NCBI GenBank assembly: GCA_002433895.1 | Contig: DJJA01000003.1 | Span: forward strand, 175,788-239,787 | DNA from: Candidatus Gottesmanbacteria bacterium UBA6580 | Lineage (GTDB): Bacteria; Patescibacteriota; Microgenomatia; UBA10105; UBA927 | Length of the DNA stretch: 64,000 bases | Reading direction: 5' to 3' | Shown here: in pieces, positions 1-64,000 of the stretch | Position numbering within the stretch: the first letter of the stretch is position 1 | Layout of the letters: each line of letters opens with the position of its first letter | Notes under the pieces: generated by a model | What the model was told of the DNA's origin: nothing | Seen by the model: only the letters and a program-made list of their open reading frames with translations | Databases searched by the model: none | Position numbers and translations under genes: made by a program

Positions 1-254
1 TGCGATAGGACACTTGTGGGTCTTCTTGGTGAGAACCGTTGGGCAAAGGAGGTGTCATCCACCCGTTTGACGATGCTGTCTATCCACCCGTAAGCAAGCG
101 CTTCCAATACCGCGTCGTCATACGAAATGCGCGGTTTCCCTGAATCTTTTTTATAAAAAATAAGCCAGATGTCCGGCGCAGTAGCATGATTTTTTTCGAG
201 CCATTTGCGCCACACAGACCGTTTGGTGACATAAAGCGTGTTGCCGATTTTCAT
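1..254 (-). CDS. YdeI/OmpD-associated family protein (5' part; gene runs off window start)
   Basis: Minus-strand translation from ATG at 254-252 gives MKIGNTLYVTKRSVWRKWLEKNHATAPDIWLIFYKKDSGKPRISYDDAVLEALAYGWIDS... This matches the PF13376-like 'WL..NH...W..F.KK...isY.ea.eeAL.fGWID' pattern. No stop occurs before the window edge. Confidence 0.55.
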   Translation of the reverse strand, partial: MKIGNTLYVTKRSVWRKWLEKNHATAPDIWLIFYKKDSGKPRISYDDAVLEALAYGWIDSIVKRVDDTSFAQRFSPRRPTSVLS

Positions 255-345
255 GGAATATCACTATTGTAATACAACAGGAACAATAACCGCGGTGGGC
301 GACGGAGTTTCGCACAACTGCTATAAAAGCCGCTATAATAGATAT

Positions 346-855
346 ATGAAGAAAAAAATAAAAAAATCATCCGTACACCACCGCAAGCCGTTGTCACATA
401 AAATCGGGGCAGCACTTCTGACCTACGCAAAAACCCAGCTCGTACTCATGAGTGTCGTCACTGTCGTTACCTGGATTACTCTTTCGAAGCTCGGAGTGCA
501 GTTTGCCTTGTTACTCGCGCTTATTACCGGGTCAGTATCCGTTATTCCGATTGTCGGAATTACGACGGCTGCGATTATCGCCAGTGGAGTGGCGATATTT
601 GACACTATCCGTTTTCTACCCAACACCTCGGTGCTTCTGGAAGGTTTTGTAGTACTTACAATGTACGCACTTCTCAATATCGTGATCGACTATTTTCTAT
701 CACCGTATCTTGTCGGGAAGTCATCTGGGATCAATCCATACGCGCTGCTTTTTTTCGTACTCATCGGTACATGGTTTTTCGGAATATGGGGAGCCCTCCT
801 CACCATGCCGGCGGTACTTGTTGGTAGAGTAATAAGCGAACATTACAATAAGTAA
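346..855 (+). CDS. AI-2E family transporter (UPF0118/PerM-like), C-terminal half only; probably truncated remnant
   Basis: ORF 238..855; the likely start is the internal MKKK at 346. Multiple TM helices and the conserved AI-2E C-terminal region are present (VIPIVG...NIVIDYFLSPYLVGKSSGINPYALLFFVLIGTWFFGIWGALLTMPAVLV). The N-terminal roughly 180 aa of a normal AI-2E protein are absent, and the divergent YdeI gene abuts this ORF. Confidence 0.5.
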   Translation: MKKKIKKSSVHHRKPLSHKIGAALLTYAKTQLVLMSVVTVVTWITLSKLGVQFALLLALITGSVSVIPIVGITTAAIIASGVAIFDTIRFLPNTSVLLEGFVVLTMYALLNIVIDYFLSPYLVGKSSGINPYALLFFVLIGTWFFGIWGALLTMPAVLVGRVISEHYNK

Positions 856-881
856 ACCACCATGAGTGATATGATGGGAGA

Positions 882-2315
882 GTGATGGCGAAGATTTTTG
901 TCGCGATATTTACAGCAGGTATTGTGTCTCTTCTTTTGGAGCTCACACTGCTCCGTGAGTTTGTCTATGTCATAGGAGCGAGTGCGTTTTCAAATTCCCT
1001 GATTATTTCCGTCTTTTTGGCTGGGTTGGCTGCGGGTACATATGTAGGAATTTGGAAACGGTTTAAATCAAAAAACGAACGCGCTGCCCGGAAAAAGTTT
1101 GCATTTTTACAGGCTAACCTCATTGTAGGTGTATTTCTATTCTATTTTACGAAAGATTATTTCGTGTATATCAGCCCGAGCCAAGGGGCAGTGATTGCAT
1201 ATTTTATCGTTGCGACGTTTTTTCCCTCATTCATTGCCGGGGTGGCGTACACGACCGCCATAGAGCTGCTTTATCATAAAGGCGAGCGTTACATCATATA
1301 TATTTATGCCGTGAGTACTATCGGCAATGTTATCGGTGGACTATTGTATGGGTATGTTTTTGTTTACCTTTTTGGTCAACAAATGTCATATATCACCGCC
1401 ATTAGTTTTTCAGCGCTCGCGATATTTCTTATATACCCGTTTAAAAAAATTGCGCACGGCCTGTGGATTGTCGTGCTGATTTCATTTCTTGTCTGGTGTA
1501 TACAAAGCGGTATTGTGCATGACCGGCTGTACCGGTTTGATAATTTGCTGTACCGGAAATATAGCCCGTCCGGGCTGGTAGAAGTCTGGAAAACAGATGA
1601 CAACGAGGCGGTAGAAATGACGGTAAATAATGTGCATGAATATTACAGTTATGACTGGGACAGGAAAGTGCACGCAGAGTGGGCATACACGACGCTCGAA
1701 ATTGTTGGGGGAGCCGCGGACGTGCTGCTTTTGGGGTACGGCAGCGGGGTATCGTCAGCGGCATATCTTTCATCCCCAAAAGTGAATAGCGTGGATACAG
1801 TGGAAAACACCGCGCCTGTGCTAGAAGCAGGCGCAATTTATTTTCCAGAAGAATACCGGTCCGTTACGACCGATATACGGTCGCGGATAATTCTCCGGGA
1901 TTTTCGTAACTATATCCGCTTTACCGACAAAAAATATGATGTGGTGCTTTTGGATCACAGTATTATCGACCCGTATTACAGTGGTTTTTTTACATTGGAG
2001 TTTTATGCACAACTCAAAAAAATATTAAAGCCGGGTGGGGTGGTTGCCAGCTTGGGAGTGGGATTGTCTTACGATACGATGCGTACGGCGTTTCCTTATG
2101 TATATAGATACAGCGCGCCCGGTAGGGAGCTTATTAGTGACAGTGGATTTTTTCTGTCAGTATCCCCCTTCAGAGCGGAAGTCGTTACAGACTATACTGA
2201 AGCAGGGTTAGAGTTTTTTGGGGAGCCAATTTATTCTGACCGTAGGGTGACTGGTAATTCTCCCGGCACCGCGCTGAAGGCAATAAAGCCGAGGGTGTCG
2301 CGATCGCTGTTTTAA
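882..2315 (+). CDS. Membrane-anchored spermidine-synthase-like (polyamine aminopropyltransferase fold) protein
   Basis: The N-terminal roughly 200 aa is polytopic. The C-terminus is Rossmann-like with DVLLLGYGSGVSSAAYL ... KYDVVLLDHS ... LKPGGVVASLG, typical of SpeE-like proteins. Confidence 0.55.
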   Translation: MMAKIFVAIFTAGIVSLLLELTLLREFVYVIGASAFSNSLIISVFLAGLAAGTYVGIWKRFKSKNERAARKKFAFLQANLIVGVFLFYFTKDYFVYISPSQGAVIAYFIVATFFPSFIAGVAYTTAIELLYHKGERYIIYIYAVSTIGNVIGGLLYGYVFVYLFGQQMSYITAISFSALAIFLIYPFKKIAHGLWIVVLISFLVWCIQSGIVHDRLYRFDNLLYRKYSPSGLVEVWKTDDNEAVEMTVNNVHEYYSYDWDRKVHAEWAYTTLEIVGGAADVLLLGYGSGVSSAAYLSSPKVNSVDTVENTAPVLEAGAIYFPEEYRSVTTDIRSRIILRDFRNYIRFTDKKYDVVLLDHSIIDPYYSGFFTLEFYAQLKKILKPGGVVASLGVGLSYDTMRTAFPYVYRYSAPGRELISDSGFFLSVSPFRAEVVTDYTEAGLEFFGEPIYSDRRVTGNSPGTALKAIKPRVSRSLF

Positions 2316-2356
2316 CGTAACATACTTACATATACCGACAGATGGTATCTCTATAA

Positions 2357-3484
2357 ATGATGCAAAAGGCAAAACAACATAGGTGGCTAAACGGATGGGT
2401 TATTCTTTTATTGTCGGCAGTAACGCTTGCAGCGGTTGGCGTTGGTGTGCTCTGGCTTGTCCGTGCCATGCGGGAGCCAGACGTGTATAAGCCAACGGGC
2501 ATGATCAATCAAGTATTTCCGGTACAAAAAAATGAGGAAGAAAATATTCATGTAAAAGAACCGGGCACGAGCGCGTTGTTGCCGGGTGCTAAGTGGGTAC
2601 CTCAAACATTTAATAACTGTGGTCCCGCCACGACATCCATGATTTTGCAGTACTTTGGTTTTGACGTCGGCCAGAATGAAACAAAAGCCAAACTGCGGAC
2701 CAATCCAGATGACACAAATGTGTTTACCTATGAGATAGCCGAGTATCTCAGGGATGATTTTGGTATTGAGTCGAAATTATTTTATGGGGGAGACATAGCG
2801 TTACTAAAAAAGTTGGTTGCGAATGGATTTTATGTCGTGGTCGAGGATTGGTTGCACCCCAACGAAGATATTGGGCACGTCACGATTATCCGGGGGTATG
2901 ACGACGAGCAAGGGGTGTTTATCGCAGACGATTCGTATATCGGTGTGAATATTACCTATCCCTATGAACAGTTTGCCAAGACACAGTGGAAAGCATTTAA
3001 TTACGAATATTTGCCGGTATACCGGCCGGGAAGCGAAGCGCTACTCCGGGCAATTGTAGGAGATGTATGGGACGAGACGATAATGCGTGAGAAAGCAGTC
3101 CGTATCGCGAGAAACGAAATCGCGCAGAACGAAAATGACATGTACGCGTGGTTTAATTTGGGAACCAACCTTTACGCGCTTGGCGATTATGCTGGGGCAA
3201 AACAGGCATTTGAGCGGTCGCAGTCTATCGGCTGGCCGAGAAGGATGCTCTGGTATCAGATACAACCGATACAGACGTATAACGAACTTGGTGAATATGA
3301 CACCGCAATAAAATACGCCAATATCGCGTTGTTGAGCAACGATTCATTCGCTGAAGCGCATCTGGAAAAAGCAATTGCTTATAAAGGTCTGGGAAATAGA
3401 GAGAAGGCGCGCGAAGAAGCAAACAGGGCGGTTTTCTTTTATCCGGAATTTAGTAAAGCGAAAGATTTTTTGGCAGCTTTATAG
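2357..3484 (+). CDS. Peptidase C39-like domain protein with C-terminal TPR repeats, N-terminal TM anchor
   Basis: The motif NNCGPATTSMILQYFGF matches the C39_2-like catalytic Cys region. The C-terminus has TPR-like repeats (AWFNLGTNLYALGDYAGAKQAFERS..., AEAHLEKAIAYKGLGNREKA). Confidence 0.5.
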   Translation: MMQKAKQHRWLNGWVILLLSAVTLAAVGVGVLWLVRAMREPDVYKPTGMINQVFPVQKNEEENIHVKEPGTSALLPGAKWVPQTFNNCGPATTSMILQYFGFDVGQNETKAKLRTNPDDTNVFTYEIAEYLRDDFGIESKLFYGGDIALLKKLVANGFYVVVEDWLHPNEDIGHVTIIRGYDDEQGVFIADDSYIGVNITYPYEQFAKTQWKAFNYEYLPVYRPGSEALLRAIVGDVWDETIMREKAVRIARNEIAQNENDMYAWFNLGTNLYALGDYAGAKQAFERSQSIGWPRRMLWYQIQPIQTYNELGEYDTAIKYANIALLSNDSFAEAHLEKAIAYKGLGNREKAREEANRAVFFYPEFSKAKDFLAAL

Positions 3485-3534
3485 CGTATTTCCTGCAGCA
3501 CACGTAGATACATATATAGCGGCGTTATATTTCT

Positions 3535-5019
3535 ATGTCCAATATTTTTAAAGCTTCGGTTATTATCGGCGTTTCGTTCGGTATCAATAAACTGCTCGGT
3601 CTTGCTCGTCAATATTTTATTGCGGCGCAGTTCGGTTTTACTCCCGAAATAGACGCGTTTAATGTGGCAAATAATATGCCCGATCTTATATTTTCGTTGT
3701 TTTCCGGAGGGGCGCTCGCGATGGCATTTATTCCGGTATTTGCGGAGTATCTGGATGTAGAGGGGCGAGATCTTTCGTGGAAGTTGTTTTCGAAAGTAGC
3801 AACGCTGCTGTTTACCATCACCGCGGTGGCATCACTTGGTGTCGCGTGGTTCGCGCCGGTGCTCGTCAGTTCCCCAGTAGGAGTAGCGCCCGGATTTTCC
3901 CCGTCTCAGCAGGAACTGGTAGTGACATTGCTCCGCATTAACTTGATCGCGACTCTACTGTTTTCATTAAGCGGATTGGTGACGGCCTCGCTTCAGGCGC
4001 ACAAACATTTTTTGTTGCCGGCGATCGCGCCGGTATTTTATAACATTGGTATTGTTTTTGGGGCCGTAGTGCTTGCGCCTGCCATGGGGATATTCGGGCT
4101 TATGTATGGGGTAGTGCTGGGATCGCTCTTGCATTTAGTCGTGCAAATACCAGCTCTATTGCGTTATACATTCCGGTTTTCTTTTTCGCTTGATGTGAAG
4201 GACCCCGAGCTAGTAAAAATATTGCGCCTGATGGGTCCCAGAATTCTTACCGTCCTTTTTATACAAATGACTTTTTTGTTACGGGATAATTTTGCCTCAC
4301 GGTTAGAGCCTGGATCGGTGACTGCGTTAACCTACGGGTATTTCATCATGCAGGTACCGGAGACGCTTATCGGTACGTCTATCGCCATAGCATTGTTGCC
4401 TTCGCTTTCGGCATTTGTCAGCAAAAATATGCAGAAAGAGTTTGCGCAAGCGTTGTCCGCGTCTATCCGCGTGCTTATTGCCGCCTCGCTTATCGCGAGC
4501 GTGTTGGTGTTTGGTGTGCTGGCGACCTTAATTGAGTATGTATTTGATTTTTCAGCATCACACGCAGAGTTATTGGTGATGACGACATATGCATTTATGG
4601 GAGGATTATTGGCACATACTCTCATGGAGATATTGGTACGGGCTTTTTACGCACGGCAACAGGCGGTGATTCCGATGTACGCAACACTGATCCGCACCGT
4701 ACTGTTTATTGTTCTTGGAGTTATGCTGTATCAGCAAACGGGAGCAGTCGGAATAGCGGCAATTGATTCCGTCACGGTCGCTGTTGAAGCAGTAATATTG
4801 CTGGTGCTGCTTTGGCCGGCGCTCACGAACAAATTTGAGATTGCCAAGACGCTCTGGCGGTCTATCGCGGGGAGCATCGTGGGGATAGGCATTATATGGG
4901 GAGTATTTTCATATTTTCATGTACCGGTAGTTGTACAGATAACCACCGCAATAATCGCCGTTACGGCAGTCTACGTTGTTTTTGTCACAAAAGAGGTAAA
5001 GTTGCTTATCAAGCTCTAA
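3535..5019 (+). CDS. murJ: Lipid II flippase MurJ (MviN)
   Basis: The N-terminus KLLGLARQYFIAAQFGFTPEIDAFNVANNMPDLIFSLFSGGALAMAFIPVF is the canonical MurJ signature. The protein has about 14 predicted TM helices and is 494 aa. Confidence 0.85.
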   Translation: MSNIFKASVIIGVSFGINKLLGLARQYFIAAQFGFTPEIDAFNVANNMPDLIFSLFSGGALAMAFIPVFAEYLDVEGRDLSWKLFSKVATLLFTITAVASLGVAWFAPVLVSSPVGVAPGFSPSQQELVVTLLRINLIATLLFSLSGLVTASLQAHKHFLLPAIAPVFYNIGIVFGAVVLAPAMGIFGLMYGVVLGSLLHLVVQIPALLRYTFRFSFSLDVKDPELVKILRLMGPRILTVLFIQMTFLLRDNFASRLEPGSVTALTYGYFIMQVPETLIGTSIAIALLPSLSAFVSKNMQKEFAQALSASIRVLIAASLIASVLVFGVLATLIEYVFDFSASHAELLVMTTYAFMGGLLAHTLMEILVRAFYARQQAVIPMYATLIRTVLFIVLGVMLYQQTGAVGIAAIDSVTVAVEAVILLVLLWPALTNKFEIAKTLWRSIAGSIVGIGIIWGVFSYFHVPVVVQITTAIIAVTAVYVVFVTKEVKLLIKL

Positions 5020-5025
5020 ACGAAA

Positions 5026-5057
5026 CCAACCCTTTCGGGTCGGCTATCGTTTTTTTG
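5026..5057. terminator. Putative bidirectional intrinsic terminator between convergent murJ and ytxH-like genes
   Basis: Hairpin AACCCTTTCGGGTC followed by a T-run (cgtttttttgc). The same CCCTTTCGGGTC hairpin recurs at 14136. Confidence 0.35.
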
Positions 5058-5072
5058 CAGTGATTGTGTCAC

Positions 5073-5363
5073 TTATTGAGCAGCTTTGACGACGTCTTTG
5101 GATGCGTCCTTTACTGCGGTGATTACTTTTTCCACTTTTTCTTTTCCTTCTTCAATTTTTCCTTCAACATTCTCTTTTAGATCATCTATCTTGTCTTTCG
5201 CCGCATCGATAGCTTTTTCTGCTTTTTTGCGGCTATTTTTATTTGCTAACACCGCAACACCCGCAATTCCTACTGCGGCTGCTCCGACAACTGCACCGGC
5301 TACTGCTGCTACCGCCGGGTTAACGCCGCCTTTTTTGTCTTCCGGTTTATTTTGATCGTTCAT
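5073..5363 (-). CDS. YtxH-like (DUF948) small membrane-anchored coiled-coil protein
   Basis: 96 aa. The N-terminus is a hydrophobic Ala/Val/Gly-rich segment. The C-terminus is a charged helical KAIDAAKDKIDDLKENVEGKIEEGKEKVEKVITAVKDASKDV repeat typical of YtxH-family stress proteins. A strong RBS (ggaggtg) lies upstream. Confidence 0.5.
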   Translation of the reverse strand: MNDQNKPEDKKGGVNPAVAAVAGAVVGAAAVGIAGVAVLANKNSRKKAEKAIDAAKDKIDDLKENVEGKIEEGKEKVEKVITAVKDASKDVVKAAQ

Positions 5364-6005
5364 TTATTTTTTTCACCTCCTTTCATACGTATATCTATAA
5401 GGTATCATACCCGCGGCGGGAGTTTATTTGGGGGGAAAGTTATCCCCGGTAAGAAACGGTGCGTGTCGTGACATAAAGAGGATTTCGCGTTGTAGGAACA
5501 CCGTGGTGGTATAATACATGTGGATGTTTACAAGTTCTCCTAAGAAAGATTTTGTTCTCGTCAGGCATCTTTCCGATGTCTGACTTGCCGCGCCATCATT
5601 TCCAATGCTTCCATAGGAACGAAACACCGCAATCATTGCCCGCTTTGTTTGTGGTCGAAACACCTCGATCATGCTATTCCCGGAGATAGGAAGTCTTCCT
5701 GTAATGCGAGGATGAGGCCGGTAGGCTTAGTCTTTAAAGACGCCTCCTATAATGCCTATACCGATAGTATTATCGGGGAGCTGATGGTTGTCCATATATG
5801 CCTCGGTTGCGGCAAGATTTCCGGTAACAGGATTGCAGGAGATGATAATCCGTATAGCATCATAGGCTTATTGGAAACACCAAGTGCATTGCCGGGGGAG
5901 TTAACTGCCAGACTGAAATATCAGGGTATAGTGTTGTTGAGCCGAAACGACGAACAGACTGTCCGGAGAATTTTGTATGGCAATCCGGGATGCGCCGGCT
6001 AACAG

Positions 6006-6512
6006 TTATCGCCATGTTTTATCGCCAATATAACCAAGCGCGTCAATTTTGGGGTCATATAATTCTATCAAGTCTAAGTCAGGGCGGTTGAGTATTTTCA
6101 TACCTTTCATGAGGGGATTTTTCTGCACTAACTGTTTGAGCTGCGCATATTTTTCGGGCTCGAGGAAAAAATCAATATCACCGACTTGAGGTTTTAAAGC
6201 ATCGGGCTTGCGGATGTACAGATGCGTGTAGGTAGCCGCAGGGGCGGTGTCCGTTGCAGGGATAACACATGGCTCGTATAGCCTGAAATACTTTCCGTAG
6301 ACGCTGTCAGACAAGTCGGTGAGTTCAGCACGCAACCGGGTGAGGAATGTATATTCGTCATCGTAGTGACAGAAGATCCCTATGTTTCCGGCAACCGGTA
6401 GATGATGTCCCGTGAGTTGTTTGCAGAGCGCGTGGCACGCGGCGTGTATATGGTTTATTGCCGCAAGCAATTGTTCTTTGTTTGATATTGGGCTGAAGCG
6501 GAATGGTTTCAT
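6006..6512 (-). CDS. Hypothetical protein (168 aa)
   Basis: Within ORF 6006..6683; the likely start is the internal MKPF at 6512, which gives an ATGA stop/start overlap with the upstream YdeI-like gene. No recognisable domain. Confidence 0.4.
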   Translation of the reverse strand: MKPFRFSPISNKEQLLAAINHIHAACHALCKQLTGHHLPVAGNIGIFCHYDDEYTFLTRLRAELTDLSDSVYGKYFRLYEPCVIPATDTAPAATYTHLYIRKPDALKPQVGDIDFFLEPEKYAQLKQLVQKNPLMKGMKILNRPDLDLIELYDPKIDALGYIGDKTWR

Positions 6513-6808
6513 TTTTTGTTGAGTATTGCCCGAACCGAAGGGCTTATTTTTTTGTCTTTCCGGTGAATACAACCGATCCAGCAGCAGGGGCGCCGCATGC
6601 CTTCCTGAAGTTCGCTGATAACCCTTTTCACATGGTCTTTTCTTGTTTCGTCTTTTTTGACGAATGTGACCCAGCAAATCCACTCGTTGCGTGAGAGGGG
6701 AGTGAGACTTTCCCAGACCGCAAGCGCCTTTGGCGCGGCCAACAGTGCTTCACGTAAATCAGCGGGAACAGTGTGCACCACGCCATCTGAAATACTTTTT
6801 TTCGTCAT
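6509..6808 (-). CDS. YdeI/OmpD-associated family protein
   Basis: ALAVWESLTPLSRNEWICWVTFVKKDETRKDHVKRVISEL fits the C-terminal YdeI/OmdA pattern. It is a second paralog of the gene at 1..254. Confidence 0.55.
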   Translation of the reverse strand: MTKKSISDGVVHTVPADLREALLAAPKALAVWESLTPLSRNEWICWVTFVKKDETRKDHVKRVISELQEGMRRPCCWIGCIHRKDKKISPSVRAILNKK

Positions 6809-6942
6809 ACGGTAATTGTAACAAATGTGTTTATTGTCCTACATGTACAAAGAATTAGAGTCTAATAAGGGATGCTTAATTAGCAGATCTAAAACAACAA
6901 TCCCCACGATGACGGTGAGGATTGTTGTTTGTCTTTAGTAGC

Positions 6943-7656
6943 TTAATTTGCGAATAGTTTAAACAACCATCCAAACGCACTAAATGACTTTTCTTCAAGA
7001 GCTATTCTATCTTGTAAGGCCACATTCTGATCTACCATTGCCCGGATTGTTTCTTGCACCTGGTCAATTTCTTCTTGGTTAACGAGTTGACTCTGTAATT
7101 CTTCCAGCTGTTGTATGCGCAACTGGTTCTGTTCCATTTGCTTTTGCATATTTTTCAAAGCGCTAAAGTCGGGTCCAATAATGGCTTTAAGTATTCCACC
7201 CCGGCCATCAACTTTTTCCAGCGCAGTTTGTATTTGCACCTGAGCAGACTTCTGTTCTTGAGCGATCACTTTGACTTGCTGACCAATGCCACCCTGCATT
7301 GTTTTGGTAATGAGCAGCTCCTCGACTTTTTGAGCAGCTTTACTCACGCTTTGTGTGGCCGTCCCACTTCGAGGTGATGTTTCTTTTTGCGTGCCCTGGC
7401 CTTGTGTCTCCTGACTACCACTGACATTCTCCTGTTCCTGAGTGTTTGCATTTATTTGCGAGTCCCCACCCTCGTTTTGTGTTTCTACTTGAATTTGGTT
7501 TTGTATCTGATTGGCGGCCGGAGATAGAGTAACTTGTGCTTTCTGTTGCGTTTGTGATCCCGAGCCCTGCGCCATTATTTTGTTATTTGTGATAAAGACT
7601 GGAGATGCGGCGAACAACAAAGCAAAAACCGGTATGATCGAAACGATGTTAATCAT
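6943..7656 (-). CDS. Secreted Gln-rich coiled-coil protein, last gene of ECF sigma operon
   Basis: Signal/TM N-terminus, a long low-complexity Q/T/S-rich segment, and a C-terminal coiled coil (QLRIQQLEELQSQLVNQEEIDQVQETIRAMVDQNVALQDRIALEEK). Confidence 0.45.
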   Translation of the reverse strand: MINIVSIIPVFALLFAASPVFITNNKIMAQGSGSQTQQKAQVTLSPAANQIQNQIQVETQNEGGDSQINANTQEQENVSGSQETQGQGTQKETSPRSGTATQSVSKAAQKVEELLITKTMQGGIGQQVKVIAQEQKSAQVQIQTALEKVDGRGGILKAIIGPDFSALKNMQKQMEQNQLRIQQLEELQSQLVNQEEIDQVQETIRAMVDQNVALQDRIALEEKSFSAFGWLFKLFAN

Positions 7657-7706
7657 ATTTTATTCACCTCCTTTCATCTCATTTGTATAAATTAGCCATC
7701 GAATTG

Positions 7707-8240
7707 CTAATCGTCCTTCTGAGAAAATCTACCCTGCACTTGACCCCACTTTTTTACCGGTTTATAGGGAGTGATTTTATTTTGTTCTTCAATTTGTCGG
7801 TAGAAATGTCGCATTGGTCCCTGACGAAGCCGTGAGTTATTGAGGCCTAAGTAATCCAAAACAAAGCCGGCAAGCACGATGGAAACGATGAATCCGCCAC
7901 TGATGAGCCAGAAGTTTTCCTTGTAGGAAAAGTCATATTTTTTTAGTATCAGTATGCCTAACGTGATGCCGGTTACGGCAAGGAGCGGCACCCACAGGGG
8001 GAAGTTGTTGAGCATGGTTTGCAGGTGCCATTGCCCCATTGGTCCATGTTGACGGAGTAAAAATAAGGTGATATTAGTGAGAAAAACAGCTCCGATGGTG
8101 AAGCTCGTAAAACCCGCCATTATAAGGAGTGACCCCAATGCAAAGTACCAGCGCGGCTTCATTGAAATCTTGTTGGATTTCACTTTTGCCATGATGATTT
8201 TTTCGAAATTTACTGATGTTATTTGTGACTTCTGAGACAT
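7707..8240 (-). CDS. Membrane protein, putative anti-sigma factor
   Basis: 177 aa with 3-4 TM helices. It overlaps the 3' end of the ECF sigma gene by 22 nt, which suggests translational coupling and a sigma/anti-sigma arrangement. Confidence 0.4.
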   Translation of the reverse strand: MSQKSQITSVNFEKIIMAKVKSNKISMKPRWYFALGSLLIMAGFTSFTIGAVFLTNITLFLLRQHGPMGQWHLQTMLNNFPLWVPLLAVTGITLGILILKKYDFSYKENFWLISGGFIVSIVLAGFVLDYLGLNNSRLRQGPMRHFYRQIEEQNKITPYKPVKKWGQVQGRFSQKDD

Positions 8241-8767
8241 AGTTTTTTCATAATTCCGCGGGCCCGGCTGACTCGTGTGCCAACCGTGCTAACGGGAATA
8301 CGTAAGATATCGCTTATTTCTTCATACGATTTTTCTTCAAGATAAAAAAGTGATAATGGCTCTTTATATAGTAAAGGCATTTGATCGAGACAGTGATGGG
8401 TATGGTTGACGAGTTCGCTTTTTATGAACTCATTTTCCAGATTAACGCCGCTATCAAATCCTGCGTGATCGTATATCGATTGCTGTATGTTGCGCCTGCC
8501 CAGTGTATTTATAGCCTCGTTATGTGCGATGCGGTATATCCAGCTGGAAAATTTCTTTTTGACATCAAACCCATTGAGATTTATGTAGGCTTTGATAAGG
8601 CTTTCCTGTACAACATCTGCTCCTGTTTGTCCGTCTTTTATGATGGAGCGCGCATATCTCATAAGCTTATTTTGGTACCGTTTAATAATCTCTGCATATG
8701 CTTCCTTGTCTTTGCTACGGACAATATCAATTACTTCCTCGTCTGATAAGCCGGATATGTCACTCAT
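8219..8767 (-). CDS. RNA polymerase ECF-type sigma-70 factor
   Basis: Region 2 (FSSWIYRIAHNEAINTLGRR) and region 4 HTH (LSLFYLEEKSYEEISDILRIPVSTVGTRVSRARGIMKK) are present. Confidence 0.8.
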   Translation of the reverse strand: MSDISGLSDEEVIDIVRSKDKEAYAEIIKRYQNKLMRYARSIIKDGQTGADVVQESLIKAYINLNGFDVKKKFSSWIYRIAHNEAINTLGRRNIQQSIYDHAGFDSGVNLENEFIKSELVNHTHHCLDQMPLLYKEPLSLFYLEEKSYEEISDILRIPVSTVGTRVSRARGIMKKLCLRSHK

Positions 8768-8885
8768 GATAATTTAATTTAGTATACGCCGCCTTTGGAT
8801 AGCACATATGTGCGTTAGGTTACACACTGCTGAAACCTCACTCATAGGTATATAAGTGAGGCATCAGCGTTTCGTATAAAGATGG

Positions 8886-9272
8886 TTAACGGTTCATCCT
8901 GCCGCCTCCCATTCCCTGACCCGGGCAGGTTCCGTTGCGGAGTCCCAGTCCGAGTTCTACTTTTATTTTGTTGGCTTCATCAAGTTTTCCTTGCTCGGCA
9001 AGCTCGTGCGCTTCGGCAAACTTAGCAAAATTTTGAGCGTTTATTACCTGAGTTACTCTGCCTTTCCCCGTCATGAGCGTTTTCCAGGTATTGTAGTCTT
9101 TTGTTTCAAACGCTTTTTCCATGGCTGCATGGCGTTCTTCGGTGTAGTTCGGGCCTTTGACGGCCGGATTATCTCTGTAAGCAAGTGCTGTCCGTGGAGC
9201 AAGCATTGTTCCTCCGAGAGCGAGTGCGGTTAATCCGAGAAATATTGTTGCTTTGGTCATACTGTTTTTCAC
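8886..9272 (-). CDS. Secreted hypothetical protein
   Basis: Signal peptide MKNSMTKATIFLGLTALALGGTMLAPRTALA and a Gly-rich C-terminus. An RBS is present. Confidence 0.45.
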   Translation of the reverse strand: MKNSMTKATIFLGLTALALGGTMLAPRTALAYRDNPAVKGPNYTEERHAAMEKAFETKDYNTWKTLMTGKGRVTQVINAQNFAKFAEAHELAEQGKLDEANKIKVELGLGLRNGTCPGQGMGGGRMNR

Positions 9273-9460
9273 CTCCCTTCACAAATAGAGTTTTGTGTGT
9301 CTGCCAGTAATACAGACGAAAGGGGTGTTTTCTTTCAGGCAAATTATTTAAAGAAAAAAGTAACTTCCGGGGAAATTTCAGAAACGCTCTACTCTCTGTT
9401 TGCTGGGTTTGTGATGACCACCTTGGCCTAATATGCGGGGCGCTGGCTTAAAAAGCGGGG

Positions 9461-9748
9461 TTATTTTTCGGTAAATGATAATCCTTTTTTGTTTAATGCG
9501 TCTTTCAGCATTGTTAATGCCCTTGGTCCAAACCCGTGAAGAGACAATAACTCTTTTTCACTATAGTTTGTAATATCGTGAAGTGTTTTTATACCCGCGT
9601 TATCTATCGCGCGGAATGCGGGCGCACCTATGTTGGGGAATTCATCGCCAAATTTATTAGCCATTGCTTCGTTTGAACACTTTGGGCAGACGGGGCAGGA
9701 GCTGCTTTTCTCAAAAGAGTGACCGTTTTTGCAGATGTTAGTAGTCAT
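9461..9748 (-). CDS. Zinc-ribbon plus RpoA-CTD-like helix-hairpin-helix DNA-binding protein
   Basis: The N-terminus has CxxC...CxxC (CKNGHSFEKSSSCPVCPKC). The C-terminus (LHDITNYSEKELLSLHGFGPRALTMLKDAL) resembles the RNA polymerase alpha CTD HhH. Confidence 0.4.
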   Translation of the reverse strand: MTTNICKNGHSFEKSSSCPVCPKCSNEAMANKFGDEFPNIGAPAFRAIDNAGIKTLHDITNYSEKELLSLHGFGPRALTMLKDALNKKGLSFTEK

Positions 9749-9823
9749 AGATAGAAAATATCGGGAATTTAATGTTCCGGGCTGATAATTTCATCAAAAA
9801 AACGAAGATGTCTGTTTACGGCG

Positions 9824-10324
9824 TTATTCGCCAGCTTTCCGAATTGCTTCGAGGTCAAGCTTTTTCATCGGCATGAAAGCGGCGGTTACCGCCTCCGCTT
9901 TTTGCGGGTCGCGCATCATTTCATCTAATATTCTTGGGGTTACTTGCCATGTGACCCCGTATTTGTCGGTACACCATCCGCATTGCTCAGCTTCAGGAAC
10001 CGCGGAAAGTTTTTCCCAGAAAAAATCAATTTCTTCTTGTGTTTCACACTCAATAATAAATGAAGTTCCGCCATTTAACTTGAATTGGTCAACAGGGCCA
10101 CCATTAAGGAGCATAAAGCTTATCCCGTCTAGCTCGCATTCTACGGTTAAAATAGAACCCGCGGGTCTTCCTGAAACTTCTTCGCTTGCTTTGGGGGATT
10201 TCGTGATATCTCCCATTGATGCACTATGATTGCCGGGGGCGGCGTTGAATGTATCGATGTAGTATTTTGCGGCCTCTTCACCGTTGTTGTTCGCAAACCA
10301 GATGCAGGTAATGAGTTTACTCAT
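9824..10324 (-). CDS. VOC/PhnB-like (3-demethylubiquinone-9 3-methyltransferase-domain) protein
   Basis: MSKLITCIWFANNNGEEAAKYYIDTF... is typical of the PF06983 N-terminus. ORF 9824..10354; the probable start is MSKL at 10324. Confidence 0.6.
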   Translation of the reverse strand: MSKLITCIWFANNNGEEAAKYYIDTFNAAPGNHSASMGDITKSPKASEEVSGRPAGSILTVECELDGISFMLLNGGPVDQFKLNGGTSFIIECETQEEIDFFWEKLSAVPEAEQCGWCTDKYGVTWQVTPRILDEMMRDPQKAEAVTAAFMPMKKLDLEAIRKAGE

Positions 10325-10436
10325 TGTAATTATTCTAACAATTGTAAAAACCATTTTGCAACAGTGTTACTTTTCAGGTGCCAAAAGGGAAATCCGGTTC
10401 ACGGCGCTCTAATTCCCATTGTGGAGAAATATCTGC

Positions 10437-10832
10437 TTACCCTTTTGAAAATCCGAGATCGAGGAGCGTCCGGACCGCTTTTTCCGTGTGTTCAACTCTT
10501 ACCATAACGTAATCTTTTGAGTAGGTGGAAACTATAAGAATATTCATCCCTTCCTTTGCTATTGCCGAGCTGACTGCGGCGAGGAATCCGACAGAATAAA
10601 ACGGAACAGAAACTTTCAGTTCGATCAGGGAGTAGTCGTCTTTGTTTCTTTCAATGACGTCAAGACGGGTAAGATTTTCTTCTTTTGTAACGACGGTAAT
10701 TTCATCGGCATCCTTACTTACCAGAAAATGTTCATTAATCGGGGGTGCGGTACGCACCTTTGTATAAACGAACTTCCCCTCGTGAACAACAAAAGATGAA
10801 CTTTCGATAATCTTTTTTATGTCCTCATTCAT
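10437..10832 (-). CDS. ACT-domain (ACT_7-like) protein
   Basis: 131 aa with a beta-alpha-beta-beta-alpha-beta pattern (ELKVSVPFYSVGFLAAVSSAIAKEGMNILIVSTYSKDYVMV). Confidence 0.5.
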   Translation of the reverse strand: MNEDIKKIIESSSFVVHEGKFVYTKVRTAPPINEHFLVSKDADEITVVTKEENLTRLDVIERNKDDYSLIELKVSVPFYSVGFLAAVSSAIAKEGMNILIVSTYSKDYVMVRVEHTEKAVRTLLDLGFSKG

Positions 10833-10924
10833 GTGGTTATTGTATCAGAAAATTTGACCGTTACCTCCGTGAGTATCGAAAAATGAAGCTCGTTCGAACG
10901 GATCGCTTATTGGGACAATGCCTG

Positions 10925-11611
10925 TTATTTAACGGCATTAATGACCACGTGTGAAGCGATTTTTGCTTCATCGAGCCAATTATTGCCCGACACCAAAGGA
11001 AAGGACATTGAAACGGAAAATCCTATTTTTTCTAACACATTCCGATAGTCATCTTCCATCCAAAAATAATCGTCGATAACAAAGCTCTCTTTTCCTTTCT
11101 TAATTGTGCAAGGCATCTTATCTCCGCTTTTAAGATTGTCATTTTTCGGGTATCCGTAACTTATGTAGTTGCAGCCCATCGCTTGAGAATTGTTTGTGAT
11201 AATAACAAACGACCCGCCCGGCTTAAGAACTCTGTGTACTTCCTGGGAGATTTGCCTCATTTCCTCAATGCTGCCGACCTCTACAAACACATGGGCGGCA
11301 ATTGCTACGTCAAAGGTGTTATCGGGAAAAGGAATCATTTTTTCGATTTTGATAAATTCCAACTTTGGGTTCGAAAGTTTTTTTGCTTGATCAATCATGC
11401 TTTGATTGTGATCAACGCCAACCACCCGAGAAGCCCCCATAGAAAGAAGAAGTTGTGCCGTTCGTCCGGCACCGGATCCAAAATCCAACGCCGTTTTGCC
11501 GCTTAAATCACCAAATATTTTTCTTGCCTCATTGAAACCCGATTCGTAGGTTGTGCCGGTGATACCTAATTTGCTATATGTTTCGGCGTTTTGATCGGAG
11601 TAGGTGTACAT
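10925..11611 (-). CDS. Class I SAM-dependent methyltransferase
   Basis: Motif I ALDFGSGAGRTAQLL, motif post-I VVGVDHNQSM and LKPGGSFVI are present. Confidence 0.75.
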   Translation of the reverse strand: MYTYSDQNAETYSKLGITGTTYESGFNEARKIFGDLSGKTALDFGSGAGRTAQLLLSMGASRVVGVDHNQSMIDQAKKLSNPKLEFIKIEKMIPFPDNTFDVAIAAHVFVEVGSIEEMRQISQEVHRVLKPGGSFVIITNNSQAMGCNYISYGYPKNDNLKSGDKMPCTIKKGKESFVIDDYFWMEDDYRNVLEKIGFSVSMSFPLVSGNNWLDEAKIASHVVINAVK

Positions 11612-11711
11612 GGATGTATTTTAGCAAACGTTTGAGTTCTGTATAGGATGTGGGTTAGCAGGTATTAGCATTGCTCCGGACAATGAATGACCGGTAATTA
11701 GCACGAGCGCG

Positions 11712-12371
11712 CTAATACAGTTGCCTGAGTGTAATAATATCCGGCAAAATTTGCTTTACTCCCAGTTTTTCAGCTTCACGCCTATTGAGGTGCCCGGTAA
11801 GCACAACAATTGGTTCCACCAGCGCGTTTTGTGCCATTTTCGCGTCATTTTCCGCGTCGCCGATATAGATAGTTTCACTTGGAGTACATTGTTGTGTTTT
11901 CATAATCTGTTCGAGCATGTAGGGGTCGGGCTTTGTTTTTTCAGGCGGCACATCATAAGCGGTGACTATCTGCGCAAACACGTCGGGGATATTGAATCGC
12001 GGAAATATTTTCTTTTTGAGCATGTCGGGATGGTTTCCGGTTGCCACCGCAAGGGTATATTTGCTGCTGAGGTAGGTAAGTAACTCATTTGCTCCGGGGA
12101 CCTCACGCAGTTCCCGGACAAATACATCTCCCCAAAATTTTTCTTCAAACAATTTGTTTGCTTGATTGAGCAAATCAGGTCTTTCAAGAAGTAGCTCCCT
12201 TAACTCTTCTTGATACGGTTGACCCCATCGGCGTTGTATCCGTTTATGCAGTTCGTCTTCAGGCAAAACGATATTAAGTGCATTTAGCGTTTCTCTATAG
12301 CACGCGTAATAACCCTCTTTTGAGCCGAGCGTCACCACATCGTCCCAGTCAAAAACAACAAGCTTTTTCAT
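11712..12371 (-). CDS. HAD-family hydrolase
   Basis: The DxD motif (MKKLVVFDWDDVV) and the C-terminal IGDAENDAKMA motif are present. Confidence 0.75.
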   Translation of the reverse strand: MKKLVVFDWDDVVTLGSKEGYYACYRETLNALNIVLPEDELHKRIQRRWGQPYQEELRELLLERPDLLNQANKLFEEKFWGDVFVRELREVPGANELLTYLSSKYTLAVATGNHPDMLKKKIFPRFNIPDVFAQIVTAYDVPPEKTKPDPYMLEQIMKTQQCTPSETIYIGDAENDAKMAQNALVEPIVVLTGHLNRREAEKLGVKQILPDIITLRQLY

Positions 12372-12537
12372 GGAGAGAAGTATATCAGATTTGGATGTTT
12401 TACAAAGGTTACGCGAAATGAACGCTTCAATGTATTTGTCCTATGTAAAAAAGAAGTATTGTTATTTCATGGCCGGGTAGTTTGTCCGATATAAAGGCGA
12501 CTGTTAATTGCTTATTTTAAAATATCCGTATATATGA

Positions 12538-13224
12538 ATGGCGGTTATTAGGAGCTTTATCGGAGCACGTCAAATCCGTATAATGGTACGCATGTCTTTA
12601 CTGCAGGAGTTTGATAAACAAGTCCACAACTTAATTCAAAAGAGTTACCCCAAATTAGCCGGTATATCAGAAACTGAATTTATTAACCTTGTTGCGCCCC
12701 TAAAGACACACGTTGAAAAACTCGATGTACCAGATGGTGATTTTGAAATCGGGTATTTGCCTTTTGTCATTGTGATTAAAAGTGACGTGGTACCCACCGG
12801 TAAAGCAATGGCATTGGTGGAAAAGGATGGTAAAGCCGGAATAACAAAGCTTTTTCCCTACAAGCCAACCGATTTTCAGGTAATACCAGAAGTCGAGCTA
12901 CCCGGCGGCGGCGCTTATTTACTTATAGGAATTGATAGGGGTGGAGATACGATTAATGAGCCGCCCAGCGAAGCCATGAAAAAAATACGGGAAAAAGGCC
13001 GCACGCCCCTTACCATTGATGAGGGGGTAGCAATAATCACGCATTACCCTGAGTTTTTAATGAAGAATAACTGTTTTTCGCTTCTTGCCTCACGGCACGC
13101 AGGTGACCAAAGAGTCCCGGCGATCTGGATTAATGGGGCTAAACACCCTAATCTTGGCTGGTGCTGGAACGGGAATCCTCACACCTGGCTTGGGTCAGCG
13201 TCCTGCGGTAAGCGCACCGCCTGA
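12538..13224 (+). CDS. Hypothetical protein
   Basis: 228-aa ORF with no recognised domain. An alternative start is MSLL at 12592, preceded by TATAAT 7 nt upstream, so it may be leaderless. Confidence 0.4.
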   Translation: MAVIRSFIGARQIRIMVRMSLLQEFDKQVHNLIQKSYPKLAGISETEFINLVAPLKTHVEKLDVPDGDFEIGYLPFVIVIKSDVVPTGKAMALVEKDGKAGITKLFPYKPTDFQVIPEVELPGGGAYLLIGIDRGGDTINEPPSEAMKKIREKGRTPLTIDEGVAIITHYPEFLMKNNCFSLLASRHAGDQRVPAIWINGAKHPNLGWCWNGNPHTWLGSASCGKRTA

Positions 13225-13248
13225 TCAAATCCGGCAACCAAGTACCGG

Positions 13249-14055
13249 TTACCTGGCGACATAGTAGTATTCAAACGGCGTAAGCGAAACATAAAACCAT
13301 AAAGGAATAAATGTGATGGGGAAGCTGTTCACGTAGGAGTTTCTTTGCGATTCATACAAGTACACCGCTTTTATTTTATTGATAACACCACGAAGTCCGA
13401 CCCAAATTTTGATCGTCGGATACACCCTTTTGTTTTTGAAATTTACATCTAACGCCATTTCTTCAGGCAGACTGACCGAGTCTAAGATGCGCCGCGGATA
13501 AGACGCGTACCACAATTGTATTGAAGGAAATTTTTTGGTTATTTCAGTGACCACTTCGGAAGTAACCACGTGATCCGGATGACCGTACAATCCGGCCTGA
13601 TCGTACGTAATGATCAGGTCAGGATTACTGCTGACGATAATTTCCTCTACTTCTTCCGTTAGTTTTTCTCTGTGTGCCGCTACGTCACCATCAGGGTACT
13701 CACGAAGAGCAAGCTTGCTCACACCATACACATCGGCTGCTTTTCGCGCCTCCCCGGACCGTATCTGTTTTAGCTTCTCATCTGTTTTCCCTTCGGGATT
13801 ACCTTTTTCGCCTTGGGTTAAAACAATCCACTGTATTTGAGCCTTTTCTTTGGCGAGGCGGGAGATTAGTCCGCCCGAGGTGAGCGCTTCGTCATCGGCG
13901 TGGGGGAACATTATCAGCACCTTTTGTAGGGAAGATAATTTTTCGTCCGCATAGGTAGGTACCGAAAAATCATTGGCATATATAAAACTACCTATCCACA
14001 ACGCCGCGACTGCCAGGATGAAAGAACTGAAGATGATAATAATGCGTTTTTTCAT
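13249..14055 (-). CDS. PIG-L/LmbE-family N-acetylglucosaminyl deacetylase with N-terminal TM anchor
   Basis: IMFPHADDEALTSGG and ITYDQAGLYGHPDHVVTSE are the LmbE zinc-binding motifs. Confidence 0.75.
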   Translation of the reverse strand: MKKRIIIIFSSFILAVAALWIGSFIYANDFSVPTYADEKLSSLQKVLIMFPHADDEALTSGGLISRLAKEKAQIQWIVLTQGEKGNPEGKTDEKLKQIRSGEARKAADVYGVSKLALREYPDGDVAAHREKLTEEVEEIIVSSNPDLIITYDQAGLYGHPDHVVTSEVVTEITKKFPSIQLWYASYPRRILDSVSLPEEMALDVNFKNKRVYPTIKIWVGLRGVINKIKAVYLYESQRNSYVNSFPITFIPLWFYVSLTPFEYYYVAR

Positions 14056-14123
14056 ACCCTTCCCAGGTAGATTTTATCAGAAGTCCGCTGCGAATCACCG
14101 GGGTCTTGTCTCCAGAAGAATTA

Positions 14124-14163
14124 GAAAAAAACAACGACCCTTTCGGGTCATCACTTTTTGTTG
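14124..14163. terminator. Bidirectional hairpin/T-run at left edge of low-GC island
   Basis: Hairpin GACCCTTTCGGGTC flanked by aaaaaaa on the 5' side and ttttgttg on the 3' side. Confidence 0.4.
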
Positions 14164-14309
14164 CTCCGCTCATCTAGGCTCATTTTACCAGCTATTGTAA
14201 TTAATCCTTTTGAGAATATTGCCTACATGAGAGAGTTAGAACAACGATAGGAGGAAATAAAAAGACATAACAGCTCAATTGTTGCCTCAGTAGGAGTATA
14301 ATTTAGATA

Positions 14310-15155
14310 ATGGTAAATATTAACGCACCAGGAATTGAATTTTTTGAGAGTTTCGCAAACGAGATTGAAAGCAAATTCCAACGCATAAAGACCCTTGTGC
14401 CTCATCGAGTTGCCTCTGGCAATTATCATGAGGAAATAATTAGAACTATATTGAGAAATTTTCTAACCAAGAGATATTCGGTTAAAACGGGTTTTATCTA
14501 TAAATCTAACAGCGAAATCAGCAGACAACTTGATATTCTAATCATTGATGAAGATTCTCCTGCCGCATATCTTTTTCAGGAGGGAGATTTTGCGATAGTA
14601 ATACCTGAAGCAGTCATGGCCGTCCTTGAAGTAAAAACAACGCTAAATGCTCCAGATTTCGATGAGGCTTTAGAAAATATCGCTTCTGCGAAAAAACTGA
14701 TGAGGTTCCCAGCTGCAGCAACGGGAATTATTTTTGGCTACGGTGGCACCTCCCCAACAGATAATAATCTTGATAGATGGTACAAAAGGGCGACCCCATC
14801 ATCTTTTAGTGAGAGTGAGAAAAATTTACTTGGACCAAATGCCGTCATGTTTTTTACTGCCGGCTGCTTGCTTGCTCGATACACAGAAGAAGGCAAATGG
14901 GAAAGTGGGGGCAAGTACTATCACAAGCTATTTAGAGACGATTCAGTTAAAAAATCTCCCAGCGATGTGGCATGGCAACTATCTGTCATACTAGCGATGA
15001 CAATTGCTGCTTGTGAAAATGGAGAGATGAGCAGAACTCATATGTTTCCCGCAGGCTATGCGGACAGGCTTATCCAAAGTGAGGGTGGTATGATTAGCCA
15101 TTCAAGATTTGCATTTGGAGAGGGCCTTTCAAGGAGAGAATATGCCTCTCGCTAG
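14310..15155 (+). CDS. PD-(D/E)xK-like nuclease-fold protein resembling the DUF6602 family
   Basis: The N-terminal third reads GNYHEEIIRTILRNFLTKRYSVKTGFIYKSNSEISRQLDILIIDEDSPAAYLFQEGDFAIVIPEAVMAVLEVK. This gives D...(E/D)...EVK spacing typical of restriction-endonuclease-like folds, and matches the DUF6602 signature as I recall it. TATAAT lies 7 nt upstream of the ATG, suggesting a leaderless transcript. The gene is low GC, about 36%. Confidence 0.45.
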   Translation: MVNINAPGIEFFESFANEIESKFQRIKTLVPHRVASGNYHEEIIRTILRNFLTKRYSVKTGFIYKSNSEISRQLDILIIDEDSPAAYLFQEGDFAIVIPEAVMAVLEVKTTLNAPDFDEALENIASAKKLMRFPAAATGIIFGYGGTSPTDNNLDRWYKRATPSSFSESEKNLLGPNAVMFFTAGCLLARYTEEGKWESGGKYYHKLFRDDSVKKSPSDVAWQLSVILAMTIAACENGEMSRTHMFPAGYADRLIQSEGGMISHSRFAFGEGLSRREYASR

Positions 15156-15439
15156 TTACAGACATCCTTAATAACATTTATTAAGGAAATTATTGTTGCA
15201 ATAGTAGAGATTATTGTAAGCACTAATAACCATTTGTTGGTATTACTAGCTTGCCTTTCTAAACTTACTTGATGCATTGCTAATCGCTTAATCAAATGTT
15301 TAATAATATCCAGGTTCTGTTTTTCACCTGCCGGAGTTTTAGGTATAGTATTGGCCTCTCTAATAGCATCCTTTATAAGCTCATCTGATTTTTTGAATTT
15401 TTCTAGGTAGGCTTCTTTTTCGATGTCTTTTTCGTTCAT
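15152..15439 (-). CDS. Small tail-anchored membrane protein (95 aa)
   Basis: Probable start MNEKDIEKEAY at 15439, 5 nt after the stop of the upstream ORF, with AGGA 14 nt upstream. Helical N-terminus and a single C-terminal TM (WLLVLTIISTIATIISLINVI). Confidence 0.4.
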   Translation of the reverse strand: MNEKDIEKEAYLEKFKKSDELIKDAIREANTIPKTPAGEKQNLDIIKHLIKRLAMHQVSLERQASNTNKWLLVLTIISTIATIISLINVIKDVCN

Positions 15440-15443
15440 ATAA

Positions 15444-15908
15444 TTATTTAATCCTGCAAATGTTGCATAAATATGGAAAAATGTTATCAATAAGTGTTAT
15501 CAAATATATTACTATAAATATCCAAATTACTATAAAAGACGCAATTTTTGTATTAATAAAAGCCTCGTTTTTGATTTTATGTATTAAACCTTCAACAAAG
15601 GGATTAATCTGATTTTTATGCCCATGCTTATCTTCAATTGTTCTTGCTAAATCAGTCCAAAACTTAGTCCACATAAAGCCTCTCTTTGTCATTTGAAGCC
15701 ATAGTAAACACAAAATTATTCCTAAAGGGGGAAGAATTTGTTTAACGAGAATTGGAACATTTGAGTTAGGGTTAAGCGTAAGACCAATTAAGGTCATAAA
15801 TATTGTATTTACAACAAGCATTGCATTGTAGCGCTCCCACTGGATTTGTGACTCAGCAATACGCATATTTATATAAGCTTCGTATTCAGACTTAGAGCTA
15901 TTTTTCAT
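15444..15908 (-). CDS. Small 3-TM membrane protein (154 aa)
   Basis: Start MKNSSKSEYEAY at 15908. Three hydrophobic helices. About 30% GC. No homolog recognised. Confidence 0.4.
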   Translation of the reverse strand: MKNSSKSEYEAYINMRIAESQIQWERYNAMLVVNTIFMTLIGLTLNPNSNVPILVKQILPPLGIILCLLWLQMTKRGFMWTKFWTDLARTIEDKHGHKNQINPFVEGLIHKIKNEAFINTKIASFIVIWIFIVIYLITLIDNIFPYLCNICRIK

Positions 15909-15945
15909 ATCAAAAACCACAAAAAACCTGCATCGGGGCAGGTTA
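15909..15945 (-). terminator. Possible minus-strand intrinsic terminator
   Basis: Hairpin AACCTGC-atcggg-GCAGGTT (15925-15944), followed on the minus strand by the U-run ttttttgtggttttt. This would stop read-through from the hsd/CBASS operon, running antisense across the HTH gene. Confidence 0.3.
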
Positions 15946-16153
15946 TATTAAGGCCAGTTTGCTCCCTAGCCCTAAGACTATTATACTGCCTAATTTTAAA
16001 GCTATTTTAACAGCGATTACTAACTCCGCTTATATGGGTGAGATGCGTGCTAGGTGGAACGAAATTAAAAAGTTACGCCAAGAACCAAAATTAGCACTAC
16101 AAGCTAGTATTTGAGGCTAAAGTTGGACAGATTGGACACATATAAAAAAGGCT

Positions 16154-16573
16154 ATGGCAAAACGAAGTGAAATTAAGGAACAACAGGAAAAGTTTATAGC
16201 TGAATTTAAAAGCCTACGCTCGGCCGGTAACGTGTTGGTTGCCTGTCAAACCCTAGGTTATGCGCGTAGCACTGTGTATCATTGGCGAATAATTGATGAG
16301 GGGTTTGCCCACCTTTGGGATGAAACGGTGCTTGATGGATTTGACATACGTGCCGATGAAGCTGAAAACGCCCTACGGTTAGCAATTACCAAAGACCGTA
16401 ATATCACTGCCATTATTTTTACCCTTAAAAACTTACGGCCAGACAGATATAGGGAAAGGTTTGACGTTGAGTATAAAGGTAAGATTGCAAACGAACTAAA
16501 GCAGAACTTTTTAGCTACTTTAAGTAGATTGGGGAAAAATGCTGATGAACAATTACGAAGGAAAAAAATATAG
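16154..16573 (+). CDS. HTH-domain protein (terminase-small-subunit-like or transposase-like HTH)
   Basis: The N-terminus KEQQEKFIAEFKSLRSAGNVLVACQTLGYARSTVYHWR shows the pattern of phage TerS/HTH_Tnp-type helix-turn-helix. It is the only plus-strand gene in a run of minus-strand genes. AAGG is 4 nt upstream of the ATG. Confidence 0.35.
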   Translation: MAKRSEIKEQQEKFIAEFKSLRSAGNVLVACQTLGYARSTVYHWRIIDEGFAHLWDETVLDGFDIRADEAENALRLAITKDRNITAIIFTLKNLRPDRYRERFDVEYKGKIANELKQNFLATLSRLGKNADEQLRRKKI

Positions 16574-16590
16574 CAACGAATATAGGACCC

Positions 16591-17184
16591 CTATTTTTTA
16601 GTAAACACTAATTTACCCCTTGTTTTCCTGTTTTCATCATTGGAGTAATATCCCTCAAGTTTCTTGTTATTTATTACATCTAAATATGTAAAACCCTCGT
16701 GCATACCACCAGATACTGAGTTAAGTAAGGTTTTTGAGCGAGCCTTACTCCGATAAGCATAAACTAAAAACCATTTACCATTTTCCTTTTGTTTGAGCCT
16801 AGCAAAATAACTTTCAAAGTCTGAACTATTGCCAAAGTCACCTTCAATGTATAAGGTTGAGTAGCTTTGAGTTATTGTAGCGATACCTGAGCCCTTTTTG
16901 CCATTATTAAATGTACTTTCATATTTTATTTGCCAACTACCAGTTAATACTGGGTACTCATAAAAACCGACTAGTTTACACAACAAAAATGCCAACCATT
17001 GTTCTTTCCAAAGCCATTTATCCCAAGCGTAATATAACCCATAAATTATGAAGCTCACAGTTCCAACTGACGCAATGAATGAAGCAATGCCATTTCCTAA
17101 AATCCCCCCTATCCATTTAGCTATAACTTGGATTAACGCAACTAATATTACGATTGAGGTGATGTATTTTTGTTGATCTTTCAT
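16591..17184 (-). CDS. 2-TM plus C-terminal beta-rich domain protein, candidate Cap15-like CBASS effector
   Basis: 197 aa. It has two N-terminal TM helices (ITSIVILVALIQVIAKWIGGILG..., ASVGTVSFIIYGLYYAW) and a roughly 130-aa beta-rich C-terminal domain. It overlaps the upstream nucleotidyltransferase gene by 4 nt. Confidence 0.45.
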   Translation of the reverse strand: MKDQQKYITSIVILVALIQVIAKWIGGILGNGIASFIASVGTVSFIIYGLYYAWDKWLWKEQWLAFLLCKLVGFYEYPVLTGSWQIKYESTFNNGKKGSGIATITQSYSTLYIEGDFGNSSDFESYFARLKQKENGKWFLVYAYRSKARSKTLLNSVSGGMHEGFTYLDVINNKKLEGYYSNDENRKTRGKLVFTKK

Positions 17185-18020
17185 ATATTAAAAAATTGGC
17201 GAAAATAACTGTTTGCTAACGTTTCCGACGTTGCCCTTGCCGCGGCATTTAATTGTGGCAACTTATTGGCAATATGTTGCCTGAAGGCTATAAAACTTTG
17301 AGGAGACCATTCATTTTGTGAAATAACTATTTTATCCCCTGCAACAGTTGTGAATGTTGAAACGAAACTTTGACCAACCATATGGCTAAGTATGTTATTT
17401 AGCGAATACGCTAAGTCATTACCAAATGAATTGTCTGTATAGCTATAAACTAAACACTCAATATAAAAAGATGGGGCAATGTTTTTTAAGTTCCAATTAT
17501 TAACATAATTTTTCAACATTCTTACTAACTTTTTATAATTGTTGTTTGTACGCTGGTTTTTAGCTTGCCCGTTAGCAAGATGGGTCTTGGGATAGTTTCT
17601 TATGCTTTGAGCGATAATCAGTGGTTCCCTGTATTGATTAAGTTGAACAGCTGTGGACCTTATTGCAGGAACGATATCTGCTTGTTTGGTATTAAGGTTT
17701 ACTGTTAAACATTTATGACCAATTGTTACCATCCCCATATAGTTTTGATTTGCTTCCAGTTTATTTTTAATGTCATAAAAAAGGTTGCTCGGCTGACTTG
17801 AGCCTGTTAATAGGCTCATAAGTGGGTTATGAACGGCAACTATGTCAACATCGTTAATATCGGATATCGCTGTATCATTAGCGTAGCTTCCTTGCAAAAA
17901 AGTTTCGTAATTCGGTAAAAGTGCCCTAATGTTGTTGTGAAGGGAAGATATATCGGTCATTGTGGTTTGTGAAACCCCGCTTGAAACCTGACTAATTAAT
18001 CCTTGTGATACGTACGACAT
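17181..18020 (-). CDS. CD-NTase/SMODS-like nucleotidyltransferase (candidate cyclic-oligonucleotide synthase)
   Basis: GS...DxD Pol-beta NTase motif (LQGSYANDTAISDINDVDIVAV). A third acidic residue sits in hDhVPa context (KQADIVPA) about 55 aa later. There is a downstream helical region (YKKLVRMLKNYVNNW). 279 aa. The start lies 1 nt after the hsdS stop. Confidence 0.5.
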   Translation of the reverse strand: MSYVSQGLISQVSSGVSQTTMTDISSLHNNIRALLPNYETFLQGSYANDTAISDINDVDIVAVHNPLMSLLTGSSQPSNLFYDIKNKLEANQNYMGMVTIGHKCLTVNLNTKQADIVPAIRSTAVQLNQYREPLIIAQSIRNYPKTHLANGQAKNQRTNNNYKKLVRMLKNYVNNWNLKNIAPSFYIECLVYSYTDNSFGNDLAYSLNNILSHMVGQSFVSTFTTVAGDKIVISQNEWSPQSFIAFRQHIANKLPQLNAAARATSETLANSYFRQFFNI

Positions 18021-18021
18021 A

Positions 18022-19251
18022 TTAGTTATTAAATGTTTTAGCTAAAACTGCTTGGGTTAGTTTTGATACCTTTGCTTCCGCGGCCTCAATTTGCTTTTCA
18101 ACTTTATCTGCAAGCTCAAAATAGCTTTTTACCCTTTTTACTATTTCCTTCTGTTCTTCCAGAATTGGAATTTCAATGGGCAAGTTTCTCAAATCCTCCA
18201 AGTTTATCCCTGTATATGCAACTCCCTTCTGTACGTTTGCTAGCCAATATTGTGAAACAGTTGACCCAATATAATATGCGATAAAATCTGGGAAAACTTT
18301 GCTTTTATCTACTGGGACTACTGCTACCTCGCGGGAAACGTTCCATCCCTTCATTTCAGTTGGGACAGCCACGACACCACCTAGCGTTCCACGCACGTTA
18401 ACCAATACCTCACCGCCCATTAGTATCGTCCTTGAGTAACTTGACGATAAAGTAGGTGAAATTCGTTTTAGTCCATTTAATTCAAAATTCAACCATCGGA
18501 CATTACTTGTTCTAAGACACGGAGTCCCATCTTCAATATGTTCTCCCAACTTAATCACACCATAACTTATACCTTTACCTTTTTCGCATAATTCACCCAA
18601 TGCTTTATTTGCCCATACACTATTTAAGTCTTTTATCGTTGACAGCTGTTTCTTCCGCCAATCCTCGGTAAGTTTTCCGGTAATCGCCGCAGTTAAAATT
18701 GCTTGACGAAAATTATTGAGCTGATTTTTAGCACTAGTTAACTTACTAGCAGTTTTATGGATTGAAATAATTTGGTTATTCAGTAAATCGGCAATTTTAT
18801 TTTGAGTTGTTACATCTGGCAACTTTATTGGGATTGTTTTCATTGCAGATTGTGTTAGTTTCAATCTGGTTGTACCTGCAACATAGTCACTAAAATCAAA
18901 ATAATCCAAGTAGTATTTAATAAACCGATTATTTGAAATATCTTTTCTTGCCCTTAAAACGTGTGCGTGATTATTTACCCAACTTTTGCCGTTGATTATG
19001 TACGCGATTGGCTTGGATTTATCCAAAAAGGGGGCGCCATCTTCGCCCAGAAGCACCAATTCCTCATCAAAAATATAATCGTTAATCCAACCTACCTGAC
19101 CTGTTGCTCCATAATAGGGTACCTCACCAATTCTTTTACTTCTGTCATTTGAGTTAATTGGCACCCTTTGGCCATCTAAAATATCAACACAATCTTTAAG
19201 TTGGTATTCCTTCCAACCATTGTTATTTAGTACCGTCTGTGAATTCTGCAT
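18022..19251 (-). CDS. hsdS: Type I restriction-modification specificity subunit HsdS
   Basis: Two target-recognition domains are separated by the conserved central helix (NKIADLLNNQIISIHKTASKLTSAKNQLNNFRQAILTAAITGKL). The C-terminal conserved repeat is present (LEEQKEIVKRVKSYFELADKVEKQIEAAEAKVSKLTQAVLAKTF). Confidence 0.85.
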   Translation of the reverse strand: MQNSQTVLNNNGWKEYQLKDCVDILDGQRVPINSNDRSKRIGEVPYYGATGQVGWINDYIFDEELVLLGEDGAPFLDKSKPIAYIINGKSWVNNHAHVLRARKDISNNRFIKYYLDYFDFSDYVAGTTRLKLTQSAMKTIPIKLPDVTTQNKIADLLNNQIISIHKTASKLTSAKNQLNNFRQAILTAAITGKLTEDWRKKQLSTIKDLNSVWANKALGELCEKGKGISYGVIKLGEHIEDGTPCLRTSNVRWLNFELNGLKRISPTLSSSYSRTILMGGEVLVNVRGTLGGVVAVPTEMKGWNVSREVAVVPVDKSKVFPDFIAYYIGSTVSQYWLANVQKGVAYTGINLEDLRNLPIEIPILEEQKEIVKRVKSYFELADKVEKQIEAAEAKVSKLTQAVLAKTFNN

Positions 19252-20644
19252 ATATTTTTTCCAAGCTATGTGTAGCTTCCTTTAGTTCAGACAGTACGCT
19301 TTTAATAAGTTCTTCAGGTTTGCCAATATCATCACCATTTTCAATATCTTCGTCTTTAATCCACTTAAAACCATCCAACTTGTAATGCTTTTCTTTAACC
19401 TGAGCGATGGTAAACATTTTCCAACGATTTTCTTTGGAGTCAGCTTCTTTACGCGGTGATTGACCATTAGGATTGTCGCCGTAACACTTTTCAAACCCCT
19501 CAAAATGTTTGTGGGTTAGCGGCCTATCTTTAACCGTTATTCCCGGTACATTAGTGCGCGCATCATAAATCCACACGTTTTCCGTGGGTATTCCTTTGGT
19601 AAAAAACACTACGTTGGCTTTAACACCTTGGCTATAAGGGGTAAACGTACCGTTAGGTAAACGTAAAATTGTGTGCAGGTTGCAATCCTGCATCAAAATC
19701 TTAAACACTTCTGCCGCTTGGTCGCCGAAAAGCACGTTGTCGGGCAGTACAACCGCCGCACGGCCTCCCGGTTTAAGGATGGTAAGGATATGTTGCGCGA
19801 AGTTTAGCTGTTTATTGCTTGTTGCAACGGTAAAGTCCTGCCGCTCCGGTACTTGGTTAGCCCCCTTAGTGCCAAATGGCGGGTTTGTCAGTACCACATC
19901 GTACCTGTCACCGCGGTCAGGCTCATAAATGCTGTCGCCTAATCGTATGTTGGAAATAATACCGTGCAGGTATAGGTTCATTAACGCTAACCTGCGTGGC
20001 CTTGCTACTAGCTCCGTGCCATAATAAGTTTTTTCCCTTATACGCTTAATGTCTTCGCGGTTAATTGCACCTTTGCTTTGGTGCATTAACCACTCATAGG
20101 CGCTTAACAAAAATCCACCTGTACCTGCGGCTGGGTCACATATCGTAAAGTCTTTTATTTCCCTTGGGTCGGGTTTCATTACATTGACTATTGCTTGGAT
20201 TAGGACACGGGGAGTGAAGTATTGCCCTGCGCCCTTTTTACCCTCGGCGGCTGATTTTTCTAGTAAACCCTCGTAGGCTTGGGCTTTAACATCAATGTTT
20301 AACCCCGACCAATCAATTTCATCAATAAGGTCAATCAAACGTTTAAGGTTTACTGGTTTGGTGAACTTAGATAGCGCTTCAACAAAAATCGCCCCAAGTA
20401 AACCTTCTTGTCGTGCTAAACCACGCAATAGCTCACTATAAAAATCAATTAACTCAGTGCCAGATTTGGATTTAAGCACTTCCCACGAGTACTTCTTAGG
20501 TATGTCTGCACCCTTTTCCTCCGCCATTTTCAAAAAAAGCAAATAGGTAAGTTGTTCCACATAGTCACCATAATCCATACCGTCGTGCCGGAGTACGTGG
20601 CAGTAACCCCATAATTTGTTAACAATGTTTGTATTAGTTTGCAT
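19223..20644 (-). CDS. hsdM: Type I R-M N6-adenine DNA methyltransferase HsdM
   Basis: LTNPPFGTK (NPPF motif IV), the SAM-binding motif CDPAAGTGGFL, and the HsdM N-terminal domain are present. Confidence 0.9.
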   Translation of the reverse strand: MQTNTNIVNKLWGYCHVLRHDGMDYGDYVEQLTYLLFLKMAEEKGADIPKKYSWEVLKSKSGTELIDFYSELLRGLARQEGLLGAIFVEALSKFTKPVNLKRLIDLIDEIDWSGLNIDVKAQAYEGLLEKSAAEGKKGAGQYFTPRVLIQAIVNVMKPDPREIKDFTICDPAAGTGGFLLSAYEWLMHQSKGAINREDIKRIREKTYYGTELVARPRRLALMNLYLHGIISNIRLGDSIYEPDRGDRYDVVLTNPPFGTKGANQVPERQDFTVATSNKQLNFAQHILTILKPGGRAAVVLPDNVLFGDQAAEVFKILMQDCNLHTILRLPNGTFTPYSQGVKANVVFFTKGIPTENVWIYDARTNVPGITVKDRPLTHKHFEGFEKCYGDNPNGQSPRKEADSKENRWKMFTIAQVKEKHYKLDGFKWIKDEDIENGDDIGKPEELIKSVLSELKEATHSLEKIYAEFTDGTK

Positions 20645-23336
20645 AGGCGTATACCTGTGGCATCGTCGTATTTAATTGGGTAATAAATGGCAACAATCTG
20701 TCGTCAAAATCCGCGTTAATACGCTTAAAACTTCCACCTAAATCTGTAAATATCGGCATTTCATCAAAGTCCTCCTTATCAATGGTTAAGTTTTCAGCCA
20801 AATGTAGTTTTATAAGCTCAATCCATTGTTCCTGTTTTTCATTTAACTTTTGTTTTCCAATAACCTTTTCAACCGCAAGGTCAACCCGTTCTTTGGCTGA
20901 CAATAACGGCTCGTCTTTGGCGGCGTGTTTGACCATTGAAATAATGTCTGCCAAGGGGTATTTATAAGCACGGCGCAAGTTGTCTTCAGTAAATCGCTCA
21001 GGTTGTTTGGATAGTGAGGTGCGCAATTCTGTTAAGGCTTTGGTATTCCACCCTTGGGGCTTACTTAACACAATGCTTATCGCCTCAATATGCTCGGGGT
21101 TATCTTTTACAAACCGCTCAAACTGTTTTAGGTAATCCTCAGGCTTTAGTTCGCGCCCGTCGGTGGTCCTAAAGACAAACTCGGATGTAACTGTGTCTTC
21201 CTGCTCAATCGCCCTTATAAAGCGTTTAGGCGGCCTTGGGTAGTTTTTAAGTAGGTCAATAAAGTTCGGGTCTGTCAGCGTCTTTAATGTGCCAACCCTA
21301 TCCTCACTCAACATATCCGGCAACTTTTTGGCAAACGCGCTTACATCCCCATCGGGTATAAAGTTGGCAAACATTTCCCGCCCTTCAGCGGTGGTATTTT
21401 TAGCAATGCGTTGCAGTCGTTTTACCAAACAGCGTGTGTTGTACTCAACCTCAATGTTGTCGTTTATAGCTTTTATAATTTCTTCAATACTTCTTGTTGG
21501 GTTGGTTGGTGTTACTTGGGTTATACCAGTGCTATTCTTAAATGCCTCAAGCAATGTTCCATCAAAACAATCAAACACGGTAAAGTGTGTTTTTGGCGGT
21601 GTTCCTAAACCGTTAGGGAAGTTTGTGCAAAGACGTGTACCGCGCCCAAGCATTTGCTCAAATAAGATACGGGACTTAACCGGCCGTAAAAACACGATGT
21701 TTTCAATTGAGGGTACATCAATACCGGTTGATAACATATCAACGGTAACTGCAATATGCGGTTCAGGTCTATTCCTAAACTCCTTTATGCGGGTTAATGG
21801 CCTATCCACGGTTGGTGAACCGGTAATTTTCTGTACAAAGGCATCCCCTCGGCCAAATGTATCGCGGCAAATATCAACTAACTGGTCGGCGTGTGAAGTA
21901 TGAGCTAAATCGTTATCAGCAAATATAAGCGTTTTGGGAAACCGGCCAAACTCCTTTTCCTGTTCCAAGGCATACTTAGCAAACTCCTGTATGATTTTGC
22001 GGTTGCTGTCTGGTGCTGTAATATCCCGTTCAACGTCAGCCACATCAAAATGTCGTTCGTCCTCCAATAAATCAAGTTGTTGTGCGCCGGTTTGTGTATC
22101 AACCTGTTCAACTTCCTCGCCTTCTTTTAGGGTAATGCCTTGTATGCGTACACCTGATGCTATCTTTACCGCGTCATAATCAACCAAATATCCATCTTGC
22201 ACAGCCCGCTCATAAGTGTAGCGGTATGCAATTTCCTTAAAGTAACTGGTGGTGTGGGCGGCAGGTGTAGCAGTTAAGCCTATCTTTGTGGCGTCAAAGT
22301 GGTCCAATACTCCGCGCCATTTACTTACTTCGTGGCTTGTATAACCCCTGTGGCACTCATCAGCAATAATCGTGTCAAACGCGTTAATCGGCATTTCAAT
22401 TTTGTCTGCATCATCATCTGGGTCGTAGTCGCCGCTATAACTAAACATACCCTCACGGCCATACAGGTTTATTTGCATCCGTTGGATGGTTGAAATATAC
22501 ACAAACACTTGGTTACCGTCAGGGTCAGTTAAATAGCCTGTGGGAATGACATTAAAATCAACCTTTTCATTGGCCTCAAAATCGTCTACCTTAAAACGTT
22601 GGCTATACACTTGGTAAATCTGGTTAAACTTTAGGCCGTTTTCGGCTTCATACGCGGCAAACTCCATTACTGCTTGGGCGGCAAGGGCTTTTCTGTCAAC
22701 CAAAAACAAAACGCGCTTACTAACACCGGACTTTAGCAGGCGGTAAACTAACGAGGCAATTGTGTAGGTTTTACCCGTACCGGTTGCCATAGCAATCAGC
22801 ATTGACCGTTTATTTTCAGTAATGTTTTTTTCAATCGCTGTTATAGCCTCACGTTGGTAGTGGCGGAGCTTACTATTGTTCGGTGGATTGGCAGTAAACC
22901 AACGTGCGTTACTTTGCGTGTCGCTAGTTAGGTACTCAATTAACGCTTTAGGCGTATGGAACTCCTGTACTTGGCGTGAGCGGCTTGGGGTAATGCGCAA
23001 ATCCTCATACCAAATAACTTCACCATTAGTGGAGTAAATAAACGGGACTGTTAAACCTTGTTGTTGTGCACCTTTAACATAACGATGGGCTTGCTGTAAG
23101 ACGTTTTGCGGACCAAGGCTTATCTTTTTTGCCTCAACAAACGCAATTAACTTACCATTTGCAAATAAGGCATAATCCGCCGGTCCGGTAGTGGTCATAT
23201 ATTCGGTAACCGCTACCTTATGCAAGGTTGAAGTATCCATCCCCTCCTTATAGGGGATTATCTTATCCCAACCAGCCTTTTTTAATTTATCGTCAATCCA
23301 CTTTTTACGAGTGGCTTGCTCGTCAATAATATCCAT
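20634..23336 (-). CDS. hsdR: Type I R-M restriction endonuclease/helicase subunit HsdR
   Basis: 900 aa. The N-terminal nuclease domain is followed by SF2 helicase motifs (MATGTGKTYT Walker A, DECHRG DEAH box). Confidence 0.9.
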   Translation of the reverse strand: MDIIDEQATRKKWIDDKLKKAGWDKIIPYKEGMDTSTLHKVAVTEYMTTTGPADYALFANGKLIAFVEAKKISLGPQNVLQQAHRYVKGAQQQGLTVPFIYSTNGEVIWYEDLRITPSRSRQVQEFHTPKALIEYLTSDTQSNARWFTANPPNNSKLRHYQREAITAIEKNITENKRSMLIAMATGTGKTYTIASLVYRLLKSGVSKRVLFLVDRKALAAQAVMEFAAYEAENGLKFNQIYQVYSQRFKVDDFEANEKVDFNVIPTGYLTDPDGNQVFVYISTIQRMQINLYGREGMFSYSGDYDPDDDADKIEMPINAFDTIIADECHRGYTSHEVSKWRGVLDHFDATKIGLTATPAAHTTSYFKEIAYRYTYERAVQDGYLVDYDAVKIASGVRIQGITLKEGEEVEQVDTQTGAQQLDLLEDERHFDVADVERDITAPDSNRKIIQEFAKYALEQEKEFGRFPKTLIFADNDLAHTSHADQLVDICRDTFGRGDAFVQKITGSPTVDRPLTRIKEFRNRPEPHIAVTVDMLSTGIDVPSIENIVFLRPVKSRILFEQMLGRGTRLCTNFPNGLGTPPKTHFTVFDCFDGTLLEAFKNSTGITQVTPTNPTRSIEEIIKAINDNIEVEYNTRCLVKRLQRIAKNTTAEGREMFANFIPDGDVSAFAKKLPDMLSEDRVGTLKTLTDPNFIDLLKNYPRPPKRFIRAIEQEDTVTSEFVFRTTDGRELKPEDYLKQFERFVKDNPEHIEAISIVLSKPQGWNTKALTELRTSLSKQPERFTEDNLRRAYKYPLADIISMVKHAAKDEPLLSAKERVDLAVEKVIGKQKLNEKQEQWIELIKLHLAENLTIDKEDFDEMPIFTDLGGSFKRINADFDDRLLPFITQLNTTMPQVYAYAN

Positions 23337-23350
23337 ACTTATTTTTATCT

Positions 23351-23548
23351 TTACTTTTTATTCTTATTTTCCTCAATGTAACGCTCAATGTCTTCCAATT
23401 TATAGCGCCTATCACCGACACCCCTGCGTGAACCAATACGGATGGAGGGCAATCGTCCTTCATTATCCCAGCGCCTTAATGTTTCGGGGTTTACGCCTAA
23501 AATATCAGCGGCTTGTTTAATTCTTAGTAGTTTAACGACCGGTTTCAT
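23351..23548 (-). CDS. Excisionase/MerR-family HTH DNA-binding protein
   Basis: LRIKQAADILGVNPETLRRWDNEGRLPSIRIG is typical of Xis/HTH_17 proteins. It ends 14 nt before the hsdR start. Confidence 0.6.
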   Translation of the reverse strand: MKPVVKLLRIKQAADILGVNPETLRRWDNEGRLPSIRIGSRRGVGDRRYKLEDIERYIEENKNKK

Positions 23549-23629
23549 AACTTACACATAATTATACATCGTCAGGCTTGTTTTTGCTCCTCCAAAATTC
23601 ACTTTTACTCCAGTAGACTGTCCTTCACT

Positions 23630-23827
23630 ATGAACTACAGGGATTTGATGGCGGAAGCACGGGCGATACATTTTGCTATGCACCACGGTAGCATTACCTA
23701 TGAGGAAGCACAGGTAAAAGTTAAGCCGGTTTTGGAAATACTAAATAGGAAGAATGCCAAGATAGCGAAAAGACACGGAGTAACCCCACGGAAGTTTACA
23801 TTCCAAAGCCTAGGACGAACTTTTTAG
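23630..23827 (+). CDS. Small hypothetical protein (65 aa)
   Basis: ORF only; divergent from the excisionase-like gene. Confidence 0.3.
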   Translation: MNYRDLMAEARAIHFAMHHGSITYEEAQVKVKPVLEILNRKNAKIAKRHGVTPRKFTFQSLGRTF

Positions 23828-24036
23828 AAAAACGTACTTAGGGATGTTTTTAATGCTTTGGCAATTTTTTCCAGCACCTCAAGGGATGGTGTGTACCTGC
23901 CTTGCTCAATATACCCCATATAAACACGACTGACATTAACTTTATCGGCTAAATCATTTTGGGTTAATCCGCACACCTTCCGCCTTTTTTGGATTTTTTT
24001 ACCTAGCACTTTTGGCAATCTGGCATTTTTCCGCAT
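23824..24036 (-). CDS. XRE-family HTH transcriptional regulator
   Basis: LTQNDLADKVNVSRVYMGYIEQGRYTPSLEVLEKIAKAL is a classic Cro/C1 HTH. ORF 23824..24072; the likely start is MRKN at 24036. Confidence 0.65.
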   Translation of the reverse strand: MRKNARLPKVLGKKIQKRRKVCGLTQNDLADKVNVSRVYMGYIEQGRYTPSLEVLEKIAKALKTSLSTFF

Positions 24037-24162
24037 ATTGTAATTGTGGAAAACGCATCGTCCATAATCCACTAAGCCAGACTAAGCATTTAGCCTTAAA
24101 AAGGGCTTGTTTTTATGCTAAGCATCATTTAGCATTATCTTATTGAGGCAAGGAGGTGAAAT

Positions 24163-24450
24163 ATGGACGTATTACTTAAAACAAGGTGTACCAAAGGCCA
24201 CTTAATCGTTTACGCAGATAAGGTTGCAATTGAAGCGCTTAAGCTACTTGGTTATCAACAATCAAACGCACTCGCCTACAAACAGATTACGGGAGTGGAA
24301 GTAAAAATGACCCAACCGGACATACTCGGCTTAGGACAAGCTACGGTAACTATCCATAGCGCTGGTGGCCAAACACTTATAGCTGACAGGGTAAAACTTA
24401 AGGATGCTAAGGAAGTTGAAAAACTAATCCAGGAACGAATTGCCAAATAA
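24163..24450 (+). CDS. Hypothetical protein (95 aa)
   Basis: ORF with RBS ggaggtg. No recognised domain. Confidence 0.35.
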   Translation: MDVLLKTRCTKGHLIVYADKVAIEALKLLGYQQSNALAYKQITGVEVKMTQPDILGLGQATVTIHSAGGQTLIADRVKLKDAKEVEKLIQERIAK

Positions 24451-24525
24451 TAGTGCGTAAATAAGCTCCATTCAATCGTATTCTTCGTCCGTTTTTCTTA
24501 TAATTGTCTTAATAAGGATAAAAAT

Positions 24526-25317
24526 ATGGATAAAAATGACCCTATCATTAGGGCGGAACTTGAGGAAATAAAAAATTGGCTAATAAAAAGTAGCGAGGTT
24601 GAAGTGGATGAAAAACAGGAATTGGTTGTTTCCATCGTTGCTTTAATTACAAACAAGCGGTTTCAACAAAACATACGACAATTACGGAAAAAATACCAAA
24701 TACCAAAGACTTGGTATACGACTGAAAAACAAAATGATTTATATGCTGAATACTTAAAACACTGCAAGGCACACCCCGACGCACCTACGATGCCGTACGA
24801 TGAACCAATTGTGAACCTGTGTAAAAGAATAGGCGTAGACGTAAAAAAGTACTCCGATTTTGTATTGGGCTATTTATACTACGGCTACGTTTTACCGCTT
24901 AAACCCGACCAAGTTGATTGGTATCAGCCGCTTTTTACAAAGGACGAGCATCGTTACAAAGCAAATATTGAGTTAGATTATGGGGACAGCACTGAGGAAA
25001 AGGAAGAAATGGAAATTAAAAAAGGCTATATACGATTTTACGGCGACACTACCCCCAATCAACTTACCCGCTTCATTAAGGATAATTGGCGGGGCATACA
25101 AGCTATCCAGTCACAACTTAAACCTTATCAGCACACGAAAAAACATAGTCAATTTAGGCGTGACATACTTATATATTTATTTCATTTGTTTGGGAATAAA
25201 TCGCCTGAAATAATGGATAAGATAGTCACAGACGAATTGAATTATCCCCTAGATTATGTTGAGGTACGGCAAATAATAAGTGATTTGAAAAATCGGATAA
25301 ACAAAATCCTTCCATAG
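24526..25317 (+). CDS. Hypothetical protein (263 aa)
   Basis: Long ORF in the island regulatory/replication module. No recognised domain. Confidence 0.4.
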   Translation: MDKNDPIIRAELEEIKNWLIKSSEVEVDEKQELVVSIVALITNKRFQQNIRQLRKKYQIPKTWYTTEKQNDLYAEYLKHCKAHPDAPTMPYDEPIVNLCKRIGVDVKKYSDFVLGYLYYGYVLPLKPDQVDWYQPLFTKDEHRYKANIELDYGDSTEEKEEMEIKKGYIRFYGDTTPNQLTRFIKDNWRGIQAIQSQLKPYQHTKKHSQFRRDILIYLFHLFGNKSPEIMDKIVTDELNYPLDYVEVRQIISDLKNRINKILP

Positions 25318-25536
25318 CTTCAGGTGTGAGTAAAACTCGTTAGGTTTTTCTTTATATTTTCCCCTCCATAAATCCGATACTGATGGTGTAAATCAGTATG
25401 GATAAACAGATAAACATCACCAATAAAGATAACAACATAACGCAAGCCGCAGAACAGTGGTTTAACCTTGCCCTAATGTTGATAAAGATTAAACGCCAAC
25501 AAAAGATGGCGCAATTAAAGATAAAGAATAACGACT

Positions 25537-25776
25537 ATGAGCACAGATAAAACTTTTCAAACTGATAACTTCTTATTAGCTACTTTCCTACTTAGTCAGT
25601 CGTGCAACCTCATTTCCATTGACCGCAGTAATGTTCGCCGTATGGTGTTTGCGTTTGAAAATAACTCCCGCCGAAAAACTTTAACTGAAGATTTTATGGC
25701 TTATAAAAGCGCCATTGAGCCACATAGGTTCTTTAGTGCACAGAAGGATTTACGCGCACTAATCCACCAAAGATAG
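25537..25776 (+). CDS. DUF5659-family small protein (common in phages/integrative elements)
   Basis: FQTDNFLLATFLLSQSCNLISIDRSNVRRMVFAFENN matches the DUF5659 N-terminal pattern (F.t.d..LA.fL...g..L..IDr.dp.r.vF.Fe). Confidence 0.45.
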   Translation: MSTDKTFQTDNFLLATFLLSQSCNLISIDRSNVRRMVFAFENNSRRKTLTEDFMAYKSAIEPHRFFSAQKDLRALIHQR

Positions 25777-25810
25777 GTTCAATCCAGTTGAATTAAAGAT
25801 AAAGATAAAA

Positions 25811-26242
25811 ATGAAAAATTACACGAAGATACCAAATGAAATATTAACTCAATCGCAACTTACCATACCAGCTAGGTACTTATACTGCGCATTGCTAAAG
25901 TATTGTGGCAATGACGATAAGTGTTTTCCAAGTCAGCAGACTTTAGGAAAAGACCTTGGAAGGACACCGCGATACGTTAGGGAATTACTAGGGGAACTTA
26001 TAAGCGCCGGTTTGGTTTATAAAAAAAGGCTGGGTTACAACAGGGCAAATACTTATACGGTATCCAAAGACTTAAAGACATACTGGAACCACGGTTCCTA
26101 TCATATCGGTACAGTATTTCCCCTCCATCAAGGAAATACAGTGCCAGATAAAAGTACTTATATAAAAGGAAAAGGTAAAAGGAGTATTAAGGGTTTGGAA
26201 AAAATGCGAAAAGCGTTAATTGAACAAAGGATTATTAAATAG
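25811..26242 (+). CDS. HTH_36-type winged-helix protein (replication-initiator/phage-regulator-like)
   Basis: IPARYLYCALLKYCGNDDKCFPSQQTLGKDLGRTPRYVRELLGELISAGLV is typical of PF13730. Confidence 0.5.
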   Translation: MKNYTKIPNEILTQSQLTIPARYLYCALLKYCGNDDKCFPSQQTLGKDLGRTPRYVRELLGELISAGLVYKKRLGYNRANTYTVSKDLKTYWNHGSYHIGTVFPLHQGNTVPDKSTYIKGKGKRSIKGLEKMRKALIEQRIIK

Positions 26243-26349
26243 GAGTTTACTTTTTATAAACGACTATTTACTATTGAATAATTAAGTATAATTAAATGTA
26301 ATACTATGAGGCAAGATATAAATTATAAATTATCCAACAAGGAGGAAAT

Positions 26350-27852
26350 ATGAAGGACGAAGTATATGTTTATATAAGGGTTTCAACGTCGGAGCAGGCA
26401 GACGAGGGGTTTTCTATTGATAACCAAAAACGAGCCTGTAAGGAGTTTTGCGAGGCACGAGGTTACCACATAAAGCGGATGTTTGTTGAGGATGGGCGAA
26501 GCGCTAGGACTACCGAAAGACCCGCTTTACAGGAAATGCTCAAGGCCTTGGTAGATACGCCAGTTGGCGCAATTGTTATTTATAAGATTGATAGATTTGC
26601 CCGTAACGTAACCGACTTTTCAAGGCTTTATAACGAGTTTAAGACAAAGGGAATACAGCTCATATCAGTAAGCGAGGGCAACTTAAGCGAGGGGACAAGT
26701 TTAGTGCCAAACATTTTTGCCAGTGTTGCGCAATGGGAGAGCGAAGTTAATAGTCAACGAACACGCGATGCGTTAATGCAAAAGTTTAGGGAAGGCTGGC
26801 AACCAACCCCACCCCCTATTGGGTATAGGAGTGTTGGCGCTGACAGGGAACGAAAAACTTGTGAACCAGACCCATACACTGCACCGATAATACGGGAGCT
26901 ATTTGAGCTATATTCAACCGGCAACTACTCAATTTATGAGTTACAAAATTGGTTAGCCGAACGGGATATTGTTAGTAAAACTGGCACACCCATAGGTCAC
27001 AGTGTAATTGGAACAATACTTAATAATCGGTTTTATTATGGTTGGATTAGCTGGCACGGTGAGGGGAAAACGGGCAAACATATGCCAATTATTAGTAAGG
27101 ACTTATTTGATACGTGCCAATATGTATTAGCAAAACACCGTAACTTCCTAACACGTAATCGCATTCACCAGTTTTTACTCCGCGGGTTCGTACACTGTGC
27201 TGAGTGTGGCCAACGATATACCGCGGAGTGGCATTTTAAGCCTAGATTTACTAAACGAAACGGCAAGATTGCTTATTACCATTGCCCCAAGATGAACCGC
27301 AATGGTTGCCCTGCGCCATACGTGGAGGTGGGTGATCTTGAAAAGTTGGTATTCGACACTGTAAAAGGTGTGCAATTTAGCCAAGATTTTATTGATGCTG
27401 TGGTTGATAAAGCGCGTAGATTTGTTGATGACAGTAGGAAGCGTGCAGGTGGCGATATGCAAGCGTGTATTAACCAGCGCACTGCACTTGAGTTTAAGCG
27501 CAACAAACTTGAAGACGCCTTACTAGATAACACGATTGACCGTACTGTTTTTAAGCGCAAGCACGATGAAATTGAAGCGCAGATTAGGTTAATTGACGAC
27601 CGAACACGCGAGATTGAAGCACAAAGTCACGTTGACATTAAACTTGTTGAGGACGTGCTTAACTTTACCCGCGATGTAGGCAGAACATACGACGAAGCGC
27701 CTGACTTTTTGAAACGACATTTTTTACGCTTCTTTTTTGAAAAGATAATGGTAAAAGATAAGAAGATAGCGGAAGTTATTTACACACCAATAATAGCGCC
27801 GTTAGTGGCAAACCACTCGGTTATAATAAAAAACCTTATGCTCCCCCGGTAG
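26350..27852 (+). CDS. Large serine recombinase (integrase)
   Basis: Resolvase catalytic domain (VYVYIRVSTSEQADEGFSIDNQ...IYKIDRFARN), recombinase domain, and a Zn-ribbon (CAECGQRYTAEWH...YYHCPKMNRNGC). 500 aa. The last 12 nt overlap the tRNA-Asn 3' end on the opposite strand. Confidence 0.9.
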   Translation: MKDEVYVYIRVSTSEQADEGFSIDNQKRACKEFCEARGYHIKRMFVEDGRSARTTERPALQEMLKALVDTPVGAIVIYKIDRFARNVTDFSRLYNEFKTKGIQLISVSEGNLSEGTSLVPNIFASVAQWESEVNSQRTRDALMQKFREGWQPTPPPIGYRSVGADRERKTCEPDPYTAPIIRELFELYSTGNYSIYELQNWLAERDIVSKTGTPIGHSVIGTILNNRFYYGWISWHGEGKTGKHMPIISKDLFDTCQYVLAKHRNFLTRNRIHQFLLRGFVHCAECGQRYTAEWHFKPRFTKRNGKIAYYHCPKMNRNGCPAPYVEVGDLEKLVFDTVKGVQFSQDFIDAVVDKARRFVDDSRKRAGGDMQACINQRTALEFKRNKLEDALLDNTIDRTVFKRKHDEIEAQIRLIDDRTREIEAQSHVDIKLVEDVLNFTRDVGRTYDEAPDFLKRHFLRFFFEKIMVKDKKIAEVIYTPIIAPLVANHSVIIKNLMLPR

Positions 27853-27912
27853 GATTCGAACCTACAACCGTCTTCTTAACAGGAAGCTGCGCTACCGTTG
27901 CGCCACAGGGGA
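27841..27912 (-). tRNA. tRNA-Asn (anticodon GTT)
   Basis: Folded by eye. Acceptor TCCCCTG/CGGGGGA (one G-U), D-arm GCGC-AACGGTA-GCGC, anticodon loop CTGTTAA (GTT), T-arm GTAGG-TTCGAAT-CCTAC, discriminator G. CCA is not encoded. Confidence 0.75.
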
Positions 27913-27930
27913 ATGTGTTTCCTCTAAGTG

Positions 27931-27968
27931 CTACCTCCACCAGTTGGCGGAGCGCTCAGGGGAACGAT
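27931..27968. repeat. Hairpin repeat R1 (imperfect palindrome plus diverged tRNA-Asn 5'-end-like tail)
   Basis: R1 is ctacctccaccagttggcggagcgctcaggggaacgat; compare R2 at 28233-28270. It encodes the C-terminal RSPERSANWWR* of the GIY-YIG protein. Confidence 0.55.
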
Positions 27969-28212
27969 ATATTAATTTTTTAATATGCTCTCTTCCTCGA
28001 TAACTTTTAAGTTGTTTTTCTCTTTTGAGCGTCTCTTGTCTCGTGTTCACTTTTTCTTTATATATGAGTTTCCAGTCACCAGAAAACCTTGATGTATATG
28101 ATCCTTTAAACGTTTTAGAGTTGTGTAAACTTATCCGTTCCTCAATGTCTTCTGTTTGCCCGATATATATTTTATTATTCTCCCTATTATAGACAGCATA
28201 GACATAATACAT
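27931..28212 (-). CDS. GIY-YIG nuclease family protein (small UPF0213-like)
   Basis: MYYVYAVYNRENNKIYIGQTEDIEERISLHNSK...TRQETLKREKQLKSYRGREHIKKLI is the canonical short GIY-YIG protein. ORF 27931..28260; the true start is the ATG at 28212. The upstream extension is translation of the hairpin repeat. Confidence 0.75.
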   Translation of the reverse strand: MYYVYAVYNRENNKIYIGQTEDIEERISLHNSKTFKGSYTSRFSGDWKLIYKEKVNTRQETLKREKQLKSYRGREHIKKLIYRSPERSANWWR

Positions 28213-28232
28213 GGCTATATTATATCGCTGCG

Positions 28233-28270
28233 CTACCTCCGCCAGCTGGCGGAGCGCCACAGGGGAATGT
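28233..28270. repeat. Hairpin repeat R2 (perfect palindrome ctccgccAGCTggcggag) fused to an exact copy of the first 14 nt of tRNA-Asn plus 4 nt of 5' flank
   Basis: R2 is ctacctccgccagctggcggagcgccacaggggaatgt. The tail gcgccacaggggaatgt is identical to 27900-27916. Confidence 0.6.
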
Positions 28271-28319
28271 TAAGAACAAGGGCTATTATATCACGAAATT
28301 TGTTGTATACTGATGCTAT

Positions 28320-28625
28320 ATGTCAAAGAACCCATTTTTAAACGCGTTGGCAGCAAGCGCGTATATTACGTTTATTAGTGTCTTTATGACATGGGGTACC
28401 CATTTTGCACCCAAAGAAGACACGGTGGTTGCGCCAATTGCGATAATTTCTCTCTTTACACTTTCGGCGGCAGTGATGGGATATGTATTTTGCTATACAC
28501 CACTCATGCTCTATATGGACGGCAAGAAAAAAGCGGCAGCCAATTTGTTCCTGCAGACGGTTGGCGTATTTGCCGTACTTACCGGGGTGGCCATAACATT
28601 GATGTTTACGGGAGTTATCGGATAA
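28320..28625 (+). CDS. Small membrane protein (3 TM)
   Basis: 101-aa hydrophobic ORF, followed by a terminator. Confidence 0.4.
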   Translation: MSKNPFLNALAASAYITFISVFMTWGTHFAPKEDTVVAPIAIISLFTLSAAVMGYVFCYTPLMLYMDGKKKAAANLFLQTVGVFAVLTGVAITLMFTGVIG

Positions 28626-28723
28626 CTATGGTTTATCCTGTTACACAGGTAGCGTGTTGTTGTACCTCACTTATGGACGGGGAGGGCATGTCGTAGTGGC
28701 GTAAAAACATATACCGACATATC

Positions 28724-28750
28724 GAACCCCGCCAAAGCGGGGTTTTTTTG
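28724..28750 (+). terminator. Rho-independent terminator
   Basis: AACCCCGC-caaa-GCGGGGTT followed by TTTTTTT. Confidence 0.6.
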
Positions 28751-28786
28751 TGGCAAAAATTATGAATGAAAGGAGGTGGGTGATAT

Positions 28787-29023
28787 ATGGCACTGCAGGA
28801 TGAAATTGAGCGGTTAGTAAATCAGTACGGTGGTGTTGGGAAAGCGAACCAGCACGATCAGGAAAAGGTGCGGCAAATATTGGAACCGGTAGTCAGGGGC
28901 AGATCGAAAACACGTATCCGCGCGTGGCGAGACGGATTGTGGGCACGGAGTAGAGAGCACAATGACCGGTATGCCGATTTAGCGGAAGCGCTGGACAAAA
29001 TGGTTATACCGAGGCGGAAATAA
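28787..29023 (+). CDS. Hypothetical protein (78 aa)
   Basis: Strong RBS aaaggaggtgggtgatatATG. Charged helical protein. Confidence 0.45.
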   Translation: MALQDEIERLVNQYGGVGKANQHDQEKVRQILEPVVRGRSKTRIRAWRDGLWARSREHNDRYADLAEALDKMVIPRRK

Positions 29024-29032
29024 ATGGGGAGT

Positions 29033-29509
29033 TTATACCCATCTGCGGATGTGTTTGGTATAGGACTTATATGATTTACCAAACACTTTTGTCAGCATAT
29101 CTTCTTCAAACGGAATGATCAGAAGGCTGGTAAACGCAAAAAATATTACCGGCCCCACAAATGCCAATACGTTGGCAAATAGGAGCGCAGTACCTATGGA
29201 GATAAGCAGAAATCCGAGATAAATAGGGTTTCTGCTCCAGCTGTAGGGGCCGGTGGAAACCAGTTTGGATGGTTTGCCCCGGGGGTGTGTGGTGGTTTTG
29301 TTGCGCGTAAGTGTGCTGCCAGACCAGAGTACAAGAACTATTCCCGCGGGAACGAGGGCAAGCCCAAGGATATTAAAAGACGCATCGTTAAATGCAAGCC
29401 CGGGAAACATGCTGCTTACGAGATACGATATGGCTATGGCGACAAGAAGGAGAAGTGGTGGTGGTATGAACATGTATCTATCATGACACAGAAGAAGCCT
29501 TGCTCTCAA
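29033..29509 (-). CDS. Isoprenylcysteine carboxyl methyltransferase (ICMT)/phospholipid methyltransferase family membrane protein
   Basis: LVSTGPYSWSRNPIYLGFLLISIGTALLF ... EEDMLTKVFGKSYKSY is the ICMT signature. Confidence 0.7.
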   Translation of the reverse strand: MRARLLLCHDRYMFIPPPLLLLVAIAISYLVSSMFPGLAFNDASFNILGLALVPAGIVLVLWSGSTLTRNKTTTHPRGKPSKLVSTGPYSWSRNPIYLGFLLISIGTALLFANVLAFVGPVIFFAFTSLLIIPFEEDMLTKVFGKSYKSYTKHIRRWV

Positions 29510-29544
29510 GACACAAAAACGCCAATATAATAAGAGGTGAGCTC

Positions 29545-30708
29545 ATGAAAAAGAAACGTACTTCGAAATTTGACCCCGTCCATGTTGTGTGGGGTTTTGT
29601 GATTGTTGGTCTTGCCTGTTTTGCTATCGCCGCGGTGTGGCGGCTTGTGCAGGTGATGCCAAAAGAAAACGCGGCAGAACGGTTGCAGGGGAGTCTTGTG
29701 CGTCAAGGTAAGTGGTTTGTCAGAAACCAGACGGAGGAGGGGGACTTCGTGTACGAACGGATCTCTGCTACCGGTGAGGTGAAAGAAGGAAATAATATTG
29801 TCCGTCAGGCCGGCGCGCTGTATGGGTTAGGTCAGTTGTATGCACACACGAAAGATCCTGAAATTGCACGGACGCTGGAAAAAGGGCTCGCGTATTTCCG
29901 TGGACTTACCGCAACTATTAGCGCGGAGGCAAGCGCCATCACCCACAACGACGCAACCCAAACCAATACGACCGCGCTTCTGGTACTTGGTCTCGTTGAA
30001 TACATGGAGGCCGATGAAGCGTTGCAGACGACAGACAATTTAGAATATCTTGCGCGGTTATCTAATTATCTCGTATCCACCCAAACTTCAAGCGGTGCGT
30101 ATATCAACACGTATGTGCCGACACCAACTGAATCCGACTACAACAACGGTGAAACGATGTACGCCCTGATACGGAGCTACCGGTTGACGCGAAAACAGTC
30201 TTATTTGTTATCCGTTAAACGGATGGCAAATTACGCGATGTTCCATTACGGCAAGCTCGACTTTAACTCATCATTTTTTAGTTGGGGCATGGCGGGATTT
30301 GCGCATCTGTACCGGGTGGAACCGAATGAAAAATATTGGCAGTTTATGCAGGCGTACGCAGGGAAATATATGACAAGCAGGGGAAACGCGTATGACCAAT
30401 ATTTGTCAGGGAAAACCAAGGAGGCAATCGCCCCCCATGCTGCAGTATTTTTGGAAGGTGTGAGTCATATTGCCTGGATAGCAAAGGAAAAGGACGCGTC
30501 ACTCAGTCATACGCTCACCCGGCACACGCAGCGCGTGCTCCAGTTTCTCCTTACGTATGAGATTGGTGGCCCGTACGGGGCATTTTTGTCGGAAAATGAC
30601 GATGTCATCGGGGCGGTGTGCGCTACAATTGCGTGCGGGACAACACGCATAGATTTTTTGCAGCACAATATGTCTGCAATCATCCTCTATTTTAGATTTT
30701 TGCAGTAG
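29545..30708 (+). CDS. Membrane-anchored hypothetical protein (possible alpha/alpha-toroid fold)
   Basis: ORF 29500..30708; the likely start is MKKKRTSKF at 29545, preceded by RBS aagaggtga. One N-terminal TM. Repeated helical hairpin-like segments. No firm family. Confidence 0.4.
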   Translation: MKKKRTSKFDPVHVVWGFVIVGLACFAIAAVWRLVQVMPKENAAERLQGSLVRQGKWFVRNQTEEGDFVYERISATGEVKEGNNIVRQAGALYGLGQLYAHTKDPEIARTLEKGLAYFRGLTATISAEASAITHNDATQTNTTALLVLGLVEYMEADEALQTTDNLEYLARLSNYLVSTQTSSGAYINTYVPTPTESDYNNGETMYALIRSYRLTRKQSYLLSVKRMANYAMFHYGKLDFNSSFFSWGMAGFAHLYRVEPNEKYWQFMQAYAGKYMTSRGNAYDQYLSGKTKEAIAPHAAVFLEGVSHIAWIAKEKDASLSHTLTRHTQRVLQFLLTYEIGGPYGAFLSENDDVIGAVCATIACGTTRIDFLQHNMSAIILYFRFLQ

Positions 30709-31223
30709 TCGAGTGCTTCTTGACTTGCGGGATCAACAAGTAGTGTTGTTGCCTGCTCATATGATTTCCATCCGAATTGGGAAAATTCAATGGTGAGAAG
30801 TGTTGGGTTAGGAAGGAATACGTGTTCGTCAACCGGTATAAAGTGCCATAAGTCATAATGCCATTCACACGTTTGCCGCTCGGGGTGTTCGATTTCTGTG
30901 AGAGTAGCAAATTGTGGTGGGGCGACCGTGTCCGGGTCTAGCGTTATACCCCATTCTTCTTTCGCTTCGCGGATTACTGTCACCATTGGTGATTCGCCGG
31001 GGTCCATGTGTCCGCCATTGAAAAGCCAGAGTCCTGATTTTTTATGAAGGCCGATGAATACTTTGCGTGCTGCCGGGTCGTAGGCTGCAAAATACACACA
31101 GAGGTGAGATGTGGGATTTTCGCTTCGGGTCAGGTGTCCTTCCTCCAGGCGATTGAGGAACTTGAGCTTCACCACATCCTTGCCCGCAGCTTGTTGGACT
31201 AAGGTGATGAGATAGTCATTCAT
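30687..31223 (-). CDS. NUDIX hydrolase
   Basis: Nudix box GGHMDPGESPMVTVIREAKEEWGI. Confidence 0.75.
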   Translation of the reverse strand: MNDYLITLVQQAAGKDVVKLKFLNRLEEGHLTRSENPTSHLCVYFAAYDPAARKVFIGLHKKSGLWLFNGGHMDPGESPMVTVIREAKEEWGITLDPDTVAPPQFATLTEIEHPERQTCEWHYDLWHFIPVDEHVFLPNPTLLTIEFSQFGWKSYEQATTLLVDPASQEALDYCKNLK

Positions 31224-32152
31224 GTGATGGCAGTGAGTATGATTTGTTGTACTTTTTGACGTTTAATTGCCGGAGTGAAGTGACCATAAGGGAATGCTTT
31301 GAAGGAAACGCCTTTTTGGTTCCAAAACTTGCTCGCGTCGGAATACGGTACAATGTTGTCGTATATCCCTAGCACCGGGGTAATGCGTTTGGCGAGCGAT
31401 GGTTTGAGCGCCCTCGGTAGGTCAAAGCTCCGTAAATATGACGCGCGGGTTCGCAGCGTCCGCCAATTGCTAATGCCGTATTTATATGAGCTTCCCAAAA
31501 AAATTTTACCGACATTGGGGTACGCCGCCAGCGGCACATAGTAATCAGCAGAGCCAAAAAAGTATGCATGCATAGTGGTGATGATGCCGCCCATAGAAGC
31601 ACCGCTTATTACTATTTTTGTTTTGGAGTGCGCGCGATGATAATTAACGATCTCCTGTGCGGCAAGGGTAGAGCCCGCGAAAGTAAGCTGGTGGTGAAGA
31701 AATGTATCAACACACTCGCGTAAAAATTCATTTGTGGAGTTGTGTTTTTGTGCTTTAATGAGAAACACATTGCAGCGTGAAGCTATCCTGTCGCCCAGGA
31801 TTACATTAAAGGCAAATGCATGATTTGTTTCCCCTGAGGGATGATGGAAAACAACCGATGGCTTTGTGGGATCGAATGGGTGACGCAGATATATATGTGT
31901 ATGTCGTATTTCATTGGTATACGTGCAGGCAAGCTCCCAGTGAAGGGGTGTTTTTCGAATACGTTTTGTTTTTACATTGCGTAAAATTGTAGAGAACGCT
32001 GCCGGTGTGTATCCGGGTGGATCGTTGCGATAGTATTTGAGGGGGGTAACAAGTAGCGCAATTGCACGGAACGATCGGAATATCGATTCTAGGCTGTTAA
32101 GTAAAACCACCATAGCCCTACCGCTGTATAAGTTTTCCGTTTGCGTCGACAC
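31220..32152 (-). CDS. Alpha/beta-hydrolase-fold protein
   Basis: Nucleophile elbow ISGASMGG (GxSxG). It has a 4-nt overlap with the downstream NUDIX gene. Confidence 0.5.
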   Translation of the reverse strand: MSTQTENLYSGRAMVVLLNSLESIFRSFRAIALLVTPLKYYRNDPPGYTPAAFSTILRNVKTKRIRKTPLHWELACTYTNEIRHTHIYLRHPFDPTKPSVVFHHPSGETNHAFAFNVILGDRIASRCNVFLIKAQKHNSTNEFLRECVDTFLHHQLTFAGSTLAAQEIVNYHRAHSKTKIVISGASMGGIITTMHAYFFGSADYYVPLAAYPNVGKIFLGSSYKYGISNWRTLRTRASYLRSFDLPRALKPSLAKRITPVLGIYDNIVPYSDASKFWNQKGVSFKAFPYGHFTPAIKRQKVQQIILTAIT

Positions 32153-32582
32153 ACGCTTCGACCATGGATACGGGGAAATTGTACGGCGCTATTTTTTCAC
32201 AGGAGATAGTGCCGTTGCCGTCATCGACGATAATCCAACCGCCGGACTCTTTGTATGCCAGGAACCATCCACCACCCATTTCACCTTTGAATTTGGTTAC
32301 GCCCCAGGCATGCATTGCGGTTTTTTGGCTTACTTCGAGTTCTACATCCGAGGGCTGCTTTCCGTATTTGAGCGCCATGGCTTTACGGATGCTTTCGGTG
32401 TCATTAATGGCGGGAGGAGTGGTGGGTGAAGCGGTTGTGATTGTTTCCGGAGATATTTCCGGTGTTATCGCTGCCGTAGGCGTGGGCGTTGGCGATGTCG
32501 TCGGGAAGAATGTTTTTGCCTGACTACCGGCAATAAAAAGCGCAACACCGAGAAGAACAAAAAATCCGATTTTATAGAACAT
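32118..32582 (-). CDS. Secreted hypothetical protein
   Basis: Signal peptide and a Thr/Pro-rich linker (TTSPTPTPTAAITPEISPETITTASPTTPP). Confidence 0.4.
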   Translation of the reverse strand: MFYKIGFFVLLGVALFIAGSQAKTFFPTTSPTPTPTAAITPEISPETITTASPTTPPAINDTESIRKAMALKYGKQPSDVELEVSQKTAMHAWGVTKFKGEMGGGWFLAYKESGGWIIVDDGNGTISCEKIAPYNFPVSMVEACVDANGKLIQR

Positions 32583-32663
32583 AGACGATTATTTCTATCA
32601 TACTGCCAGCATGTTGCCTGTGTCTATATAACCGTCGATGAATGAGCGAAGAAAGGGGTGAAA

Positions 32664-33080
32664 TTATATTTTTATCCGGTAGCGCTTGATATTTGTTTTG
32701 CCGGATTTTAATTGCGTTTCTATAATAAGCGTGGCTTTCTGGATACCTCGATGCGGTGTGCACACTCCATGACTACAGGTGCCAAAGTAGAGGTCGCGGG
32801 AGTCAGTGACTCCTGATGGAACGAGAGAACCCATCGCTCCCTGTTCGATGCCGTTTGCGGTGTAGGAAAGCGTATAGGTGATACGCGATACATTCGTAAG
32901 ATTTACGAACGTGACCACAACACTATTGGTATTCCTGGAGAGCTTTGCTTTTGAATAACCACTCGTTACTGCCGAAGTGCTTTTGCTGCTCGTCGCGCGC
33001 ACCCGTGGCTTTGCGGCTTCAGCGTGGGGGGCAATTATTGTAAGCGATAGGGATACCAAGAAGAGTACAATAAACTTCAT
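32664..33080 (-). CDS. Secreted hypothetical protein
   Basis: Signal peptide MKFIVLFLVSLSLTIIAPHAEA. Beta-rich. Confidence 0.4.
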   Translation of the reverse strand: MKFIVLFLVSLSLTIIAPHAEAAKPRVRATSSKSTSAVTSGYSKAKLSRNTNSVVVTFVNLTNVSRITYTLSYTANGIEQGAMGSLVPSGVTDSRDLYFGTCSHGVCTPHRGIQKATLIIETQLKSGKTNIKRYRIKI

Positions 33081-33129
33081 AAAACGATTATAGCAAGAAA
33101 TATTGTTGCGTGATACACTTTGAGGTGAA

Positions 33130-33765
33130 ATGAAGCGGCCGATTGTTATTATAATTTTCGCAGGTCTACTGTTGGGACTTACTGGAGCGGGAGTGTATCT
33201 CTATTTTTCCCGAAACACATCAGATTCGCTTATCAGTCCTGGCGGTGAGCCGACGCCCACTATAGCGCCTACCTTAGCGTCGTGGGATGATGCCGCGGGA
33301 TTTACTATGCAATACCCCGAAGGGCTAACGGTAAATAAACACGACGAAGACAAAGTAAATTACGCACGTGTGGATTTAACGGACGCGGCACATCCCGGTG
33401 GGTTAACGGTGTGGGTCACCGATTTACCCAAGGGCGTGACGGATACCGTTTCCTGGGGTAAAAAAGCGGCAACGCCATCATCAGCGATTTCTTTTGATAC
33501 CACGTTGGGGGATCAGCCAGCGCAAAAAGTTTTAATCGCAGATACGCCAAAAAAGGTGTTAGTCGGAACAGTGTGGGATGGGGTGTTGTGGTATATCGAA
33601 GCAAATCTTGCTGATGAAACGTACTGGCAGCAGGTGTTTGATACGGTCACGAATTCATTTGCGTTTGTGCCATTGGCAGAGACGCCCGCGGGAAGTGATG
33701 CCGGTTCTGGTGCAGGGAGCGTCACCACAGAGCAGGCGTTTGATGAAGAAGAAGTCCTCGAGTAA
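33130..33765 (+). CDS. Membrane-anchored extracellular hypothetical protein
   Basis: N-terminal TM, RBS tgaggtgaa, acidic C-terminus. Confidence 0.4.
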   Translation: MKRPIVIIIFAGLLLGLTGAGVYLYFSRNTSDSLISPGGEPTPTIAPTLASWDDAAGFTMQYPEGLTVNKHDEDKVNYARVDLTDAAHPGGLTVWVTDLPKGVTDTVSWGKKAATPSSAISFDTTLGDQPAQKVLIADTPKKVLVGTVWDGVLWYIEANLADETYWQQVFDTVTNSFAFVPLAETPAGSDAGSGAGSVTTEQAFDEEEVLE

Positions 33766-33964
33766 CCCCGGTAAACAACAGGGAATAACTTCATTAACGG
33801 AGCCTAGTGAAGGCATAAAAGTGGAAACCACGCGATGCAGTATGGTATACTCACGTAGTCCTGGGAACAAAGTGGTGACAACGTCCAGTTCTGGAGAGTC
33901 TTCTTGTACGATTTCTCTTAGGCAGGGTGTCTCCTTCAAGACCTAAGGGGAAAGGAATTCTACT

Positions 33965-34231
33965 ATGGCAATCAATCTATTCGTAGGCAATTTGCCCTAC
34001 AACATGACGAACGATGATTTGGCGCAAACTTTTGCCCAAGCCGGAACCGTCGTGTCTGCAAAAGTCATTTCTGACAAATATTCCGGCCGCTCACGCGGTT
34101 TTGGATTTGTGGAAATGTCTTCCGATGAAGAGAGCAAGAAAGCGATCGAGATGTTCAACGGCAAGGATGTCAATGGACGCCCATTAGTCGTAAACGAAGC
34201 TCGACCACGTGAAGAAAGACCAAGAGAGTAA
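33965..34231 (+). CDS. RRM-type RNA-binding protein
   Basis: RNP-2 (LFVGNLPY) and RNP-1 (RGFGFVEM) motifs. 88 aa. A roughly 110-nt 5' UTR follows a TGgTATACT extended -10. Confidence 0.85.
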   Translation: MAINLFVGNLPYNMTNDDLAQTFAQAGTVVSAKVISDKYSGRSRGFGFVEMSSDEESKKAIEMFNGKDVNGRPLVVNEARPREERPRE

Positions 34232-34425
34232 CTTTTGATACGGATATTAACAATAATCCAGCCTCGAAAGAGGCTGGATTTTTTGGTGGATGGAGTGCTC
34301 CATTTGTCTCAAATACGGGTTTTTGTTACCATGTCGCTATAAATAGCATACATTCAGCACAAAGCGGTTTGCGAGTGCATAGCAAATAGTAACGAGATAA
34401 TTGTCCAAAAGGAGGTGAGACAAGC

Positions 34426-34902
34426 ATGAATAAAGTAGTCATTGGAGTTGCAGTAGTCGTAGTTGGTGGTGTTATCGGATGGTATTTTTTCCGTAATCAA
34501 CCGAAATTACCAGGAATGAAAATCGGTACCGAAAATATTACACCAGCGCCATCGGGAGCGTCCGGCGGCGATGTTGTTATCACCGAAGAACAAATAGGCG
34601 CGGGCAACCAAAAAGGCGGCGCTATAGGGGAAGTCGTTGTGGTTTACACCGATAGTGGCTACCAACCAAAAGAAATTACGGTAAAAAAAGGAACGAAAGT
34701 GACCTTTACCAACGAAAGCAGCGCCGGTATGTGGACAGCGTCAGGTCAGCACCCAACACACCAGCTGCTGCCCGGGTTTGATCAGCTCAAGAGTGTCAAT
34801 AAAGGCGGTTCATATGTATATACGTTTGAAAAAGTCGGAACGTGGAAATATCACAATCACGTTTCCCCTGAGGTTACTGGGACTGTAATCGTAAAAGAAT
34901 AA
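34426..34902 (+). CDS. Cupredoxin-like domain protein (membrane anchored)
   Basis: EITVKKGTKVTFTNES...WKYHNHVSPEVTGTVIV matches the plastocyanin/EfeO-like beta-sandwich pattern. Confidence 0.5.
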   Translation: MNKVVIGVAVVVVGGVIGWYFFRNQPKLPGMKIGTENITPAPSGASGGDVVITEEQIGAGNQKGGAIGEVVVVYTDSGYQPKEITVKKGTKVTFTNESSAGMWTASGQHPTHQLLPGFDQLKSVNKGGSYVYTFEKVGTWKYHNHVSPEVTGTVIVKE

Positions 34903-34926
34903 GAATGGATACAGTTGATGAATAAA

Positions 34927-34957
34927 AAGCCCTTGGATTCCAGGGGCTTTTTCGTTA
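34927..34957. terminator. Bidirectional terminator
   Basis: AAAAAGCCCTTGG-attc-CAGGGGCTTTTT. Confidence 0.55.
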
Positions 34958-37423
34958 CGGTGTTGGCGTGGGGGTTTGTGTCGGTATAGTGGCGCATCTG
35001 CCGCCGGCTGGCTCTGTCCCGCTTATAAAATATTCTACTTTGCCGAAGTAGCACGGTAGCGATACGATCGTACCGGGTTTTGGATTTGTTTCATCCGGTT
35101 TTCCTTTGAGAATTTCAACCATAATATCGTGCCATATAGGAGCCGCGCCGGTAATTCCGGAGGTGAGGTATGGGTTCATCGGTGAGTTGTCGTTGTTTCC
35201 TACCCACACTACCGCGGCATACGACGGAGTATATCCCGCGGTCCAGTTATCGCGTTTGTCGTTGGTGGTACCTGTTTTTACTGAAACGGTGTAGCCAGGA
35301 ATAACGAGTGCAGAATTGAGACCGAATGCCTGACTCCTGGCAGTATTGTCTGCGAGGATGTGAGAGATAATCCAGGCGACTTCCGGTTTGACGGCTTCAA
35401 CGGATTTGCTTGGTACCTGATCTTCGAGTACTTTCCCCGTATAATCAGTGACTTGGAGAATTGGCCGAAGTTCCTGGCGTTTACCCATATTTGCAAGCGA
35501 CCCATACACGCTTGCCATTTCCAGCATGGTGACCTCTCCACCTCCCAACGTTAACGACAGTCCGTACCGTGATGGGTCTCTGCTCCATGAATTGATACCC
35601 ATGGCTTTTGCCTTATCCATCATTGCCGGAAGCCCTATGGCAGCAAGTGTTTTGACGGCGGGAATATTATAGGAATTTGCGAGCGCGTTCCGGAGTGGCA
35701 CGGGGCCGTGGAATTTGCCGTCATAGTTGACGGGCGCGTAGGGTTCGCTTCCGGTATTCTGATACACAATGGGAGCATCATTTATGATAGTCGCGGCACT
35801 CATGCCATTTTCCAGGGCCGCTGTATAGGTCACCACTTTTATAGATGAACCTGGTTGCCGTAATGCCGTTGTCACATTTACATTCCCATCCCTGGAGTCA
35901 TCAAAGTAATCCCGGCTACCGACCATAGCGAGTATGTCGCCGCTTCGGGGATTGGTGACAACCGCAGCCCCGTTTCCGACTTGGAGGCGGGCGAGGGAGT
36001 CCACATGTGTCTTGACGATTTCTTCGACTTTTTCCTGTAGCGTCAGATCAAGGGAAGTCACGACCCGTAATCCTCCCCGTTCCAAAAGCCGCGGACCGTA
36101 TTTTTTTTCGAGTAATGCTTTTATATACATGACGAAATGAGGTGCCCGTATGCCAACTCTTGGTTTTGCAAATTGGAGTGGGTACGCTATCGCCTGCTGT
36201 TTTTGTTCCGGGGTTATGTAGCCGTCGATTTCCATGCGTTCCAGCACTTCCCGTTGCCTGACAACTGCTTTTTCCGGGTGACTTCCAAATGGTGAATATT
36301 CGCTGGGAGCCGCAGGGAGGCCGGCAAGTAACGCTGCTTCTGCGAGTGTTAGCGAGGTAACTGGTTTATTAAAGTATGTCTGGCTGGCGGACTCGATACC
36401 CCACGCGGTGCCGCCGTATGGCACCTGATTTAAATACATTTCAAATATTTGATCTTTGGAAAATAACCATTCTGCCCAAAACGCGAGAATAATTTCTTTG
36501 GTTTTCCGTACGATGGTCACCTCGGGAGTGAGTAGGGCAGACTTGATGAGCTGCTGCGTGATGGTCGACCCTCCACCAAGAACTTCCCTATGTACTATCA
36601 AATTTGAAGTTGCCCGTAATATCCCACGGATAGAAAATCCCGGATGATGATAAAAGTCGTTGTCTTCTATGGCAAGCGTTGCTTGTTTTACGATAAGCGG
36701 AATGTCTTCGAGTTTTACCGGAGTTCTATTTTGGTCAACATAAATTTCATACAGAAGCTGCCCGTTTCTGTCCATGATTTTTGTACTTACCTCAAGATCC
36801 CGTTGGGTAAGTAATTGCGGGTTTGGTAATGATTGCAGAAAAAGCCATGCGTTGTACGGAATAAATATGAAAAGGAGTGTGAGTAGTACGCCGATAACAA
36901 ATGGTTTGATTTGGGAAAGCGGTGCCAGCTGGGATTGTTGGGGATCGCGGGATGCTTTGCGGGGTAACGGGGGAACGCGGATTGCCGGCAAACGGAACGC
37001 CAATGTTGGTATACGTATTTTGGGTAATGTGACGGGAGGGAGGCGTACCCGCGGCATCCTGAGCGTGGGCAAACGAACCGCGCGCAAGTTTTTCCCAAAT
37101 GATGAAGCTATTTTTTTAATTCTTACATCGAACCACGGGAAAAAAAGCTTCGCGGACTGTCTGATACGCTTGGGTCTCCCTGGTTTGTTTGTTTTTTGTT
37201 TTACCGCTGTTTTTTCATGGAACCAGCTTACAGATCCTTTATACGTTTCATAAAAGAGGACGCGGAGAGCAGTAAATAATTTTACCGGAAGAACAAAAGC
37301 CAAGCGGAACACAGACCGTAATGCGTTGCCGATAGAAATAAGTGAAAGGATAATAAAAAGTACTGCCTGTGTAATGGGGGAAAGGACGGGTTCTTTCGAT
37401 GGTGATTGTCTGCGGCGCGCCAT
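34955..37423 (-). CDS. Class A penicillin-binding protein (PBP1A; GT51 transglycosylase plus transpeptidase) with long basic N-terminal extension
   Basis: GT51 motifs ([30 protein letters not shown]), transpeptidase motifs (SxxK-like STIK... [12 protein letters not shown]). The N-terminus has a run of R-h-P pentapeptide-like repeats (RLPTLRMPRVRLPPVTLPKIRIPTLAFRLPAIRVPPLPRK). Confidence 0.85.
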   Translation of the reverse strand: MARRRQSPSKEPVLSPITQAVLFIILSLISIGNALRSVFRLAFVLPVKLFTALRVLFYETYKGSVSWFHEKTAVKQKTNKPGRPKRIRQSAKLFFPWFDVRIKKIASSFGKNLRAVRLPTLRMPRVRLPPVTLPKIRIPTLAFRLPAIRVPPLPRKASRDPQQSQLAPLSQIKPFVIGVLLTLLFIFIPYNAWLFLQSLPNPQLLTQRDLEVSTKIMDRNGQLLYEIYVDQNRTPVKLEDIPLIVKQATLAIEDNDFYHHPGFSIRGILRATSNLIVHREVLGGGSTITQQLIKSALLTPEVTIVRKTKEIILAFWAEWLFSKDQIFEMYLNQVPYGGTAWGIESASQTYFNKPVTSLTLAEAALLAGLPAAPSEYSPFGSHPEKAVVRQREVLERMEIDGYITPEQKQQAIAYPLQFAKPRVGIRAPHFVMYIKALLEKKYGPRLLERGGLRVVTSLDLTLQEKVEEIVKTHVDSLARLQVGNGAAVVTNPRSGDILAMVGSRDYFDDSRDGNVNVTTALRQPGSSIKVVTYTAALENGMSAATIINDAPIVYQNTGSEPYAPVNYDGKFHGPVPLRNALANSYNIPAVKTLAAIGLPAMMDKAKAMGINSWSRDPSRYGLSLTLGGGEVTMLEMASVYGSLANMGKRQELRPILQVTDYTGKVLEDQVPSKSVEAVKPEVAWIISHILADNTARSQAFGLNSALVIPGYTVSVKTGTTNDKRDNWTAGYTPSYAAVVWVGNNDNSPMNPYLTSGITGAAPIWHDIMVEILKGKPDETNPKPGTIVSLPCYFGKVEYFISGTEPAGGRCATIPTQTPTPTP

Positions 37424-37523
37424 AGCGCCATTTTTTATATCATGTCTATAGGCTCTACGACAAGAGGGGATTTGTTATTTTTTAAAATATACCGTGCCCG
37501 GAGTGAAAATGATGAGCGCGGTA

Positions 37524-39734
37524 TTATTTGACCAGCACCGCTTTTCCTTCGGGGTGCGCGCAGTCCAAACACCACCGTGTTATTCCGTCCCACGCGATTT
37601 CATGTTCCTGCATTTCTATATTATCTGTTTGACCCGGCGCTGCCAGATCGCCAGTCGCTTTGTCAATCGCGACCAATTGCCGTGAACTGGAGCTGTGGGC
37701 AGATGTGCCTTTTATGATGTATTCAAATCGGGTTTGGCAGCCGGCGGGTTGGCCTTCAGCGGGCTGACTCGGAGGGAGCTGTCCGGTGGTCGTGCATACC
37801 TGTGCACCGACTATACCGTCGGGCTGTTTTGGCCAAATGTCGGGTTTTCCTTCCAGCACCCGCCGCATAATTTTATTCCAGATGGGGGCGGCACCCGTGA
37901 CACCCGAGACGAGTGAATTATTCATGGGGGAATTGTCATTGTTTCCTACCCATGTGGCGACAAGATACTGCGGGGTATATCCGATCGTCCAGTTGTCCCG
38001 CAAGTCATTGGTGGTTCCGGTTTTTACCGACACTGCGTGCCCTGGTACCACCAGTGCGGAACTTGGCCCGAATGCTTCCATACGGGCATTGTTGTCAAGC
38101 AGTATGTGGGAAATAAGAAACGCGGTTTCCTGCGATACAACGCGTTCCCCGGTGAGCAACAATTGCGAAGGAATTTCTTTGCCTAAATTAGGGTCTTTGT
38201 ATTCTTCCAGCACTTTGTTATTTTTATCGACTACTTTGAGTATGGAAACTAAGTCGTGCCGTATGCCCGCGTTGGCAAATACCGAAAATGCTTCCGCCAT
38301 ATCCGTCATCCGTACCTCTCCGCCTCCCAAGGTAAGGGCTAATCCGTATTTACTGGGGTCCTGCAGTGTATCGAGCCCAAAAGCAGAGGCGGATGCCACC
38401 ATGTCTTTTACGGTATTGAGGTAAAGCATTTTGACTGCTGGTATGTTGAGTGAGTTGCCAAGCGCAAACCGTAGCTGTACTGGGCCCCGGAATTTACCAT
38501 CATAGTTTCTCGGGCAGTAGGTAGGTTGTCCCGGAACGCTCGTAAAACAAGTGGGTATATCCAAAAACATCGTGGCCGGTGTGACGATTTTATTTTCTAT
38601 ACCGATGGCATAATTAATCGGTTTAATCGATGAGCCTGGTTGCCGGAGCGCGGTCGTCACGTTAAATGATCCCGATGGCGTAGCAAAATAATCAACGGAT
38701 CCCACCATGGCGAGTATTTCGCCGGTGGATGGCTTGGTCACCAGTGCCGAGCCATTTCCTACCCGCATGTTTTTGAGTTTAGCGACTTCCGCAGCAACGG
38801 TAGCCTGCACATAATTTTGTAAATCGAGATCCAGGCTGGTAGTTACTTTAAGCCCGCCGCGCTCCACGAGTACTTCCCCGTATTTTTCTACGAGCTGTTC
38901 TTTGACGTACATGACAAAGTGCGGAGCCTGTATACCCGTTTCTTGTTTATACTCAATCGGCGTATTTGCCGCTTCCTGTTCCTGTTCGCGGGTGATATAG
39001 CCGTCCTCAGCCATGCGGCGCAATACTTCTTTTTGGCGTTGCTGTGCGAGTTCGGGGTGAGCTCCAAACGGTGAGTACAGTGTAGGAGCCTGCGGTAGTC
39101 CCGCAAGGATTGCCGCTTCAGCGAGTGTCACGTCTTTAATGGGTTTGCCAAAATATTTTTCCGCGGCGGTTTCAATGCCCCAGGCAGTGCCGCCATATGG
39201 CACGGTGTTTAAGTACATTTCTAGTATTTTGTCTTTTGAGTACAGTAATTCAACGGTCGGTGCTAACAAGAATTCTTTGAGTTTCCGGGTAATCGTGCGT
39301 TCCGGGGTGAGCAATGCTGATTTTACAAGCTGCTGGGTGATGGTAGAGCCGCCCTGAATTTCTTTGTTGAGTATGGACGCATACAACGCGCGCACCAGAC
39401 CACCGATCGGATTAATGCCGGAGTGCTGATAAAATGTTTTGTCTTCGATAGCGATCGTAGCGTCCCTTACCACTTTGGGAATGTCGGAAAGCGGTACGGG
39501 TGACCGGTTTTGTCCGACAAAAATATCAAAAAGCAAGACGCCCTTGCGGTCGTAGACCTTGGTCGCGAGCGGGACGTCATATCGTCCAAGTTTTGTTGGA
39601 GACGGAAGGTCCCGGAGTATGAGCCAATAAAATGCACCGATGAGTACCGCAGGGAACACCCAGAACAATAATTTGCGGCGCTTGGTCACCCACTGTTTTA
39701 TTTTTGAAAGCTTTTGTAGCCTAGGAAAGACCAT
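37524..39734 (-). CDS. Class A penicillin-binding protein (second PBP1A paralog)
   Basis: The same GT51 ([31 protein letters not shown]) and transpeptidase (SVKTGTTND) motifs. It is in tandem with the 822-aa paralog. Confidence 0.85.
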
Positions 39735-39772
39735 GCAGACATTATATAATAATATGGAAGGAGGTACTAACT

Positions 39773-40384
39773 ATGTTTACCCTCGGAGATTTACCTTACG
39801 CCTATAATGCCCTTGAGCCGTTTATCGATGAGCGCACGATGCAGATACACCATGATAAGCATCACGCGGCATACGTGAAAAATTTAAACGACGCGCTCGC
39901 AGGTCATGACGACCTCCTGGCGCTTCCTGTTGAAACTCTTATTGGTGATCTTACCCGGGTGCCGGAAGCGGTACGCACCAAAGTGCGGAATAATGGCGGA
40001 GGACACGCAAATCATACGATGTTTTGGTCAGTAATGGCTGCTCCCGCCGCAGGAAGCCAGAGCCCTTCAGGGAAACTAGCGGAAGCTATAGAAAAAACAT
40101 TTGGTGACCTCAGCACATTTCAGGAAAAATTTTCGCAGGCAGGTATTGGGCGGTTTGGAAGTGGTTGGGTGTGGCTGGTCGCTGACAAAGGCAGTCTGAC
40201 CATCATGGATACGCCAAATCAGGATAGTCCTCTCATGGATGGTCGCGTTCCCGTTTTAGGACTGGATGTATGGGAACACGCGTATTACCTGAAGTATCAA
40301 AATCTCCGCGCCGATTACATAAAAGCGTGGTGGAATGTGGTGAATTGGAAAGAGATTGAGCGGCGCTTCAACGCAGTGATCTAA
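39773..40384 (+). CDS. sodA: Fe/Mn superoxide dismutase
   Basis: [29 protein letters not shown] ... DVWEHAYYL. Confidence 0.9.
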
Positions 40385-40392
40385 AATCCAGT

Positions 40393-41133
40393 ATGCAATT
40401 TCCTAATCCTTACGCACTCCGCAAGGAGGTAACCCCGCGTGAGCTCGTGGTGTTTGCCGCAGGTCAACGACAAGGCGACGAAAACGCGCAGGAAGACTAT
40501 TTCCTGAATTTTAATGATGAATGTTTCGCGATAGCCGACGGATTATCAGTGTTGCCGAACGGGTATGCCGCGGCAAAACTTGCCTGCGAGACCGCAATTT
40601 GGGGATATAAACATATCCGTCAGCATAAATATTATTGGCTGGATAAAAAATTATTTATGAAGCGGATTTTCCGCTCCACTAATCTTGCGGTGTGGCAGAA
40701 ACGCCGGGAACAGGGATTTGAAGCCGGGCTCGCGACAAATCTTTTGGTGTGTATGATTGGCGCAAAAACTTACTGGATCGGGTATGCCGGTGAAATGTGC
40801 GCCTGGCTACAAAGCGGGAGTAGTATACGGAAACTTACCCGTGATGTTTCTCCTTATGAGACTGAAAAAACGAACGCCCTCGGATTCCGCAGGTTAGGGC
40901 TGGTTCCCTTTTATATAACCGAACCGATGAAGGTGGGGGATGTGTTGCTGCTGACTACCGCAGGGTGTGGAAATTATCTCACACCATCAGATGTGCAGGT
41001 CGGTATGGGGCGTATGGGGAATACGACAGAGGAAGCCCGCGCAGCAGTTGATTCAGTACTCACCAGCGCCGCGACAAATGGTTCAGCCGCAAATGAAACG
41101 GCGATCATTATTAAACGTGTTGCTACATCATGA
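40393..41133 (+). CDS. PP2C/SpoIIE-like phosphatase-domain protein (tentative)
   Basis: FAIADGLS... and later acidic clusters resemble the PPM fold. Weak. Confidence 0.35.
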   Translation: MQFPNPYALRKEVTPRELVVFAAGQRQGDENAQEDYFLNFNDECFAIADGLSVLPNGYAAAKLACETAIWGYKHIRQHKYYWLDKKLFMKRIFRSTNLAVWQKRREQGFEAGLATNLLVCMIGAKTYWIGYAGEMCAWLQSGSSIRKLTRDVSPYETEKTNALGFRRLGLVPFYITEPMKVGDVLLLTTAGCGNYLTPSDVQVGMGRMGNTTEEARAAVDSVLTSAATNGSAANETAIIIKRVATS

Positions 41134-41154
41134 GGTACTCTTTATACTGGGTGT

Positions 41155-42639
41155 ATGCCCGCTGAATTTTTTGCTGACATTAGTGATCAACAAACCCCGC
41201 CGCACTATTTTTACTTTGACGGCAACACGTGGAAACCAAGCACAAGCGGTACTACGGTAGAGGTAATTTCGCCGATTGACGGGAGTGTCGTCGGTACGAT
41301 TCCGGTGCTTTCCACAACAGAGATGGACGCAGTCCTTGCGAGCGCCGCCGCGGCACAGACCGCTTGGGAGGCGACGCCCATGAATAAACGCGTGGGGATG
41401 GTGCATCTTGCCGCGGATTGGATCCGGCATTTTCAGGATTATCTTATCGCACTTCTTATCCGCGAGGTTGGCAAATCAAAAGATGAAGCAAAAGGTGAAA
41501 TAGCACGGACGGCTGATCTTATTGATTATTTTGCTGACGAAGTGCAATCTATGCGGGGTGAAACCCTCGACAGTGATAATTTTCCCGGATTTGAAAAAGG
41601 AAGAATTGCCATGATCGAACGTGTCGCGCACGGTACGGTACTTGCTATCGCCCCGTTCAATTACCCGGTGAATTTAACCGCGAGTAAGATTGCCCCCGCG
41701 TTGCTTATGGGAAATAGTGTCGTGGTGAAGCCACCGACACAGGGCGGAATATCCGCATTACATCTTGTGCGTATATTTGAAAAATCAGGAGTACCGCCCG
41801 GAGTTATCAGCGCGGTGACCGGCACGGGGGAGGTTGTCGGAGAACACCTGGTGCCCCACCCGATGGTTTCTATGGTGGCATTTACCGGAAATTCCGATAC
41901 CGGGGTCGCGATAGCAGGGAAAGCAGCGATGAAACCGTTACTATTTGAATGCGGCGGTAATAATCCCGTGGTCGTGATGCCGGATGCGGATATGAATGTG
42001 GCGGCACGGGAGATTATAAAAGGCGCGTTTGCTTACAGCGGTCAGCGATGTACGGGGATCAAATATGTGTTGACCACTCCCGCGATACGGGAGCAACTGG
42101 TTTCGCTCGTATTAAAAATAATGCCGGAGATGGTCAAGATGGGCGACCCGCGGAGTTCGGAAACAAAATTGGTCGGTCCGGTCATTTCTGAGTCGGCAGC
42201 AATAAAAATTGAACAGGCGATACAGACCTCGGTCAAAAACGGTGCGAAATGTGTGATAGGTGGAAAAAGAGATAAAGCGATGATAGAGCCAACGGTGCTT
42301 ACCAATGTCATTCCCGCAATGCCGATAATTGCGAAAGAAACGTTCGGACCGGTGGTATCGTTTGTTGATGTGCAGTCGTTTGATGAGGCGGTTGCCATCA
42401 TTAACCGATCGACCTACGGGTTGCAGGCGAGTGTGTTTACGAAAGACGAAGGATCAGGGTTGGTATTTGCCAAAAAGCTTAATGTCGGTTCAGTGCAGAT
42501 AAACGGTAGTCCCCAGCGCGGGCCTGACCATTTTCCATTTTTGGGGGTGAAACGGTCTGGAGTTGGCGTGCAGGGGGTGCGGTATAGCCTGGAGGCGATG
42601 AGCAGACTTCGTCCTGTTGTCCTCAATAAACCTCAATAA
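41155..42639 (+). CDS. Aldehyde dehydrogenase family protein (GapN-like NAD(P)-dependent)
   Basis: Catalytic Cys region FAYSGQRCTGIKYV, Glu region FECGGNNPVVVMPDAD, Rossmann motif GNSVVVKPP. Confidence 0.85.
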   Translation: MPAEFFADISDQQTPPHYFYFDGNTWKPSTSGTTVEVISPIDGSVVGTIPVLSTTEMDAVLASAAAAQTAWEATPMNKRVGMVHLAADWIRHFQDYLIALLIREVGKSKDEAKGEIARTADLIDYFADEVQSMRGETLDSDNFPGFEKGRIAMIERVAHGTVLAIAPFNYPVNLTASKIAPALLMGNSVVVKPPTQGGISALHLVRIFEKSGVPPGVISAVTGTGEVVGEHLVPHPMVSMVAFTGNSDTGVAIAGKAAMKPLLFECGGNNPVVVMPDADMNVAAREIIKGAFAYSGQRCTGIKYVLTTPAIREQLVSLVLKIMPEMVKMGDPRSSETKLVGPVISESAAIKIEQAIQTSVKNGAKCVIGGKRDKAMIEPTVLTNVIPAMPIIAKETFGPVVSFVDVQSFDEAVAIINRSTYGLQASVFTKDEGSGLVFAKKLNVGSVQINGSPQRGPDHFPFLGVKRSGVGVQGVRYSLEAMSRLRPVVLNKPQ

Positions 42640-42703
42640 TATTTATTGACACCACACCGGAAACCTTGTTTACTGGATAAAGGAGTAAAGGAGAAATTTT
42701 TGT

Positions 42704-44140
42704 ATGGCAAAAAAACCATCTGCAGCAAGGCTGAATTTATTATCCGTTGTTTCATTTGTTACGCTCCTTTTGATATTAGTTTCTGTGTTTGTGTTGAGTG
42801 GTAGTTTTTCTGACATAGTTACTACCATTGCGAAATCGAAAGCGTCGCGGGCAAACCCGAAGATAACGGAATCCTTCGCCGACGCGTTTAAAGATGGGGT
42901 GATCAACGAAGATAAATGGATAATCTCCAAAACAGAAGGTGCAAATATCACAGAAACGACCGCTGACAATCTACGGTTTGCGGTAGGCGATGGCAATACC
43001 GGCGGGAAAGTAAAGGCTGGCACATTGATACTGAAAGAGCTACTGAAAAATAACGGGGATTTCCGGGCAACTGCCGTGGTGTATAAGCCGGTGGTGACCG
43101 GAGAGGGGACGGGTATTACGGCTCTCCGGTTTTCGTCAAAGGGAACAGACGATGATGAAGCCGCAGTGGTACGATGGCAGGTCAGCGGCACCTCGAGTAA
43201 GGTTGTCTTTGTAGTAAACGGTGCAGATGGCAATCGCATGGAAACACAGGCTGTTGATATACAAAGTAATATTGCGATTTTGCGTTTGGATCGTATAAAC
43301 AAAAAATACCGCGCGTTTTATAAGGTCGGCCGGGATACGTCAGCCGATACAAATTGGATACCGTTAGGCGCTGAAGCAGACGCATCGCTTGGTAATGAAG
43401 GACATATATCGATAACTACCCATAACGCCGGAGTAAGCAATAAGTACCCGAAAGTTATCGGGCGGGTGGATCAGTTTAATTTCGCGTGGGAAGGTGATCC
43501 TGCAACAAAAACAGGATTTTCCGATGCTTTTGCAAATGGCGCGTTGGGTAAAAACTGGAAAATAGTTTCGAGTCAGGGTGCTCAAGTGTACGAAAACGAA
43601 AACGATAACTTGATTATGTCGCTCACATCGGGAGGGCTAAATGGTAAGCCCCGGTCTGCCCGTATCGTGCGGACTGTTCCCGTTATACCGGAACATAAAG
43701 ACTTTGTCGTTAATACGACATTGTATAAGCCGACCGTCGTGGGCGCAGGGCAGGGATTGTCAGGATTAGGTTTCGTTTCGACCGGAAATGTAGATGATGA
43801 GGCCGCGATGGTGAGATGGGTCGTATCGGGTAACACGATGAGTAAATTGGTATTTGTTGCCCGTGCCCCAGACGGGACGACTGCAGAAATCTCCAGTGTG
43901 CCGCTTGATGTATCGGTAAAGCGGATAACGCTTCATCTCGCGAGAACGGGAGATAAATACGCAGCTTTTTATAGGACAGGGGACAGTGACACCAACTTTA
44001 TCCCGATTGGGCATGAAGTAAGCAGTAATTTTGGCGCTGCAGGGCATGTAATGCTTATGGTCAATAATATCGGGGCAAACGGAGCGTATCCCCGTGTGGT
44101 TGGGCGGTTTGACGGGGTGACAGGAAGTGTGAGTAAGTAG
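42704..44140 (+). CDS. Secreted protein with two tandem homologous roughly 200-aa domains
   Basis: Internal repeat: VVYKPVVTGEGTGITALRFSSKGTDDDEAAVVRWQVSGTSSKVVFVVNG... versus TLYKPTVVGAGQGLSGLGFVSTGNVDDEAAMVRWVVSGNTMSKLVFVARA... N-terminal TM/signal. Confidence 0.45.
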   Translation: MAKKPSAARLNLLSVVSFVTLLLILVSVFVLSGSFSDIVTTIAKSKASRANPKITESFADAFKDGVINEDKWIISKTEGANITETTADNLRFAVGDGNTGGKVKAGTLILKELLKNNGDFRATAVVYKPVVTGEGTGITALRFSSKGTDDDEAAVVRWQVSGTSSKVVFVVNGADGNRMETQAVDIQSNIAILRLDRINKKYRAFYKVGRDTSADTNWIPLGAEADASLGNEGHISITTHNAGVSNKYPKVIGRVDQFNFAWEGDPATKTGFSDAFANGALGKNWKIVSSQGAQVYENENDNLIMSLTSGGLNGKPRSARIVRTVPVIPEHKDFVVNTTLYKPTVVGAGQGLSGLGFVSTGNVDDEAAMVRWVVSGNTMSKLVFVARAPDGTTAEISSVPLDVSVKRITLHLARTGDKYAAFYRTGDSDTNFIPIGHEVSSNFGAAGHVMLMVNNIGANGAYPRVVGRFDGVTGSVSK

Positions 44141-44161
44141 GAGAGCAATATAACTCCCGTA

Positions 44162-44743
44162 TTAGGTGGCGAAATGGCGGCGGACAAACGCTATCTGTTC
44201 ATCTGTATAACCCAATCCGCGTAGAAACGATTGTATATCTTTTTTCGTGGCGCTCTCTTTTTTCATTTTGTTGCTAAATGTCGTAATCCACTCGGTCACC
44301 TCAAACGGCTGCAGTATCCAAAGATCTGTTTGTTTCGCGTAATAATCCGGGCGGATCGCTGAGTGGGGCTTATAAAACAATGTTGCGGTGGTGATACTTT
44401 GCGGGCGGAAACGCCGCAAATAACTGGTCGCCCGTTTGAGGGTGGCTCCGGAGTCCGCGATGTCGTCAACCAGCAGCACCCGTTTCCCGCCGATGCGCGA
44501 GGAGAGGCCCTCGGTAATTTTTACTTCCCCCTGTTTTTTGATATCCGTATAACTTTGGATAGTGATAGAGCAGATGGGGATACGTAAAAAATCAGAGAGC
44601 AGGTGGCCAAAAGTAAGACCGCCGCGCCCTATGGCGATAATAGTGGCAAATGGCGCTTCGTGGGAGAGGATTTGATCAGCAATCGATTGGGTTAGTGCCT
44701 GATATTCCTGCCAGGTAACTGATAAATATTGGTGATCGGTCAT
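44162..44743 (-). CDS. Phosphoribosyltransferase (purine PRTase-like)
   Basis: PRPP-binding motif KRVLLVDDIADSGATL. Confidence 0.7.
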   Translation of the reverse strand: MTDHQYLSVTWQEYQALTQSIADQILSHEAPFATIIAIGRGGLTFGHLLSDFLRIPICSITIQSYTDIKKQGEVKITEGLSSRIGGKRVLLVDDIADSGATLKRATSYLRRFRPQSITTATLFYKPHSAIRPDYYAKQTDLWILQPFEVTEWITTFSNKMKKESATKKDIQSFLRGLGYTDEQIAFVRRHFAT

Positions 44744-44821
44744 TACATAGTAGTACGGGACGTAGAGGATTTTGTCAATTGTTTCACTTGACTAACAAGG
44801 GTGTAAATCTATAATAGCTGT

Positions 44822-45433
44822 ATGGGTGAGAGCAAATCGACGCCGCGCTTAAATTATTCCAGTGTCGCAATTTCAGGGCGGCCTGGAGCAGGGAGAAGTA
44901 CGCTGCTTAAAAATCTCCGGCCACAACTCGAACCTTTTGGATGGGAGTTTTTTTCAGGAGGGGAGTGGAGCCGATCAATTTCAATAAAACAGGGAAAGCA
45001 TGATCCGAATGACCCCAAGCATCATTTGGCTACCGATTACGGCGACGATGTTGATTATCAGATCGATCAGGCACTCCGGGACAAAATCGCCAAGCCGGAA
45101 ACCCACATGGCGGTCGAAAGTTGGATAGCCGGGTGGAACGCGCGCGGTTTTAAACATGTACTTAAAGTGCTCCTTATGTGTGATGATTCGCTGCGTATTG
45201 ACCGTATTGTCAACCGGGATAACGCGACGGTCGAAGAAGCAAAAGAGCACCTGCGGCAACGGGAAGAAGCAAATATCGGCAAATGGAAGCGGCTGTACGG
45301 AGTGGATGATTTTTGGGATCCCAAATATTATGACCTTGTCATCAATACCTATTCGCACGGACCAGGTCAAACGCTTGAACTTGTGCTTCAAGCGCTCGGG
45401 TATTATAAGGTAAACGGCCAACCCAAGGCATAA
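44822..45433 (+). CDS. P-loop NTPase, cytidylate-kinase-like
   Basis: Walker A ISGRPGAGRSTL. Small kinase-like size. Confidence 0.5.
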   Translation: MGESKSTPRLNYSSVAISGRPGAGRSTLLKNLRPQLEPFGWEFFSGGEWSRSISIKQGKHDPNDPKHHLATDYGDDVDYQIDQALRDKIAKPETHMAVESWIAGWNARGFKHVLKVLLMCDDSLRIDRIVNRDNATVEEAKEHLRQREEANIGKWKRLYGVDDFWDPKYYDLVINTYSHGPGQTLELVLQALGYYKVNGQPKA

Positions 45434-45515
45434 GGTACGAGAGTATATTTTGTATCCGAAGTAATTTGTTTAGATCGATAATTATTGATCTTGCCTGCTA
45501 TCAATTTTTCTTTAT

Positions 45516-46091
45516 ATGATCCCCAATCAACAACAAATCCAGGAGCTTTGGGATACACACAATCTTCCGCCAGAAAAACGGGTACATTGTGCCAGGGTCG
45601 CACAGCTTGCAGTATGGTTAGCCAAAAAATATCAAGAATCGCGTCCGGAAACACGCATAGACATATCCCTTCTTGAAGTGGCCGCGTTGCTCCACGACAT
45701 TGACAAAAAAGCCGTTAAAAAAGAGGGCGAGCATCATCCTGATGCTGGGGTACGCATCCTTACTGATGCGGGTATGCAGGAGGTAGCGGATATAGTCAGA
45801 ACCCATCCTCTCCATGCCATACTTGATCAAAATATTGCACCCCGGTCAATTGAGGAAAAACTATTATATCTGTCAGACAAGATGGTGAAATATGAAATTA
45901 TCACGGTTGATGCGCGTTTTGATCTGTGGCGAAGTGAGGATTTGCCGCCCCAGGCCAGGGTAACGCTTGAAGCAGCATACCCAAGGGTGAAAGCATTGGA
46001 GCAGGAGATATTTACCACGATACAAAGGGAGCCACATCAGGCGGGTATGCTTGCCAACGGTGAGGAAACGAGTACAATGAAGCTAACCTAA
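45516..46091 (+). CDS. HD-domain phosphohydrolase
   Basis: H...HD motif (LLHDIDK) plus a downstream D. Confidence 0.7.
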   Translation: MIPNQQQIQELWDTHNLPPEKRVHCARVAQLAVWLAKKYQESRPETRIDISLLEVAALLHDIDKKAVKKEGEHHPDAGVRILTDAGMQEVADIVRTHPLHAILDQNIAPRSIEEKLLYLSDKMVKYEIITVDARFDLWRSEDLPPQARVTLEAAYPRVKALEQEIFTTIQREPHQAGMLANGEETSTMKLT

Positions 46092-46102
46092 AGGAGGGTA
46101 GT

Positions 46103-46651
46103 ATGAAAAAAATGTATACACATATATTTGGCGTGGTGGGTTTGATTATGTTTGCTTTTATTGTACCTTCTGTGTCCGCGGCAACCCCGGCGCCATCGGT
46201 AAAAATGACAACAACGCCCGTTGCAACGCCGACACCCATCGTCTATGTATTGCCGTATCCGGGGATTTTACCGACCCATCCATTATATGTATTTAAATCC
46301 CTTCGGGATAAAATTATAGAACTACTCATCGCAGATGCAGTGCATAAGGCTGATTTTTATATCCTGCAAGCGGATAAAAAGCTTAATATGGGGGCAACGC
46401 TGTGGGATCTCAAAAAAACTACAGAAGCCCGCGCCGTGTGGGCAGAGGCAATTGCGTCACGTACCCGGGCGGTAACAGTCCTTAAGGATTACACGAAGTC
46501 AGGTGGCTCTCTGCAAGGGCACCTGGTGGAAAAACTGATGCTCTCATTGGGAAAGCATAAAGAAGTGCTGGAAGCCGCGGGAGAAAAGGTGGACGGGGTT
46601 GCGGCACTTGAGGCAGACGTCTCACAAAATTTGGGGTCGGTTACCCAATAA
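46103..46651 (+). CDS. Secreted DUF5667-like protein
   Basis: Signal peptide, then LPYPGILPTHPLYVFKSLRD, the LPGSPLY..K motif of DUF5667. Confidence 0.45.
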   Translation: MKKMYTHIFGVVGLIMFAFIVPSVSAATPAPSVKMTTTPVATPTPIVYVLPYPGILPTHPLYVFKSLRDKIIELLIADAVHKADFYILQADKKLNMGATLWDLKKTTEARAVWAEAIASRTRAVTVLKDYTKSGGSLQGHLVEKLMLSLGKHKEVLEAAGEKVDGVAALEADVSQNLGSVTQ

Positions 46652-46885
46652 GAGTATACGATAACCCAAGTATAGATTGTTCTATTGGACTGTTCTAAAG
46701 ATCGTCCTCATACACATTATCTGTTCAGGGAGCGCTGCTCTGTGCAAAAAGTGAGTGGGACGCGCGGTTTTTCACCGTACTTTTCCCTCAAAAAAATTTC
46801 ACGAGGCTAGCAAATTTGACTGATGTAATTTGATCGGGAAGTTGCCAGTTGACTGCCCACTGTTAGTGTTTTAGGATTTCTGAGT

Positions 46886-46901
46886 ACACCATACATAGTG
46901 T
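46886..46901. promoter_or_regulatory. Candidate NrdR box upstream of nrdR-nrdJ
   Basis: ACACCATACATAGTGT fits the NrdR-box palindrome ACAC.ATA.AT.GTGT. It lies 44 nt upstream of the nrdR ATG. Confidence 0.4.
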
Positions 46902-46944
46902 TTCAGGGTTTCACGGGATACATGCCTACGTTGAAGAGTTTACG

Positions 46945-47400
46945 ATGAAATGCCCATATTGCTCACACAACGACACCGACGTTATCGAAACAAGGGATAG
47001 TGAAGACCTTGCTGTAACACGACGAAGAAGAGGGTGCGGCAAATGCGGAAAACGGTTTACGACATACGAACGGATAGAGACGGTGCCGCTTACAGTTATA
47101 AAGAAAGATAACCGGAGAGAGCCATTTGACAGGGAAAAATTGGAACGCGGCATTTGGCGGGCAAGCGGAAAAACAACACTGAAGGCAGGGGACGTGCGGC
47201 GGGTTGTAGACGAGGTCGAGCGGGAGCTTATTGGAGGAAATACGACGGAAGTGGCGAGTAAGAAAATTGGAGAGTTGGTAGCAAAAAGACTCAAAAAACT
47301 CGATAAAATCGCCTTTATCAGATTTGCGAGCGTATTTAAACAATTTGTAGACCTCGAAGAGTTCGAGGGAGAATTAAAAAAATTAATTAAAAAGAAATAA
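46945..47400 (+). CDS. nrdR: Transcriptional repressor NrdR
   Basis: MKCPYCSHNDTDVIETRDSEDLAVTRRRRGCGKCGKRFTTYERIE, a zinc ribbon plus ATP-cone. Confidence 0.9.
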   Translation: MKCPYCSHNDTDVIETRDSEDLAVTRRRRGCGKCGKRFTTYERIETVPLTVIKKDNRREPFDREKLERGIWRASGKTTLKAGDVRRVVDEVERELIGGNTTEVASKKIGELVAKRLKKLDKIAFIRFASVFKQFVDLEEFEGELKKLIKKK

Positions 47401-47403
47401 CTT

Positions 47404-49875
47404 ATGGACACAAACTTCACCGGCATCCGGAAAACAGTATTCACCGACCGCTACGCGTTAAAAGATGAAAAGGGCGTGGCGATAGAGCAGTCCCCAGAAG
47501 AAATGTGGCGCCGCGTCGCGGGAGCCGTTGCTCTGATGGAAAAAAAGGACGACCGGAAGCTTTGGGAAGATAAGTTTTATGACGCGATGAAAGACTTTGT
47601 ACTGGTCCCTGGCGGCCGGATACTTTCCGGGGCGGGCACCGGATATAAAGTAACATTTTATAATTGTTTTGTTATCCCCAGCCCCCACGATTCACGGGGA
47701 GGCATCCTTACAACGCTGTCTCAGATGGTAGAAATTATGTCCCGTGGAGGAGGCGTTGGAATAAACTTGTCCAGTCTGCGGCCCCGCGGCTCGCGGGTGC
47801 AGAAAGTAAACGGATTTTCCTCGGGACCATGTAACTGGGCGGAGCTGTTTTCTGTCGCGACGAAAGATATTATCCAGCAAGGCGGGAGCCGCCGGGGTGC
47901 TTTGATGCTTATGTTGTGGGACTGGCATCCTGATATCGAAGAATTCATCACCGTGAAGCAGGATTTGGCGCGCATAAATGGTGCAAACCTTTCTGTGTGT
48001 GTATCAGATTCTTTCATGGCTGCCGTGAAGAACGATGAAGATTGGGAGTTAAAATTTCCTGATCCGAAAGATCCTGACTACGACACAAAGTGGGATGGCT
48101 ATATGCCAAACTGGATCGCGTTAGGGAAAAAACCGGTTGTGCACAAAACGATAAAAGCACGGGCGTTGTGGGATCTGGTTGCAACCGCAGCCTGGAAGAG
48201 TGCTGAGCCGGGAGTCGTGTTCATGGAACGGTACAACAAGCAATTTAACAACTCATACTACGAGTACATAAATTGTGTAAATCCCTGCGGAGAAGAAGGG
48301 TTGCCGAATTGGGGAGTATGTAATCTGACATCAATCAATTTATCCGCGTTGGTTTCTGAGAGCGGTGAAATGGATTATGAGCGGCTTGCGGAGGTTGCCA
48401 AAATCGGCGTCCGGTTCCAAGACGATATTATCGATGCTGACTACTATGTATTTGATCAGATCAAAGAAGTGCAGCTGCGGGGCGAGCGCAGGATCGGCTT
48501 AGGAACCATGGGGCTTGGCGACGCGCTCATTAAAATGAAGCTCCGATATGGATCTGAAGAAAGTCTCGCGGTCATTGATAAAATTTACCGGACGATCCGT
48601 GACGCAGCATACGAATCTTCGGTAGACCTTGCCCGCGAAAAGGGAGCGTTTCCGAAAATTAATAAAACCAAACACCTCGAAGCCTATTTTATAAAAAAGC
48701 TTCCGGAAACGATACGTAAAAAAATGAAGCGGTACGGGGTGCGGAATTCTATGATTTTGCAACAGGCTCCCACCGGCTCCACCTCGCTTATGGTAGGAGT
48801 ATCGAGCGGTATTGAGCCTGTGTATGAATTTGAGTTCATACGGCGTGACCGTTTGGGAGAGCATATCCTGCGGCACCCGTTGTATGAAGCGTGGCTTCAG
48901 GAATTTAAAGCCGCAAACGGAAGAGATCCCAATAAAGATGAGCGGCCGGACTATTTTGTGTCCGCAAACGACCTGACACCGGAAGATCATGTGCGGGTGC
49001 AGGCGGCAATACAGCAATACGTCGATGCGTCTATCAGTAAAACGGTGAACGCGCCAAAAACTCACACGATAGAAGACGTAAAACGCCTTTACACGTTAGC
49101 GTATGAATTGGGATGTAAAGGAATTGCGTATATGCGTGAAGGGAGCCGTGAGGGGGTGTTAACGCGTAAAGAAGAAGAAACGAAAAAAGAAGAAATTAAA
49201 CAAGTAGCTGCTCCCGCGATGATGGCCGCGGAGGTAAAGCCCCGGCCAGCGGTGGTACACGGTTCGACCTATCAGATAGAAACCCCGATGGGCCAGGCGT
49301 ATATCACTATTAATACCAATGGCGGCGAACAGCCACTTGAGGTGTTTGTGAATGTCGGAAAAGCAGGGAGCGATGTAACTGCTATGGCAGAAGCGATGGG
49401 GCGGCTTATCTCCCTCGTCTTGCGGGTCGCGTCCCCGATTTCCCCGATGGAGCGTGCGCACCGCGTCGCAAGCGAGCTTATCGGTATCGGTGGAGCACGG
49501 AGTCTCGGATTTGGAGAAAACAGGGTGCGGAGTCTTCCCGATGCGGTAGCCAAAGCGATTGACCGGCATTTTGGATTCTTTGCGAAACACCGGGTGGATG
49601 CGCCGATAGCAGCTCCTGTCGCAAACGGTAATGCAATAAATGGCAATGGTCATGCCGCAGAGCAAGCGAACGGTCATGCGCCGGCTACAGTTGTGGCAAG
49701 CGCTGGACCCCATGTGGAACCCGCGGAGAACCCGATGACAGTTCCCGCCACCCACATGATGCTTACCGAACGGCGGATGGTAACCGTTGATCTATGCCCG
49801 AGTTGTGGAGAGGGAAGCCTTGTGTTTGAGGAATCGTGCAAAAAATGCTACTCGTGCGGGTATTCTGAGTGTTAA
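47404..49875 (+). CDS. nrdJ: Adenosylcobalamin-dependent (class II) ribonucleotide reductase
   Basis: 823 aa. Class II RNR core (NPCGEEGLPNWGVCNL, SKTVNAPKT) and a C-terminal Cys-rich tail (CPSCGEGSLVFEESCKKCYSCGYSEC). Confidence 0.85.
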   Translation: MDTNFTGIRKTVFTDRYALKDEKGVAIEQSPEEMWRRVAGAVALMEKKDDRKLWEDKFYDAMKDFVLVPGGRILSGAGTGYKVTFYNCFVIPSPHDSRGGILTTLSQMVEIMSRGGGVGINLSSLRPRGSRVQKVNGFSSGPCNWAELFSVATKDIIQQGGSRRGALMLMLWDWHPDIEEFITVKQDLARINGANLSVCVSDSFMAAVKNDEDWELKFPDPKDPDYDTKWDGYMPNWIALGKKPVVHKTIKARALWDLVATAAWKSAEPGVVFMERYNKQFNNSYYEYINCVNPCGEEGLPNWGVCNLTSINLSALVSESGEMDYERLAEVAKIGVRFQDDIIDADYYVFDQIKEVQLRGERRIGLGTMGLGDALIKMKLRYGSEESLAVIDKIYRTIRDAAYESSVDLAREKGAFPKINKTKHLEAYFIKKLPETIRKKMKRYGVRNSMILQQAPTGSTSLMVGVSSGIEPVYEFEFIRRDRLGEHILRHPLYEAWLQEFKAANGRDPNKDERPDYFVSANDLTPEDHVRVQAAIQQYVDASISKTVNAPKTHTIEDVKRLYTLAYELGCKGIAYMREGSREGVLTRKEEETKKEEIKQVAAPAMMAAEVKPRPAVVHGSTYQIETPMGQAYITINTNGGEQPLEVFVNVGKAGSDVTAMAEAMGRLISLVLRVASPISPMERAHRVASELIGIGGARSLGFGENRVRSLPDAVAKAIDRHFGFFAKHRVDAPIAAPVANGNAINGNGHAAEQANGHAPATVVASAGPHVEPAENPMTVPATHMMLTERRMVTVDLCPSCGEGSLVFEESCKKCYSCGYSEC

Positions 49876-49969
49876 TGTCATTCCCGCCTCCGGGCCGGAA
49901 TCTAAGTACTTGGGATTACGAGATAGATCCTGAATCAAGCTTGCCTCGCTGAGTCGAAGAGGGCTCAGG

Positions 49970-50536
49970 ATGACAAAAAAACATATGCCTATCTATACCA
50001 AAACCGGTGACACCGGTTCTACATCACTCTTTGGCGGGAAGCGCGTACTAAAATGCGAAGAGTTAGTTGATGTATACGGATCCATAGACGAACTTAATTC
50101 CTGGGTCGGAAAAGTCGGGAGTGATATAGATTCCCCCGATGTGCAAACATTTCTATCCAGCGTCCAATCGGATTTGTTTACCATAGGAAGTCATCTTGCG
50201 GGATGGAAGGCTGATCTCAAGGATTTGCCGCGCCGGGTAAAAGAAATGGAAGAACGCATCGATGTATTGGATGACAAATTGCCGAAACTTACAAATTTTA
50301 TATTACCTGGTGGCAATAGACTTGCGTCAGATATACACCTCGCGCGCGCGGTTTGTAGAAGAGTGGAGCGGCAAACGGTTGCCCTGGGACAAAAAGAGAA
50401 GGTGGATCCGAAGATATTTATTTATTTAAACCGTCTTTCAGATTTGTTTTTTATGCTGGCAAGGTTTATTAACCACGAAGCAGGAATTGTAGAAATCACG
50501 TGGCAAGGTATTGACCGAAGCCCGGAAAAACAGTAA
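49970..50536 (+). CDS. PduO-type ATP:cob(I)alamin adenosyltransferase
   Basis: MPIYTKTGDTGSTSLFGGKRV... is the canonical PduO/MMAB N-terminus. Confidence 0.8.
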   Translation: MTKKHMPIYTKTGDTGSTSLFGGKRVLKCEELVDVYGSIDELNSWVGKVGSDIDSPDVQTFLSSVQSDLFTIGSHLAGWKADLKDLPRRVKEMEERIDVLDDKLPKLTNFILPGGNRLASDIHLARAVCRRVERQTVALGQKEKVDPKIFIYLNRLSDLFFMLARFINHEAGIVEITWQGIDRSPEKQ

Positions 50537-50814
50537 AAAGAGTAGTCAGTAAGGATAAGAGGAACGCTGTGACCATCTCCGGTTCGTATTGTTGATGCGA
50601 TGCGGGAAAGGAATTCAGCGACTGTGCCGCAACGGTGATCCGCCTGCAGAGGTGGAAAGTCCGGAACTCCCCCTTACGTTGTATCCCGAGCAGGAGTGTT
50701 ATGAAAAAAATATACAGCGCCCCTTTTATTGCCGTGTTTTTCCCCGTGGATACTATTGGTTATTTTTTTTACGGTCATTTTCCGCAGACCGTATTACCGC
50801 GTAGGTAACCATAT

Positions 50815-52809
50815 ATGGAAAAAATTTTCATGCCGCATCAGTACGCAAAAAAATACGCTTCCGACCATGAGGGCAAAGACGCGGTTATCAACCGGATGAG
50901 AAGAGCACGTAAAGTCGACGAAATTATCGAAGATGCCAGGGCGGCGCAAAAACCGGAATGGCGGGGAGATCATAGCTTCAGTTCTGACGCAGCGCGATAT
51001 TCACTTACGCATTTCGTTGAGCCGGAAGTTGCCCGCGAGCACCCAGACTGGACGACATCACAGATTAAAGAACACGCCAAAGAGCGTTTTGAGAAGCGCC
51101 TGGCGCAGGATTTATCGTATGAACACCGGGAAACAGTACACGAGGAGTCACAAGTGCATTGGCGTCCGGTGCAAACAGAGAACGGGTGGGAACTGGCAAC
51201 GGAGTACGGTGACAAACTGGTGACGCTTAATGAACTGTGGGATCACACAAAAGAATACGCAGCATTCGTGGGAAATGTCGCAGCATACAATCCCGAAGAA
51301 CACCGTGCACAGTTGGCAATGCAGGACGCGCTTATCAATGATGGATCACGGGGTTTTGTCAGTGTGTTGTCGCATCCTGATGCGGTGAGGTACGTACAGA
51401 TTTGGCAAAAGTCAGAAAATGGCGATATCCAATCCCGTCATGTGGATTTATTCGCGACAACGGGTAGGGACTTTTCGCCCCAGGAAGCGGCAGAACTTAT
51501 ATCTCATCTTGCTGATTATCACGGTGAAACAGACCGTATACCGCAGGGAACAAGCGAAGGTTCATACGCGCACTTTTTTGTAAGTCACGGTTATATTGAG
51601 GAAGGGGACGTGAGGACATTTGCGATTGCACAGACTATTCGTGTTGATGCCGCAGAATTTACGGGCGATGATGGCCGGAATATTCGCTCCTCCCATCTCA
51701 TCGGTGCGGTAGCGCGGGATACAAAAGATGCGGTGTTGTCGTTCGGCGCGTATATCCACGAACAGATACAGGAAAAAATACAATCCATGAGGCTCGGTAT
51801 AACGGAGCGTCCGGAAAAGAATGTGCCTCATCAAAGCGCTAAAGCGCGGAAAAAATATATACAGAGAAAACATACAGAGACTGCCTTTACGGCGGGGATA
51901 GCCCCCGAAATGAACGTATCCATAAACAAAGCGGCCGAATTTACCGGCATGAAATCGGTTCTTTCCGAGTGGTGGATATCCCGTACTATCGTGGCGTTTG
52001 TTCCACATGTGCCGGTGGCAGCACCGGCTGCCGTGTACTGGTTTGCGGAATTTTCCGGCGCACATGAAATTAAAAAACATGCTGATGGAGCGCCCACGGC
52101 TGAAAACGGAGTACAACGTGATGTGGCCAAGCGGGGAGCGCCAGCACGGGATATATTAACAGTGTGGAAAGCCTTGGTATCAAAAATATATACATTTCGT
52201 ATAACACCGGAGAAGAGGAAGAAGGATATTGTCTCTCAAACAAATAAACAGGAAAAGGTTGCTGAACAAAAATTACGTCCGCGTGAACGTCGTATTGAAG
52301 TGCCGCATGTGGATGATAAGACAGATCAACGGTTCGCGTTGGTGTACGAGGTAGCGCGTGTATGTTCCCAACTTTTCGGTAATGATGATGGAAGAAGGAA
52401 GCGCAAAGATATTGCGGTGGCGGTGCGCCGAGGGCAACCGCGGCAGAGTGAAGCATTGAGGAGCAGTGAAGCAGCAATAGCGTCGTTGGTTGGCCGATTT
52501 TTGTTTGCTGCCAGTATATGGGAACTATGCCGTATTCCGTTTCACGCAATAACCGGCGCGCATCGCCCTGATGAAAAAAGTAATGTGCCGCTTGCCCAAA
52601 GAGAACAGCACGACGCGAAAATCGTTGAAGACGAGACTACTTCGTTTCCGTGGATTCTCCTCTCTATTATTTGGCATCTTACTCTCATGCGCGAGGCCGC
52701 GCTTACTGCTCCTACGCAACAACAGCGCCAGCGGACACAAGTGAAAGGAAAAAATACGCCGTTACCTCAGCAAGGCGTAATATTTACGTATCACTTCGTG
52801 ATAGAATAA
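50815..52809 (+). CDS. Large hypothetical protein (664 aa), no recognised domains
   Basis: Long ORF with many overlapping antisense ORFs, which is typical of a real gene. It lies immediately upstream of the T4CP-like ATPase with 5-nt and 16-nt gaps. Confidence 0.4.
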   Translation: MEKIFMPHQYAKKYASDHEGKDAVINRMRRARKVDEIIEDARAAQKPEWRGDHSFSSDAARYSLTHFVEPEVAREHPDWTTSQIKEHAKERFEKRLAQDLSYEHRETVHEESQVHWRPVQTENGWELATEYGDKLVTLNELWDHTKEYAAFVGNVAAYNPEEHRAQLAMQDALINDGSRGFVSVLSHPDAVRYVQIWQKSENGDIQSRHVDLFATTGRDFSPQEAAELISHLADYHGETDRIPQGTSEGSYAHFFVSHGYIEEGDVRTFAIAQTIRVDAAEFTGDDGRNIRSSHLIGAVARDTKDAVLSFGAYIHEQIQEKIQSMRLGITERPEKNVPHQSAKARKKYIQRKHTETAFTAGIAPEMNVSINKAAEFTGMKSVLSEWWISRTIVAFVPHVPVAAPAAVYWFAEFSGAHEIKKHADGAPTAENGVQRDVAKRGAPARDILTVWKALVSKIYTFRITPEKRKKDIVSQTNKQEKVAEQKLRPRERRIEVPHVDDKTDQRFALVYEVARVCSQLFGNDDGRRKRKDIAVAVRRGQPRQSEALRSSEAAIASLVGRFLFAASIWELCRIPFHAITGAHRPDEKSNVPLAQREQHDAKIVEDETTSFPWILLSIIWHLTLMREAALTAPTQQQRQRTQVKGKNTPLPQQGVIFTYHFVIE

Positions 52810-52813
52810 TTAT

Positions 52814-53263
52814 ATGGATAACCTGCCTACTACAGCGCCATCTCCAATAACTCCTCCGTCCGCCGCGGCTGCGCCTTTGCAGCAGGCAGCTACGGGTAGT
52901 ATGGCAAAAGAAGCAGCACCCATAGTAACAACGCCGGAAGCCCCGGTGGTTACTGAAATCGGTAAGGAAGTAACGCTTCCTCCCGAAGTGGCAAGTGCCG
53001 GTGTCAGGATGCAATCCGATACAGTAGTGCTTCCGAAACCTTTGCAGGATTTGGGGGTGACTGCTGTCGGACCGGCCGCAAAAGCGCCCGCACACACTCC
53101 AACGGTGGTGTTACCGCTTAATGACGATCAGATTGCGATGGGTCTACATCAAAGCCTGTTAACTTCTTGGCGGTGGCTTGCGGAGTGGTGTAATAGACAG
53201 TTGCGGTCGGTTCATCTGACACTAAAAACGGTGCACGGTAAAATAGTCCGGGCGGAAGCCTGA
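52814..53263 (+). CDS. Pro/Ala/Thr-rich hypothetical protein (149 aa)
   Basis: Low-complexity N-terminus (PSPITPPSAAAAPLQQAATG... TTPEAPVVTE). Confidence 0.35.
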   Translation: MDNLPTTAPSPITPPSAAAAPLQQAATGSMAKEAAPIVTTPEAPVVTEIGKEVTLPPEVASAGVRMQSDTVVLPKPLQDLGVTAVGPAAKAPAHTPTVVLPLNDDQIAMGLHQSLLTSWRWLAEWCNRQLRSVHLTLKTVHGKIVRAEA

Positions 53264-53278
53264 TGCATTTATATACGT

Positions 53279-55627
53279 ATGCCTGTAGAAACAGCAGATA
53301 TTCTTTACCAATTACAAGTCTTGGGTGTTGCCCTGCTTATCCTGACATTTTGTCTTTTGGGGTTTGCTGTTTTGGGATATGCCCTGTTTATCCTGTGGAA
53401 GTACAGGGACCGGGAAAAGCACTCCATGGAATATGTGCTGCTTCAGGTGGCAACCCCCCGGGACAATGAAATAAAAATTGACGCGGCAGAACAGGTGTTC
53501 GCTAGTTTGCATGCGATGTATCACGGGGGATTTTGGTCATTCTTGAAACCACAGGAGCATATTTCATTTGAAATAGTCGCGAAGCTCGAGGATATACGTT
53601 TTTATATTGCCGCACCGAAACACGCGGTTGATTCGGTTGAAAAACAAATTCACGGGTCATACCCGGGGGCGGATATAAAAATTGTTGATGAATACAATAT
53701 TTTTAATGAAAACGGCAAAGTGGCATTTGCCGCGCTTGCACCCAAGAATTCGGATTATTTACCTATCCGAATATACCGGGATCTTCCGATTGATCCATTG
53801 TCATCGTTAACATCCGTACTCGCGAAAATGTCCGAAGGTGAGGGTGCCGCGGTGCAAATACTCGTGCAGCCAACTGGTGGTAAGTGGGCAGGATTGGGTC
53901 GCTCATACATATCAAAAACTAAGAAAAACGAGGCTAATCCAGAAAAAGCGAGCTTTAAAGTTGATCAAAAAACACTCGAAGCTATTGAGCAAAAAGTAAG
54001 TAAACCTGGGTTTAATACCGTTATCCGTATTGTGGTAAGTGCGAAGACCAAAGAAGCTGCTGATGCTCATTTGGAAAATATAATAACGGCATTCCACCAA
54101 TTTTCTTCGGATCACAACCATTTTTCAAAAGTGAAACATCCGATGCGGAAGTTTTTTATGATTGATTTTATTTACCGGTATTTCCCGATGGTAAATTTGC
54201 CGTTTTTTAAACAGTATGGAGTATTAAATAGTGATGAACTCGCGACGTTATTCCATTTGCCCAATAAATCCATAGAAACACCGCATATCTATTGGCTCAA
54301 CGCAAAGCGGGCGCCCGCACCGATGCAGATTGCAACGAGCGGCCTTTATATCGGAGTATCGCGGTACAGAGGCGTGGATAGATCCATATTTATTGGCGAC
54401 GACGATAGGCGCCGGCATCTTTACATCATCGGAAAAACCGGTACCGGTAAATCACAATTGCTGGAAGAGCTTGTCATTCAGGATGTGAAAGCGGGGAAGG
54501 GTTTAGCAGTTATCGATCCGCACGGAGATTTAATTGACGGAATTCTCGCGCGTATTCCGGCAGAGCGGGCAGAAGACGTGATTTATTTTGATCCCTCGGA
54601 CGGTGAGCGCCCTATGGGGCTGAACATGTTGGAGGCACAAACCGAAGAGCAAAAACATTTTGTGGTTACCTCCATCGTGGGGCTTATGTATAAGCTGTAT
54701 GATCCACAGAAAACGGGTATTATCGGCCCCCGGTTTGAACACGCGGTCAGAAACGCAATGTTGACGGTGATGAGTGAACCGGGTAGCACGTTTATCGAGG
54801 TGGTGCGTATCCTGACTGACGCAAATTTTGTGCAGGAGTTACTACCCAAAGTGCAGGATCCGATTATCCGTCGGTATTGGACTGATCAGATCGCGCAGAC
54901 CGCCGACTTTCATAAATCAGAAGTGTTGGATTATATCGTTTCCAAATTCGGCAGGTTCGTTACCAACAAACTGATGCGAAATATCATAGGGCAGTCCGAA
55001 TCGAGTTTTAATTTCCGCAAGGTAATGGACGAAGGGAAAATATTACTTGTGAACTTATCAAAAGGGAAACTCGGTGAGGAAAACAGTAATTTCCTTGGTT
55101 TGATTTTGGTACCCCGTATCCTGATCGCGGCAATGAGCAGGCAGGATATTCCGGAGTCCCAGCGGCGGGATTTTTATCTCTATGTCGACGAGTTCCAAAA
55201 TTTTGCTACCCCAGATTTCGCACAAATACTTTCTGAGGCGCGGAAATACCGCCTGAGCTTAACAGTCGCAAACCAATTTATCGGTCAAATGGAAGAAGAA
55301 GTGAAAAACGCAGTGTTCGGAAATGTCGGAACACTTATTACTTTCCGTGTGGGAGTAACCGACGCAAATTATTTGCAGCATGAATATAGTCCGACGTTTA
55401 ATGAAATCGACCTTATCAATATAGATAAATATAACGCTTACGTAAAAACGATTGTGCATAACGAGCCAGTGAAGCCATTTTCGGTAGATATGGCAAAAGA
55501 TATGAGTGTGGTTATGGCAGAACGTAACGCTGAAGTAGCGAAAGCAATTATACAGTTATCCCGCCTCAAATACGGACAGGCGCGTGAGTTAATCGAAGCG
55601 GAAATTCAGCAGCGCGCGAGATTATAA
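53279..55627 (+). CDS. VirD4/TraG/TraD-like type IV coupling protein family ATPase (DUF87/TraM-recognition-domain-like) with N-terminal TM helices
   Basis: Two N-terminal TMs. Walker A YIIGKTGTGKSQLL followed by AVIDPHGDL (the DPKG-like motif of T4CP/VirB4/HerA ATPases). Walker B LYVDEFQNF. 782 aa. Confidence 0.6.
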   Translation: MPVETADILYQLQVLGVALLILTFCLLGFAVLGYALFILWKYRDREKHSMEYVLLQVATPRDNEIKIDAAEQVFASLHAMYHGGFWSFLKPQEHISFEIVAKLEDIRFYIAAPKHAVDSVEKQIHGSYPGADIKIVDEYNIFNENGKVAFAALAPKNSDYLPIRIYRDLPIDPLSSLTSVLAKMSEGEGAAVQILVQPTGGKWAGLGRSYISKTKKNEANPEKASFKVDQKTLEAIEQKVSKPGFNTVIRIVVSAKTKEAADAHLENIITAFHQFSSDHNHFSKVKHPMRKFFMIDFIYRYFPMVNLPFFKQYGVLNSDELATLFHLPNKSIETPHIYWLNAKRAPAPMQIATSGLYIGVSRYRGVDRSIFIGDDDRRRHLYIIGKTGTGKSQLLEELVIQDVKAGKGLAVIDPHGDLIDGILARIPAERAEDVIYFDPSDGERPMGLNMLEAQTEEQKHFVVTSIVGLMYKLYDPQKTGIIGPRFEHAVRNAMLTVMSEPGSTFIEVVRILTDANFVQELLPKVQDPIIRRYWTDQIAQTADFHKSEVLDYIVSKFGRFVTNKLMRNIIGQSESSFNFRKVMDEGKILLVNLSKGKLGEENSNFLGLILVPRILIAAMSRQDIPESQRRDFYLYVDEFQNFATPDFAQILSEARKYRLSLTVANQFIGQMEEEVKNAVFGNVGTLITFRVGVTDANYLQHEYSPTFNEIDLINIDKYNAYVKTIVHNEPVKPFSVDMAKDMSVVMAERNAEVAKAIIQLSRLKYGQARELIEAEIQQRARL

Positions 55628-55800
55628 AATATCCCGGGAGGACGCCCTATATTTTTTTTCGGTACTGCTTTCCGCATGTCGGAATAAAAGCCGCTATTGA
55701 TTTTTTTCCTGTTAATTTTGCATTCGTCTCTTTACAACATAAAACAAACATGTAATGCTCTGTAAATATTCTATAAATATTTTGTAGATATATTTTTTTC

Positions 55801-57201
55801 ATGAATGGATTAGCGAGTGAGTTGGCGTCCGAAAAAAAACATAATGTATTGGTCTACATCTTTAATATGTCGGAAGATGTATGGCCGTTTATTTGCGCCA
55901 TGTCAGACGCAAATGCAAAAAGCGCGGAGATAGTCGAGAATGGCTACCTGGGAGACTCACGGATGTTTCAGTTTGCTGGAGAAAAAGACGAAGTCCTCTA
56001 TATCACTCCTCAGGCAGTAAGTGCGCAATTTTTGGATTATTTCCATACGCTGTTTCCCGATACGCATCTTACGGTTGTTACCACAGGGCAACACAGCGGA
56101 GTAATATGTGAAGACATTCAGCATGATCCGTCCATAATGAATGTGCTCATTGAAGCGGCAAATTCCACAAAAAAATTGACGATGACGAGTTATAGCGCCA
56201 GTCAGCCGTTTTTACACCTTGTTCGCGCGTTGCGGGACCGAGGACTGACGATCGCAACCCCGGAGGCGCCGGACGAAGAAGACGCGTGGACGGTGAATTT
56301 TTTCGGGAGTAAATCCGGTATCCGGCAACTGGCGCAGCAAAGCGGACACGAAGAACCGGATTTTAAAATGGCAGATGGCGTGATTTGTTTCGGTATAGAA
56401 GACGCATCAAAAATAGCGGCAATTAGATACGTGAAAGAACAAGGAGTAGTTATCAAAACAAACAAGGGTCACTCCGGAATGGGAGTTGAGATTTTTAGAC
56501 CCGGCGATTTGCCAACGGAGTTTAACGAGTGCCAGAAGAAAATTTTTGACATGCTGAACAAAGACGCGTATTGGCAGCAGTTTCCGATCATTATAGAGAA
56601 ACTTATTCCGGTCAGTATGAGTGTAGCAGGAGGAAATCCGAATGTGGAATTTAAAATTTCCCGTAATGGTCATATAGATTTTTTGTATCAATGTGGAGTG
56701 TTGGTCGATAAAGACGGCGCGTTTCATGGTATAGAGGTGGGGCACGATATTATGCCGGAACGGGTAGCAGCACAAATCAAAGATACAGGGTTTTATATAG
56801 CAGAACGGTTTGCTGCCGCGGGATATCGAGGATATTTTGACGTGGATTGTGTGGCAGGAAGAAACGGCGAAGTATATGTTGCTGAGAGTAACGTGCGGAG
56901 CACGGGCGGAACGTTTGTCTACATGACCGCCGTCGCGTTGTTTGGTGAAAATTTTATGTTTGACACATATCTTTTTTCAAACAACGGATACATGATACCG
57001 CATCTCAAGCATATGACATTCCCTAAATTGCTGGAGCGTCTGTCACCCATACTGTTTAGTAAAGAAACCAAAGAAGGACTAGTACTCACATCGGAAAATC
57101 TGTTGCGTATGCAGAAATTCTCTTTTATTATTTTTGCCAAGACCAAAAAGCGCTCCATGGAAATTGAAGCCCGCATGATAGAGCTCCTCAACAGACAGTA
57201 A
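55801..57201 (+). CDS. ATP-grasp domain protein
   Basis: Glycine-rich loop VVIKTNKGHSGMGV. C-terminal E.N catalytic region (VAESNVRSTGG). Confidence 0.5.
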   Translation: MNGLASELASEKKHNVLVYIFNMSEDVWPFICAMSDANAKSAEIVENGYLGDSRMFQFAGEKDEVLYITPQAVSAQFLDYFHTLFPDTHLTVVTTGQHSGVICEDIQHDPSIMNVLIEAANSTKKLTMTSYSASQPFLHLVRALRDRGLTIATPEAPDEEDAWTVNFFGSKSGIRQLAQQSGHEEPDFKMADGVICFGIEDASKIAAIRYVKEQGVVIKTNKGHSGMGVEIFRPGDLPTEFNECQKKIFDMLNKDAYWQQFPIIIEKLIPVSMSVAGGNPNVEFKISRNGHIDFLYQCGVLVDKDGAFHGIEVGHDIMPERVAAQIKDTGFYIAERFAAAGYRGYFDVDCVAGRNGEVYVAESNVRSTGGTFVYMTAVALFGENFMFDTYLFSNNGYMIPHLKHMTFPKLLERLSPILFSKETKEGLVLTSENLLRMQKFSFIIFAKTKKRSMEIEARMIELLNRQ

Positions 57202-57242
57202 GTTCCATATTCATCATAATTGCAGTAAAATAAGCCTATCTC

Positions 57243-57327
57243 GGGTGTGTAGCTCAGTGGTACCTGCCCGCCATCGCAAGCATGAGCTTTTGCTCAGGCG
57301 TTGCAGGCGGGGAGCGCTATCCTTAAG
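57243..57327 (+). pseudogene. tRNA-Ile(TAT)-like 5' fragment with 49-nt insertion in the D-loop
   Basis: GGGTGTGTAGCTCAGTGGTA, then the insert cctgcccgcc...gcaggcggg, then GAGCGCTATCCTTAAG. No 3' half. Confidence 0.45.
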
Positions 57328-57337
57328 TTATGAATAC

Positions 57338-57373
57338 GGGTGTGTAGCTCAGTGGTAGAGCGCTATCCTTATA
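57338..57373 (+). other. 5' half of split tRNA-Ile(TAT) copy A (acceptor GGGTGTG) ending in the anticodon loop at position 37
   Basis: GGGTGTGTAGCTCAGTGGTAGAGCGCTATCCTTATA. It pairs with the 3' half at 57538-57576 (acceptor CACACCC-A-CCA). Confidence 0.55.
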
Positions 57374-57440
57374 GCGAAAACTAATATTATATTGTTGTTT
57401 TCGATATATCGGGTACGAACATTGATAAGTGGGCACAAAG

Positions 57441-57512
57441 GGGCCAGTAGCTCAGTGGCAGAGCGCTATCCTTATAAGATAGATGTCCTTGGTCCGATCC
57501 CAAGCTGGCCCA
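57441..57512 (+). tRNA. tRNA-Ile (anticodon TAT; AUA-decoding), intact copy B nested between the halves of copy A
   Basis: Acceptor GGGCCAG/CTGGCCC, D-arm GCTC-AGTGGCA-GAGC, anticodon stem CTATC/GATAG with loop CTTATAA, T-arm CTTGG-TCCGATC-CCAAG, discriminator A. It is flanked by a 10-bp inverted repeat: cgggtacgaa at 57411-57419 and ttcgtacccg at 57523-57532. Confidence 0.7.
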
Positions 57513-57537
57513 CTAGCATAATTTCGTACCCGCTATA

Positions 57538-57576
57538 AGATAGATGTCCTTGGTCCGATCCCAAGCACACCCACCA
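57538..57576 (+). other. 3' half of split tRNA-Ile(TAT) copy A, with encoded CCA
   Basis: AGATAGATGTCCTTGGTCCGATCCCAAGCACACCCACCA. CACACCC complements GGGTGTG of 57338-57344. Confidence 0.55.
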
Positions 57577-57595
57577 AAAATTACAACGTGACTGT

Positions 57596-57626
57596 TCTAA
57601 GGCAGATGTCTCTGGTCTGACCTAAA
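57596..57626 (+). pseudogene. Degenerate tRNA 3'-half-like fragment
   Basis: ctaaggcagatgtctctggtctgacctaaag compared with taagatagatgtccttggtccgatcccaag. Confidence 0.35.
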
Positions 57627-57637
57627 GTGTACTTACT

Positions 57638-58129
57638 ATGAAAACCGTATCAATAGAAGAAATTGAAACGATCGCAACAAAGTTAGCGCAGGAAAAAAAA
57701 CACTGGCATTATCATCTTTTGACTCCGACGTGCCAATTTAATGAAACAAATCGTCACGCCTTCGTTCTGGAGAATAATTCCGATCAAGAATATTACGTCT
57801 ATTATTCCGAAGAACCGGCGATGGCTTTAGGAAAGCGGTTACTGAGTGTTTTGCATGGGGAAGATATCCTTACCACAGCTGCTGATGTGGTGTCACCCGC
57901 CGTCGCAAAGATATTACGTAAAGCCCAACAGCTAAACACTGCCGGAAAATTCTGGCACCATCATGTCTTTTTTCCAACATGCAGATATAACCGTCATCCC
58001 GGAAAGTGGAATATCATTTTTGAAGATCAGCAGGAAAAGGGAGTGTTGGAAAGCTTGAGTGATAGTAATCCAAAACAAGATCAGAAGGAAATCGAACGGC
58101 TTTATTATCAGCAGAAAACGCTTACATAA
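57638..58129 (+). CDS. Hypothetical protein with internally duplicated HWHxH...PTC motif
   Basis: KKHWHYHLLTPTCQFNETNRHAFVLEN and GKFWHHHVFFPTCRYNRHPGKWNIIFED are two homologous half-domains, possibly metal-binding. Confidence 0.4.
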   Translation: MKTVSIEEIETIATKLAQEKKHWHYHLLTPTCQFNETNRHAFVLENNSDQEYYVYYSEEPAMALGKRLLSVLHGEDILTTAADVVSPAVAKILRKAQQLNTAGKFWHHHVFFPTCRYNRHPGKWNIIFEDQQEKGVLESLSDSNPKQDQKEIERLYYQQKTLT

Positions 58130-58134
58130 TTTTT

Positions 58135-58671
58135 TTGAAACATATGCAAGAACAGGTTGTCCTGGTTGATGAGCAAAATAATCCGATAGGAACAGCGGAT
58201 AAAGATACGGTGCACACGACTGCTACACCGCTCCATCGGGCGTTTTCTCTTTTTTTGTTTAATTCCAGGGGGCAGGTGCTGTTGACCAAGCGTGCGGCAA
58301 CAAAAAAAACTTTTCCCGGCGTGTGGACAAATACCGTATGCGGACACTTGTCTCCCGATGAAGACACCGTGAGCGCGGCAACGCGAAGGCTTTCAGAAGA
58401 ACTTGGCATTACAGGGGTCACGGTAAAAGAAGTAGCTCCCTATCGTTACCGGTTTGCCGACCGAAACGGTATCGTGGAAAATGAAATTTGTCCGATCACC
58501 GTAGCGACCTATGACGGTGACCCGCTTCCTCATAAAGATGAAGTAGATGAATGGAAGTGGGTGGATTGGAAAGTTTTTTTACAAGATATCCGCGATAACC
58601 CAGAGCCTTACTCACCATGGAGCAGGGAAGAGGCAGCAATTCTTACGACGAAACTTCCACTGAAAGGTTAG
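58135..58671 (+). CDS. idi: Isopentenyl-diphosphate delta-isomerase, type 1 (Nudix fold)
   Basis: LHRAFSLFLFNSRGQVLLTKRAATKKTFPGVWTNTVCGHLSPDE matches the IDI-1 WTNTCCSHP region, and a Nudix-like E-rich segment is present. Confidence 0.7.
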   Translation: MKHMQEQVVLVDEQNNPIGTADKDTVHTTATPLHRAFSLFLFNSRGQVLLTKRAATKKTFPGVWTNTVCGHLSPDEDTVSAATRRLSEELGITGVTVKEVAPYRYRFADRNGIVENEICPITVATYDGDPLPHKDEVDEWKWVDWKVFLQDIRDNPEPYSPWSREEAAILTTKLPLKG

Positions 58672-59710
58672 GTGAGGCAATAATGCTGCCCCAGTGTTCC
58701 GGAGTTCCCTGGAAATACGCGTACGCCCCAATATAGACTGCATTATCCGTGCACAGCGAAACCGGTGGCACGTGAAGTGAGATGTGTTCGTTTGTGAGTG
58801 CTTCCTGAAATTTTTCGCGAAGCCTTAGGTTAGCAGATACACCTCCGGAAAGAAGTATGGATTGTGCGTTGTGTTTTTGTGCCGCATGAAGTGTTTTTTT
58901 GACCAGTACATCAGTGATCGTTTCCTGTACTTCATGTGACATATAGCGGATCGTTTCCTCGGTAAGCCGGTTGTTTGTTTTACATGTATTTACTTCACGG
59001 AGAATGGCAGTTTTTAGTCCGCTGAAAGAAAAATTAAATTCATTGTCATGATCAAGCATGGGCCGGGGTAGCCGTATAGGATCGGCAAGCGCATCTGCCT
59101 GTTGGAATTTTTTGGCTGCTTCCTGAATACTGACGCCACCACCGTGACCAAATCCTAATAACCGCGCGGTTTTATCAAAACATTCGCCTGCGGCATCGTC
59201 CAGTGTGCCACCTAACCAGGTGAGGGTGTTGGGCGACTGCATGAGATAGAGCTCTGTGTGACCGCCGGAAACGACCAGTGAAATCGCCGGGAATTGTATT
59301 TCGTTACTTTGTTTCGTAACAACGAAGTTGGCATACATATGTGCCAGCACGTGGTTTACCGGGATGATCGGTTTACCTGTAACCATGGCAATTGTTTTTG
59401 CGGTTTCTACCCCTACCAGCAGGCTGCCGATAAGTCCCGGGCCAACGGCGATGGCAATGGTATCAATGTTGTCATTAATCATGCGCAGCAGCGAAGGTTT
59501 TTCTCCGCCATAAAATGGCGCGAGCGCTTCGGTAATAACCGGGATAATGTAGTCTAGCTGCATCCGGGCGGCTACCTCAGGGACGATGCCGCCGTATTTT
59601 TCGTGCATTTCTTTTGATGTTGAGACAACATTTGAAATTATTGTCGTGCCGTTTTCTATGACCGCCGCGGCGGTTTCATCACAAGATGATTCAATAGCGA
59701 GAGTTCTCAT
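58643..59710 (-). CDS. tsaD: tRNA N6-adenosine threonylcarbamoyltransferase TsaD (Kae1/Gcp)
   Basis: MRTLAIESSCDETAAAVIENG... and metal-binding HxxxH (NHVLAHMYANF). 355 aa. Confidence 0.9.
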   Translation of the reverse strand: MRTLAIESSCDETAAAVIENGTTIISNVVSTSKEMHEKYGGIVPEVAARMQLDYIIPVITEALAPFYGGEKPSLLRMINDNIDTIAIAVGPGLIGSLLVGVETAKTIAMVTGKPIIPVNHVLAHMYANFVVTKQSNEIQFPAISLVVSGGHTELYLMQSPNTLTWLGGTLDDAAGECFDKTARLLGFGHGGGVSIQEAAKKFQQADALADPIRLPRPMLDHDNEFNFSFSGLKTAILREVNTCKTNNRLTEETIRYMSHEVQETITDVLVKKTLHAAQKHNAQSILLSGGVSANLRLREKFQEALTNEHISLHVPPVSLCTDNAVYIGAYAYFQGTPEHWGSIIASPNLSVEVSS

Positions 59711-59777
59711 GCGTCCATTTTACTACAATCGGTTTACACGGCTGTAGTAAACGACAAGAGGTTAAGGCGATTGCAGA

Positions 59778-60194
59778 TTATTCGAGGCCGAGAAGTTTGG
59801 TAAGTTGCGTGGTAGATGGCGTATGGATTTTCGGGATAACAATGACGACCGCTCCGACAAGCGCTGCGTGATTGCGCTTTTTATTTTCCATAGCATCGCC
59901 CTCGGTGATGGCGATAATCGCGGGGCTGACTGTTTTAACCAGCGCGCCGTATTCAGCATCTGTTTTTAGTGGGGGGAGTGAAATCACCTCATCGACAACT
60001 CTGAGGGATTCGAGCATTGCCCTGCGTTGCTTTTGTGAGTGAATTGGCCTTGTTTCACCTTTCATGCGCTTCACGTTTTCATCTGACTCCAGGGCAACAA
60101 CGAGGTAGTCACCTAGTTTTTTGGATTCCTCCAAAAATATAATGTGCCCAAAGTGAAGCAAATCAAAGCAGCCGCCCACCAATACTTTTTTCAT
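59778..60194 (-). CDS. Cytidylyltransferase-like nucleotidyltransferase (TagD/RibL-like)
   Basis: The motif MKKVLVGGCFDLLHFGHIIFLEESKKLGDYLVVALESDE is the (H/T)xGH signature. Confidence 0.65.
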   Translation of the reverse strand: MKKVLVGGCFDLLHFGHIIFLEESKKLGDYLVVALESDENVKRMKGETRPIHSQKQRRAMLESLRVVDEVISLPPLKTDAEYGALVKTVSPAIIAITEGDAMENKKRNHAALVGAVVIVIPKIHTPSTTQLTKLLGLE

Positions 60195-60195
60195 A

Positions 60196-61623
60196 TTATT
60201 GCGTCGCTACTCCCCGCAGATACACTGCCTGCCAGGGACGGAAGTTAGAGGTAAATTTGGTGTCCTGCAGCACTTCATTACCGCGGGTTACCCGGTAACC
60301 AAATGAAGCTTTTGCCCCTGCTGCCGCCCAGTCAACCTGTTTGACAACACCAGCGGGAAGCGTGGGATCGTCCTGGTATAGAGGGGCAGGTGCGGCTGTC
60401 TGTCCCCACACAATATGGTCGTAAATCTCACTGCTTCTGCCATCATGGGTGCCGTAGAGCTCAAACGTAAGTGTGAGGTTTTTGGTATCGGTGGTTGTCT
60501 GGATAAGGATATGTGCCGGCGTGTCATTTTTAATTTTAAGATCAACACTTGGGGAAAATACCGTCGCGTCCAGTCCGGGTTTGAATCCGCCTTCTTCGTA
60601 GTAATGGACTCGGTACGCGTGTGCTTGACGTTCGACGATGGGGAGGCCTGCATGTAATGCGGCGCGGAACATTGTGGAGCTTACCTGGCAGACACCGCCG
60701 CCATCTCCCAAAACGGTACGCCCATCCTTAATAATATATGCGGATTGGTAGCCGGTGGCTGCGGATATATCACCTATCGCATCATTAAATGAAAATGTTT
60801 CCCCTGGGGGTATAAGTACGCCATTGATACGGGACGCGGCAAGCGCCACATTGTGGATTCGCCCTGGTATCGAGCCCTGGAATTCCGAATACCCGCGGCC
60901 GATAAGTTCTTTTATGCCGAATGAGTTTACTTTTCCTGTGGTCGCTTCCGGTTCTATGACATAGACGGGGAGACTGATGACGATGTGATAGAGCGGCGCG
61001 TGGGGAAGCGCTTTAACCGCGGCTTCAAACCTGGTGAATGCTTCCTGCTGGTTGACTTGTAATCCATTTTTGGACGCCCTGAACGCGGTGACGCGGCCGT
61101 TTGTGAATTTGAACAATGCTTCTTGTACGGGGATATCGATGCGTGATGCAAGATGTGTTACAGCTTCGGTGACGAGGTCGGTTTTCCACCGGAAGTAGGG
61201 GGTGAGCGTGACGGTTCCACGGAAAAATTTCGTCATTAGGTCACCCAGAAAATCCCCTGACCTTCCTACCGCATATGCCTGGGCAGCCGACAGCGTTGCG
61301 TCGTAGCCTAAATCAAGCGCTTTTCCGGAAACACTCGCCGATTCCCCTTCGTATTTGAATTCAAAAACAGCATTGGCAAATGGTATGTTTTGGCGGCTCC
61401 AGTATGCTTCGACATCCGCGGGCGTTTTCCCGCCGAATGGAATTCCGTCTATGGTGACGTTGGGATACACTTTTCCTTCATAGTACGCATCATACGCAGA
61501 AAGTCCGATGGCTCCGGATATGAGTAATAGCACGAAACCTACCGCGATGTTGCGGAGGGTGGAAAATGACGGTTTTGGTGCCGATGGACTTACCGAGGGA
61601 TTATCTCTCATGTTATGATACAT
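60196..61623 (-). CDS. VanW-family protein with N-terminal TM
   Basis: The VanW domain signature GGGVCQVSSTMFRAALHAGLPIVER is present. 475 aa. Confidence 0.7.
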   Translation of the reverse strand: MYHNMRDNPSVSPSAPKPSFSTLRNIAVGFVLLLISGAIGLSAYDAYYEGKVYPNVTIDGIPFGGKTPADVEAYWSRQNIPFANAVFEFKYEGESASVSGKALDLGYDATLSAAQAYAVGRSGDFLGDLMTKFFRGTVTLTPYFRWKTDLVTEAVTHLASRIDIPVQEALFKFTNGRVTAFRASKNGLQVNQQEAFTRFEAAVKALPHAPLYHIVISLPVYVIEPEATTGKVNSFGIKELIGRGYSEFQGSIPGRIHNVALAASRINGVLIPPGETFSFNDAIGDISAATGYQSAYIIKDGRTVLGDGGGVCQVSSTMFRAALHAGLPIVERQAHAYRVHYYEEGGFKPGLDATVFSPSVDLKIKNDTPAHILIQTTTDTKNLTLTFELYGTHDGRSSEIYDHIVWGQTAAPAPLYQDDPTLPAGVVKQVDWAAAGAKASFGYRVTRGNEVLQDTKFTSNFRPWQAVYLRGVATQ

Positions 61624-61639
61624 TGTACCCTACATTACT

Positions 61640-63196
61640 ATGGTTTCCCAAGACCCATCACCACCTGAAACACCAAGTGCTCCGTCTACTGGAGGCATAG
61701 GCATGGCAGAGCCCATATATCAGGCGCCGGTGACACCACCAGATACAATTGTCGTTCCGCCGGTAGATAAAGCAGGACCCGCGGAGACAAATCCCGAAGC
61801 GTCATTTCAAAATCCGTTTATCCCCAACGTGCAGGTGCCCACTACTGACGGAGCGCCACCATCCGGATCATCAAAGAAACCGTTATTGCGGATATTCTTT
61901 CTTATAGCAGGCTTGTTTATCCTTGGGATATTGGGATGGTTTATATGGGGGCGGGTGAGTGGAGGCGGTGTTACCCCTACCAAAGAAGTGACGCTGAATT
62001 ACTGGGGTTTATGGGAAAACGATGCGGTAACGCGCCAGTTCATTACCGAATATGAAAGTACGCATCCCGGGGTCAAGATACAATACACCCAACAATCACC
62101 GAAGCAGTACCGTGAGCGGTTGCAGTCAGCTATAAACCGCGGGGAGGGGCCGGATATATTCCGTTTCCATAATACGTGGATTCCGATGCTGCGCAGCCAG
62201 CTGGCATTAGTTCCTCCCGCCATAATGGCGCCGGCAGAATTTACCACGGCGTTTTTCCCGGTGGCGAGTAACGATCTGGTGGCGGGTACATCTATATTTG
62301 GATTACCGCTTATGATGGACGGTTTGGGTTTGTATATAAATGATGCGCTGTTTGCAACCGCGGGTGTGACAGAGCCAACAACCTGGACCGACGTCATTAA
62401 TCTCATTCCCAAGCTGACGGTGAAAAACGGCACAGCAATTGTGACCTCGGCGATCGCGTTGGGAACTACCAACAATGTGGAACACTTCAGCGACATCTTG
62501 GCGCTTATGTTTTTGCAAAACGGTGCGTCTATCGCAAATCCGGTAGGCAAAGAAGCAGAAGGAACACTTATCTTCTACCGGAAATTTTCGGATACATCCG
62601 ATCCGCTTTATACCTGGAGCGACGGGATGGATAATTCTATTTCCGCGTTTGCAAACGGTAGAGTCGCGATGATATTGGCTCCTTCCTGGCGGGCGCATGA
62701 AATTACACAGCTTAATCCGCAACTCCGGTTTCATATTGTGCCGGCACCGCAGTTGCAGGGCAACGCGGTAGCGTGGGCATCGTATTGGGTGGAAGGAGTA
62801 TCTTCACGGAGCCCCAATCAGGAAGCGGCATGGGAATTCGTAAAATACATGACGAGCGCGGAGGGTGCCACGAAGCTCTATACCGAAGCATCGAAGACCC
62901 GGCTATTTGGTGAGCCATACGCGCGGGTAGAGTTGGCAAACACCATCGCAGAAGATCCGTATTTGGGGGCGTTTGTGAAGCAGGCGGTATACGCGCGGTC
63001 GTTTCCCATGGCATCACGCACTTACGATAACGGCCTTAACGATAAACTTATCCAGTATGCTACCGATGCGGTAAACGGTATGGTGACCGGCGGATCCCCG
63101 ACGCAGGTATTAACAACTATGGCCGCCGGGTTCCGGCAAGTGTTGTCTTCGTATGGATTAACGAGTGGTGAACCGGAAATCAGTCCTGCCCCGTAA
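61640..63196 (+). CDS. ABC transporter extracellular solute-binding protein (family 1), with Pro-rich N-terminal region and TM anchor
   Basis: SBP_bac_1-like sequence (LNYWGLWENDAV..., GRVAMILAPSWRAHEI). Confidence 0.7.
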   Translation: MVSQDPSPPETPSAPSTGGIGMAEPIYQAPVTPPDTIVVPPVDKAGPAETNPEASFQNPFIPNVQVPTTDGAPPSGSSKKPLLRIFFLIAGLFILGILGWFIWGRVSGGGVTPTKEVTLNYWGLWENDAVTRQFITEYESTHPGVKIQYTQQSPKQYRERLQSAINRGEGPDIFRFHNTWIPMLRSQLALVPPAIMAPAEFTTAFFPVASNDLVAGTSIFGLPLMMDGLGLYINDALFATAGVTEPTTWTDVINLIPKLTVKNGTAIVTSAIALGTTNNVEHFSDILALMFLQNGASIANPVGKEAEGTLIFYRKFSDTSDPLYTWSDGMDNSISAFANGRVAMILAPSWRAHEITQLNPQLRFHIVPAPQLQGNAVAWASYWVEGVSSRSPNQEAAWEFVKYMTSAEGATKLYTEASKTRLFGEPYARVELANTIAEDPYLGAFVKQAVYARSFPMASRTYDNGLNDKLIQYATDAVNGMVTGGSPTQVLTTMAAGFRQVLSSYGLTSGEPEISPAP

Positions 63197-63208
63197 ACAC
63201 ACATAGGC

Positions 63209-64000
63209 ATGAAATTCACGCGCCTTCAAAAAGTTATCGCTACTGTGGCGTACGCGGATATTTTTGATTTTCCGTTGACGCGGGATGAAATAAAACGCTG
63301 GGCGGCCGGCGGCATTGATTACGTGCCTGCGGCACTTCCCGGTTTCGGTACCCCGAGTAAATCTATGGGGGAGTATGTATATTTACCCGGAAGAAAGCAG
63401 CTGGTGGCTTCCCGGCGTAGCCGCCAAAAAAGCGCGGTGGGCAAGTGGCAAAGGATACGTACCGCTGCCAGGTTTTTCCGGCTGGTGCCGACGGTGCTCC
63501 TTGTTGGGGTGACGGGGGGGCTTGCTATGGATAACGCCAAGGAAGGCGATGATATTGATTTGTTTTTTATCTCTCGGAAAAACACACTCTGGCTGACCAG
63601 GAGTCTGGTGACCTTGGTTGCAGAGGTTCTGGGGATACGCAGGCGGCCGGGTGACCGGCGGGTGAAAGACAAAATATGCCTCAATATGTTTATGGCAGAA
63701 GACGCGTTGTCGTTGCCTTTGGGTGAGCAGGATTTCTTTGCTGCGCACGAGGTGTTGCAGATGGTGCCGCTCTGGGAGCAGGAGGGGATTTATCAGCGCT
63801 TCCTGTTGGCGAACCGTTGGGTGCGTTATTTTCTTCCCAACGCGTGGAACGAAAAAACACATGGGCGTGCTGCCGGTAAGAAAACCAGGAAGAGGAGTAT
63901 ATTTTCGTGGATGAACTTGATGGCTGGCTTGCTGGAACCTATAGCATTTTTCATGCAGCAGGCATACATGCGTAAGCGGCGGACAAGTGAGGTAATAGTA
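63209..64000 (+). CDS. Pol-beta-superfamily nucleotidyltransferase-domain protein (partial; runs off window end)
   Basis: My own translation from the ATG at 63209 is open to the window end: MKFTRLQKVIATVAYADIFDFPLTRDEIKRW...VGVTGGLAMDNAKEGDDIDLFFISRK... It contains the G[SG]x9-13DxD NTase motif. It is not in the supplied ORF track because no stop falls within the window. Confidence 0.45.
   Translation, partial: MKFTRLQKVIATVAYADIFDFPLTRDEIKRWAAGGIDYVPAALPGFGTPSKSMGEYVYLPGRKQLVASRRSRQKSAVGKWQRIRTAARFFRLVPTVLLVGVTGGLAMDNAKEGDDIDLFFISRKNTLWLTRSLVTLVAEVLGIRRRPGDRRVKDKICLNMFMAEDALSLPLGEQDFFAAHEVLQMVPLWEQEGIYQRFLLANRWVRYFLPNAWNEKTHGRAAGKKTRKRSIFSWMNLMAGLLEPIAFFMQQAYMRKRRTSEVIV

Follow-up and report, generated by a model that had tools for sequence, protein, structure and literature searches.

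How does a tRNA gene come to lie inside another gene for the same tRNA, and should the broken outer gene be read as part of an RNA-processing pathway or as the remnant of events at the DNA level? This question is raised by a Patescibacteria (Gottesmanbacteria-like) genome, in which an apparently working tRNA-Ile(UAU) gene lies between the two halves into which an older copy of that gene was broken. We analyzed this locus within a stretch of DNA of 64,000 nt, referred to here as the window, and compared it with related loci, numbered with the prefix L. Our analysis indicates that the arrangement is most likely a DNA scar and not an intron. The first-pass annotation of the window had proposed both readings, namely, a nested or duplicated tRNA scar and an intron-containing or split tRNA; the former gained support from the relatives, while the latter did not.

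Layout of the locus

The features of the locus are collected in Table 1. All elements of the nested anatomy described in the first-pass annotation (copy A, which is split, copy B inside it, the inverted repeats, a hairpin-bearing 5' fragment termed frag1 and a decayed 3' copy) were found, with their coordinates slightly refined. The locus is flanked by genes for an ATP-grasp protein and for a 163-aa protein of unknown function, and its spacers are 12–67 nt long. Copy A is split at 57373/57538 and was not rebuilt, with copy B, of the same isotype, lying inside. The final four bases of the copy A 5' half recur as the TATA at 57534-57537. The 3' side of the locus is a tandem array with a period of ~61 nt (61 and 62 nt, start to start) and alignable spacers.

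Probes of 30 and 32 nt from the tRNA body each gave two exact matches, with 0 expected by chance, and the direct-repeat families D1 and D2 are displaced fragments that repeat part of the tRNA gene. Perfect inverted repeats are formed by CGGGTACGAA (57410-57419) with TTCGTACCCG (57523-57532), and by CTTATAGCG (57368-57376) with CGCTATAAG (57531-57539). In the 393-nt stretch, three 9-nt and one 10-nt perfect inverted-repeat matches were counted, as compared to 0.29 and 0.07 in shuffles. The 49-nt hairpin of frag1 folds as RNA with -27 kcal/mol (z -3.4); it was also considered as a multi-copy element, an idea that was dropped, as there is one copy in the window. The leader shows 80% identity to that of L028 and is recognizably common to L012 (gtaaaataagcctat), with only a weak sigma-70-like match, while the decayed 3' copy retains 63% identity to the reference copy.

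At least five independent metagenome assemblies, made from different samples, show the locus with every base the same (L001, L002, L003 and L007 for the whole locus, and L004–L006 for part of it), and it is thus not an assembly artefact. Several assemblies break within the repeats.

Table 1 Features of the tRNA-Ile(UAU) locus and of the tRNA-Asn locus of the window.
Feature	Position	Strand	Remarks
Leader, 5' of the first tRNA-like sequence	57202..57242	+	Presumed promoter, inferred
frag1, first part	57243..57262	+	tRNA-Ile positions 1-21 (GGGTGTGTAGCTCAGTGGTA); same as copy A 5' end
49-nt GC-rich hairpin at D-loop end of frag1	57263..57311	+	Fold
frag1, second part (GAGCGCTATCCTTA)	57312..57325	+	D-stem 3' strand, anticodon-stem 5' strand, loop start
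12-nt linker, 3' of frag1 second part	57326-57337	+	
Copy A 5' half	57338..57373	+	Acceptor GGGTGTG, D-arm, anticodon-stem 5' strand, CTTATA
Insert within copy A anticodon loop	57374-57537		164 nt; carries copy B
Left spacer of insert	57374..57440	+	Hairpin and left arm of the repeat bracketing B
Left-spacer hairpin (TATAGCGAAAAC/GTTTTCGATATA)	57370-57381 / 57397-57408		
Left arm of B-bracketing repeat	57405-57434		Core CGGGTACGAA at 57410-57419
Copy B, intact tRNA-Ile(UAU)	57441..57512	+	Acceptor GGGCCAG/CTGGCCC, discriminator A, no encoded CCA; ARAGORN, Rfam
Alpha spacer, 3' of B	57513..57533	+	Holds right arm TTCGTACCCG (57523-57532)
Copy A 3' half	57534..57576 (without overlap 57538-57576)	+	TATA overlap, then AGATAG...CACACCC-A-CCA
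Beta spacer	57577..57595	+	Alignable with alpha spacers and with L026 spacer
Outermost decayed 3' partial tRNA copy	57596..57636	+	Third unit of tandem array
tRNA-Asn(GUU), intact	27840..27912	-	ARAGORN, Rfam
N2, tRNA-Asn 5' fragment	27928..27964	-	18-nt palindrome (TCCGCCAACTGGTGGAGG) replacing D-loop
93-aa ORF with GIY-YIG domain	27931..28212	-	Directly upstream of tRNA-Asn; runs into N2
N1, tRNA-Asn 5' fragment (positions 1-26)	28227..28267	-	Palindrome TCCGCCAGCTGGCGGAGG replacing D-loop; upstream of GIY-YIG ORF

Copy B as the predicted functional gene

Copy B was identified by ARAGORN as tRNA-Ile(tat) at 57441-57513 and by Rfam (RF00005) with 65.5 bits (E 5.5e-12, gathering score 29). It is the only tRNA called at the locus by either program and is predicted to be its sole functional gene. 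Neither copy A nor the outer tRNA of L012 was called in the intron mode of ARAGORN. The check by tRNA finders that the first-pass annotation had named hence came out differently for the two copies, with B being accepted and A rejected. tRNA-Ile(UAU) itself is conserved and near-invariant in at least ten related Patescibacteria loci. A bacterial system of the Mycoplasma mobile type, with a genome that lacks tilS and tRNA-Ile2(CAU), has been described (PMC3575796).

When joined in silico, the two halves of copy A yield a tRNA-Ile(tat) of canonical form, 75 nt in length. In a comparison of the window with L028, the 5' half is identical at 36/36 positions, the 3' half at 40/40 and copy B at 72/73, such that the A halves agree at 76/76 positions, as compared to 55–74% identity in the adjoining spacers. 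A rough calculation that takes the ~25% spacer divergence as the neutral rate gives p ~0.02 for the 14 unchanged acceptor-stem positions of A, and some constraint on copy A may thus exist, given that gene conversion from B covers the tRNA body but not these 14 positions. The case for selection on A from this comparison is weakened by the unusual similarity of all of ~57125-57577 and by the ability of B to homogenize the A body.

States of the locus in related Patescibacteria

Comparison of the locus with its relatives, a check that the first-pass annotation had also named, revealed single genes and tandem 3' copies, as well as the same nest. Among ten related Patescibacteria loci, every intermediate state is represented. 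A single tRNA-Ile gene is found in L024, L033, L023 and L032, while an intact A followed by a tandem 3' partial copy is found in L026. In L031, an intact tRNA-Ile (termed X) is followed by a 3' partial copy with the same acceptor. L015 and L027 carry a hairpin-bearing 5' fragment, then a GIY-YIG ORF, X and a decayed 3' copy. The nest seen in the window, with B enclosed by A, recurs in L028 and L030, and deletion derivatives that keep the A 5' half and have no 3' half are found in L025 and L029. This range of states, with a GIY-YIG gene at the corresponding position, fits the reading as a nested or duplicated tRNA scar. Seven distant homologues of the 163-aa neighbor (L016–L022) were uninformative, being non-syntenic and without tRNA-Ile.

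A second, independent nest, with an outer GGGCCAG and an inner GGGCACG acceptor, is present in L012–L014. Its junctions, as seen in L012, differ in that the whole anticodon arm was replaced. In both independent nests, the inner tRNA is flanked by an inverted repeat of 10–15 nt, the repeat sequences being unrelated. The acceptor stems of the outer and inner copies are unlike in 3/3 nests but alike in all loci composed of a tRNA and a 3' copy.

Relative to L028, the window is a mosaic, with 82–100% identity up to the end of the A 3' half and 55–62% directly after it, and the 94-nt block composed of frag1 and its linker (57243-57336/7) is a clean indel. Together, these observations point to recombination breakpoints at the Ile locus. 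The left spacer is 74% identical to that of L028, with the hairpin loop replaced, and from GATATATCGGG on is common to L025 and L029. The alpha spacer is 57% identical to that of L028; it can be aligned to this spacer as well as to those of L031, L027 and L015, and also to the beta spacers. The decayed 3' copy has orthologues in L008, L028 and L015. Hairpins homologous to that of frag1 occur in the 5' fragments of L015, L025 and L029, the one in L015 being at another position of the D-arm. The 5' fragments end at tRNA positions 17, ~26, 31 and 35-37, which argues against a single cut site.

GIY-YIG genes beside tRNA genes

In two relatives (L015 and L027), a gene for a 78-aa GIY-YIG protein is placed exactly in the gap that separates the 5' fragment from the intact tRNA-Ile, with L031 being the ORF-less counterpart of this allele. 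The ORF of L015 matches the Pfam GIY-YIG domain over residues 1-69 (E 1.8e-17) and ends in a stop codon that overlaps G1 of the tRNA. The window itself has neither a nuclease nor an integrase gene at its Ile locus. The theme is repeated at the tRNA-Asn of the window, where a GIY-YIG ORF is flanked by hairpin-bearing 5' fragments, the nearer of which, N2, lies 14 nt upstream of the intact tRNA. The 93-aa product of this ORF was matched by the L015 protein in tblastn (E 1.5e-9) and carries a precomputed Pfam assignment (PF01541); a look-up for further genomic copies showed it at one place only. No displaced tRNA-Asn 3' fragment was found in the window, and a large serine recombinase island abuts this tRNA-Asn.

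The 78-aa GIY-YIG protein has more than 1,500 homologues, with 68–82% identity among the matches listed. In a Levybacteria contig (L040), a GIY-YIG ORF lies 62 nt upstream of tRNA-Lys, and a GIY-YIG gene is directly upstream of a tRNA gene in 3/3 members with DNA context inspected (Ile, Asn and Lys). The two GIY-YIG proteins have no relatives among viral contigs.

A proposed history of the locus

Considering the layout and the states of the relatives, we think it probable that tRNA-Ile(UAU) alleles were repeatedly inserted or replaced at the DNA level at a recombination hot spot, that only B is functional and that no RNA splicing is involved. The locus would have started with a resident copy A (acceptor GGGTGTG/CACACCC) behind the ATP-grasp gene, with the tandem 3' partial copy already in place, a state still seen in L026. 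A 164-bp segment would then have entered the palindromic anticodon loop of A (CTTATAAG), with a 4-bp TATA overlap at the join and bringing a complete foreign allele, B (GGGCCAG/CTGGCCC, the resident type in other relatives), along with its own leader and trailer. From then on, B would have been the only functional gene, and the A halves, frag1 and the outer 3' copy would be pseudogene fragments. Gene conversion may keep the body of A identical to that of B.

The driver is likely to have been recombination, of the double-strand-break or one-sided-homology kind, at a tRNA hot spot to which small GIY-YIG nuclease cassettes came, one of whose ORFs occupies the left-spacer position in two relatives. 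By analogy with the tRNA-Asn locus, frag1 may be a solo, hairpin-bearing 5' fragment that stayed behind after cassette loss. What should be considered against this driver is that the 78-aa protein is predicted to be a GIY-YIG catalytic domain alone, with no recognizable DNA-binding domain, that the link to GIY-YIG genes is drawn from the relatives and the Asn locus, and that the 5' fragments, with their differing ends, share no single cut site. A more general version, which we put forward only tentatively, is that widespread 78-aa GIY-YIG cassettes of Patescibacteria home into tRNA genes, leave hairpin-bearing 5' fragments behind and drive serial allele replacement.

The persistence of the nest probably has two reasons, the gene conversion just named and the unlike acceptor stems. 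A single collapse, of the A 5' half with the B 5' half or of the B 3' half with the A 3' half, would leave a tRNA whose acceptor stem is mismatched, and the only tRNA-Ile(UAU) would be lost. Such a lock, as judged from seven loci, probably preserves the nests. If the scar reading is true, the locus is a compact, datable record of an essential single-copy tRNA gene that was repeatedly overwritten by foreign alleles without its function ever being lost, and the frozen nests are explained by the lethality of collapse. The very large and highly conserved 78-aa GIY-YIG family may represent undescribed, tRNA-targeting selfish elements in Patescibacteria. Such loci also break metagenome assemblies and can mislead tRNA annotation.

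Alternative explanations

Among the alternatives, a classical integrative element fares best, although we consider it unlikely. Here, a tyrosine or serine recombinase would have integrated an element carrying its own tRNA-Ile into the anticodon loop of A via a TATA core, and subsequent deletions would have left B with ~90 nt of flank. In favor of this, anticodon stem-loops are a classic att core, and the one here is palindromic; a 4-bp overlap is present at both junctions, and a disrupted host gene with a same-isotype tRNA inside is known from actinobacteriophages (PMC10865867). The serine recombinase island abutting tRNA-Asn, moreover, indicates that integrative elements use tRNA genes in this genome. 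Nonetheless, such an element would by now have to be reduced to 164 bp, and none of at least ten related loci carries a recombinase gene or remnant at the Ile site, where L015 and L027 have a GIY-YIG ORF instead. The quite different junctions of the L012 nest do not fit such a history either, nor do the 3' copies, whose tandem arrangement with homologous spacers is unlike that of att fragments parted by island DNA.

A role at the RNA level seems more doubtful still. In this case, the A halves would form a tRNA-like clamp and, together with leader-trailer helices around B, would aid maturation by RNase P, RNase Z or RNase III, or couple B to the downstream gene. The 239-nt precursor is indeed predicted to fold with an outer acceptor stem, D-arm and T-arm, the insert extending the anticodon arm (dG -81.9 kcal/mol, z -4.07). 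Such a role would also fit the bracketing of the inner tRNA by unrelated inverted repeats in both independent nests, the perfect retention of the A halves in L028 next to diverged spacers and, in our reading, the G-U compatibility on the sense strand of some hairpin differences between loci. Yet L024 and L033, with their single gene, and L025 and L029, with a 5' remnant only, do without the A halves. The 10-bp inverted repeat around B was present as the first-pass annotation had claimed. Its left arm is kept in relatives in which the right arm is deleted, which also speaks against an intron; in L028, the repeat is reduced to 8 bp with no compensating change. In the minimum-energy fold, moreover, B is partly mispaired with its own leader, and the two or three independent sequences are too few for covariation.

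An intron or split tRNA is very unlikely. In this view, a second tRNA-Ile(UAU) would arise by removal of the 164-nt insert; for instance, RNase P and RNase Z could excise B, with the ends then being trimmed and ligated, or an unknown endonuclease could act. The joined halves are flawless and encode CCA, the insert lies in the canonical 37/38 region, L028 shows conserved A halves and, in L012, the outer tRNA retains perfect acceptor, D and T stems. Against this, the tRNA finders, ARAGORN in intron mode included, recognize B alone, and the window, L012 and L015 gave no Rfam match to a group I intron family at gathering or E-value thresholds, the non-tRNA part of the insert being only 91 nt. The predicted junction folds lack a bulge-helix-bulge (two 3-nt bulges with a 4-bp helix between them); instead, in both minimum-energy and centroid folds, the anticodon stem is continued by a helix of 8 bp, with C32 as the only bulge. 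The insert ends do pair with the anticodon loop of A, as first noted, although hardly as a mark of an intron: CTTATAAG, comprising the anticodon loop and G39, is palindromic, which largely accounts for the pairing. In L012, the outer anticodon arm is non-tRNA sequence with no unambiguous 7-nt loop, the discriminator following the A 3' half is an A in the window but a G in L008, the 3' half is wholly lost in L025 and L029, and B already supplies the function. Nor do we know of a bacterial pathway in which a 67-nt 3' tail and a 20-nt 5' tail would be trimmed off before ligation.

Least credible of all is that copy A and the L012 outer tRNA are two-piece or 'tRNA-as-intron' genes, with processing of the inner tRNA by RNase P and RNase Z cutting the outer precursor and the halves, paired through the acceptor stem and the extended anticodon helix, being trimmed and ligated or acting split. 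If true, this would be the first case of a tRNA in bacteria that matures without a self-splicing intron; the GIY-YIG cassette reading is less radical and more likely.

Several other candidates were dropped. One was a phage origin: in megablast, 56000-59000 matched none of the phage genomes, and the tRNA body pattern had no exact match in viral contigs. Five viral-contig matches to a degenerate 19-mer (L034–L038) are due to chance, as they lie within coding sequence and lack both hairpin and tRNA. An upstream VirD4/TraG-like gene had suggested an integrative conjugative element with its end at the tRNA; this was abandoned because the 28-50 kb region holds housekeeping genes (PBPs, SOD, RNR and HPRT), with a gene order conserved in relatives.

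Comparison with known systems

Intron-containing and split tRNAs of archaea have bulge-helix-bulge junctions. The present locus resembles archaeal split tRNAs in that the break lies in the 37/38 region and the 5' and 3' halves can pair, but differs in its bacterial host, in the absence of a bulge-helix-bulge and in its continuous junction helix, largely due to the palindromic loop. In natural transformation, homology-facilitated illegitimate recombination combines one homologous anchor with an illegitimate join at 3–10 nt of microhomology. With the 3' part of the tRNA as the anchor and TATA as the microhomology, the outcome would be exactly a resident 5' part, foreign DNA and the anchor, in that order. 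Competence in Patescibacteria is only predicted.

Group I ribozymes that self-splice in vitro were described in 2026 in the anticodon loops of tRNA genes of the same phylum (PMC13011429). As in those genes, the insertion is in the anticodon loop and the gene is missed by standard annotation. Unlike those introns, the present insert does not match a group I model, is too short and contains a tRNA. Genomic islands and prophages are also known to have displaced tRNA gene fragments at their ends (Islander, PMC4383910; prokaryotic tRNA gene fragments, PMC9897764), which are likewise partial, non-functional copies beside an intact gene, made by mobile DNA. In those cases, there is one 3' (or 5') fragment, a whole island lies in between and the intact gene is a hybrid of host and element, while here, fragments lie on both sides within tens of nt and a complete foreign allele lies inside.

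In actinobacteriophages, tRNA-dependent lysogeny disrupts a host tRNA gene and a same-isotype replacement is carried by the phage (Guerrero-Bustamante & Hatfull 2024, PMC10865867). As in those phages, recombination would have occurred inside the tRNA gene via a very short core, with the gene not being rebuilt and a complete tRNA of the same isotype being supplied. Those are, however, prophages of 40–60 kb with a tyrosine integrase, as compared to 164 bp without a recombinase in a Patescibacterium, in which the event was recurrent and led to nests within nests.

SegB of phage T4, a free-standing GIY-YIG homing endonuclease, cuts inside tRNA genes and homes with them (PMC2330249), and drives segmental amplification of tRNA genes (PMC13096335). 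SegB has a C-terminal NUMOD3 DNA-binding motif (PMC2330249), while the proteins found here are 78–93 aa long, with only a predicted catalytic domain; they are also chromosomal in Patescibacteria and accompanied by hairpin-bearing tRNA 5' fragments, which are unreported for SegB. In both cases, a GIY-YIG gene lies beside tRNA genes, and here it is present in some close relatives and absent from others; SegB, for its part, is co-inherited with its neighboring tRNA genes and makes tandem segmental repeats that contain tRNA sequence.

Anatomy of the tRNA-Ile locus

The first-pass annotation had described a tRNA-Ile 5' fragment with a hairpin (frag1), a tRNA-Ile(UAU) gene split in its anticodon loop (copy A, acceptor GGGTGTG/CACACCC), an intact tRNA-Ile(UAU) within its insert (copy B, acceptor GGGCCAG/CTGGCCC) and a decayed 3' copy, and all of these are present between 57201 and 57638. 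A 4-bp overlap in the palindromic loop marks the point at which the resident gene A is interrupted: the TATA at 57534-57537 is a second copy of the final four bases of its 5' half. The complete foreign allele B lies inside A with its own leader and trailer.

Features of the tRNA-Ile and tRNA-Asn loci and of related loci (window coordinates unless a locus is named)
Feature	Position	Strand	Remark
664-aa ORF	50815-52809	+	No Pfam match
782-aa VirD4/TraG-like coupling-protein homologue	53279-55627	+	
466-aa ATP-grasp-like gene	stop at 57201		Left border of tRNA-Ile locus
frag1, first part	57243-57262		tRNA positions 1-21
Hairpin in frag1	57263-57311		49 nt; fold -27 kcal/mol
frag1, second part	57312-57325		GAGCGCTATCCTTA
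Linker			12 nt, between frag1 and copy A
Copy A, 5' half	57338-57373		
Insert in copy A	57374-57537		164 nt, contains copy B
Copy B	57441-57512		Intact tRNA-Ile
Copy A, 3' half	ends at 57576		Ends with CCA
Third 3' copy	57596-57636		Decayed
163-aa ORF	57638-58129	+	Right border of tRNA-Ile locus
N1, tRNA-Asn 5' fragment	28267-28227	-	D-loop replaced by palindrome
N2, tRNA-Asn 5' fragment	27964-27928	-	D-loop replaced by palindrome
78-aa GIY-YIG ORF	L015 2603-2839		Same orientation as tRNA
78-aa GIY-YIG family member	L040 1250-1485		

Each tRNA-body probe gave two exact matches, against none expected by chance. A repeat search recovered the direct-repeat families and two perfect inverted repeats, and perfect inverted repeats of 9 and 10 nt are about ten times commoner at the locus than in shuffled sequences. 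At least five independent assemblies contain the identical locus, which is therefore real; several others break within its repeats.

The neighbours are ordinary chromosomal genes in an order conserved in relatives (VirD4/TraG-like, ATP-grasp, NUDIX, TsaD and VanW), with PBPs, SOD and RNR encoded further upstream, and no phage similarity was found for the tRNA-Ile locus. The coupling-protein homologue has DUF8128 and weak TrwB/TraG matches; together with the 664-aa ORF it adjoins the ATP-grasp gene in relatives too, in surroundings that are otherwise housekeeping. The 163-aa ORF, without a Pfam match and with two similar W-H-x-H...C motifs, is an accessory gene; it is missing in four related loci (L026, L027, L031 and L033), where a NUDIX/IDI-like gene comes next after the tRNA locus, and its homologues in other Patescibacteria adjoin Fic, AbiEii, HEPN/nucleotidyltransferase and MazG genes.

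States of the locus in related genomes

Syntenic loci (L-numbers) were collected through homologues of the 163-aa neighbour and by exact-pattern scans of genomes and metagenomes. Scanning the genome collection for the tRNA body yielded six species-level genomes. Five carry the label Patescibacteria or Candidatus Gottesmanbacteria; L026, the sixth, has the same gene order despite its Gammaproteobacteria label. As the L026 contig (CAYUZE010000009.1, 'uncultured Gammaproteobacteria' in its record) shares the ATP-grasp gene and the tRNA-Ile(UAU) locus with Patescibacteria MAG136 (L025), it is probably mis-binned.

The related loci form a series of states. A plain single tRNA gene follows the same ATP-grasp gene in L024 and L033 and stands in another context in L023 and L032. 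In L026 and L031 an intact tRNA is followed, after a spacer of about 20 nt, by a 3' partial copy with identical acceptor sequence: intact A and a CACACCC copy in L026, an intact allele with acceptor GGGTCAG (X) and a CTGACCC copy in L031. L015 and L027 have the L031 arrangement plus a 78-aa ORF between the intact X and a 5' fragment (positions 1-17) bearing the same hairpin. The nest of B within A recurs, without frag1, in L028 (Gottesmanbacteria UBA5942) and L030. In L025 and L029 a hairpin-bearing A 5' half breaks off at position 31 and is followed by the left spacer known from the window and by B; 3' halves are lacking altogether, and microhomologies at the edges suggest that these loci were derived by deletion from a window-like nest. 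L012-L014 represent an independent nest: a B-type acceptor (GGGCCAG) marks the outer tRNA, whose anticodon arm is wholly replaced by an inverted-repeat-flanked insert carrying a different intact allele (GGGCACG...CCA). With single genes, 3' partial copies, nests, deletion derivatives and the GIY-YIG ORF all found in relatives, the earlier suggestion of a nested or duplicated tRNA scar is supported.

The three 3' copies recur at intervals of 61 and 62 nt, and the spacers after B or X (alpha) and after A (beta) can be aligned with each other, also across species; the 3' side is therefore a tandem array whose unit is tRNA positions 34-76 plus a 20-nt trailer. Its outermost unit, the oldest and the most degraded, corresponds to the second copy of L026.

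Identity of the window to L028 is 82% for the upstream gene, 80% for the leader, 36/36 for the A 5' half, 74% for the left spacer, 72/73 for B, 57% for the alpha spacer and 40/40 for the A 3' half; frag1 is a clean 94-nt indel. Past the A 3' half identity falls at once to 55%, with 62% in the next gene, and the downstream gene is, by eye, nearer to L025 than to L028, which places recombination breakpoints at the locus. Relatedness shifts sharply at the array, from L028 (57125-57577) to L025/L008 (57577 onward), and this implies inter-lineage recombination with a breakpoint inside the array.

Origin of the nested arrangement

The nest may have arisen when the resident tRNA gene was broken or invaded and then repaired from foreign DNA of a related lineage. 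One end of the repair would have been anchored by the homologous 3' part of the tRNA and the other joined illegitimately at TATA, giving resident 5' part, foreign leader with B and trailer, and 3' part. The nest would then be stable, since either single crossover between direct repeats would join unlike acceptor strands (GGGTGTG with CTGGCCC, or GGGCCAG with CACACCC), at the cost of the only tRNA-Ile(UAU). In this small sample, acceptor stems are unlike in all three nests (window, L028, L012) and alike in the loci with a gene plus 3' copy (L026, L031, L027), which is consistent with such stability. The same topology would result from a rival scenario, in which an integrase element of the 'tRNA-dependent lysogeny' type (PMC10865867) has decayed.

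What speaks most against a purely neutral scar is the unchanged acceptor stem of A. The perfect identity of the A halves can mostly be accounted for by B as gene-conversion donor for the shared body; conversion from B cannot explain the 14 acceptor-stem positions, for which zero change has p ~ 0.02 in a rough calculation taking the ~25% spacer divergence as neutral rate.

The other suggestion of the first-pass annotation, that copy A is an intron-containing or split tRNA, was not borne out. Copy B is the sole tRNA called at the locus by ARAGORN and Rfam, with the same outcome in ARAGORN intron mode. Known tRNA introns in Patescibacteria are group I introns (PMC13011429); the non-tRNA part of the insert is only 91 nt, and no group I model had a match in the window, L012 or L015. 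The predicted precursor fold forms the outer cloverleaf, but its insert junction is one unbroken helix, with a single bulged C, in place of a bulge-helix-bulge. The pairing noted between insert ends and anticodon loop is largely built in, because CTTATAAG, which comprises the loop and G39, equals its own reverse complement, with GCG/CGC added by the flanks. The repeat bracketing B, 10 bp in the window, is only 8 bp in L028, uncompensated, and L025 and L029 keep its left arm, the right arm being deleted. Joined in silico, the A halves give a canonical tRNA-Ile(UAU); the A 3' half of L008 has G in place of A as discriminator, and no join of the L012 outer halves yields an unambiguous 7-nt anticodon loop.

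The tRNA-Ile(UAU), known from a few bacteria without tilS, such as Mycoplasma mobile (PMC3575796), is conserved with a nearly invariant body in at least ten related loci. In L023, from a related Patescibacterium, two tRNA(CAU) genes (2435-2750) lie about 2 kb from it; if either is tRNA-Ile2(CAU), this would bear on AUA decoding in the group.

The tRNA-Asn locus and the GIY-YIG family

The hairpin-bearing 5' fragments are associated with GIY-YIG ORFs. The 78-aa ORF of L015 and L027 encodes a GIY-YIG domain protein (Pfam E 1.8e-17), and G1 of the tRNA lies within its stop codon; the presence of the ORF there and its absence from L031 at one allele match what a homing-type selfish gene is expected to show. 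The family, very large and closely conserved, has >1,548 homologues at E < 1e-10; among the matches listed, identity is 68-82% and those with a source name carry names of Patescibacteria-type lineages. Many come from very short contigs, as is typical of repeats. All three members whose DNA context was inspected lie immediately 5' of a tRNA gene (Ile, Asn, Lys) in the same orientation, the Levybacteria member 62 nt upstream of tRNA-Lys.

With the L015 protein, tblastn found a homologue in the window, immediately upstream of tRNA-Asn(GUU) on the minus strand (region 27840-28267). This ORF, of 93 aa, lies between two tRNA-Asn 5' fragments, N1 and N2, in which 18-nt GC-rich palindromes (TCCGCCAGCTGGCGGAGG and TCCGCCAACTGGTGGAGG) replace the D-loop and share CCGCCA...GGCGG ends with the 49-nt tRNA-Ile hairpin. 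N2 sits 14 nt from the intact tRNA-Asn. If N1 and N2 recombined, a single hairpin-bearing fragment should remain, a few nucleotides 5' of the tRNA, and this predicted product matches frag1 exactly in form. The window showed no displaced 3' fragment of tRNA-Asn. A low-GC island (0.37-0.43; ~14000-27852), probably an integrated defence island, abuts the tRNA-Asn 3' end. Its genes encode type I restriction-modification (HsdR/M/S), SMODS nucleotidyltransferase, DUF6602 and HTH proteins; a further one, for a large serine recombinase of 500 aa, shares 13 nt with the tRNA.

Comparison with known systems

A parallel in the literature is the GIY-YIG endonuclease SegB of phage T4, which recognises a tRNA T-loop motif, cuts within tRNA genes and is co-inherited with neighbouring tRNA genes (PMC2330249), and it drives amplification of a tRNA-containing segment (PMC13096335). 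Unlike SegB, the Patescibacteria proteins have no recognisable DNA-binding domain, so their role at tRNA loci is putative. No description of this nested arrangement was found in the literature searched. What most deserves follow-up is the hairpins and the family of GIY-YIG genes linked to tRNAs. The evidence supports the tRNA-Ile locus as an unusual, recurrent variant of tRNA-gene scars, in which a complete same-isotype allele is nested in an anticodon loop within 164 bp and kept across species, and which is linked to GIY-YIG cassettes with hairpin-bearing 5' fragments.
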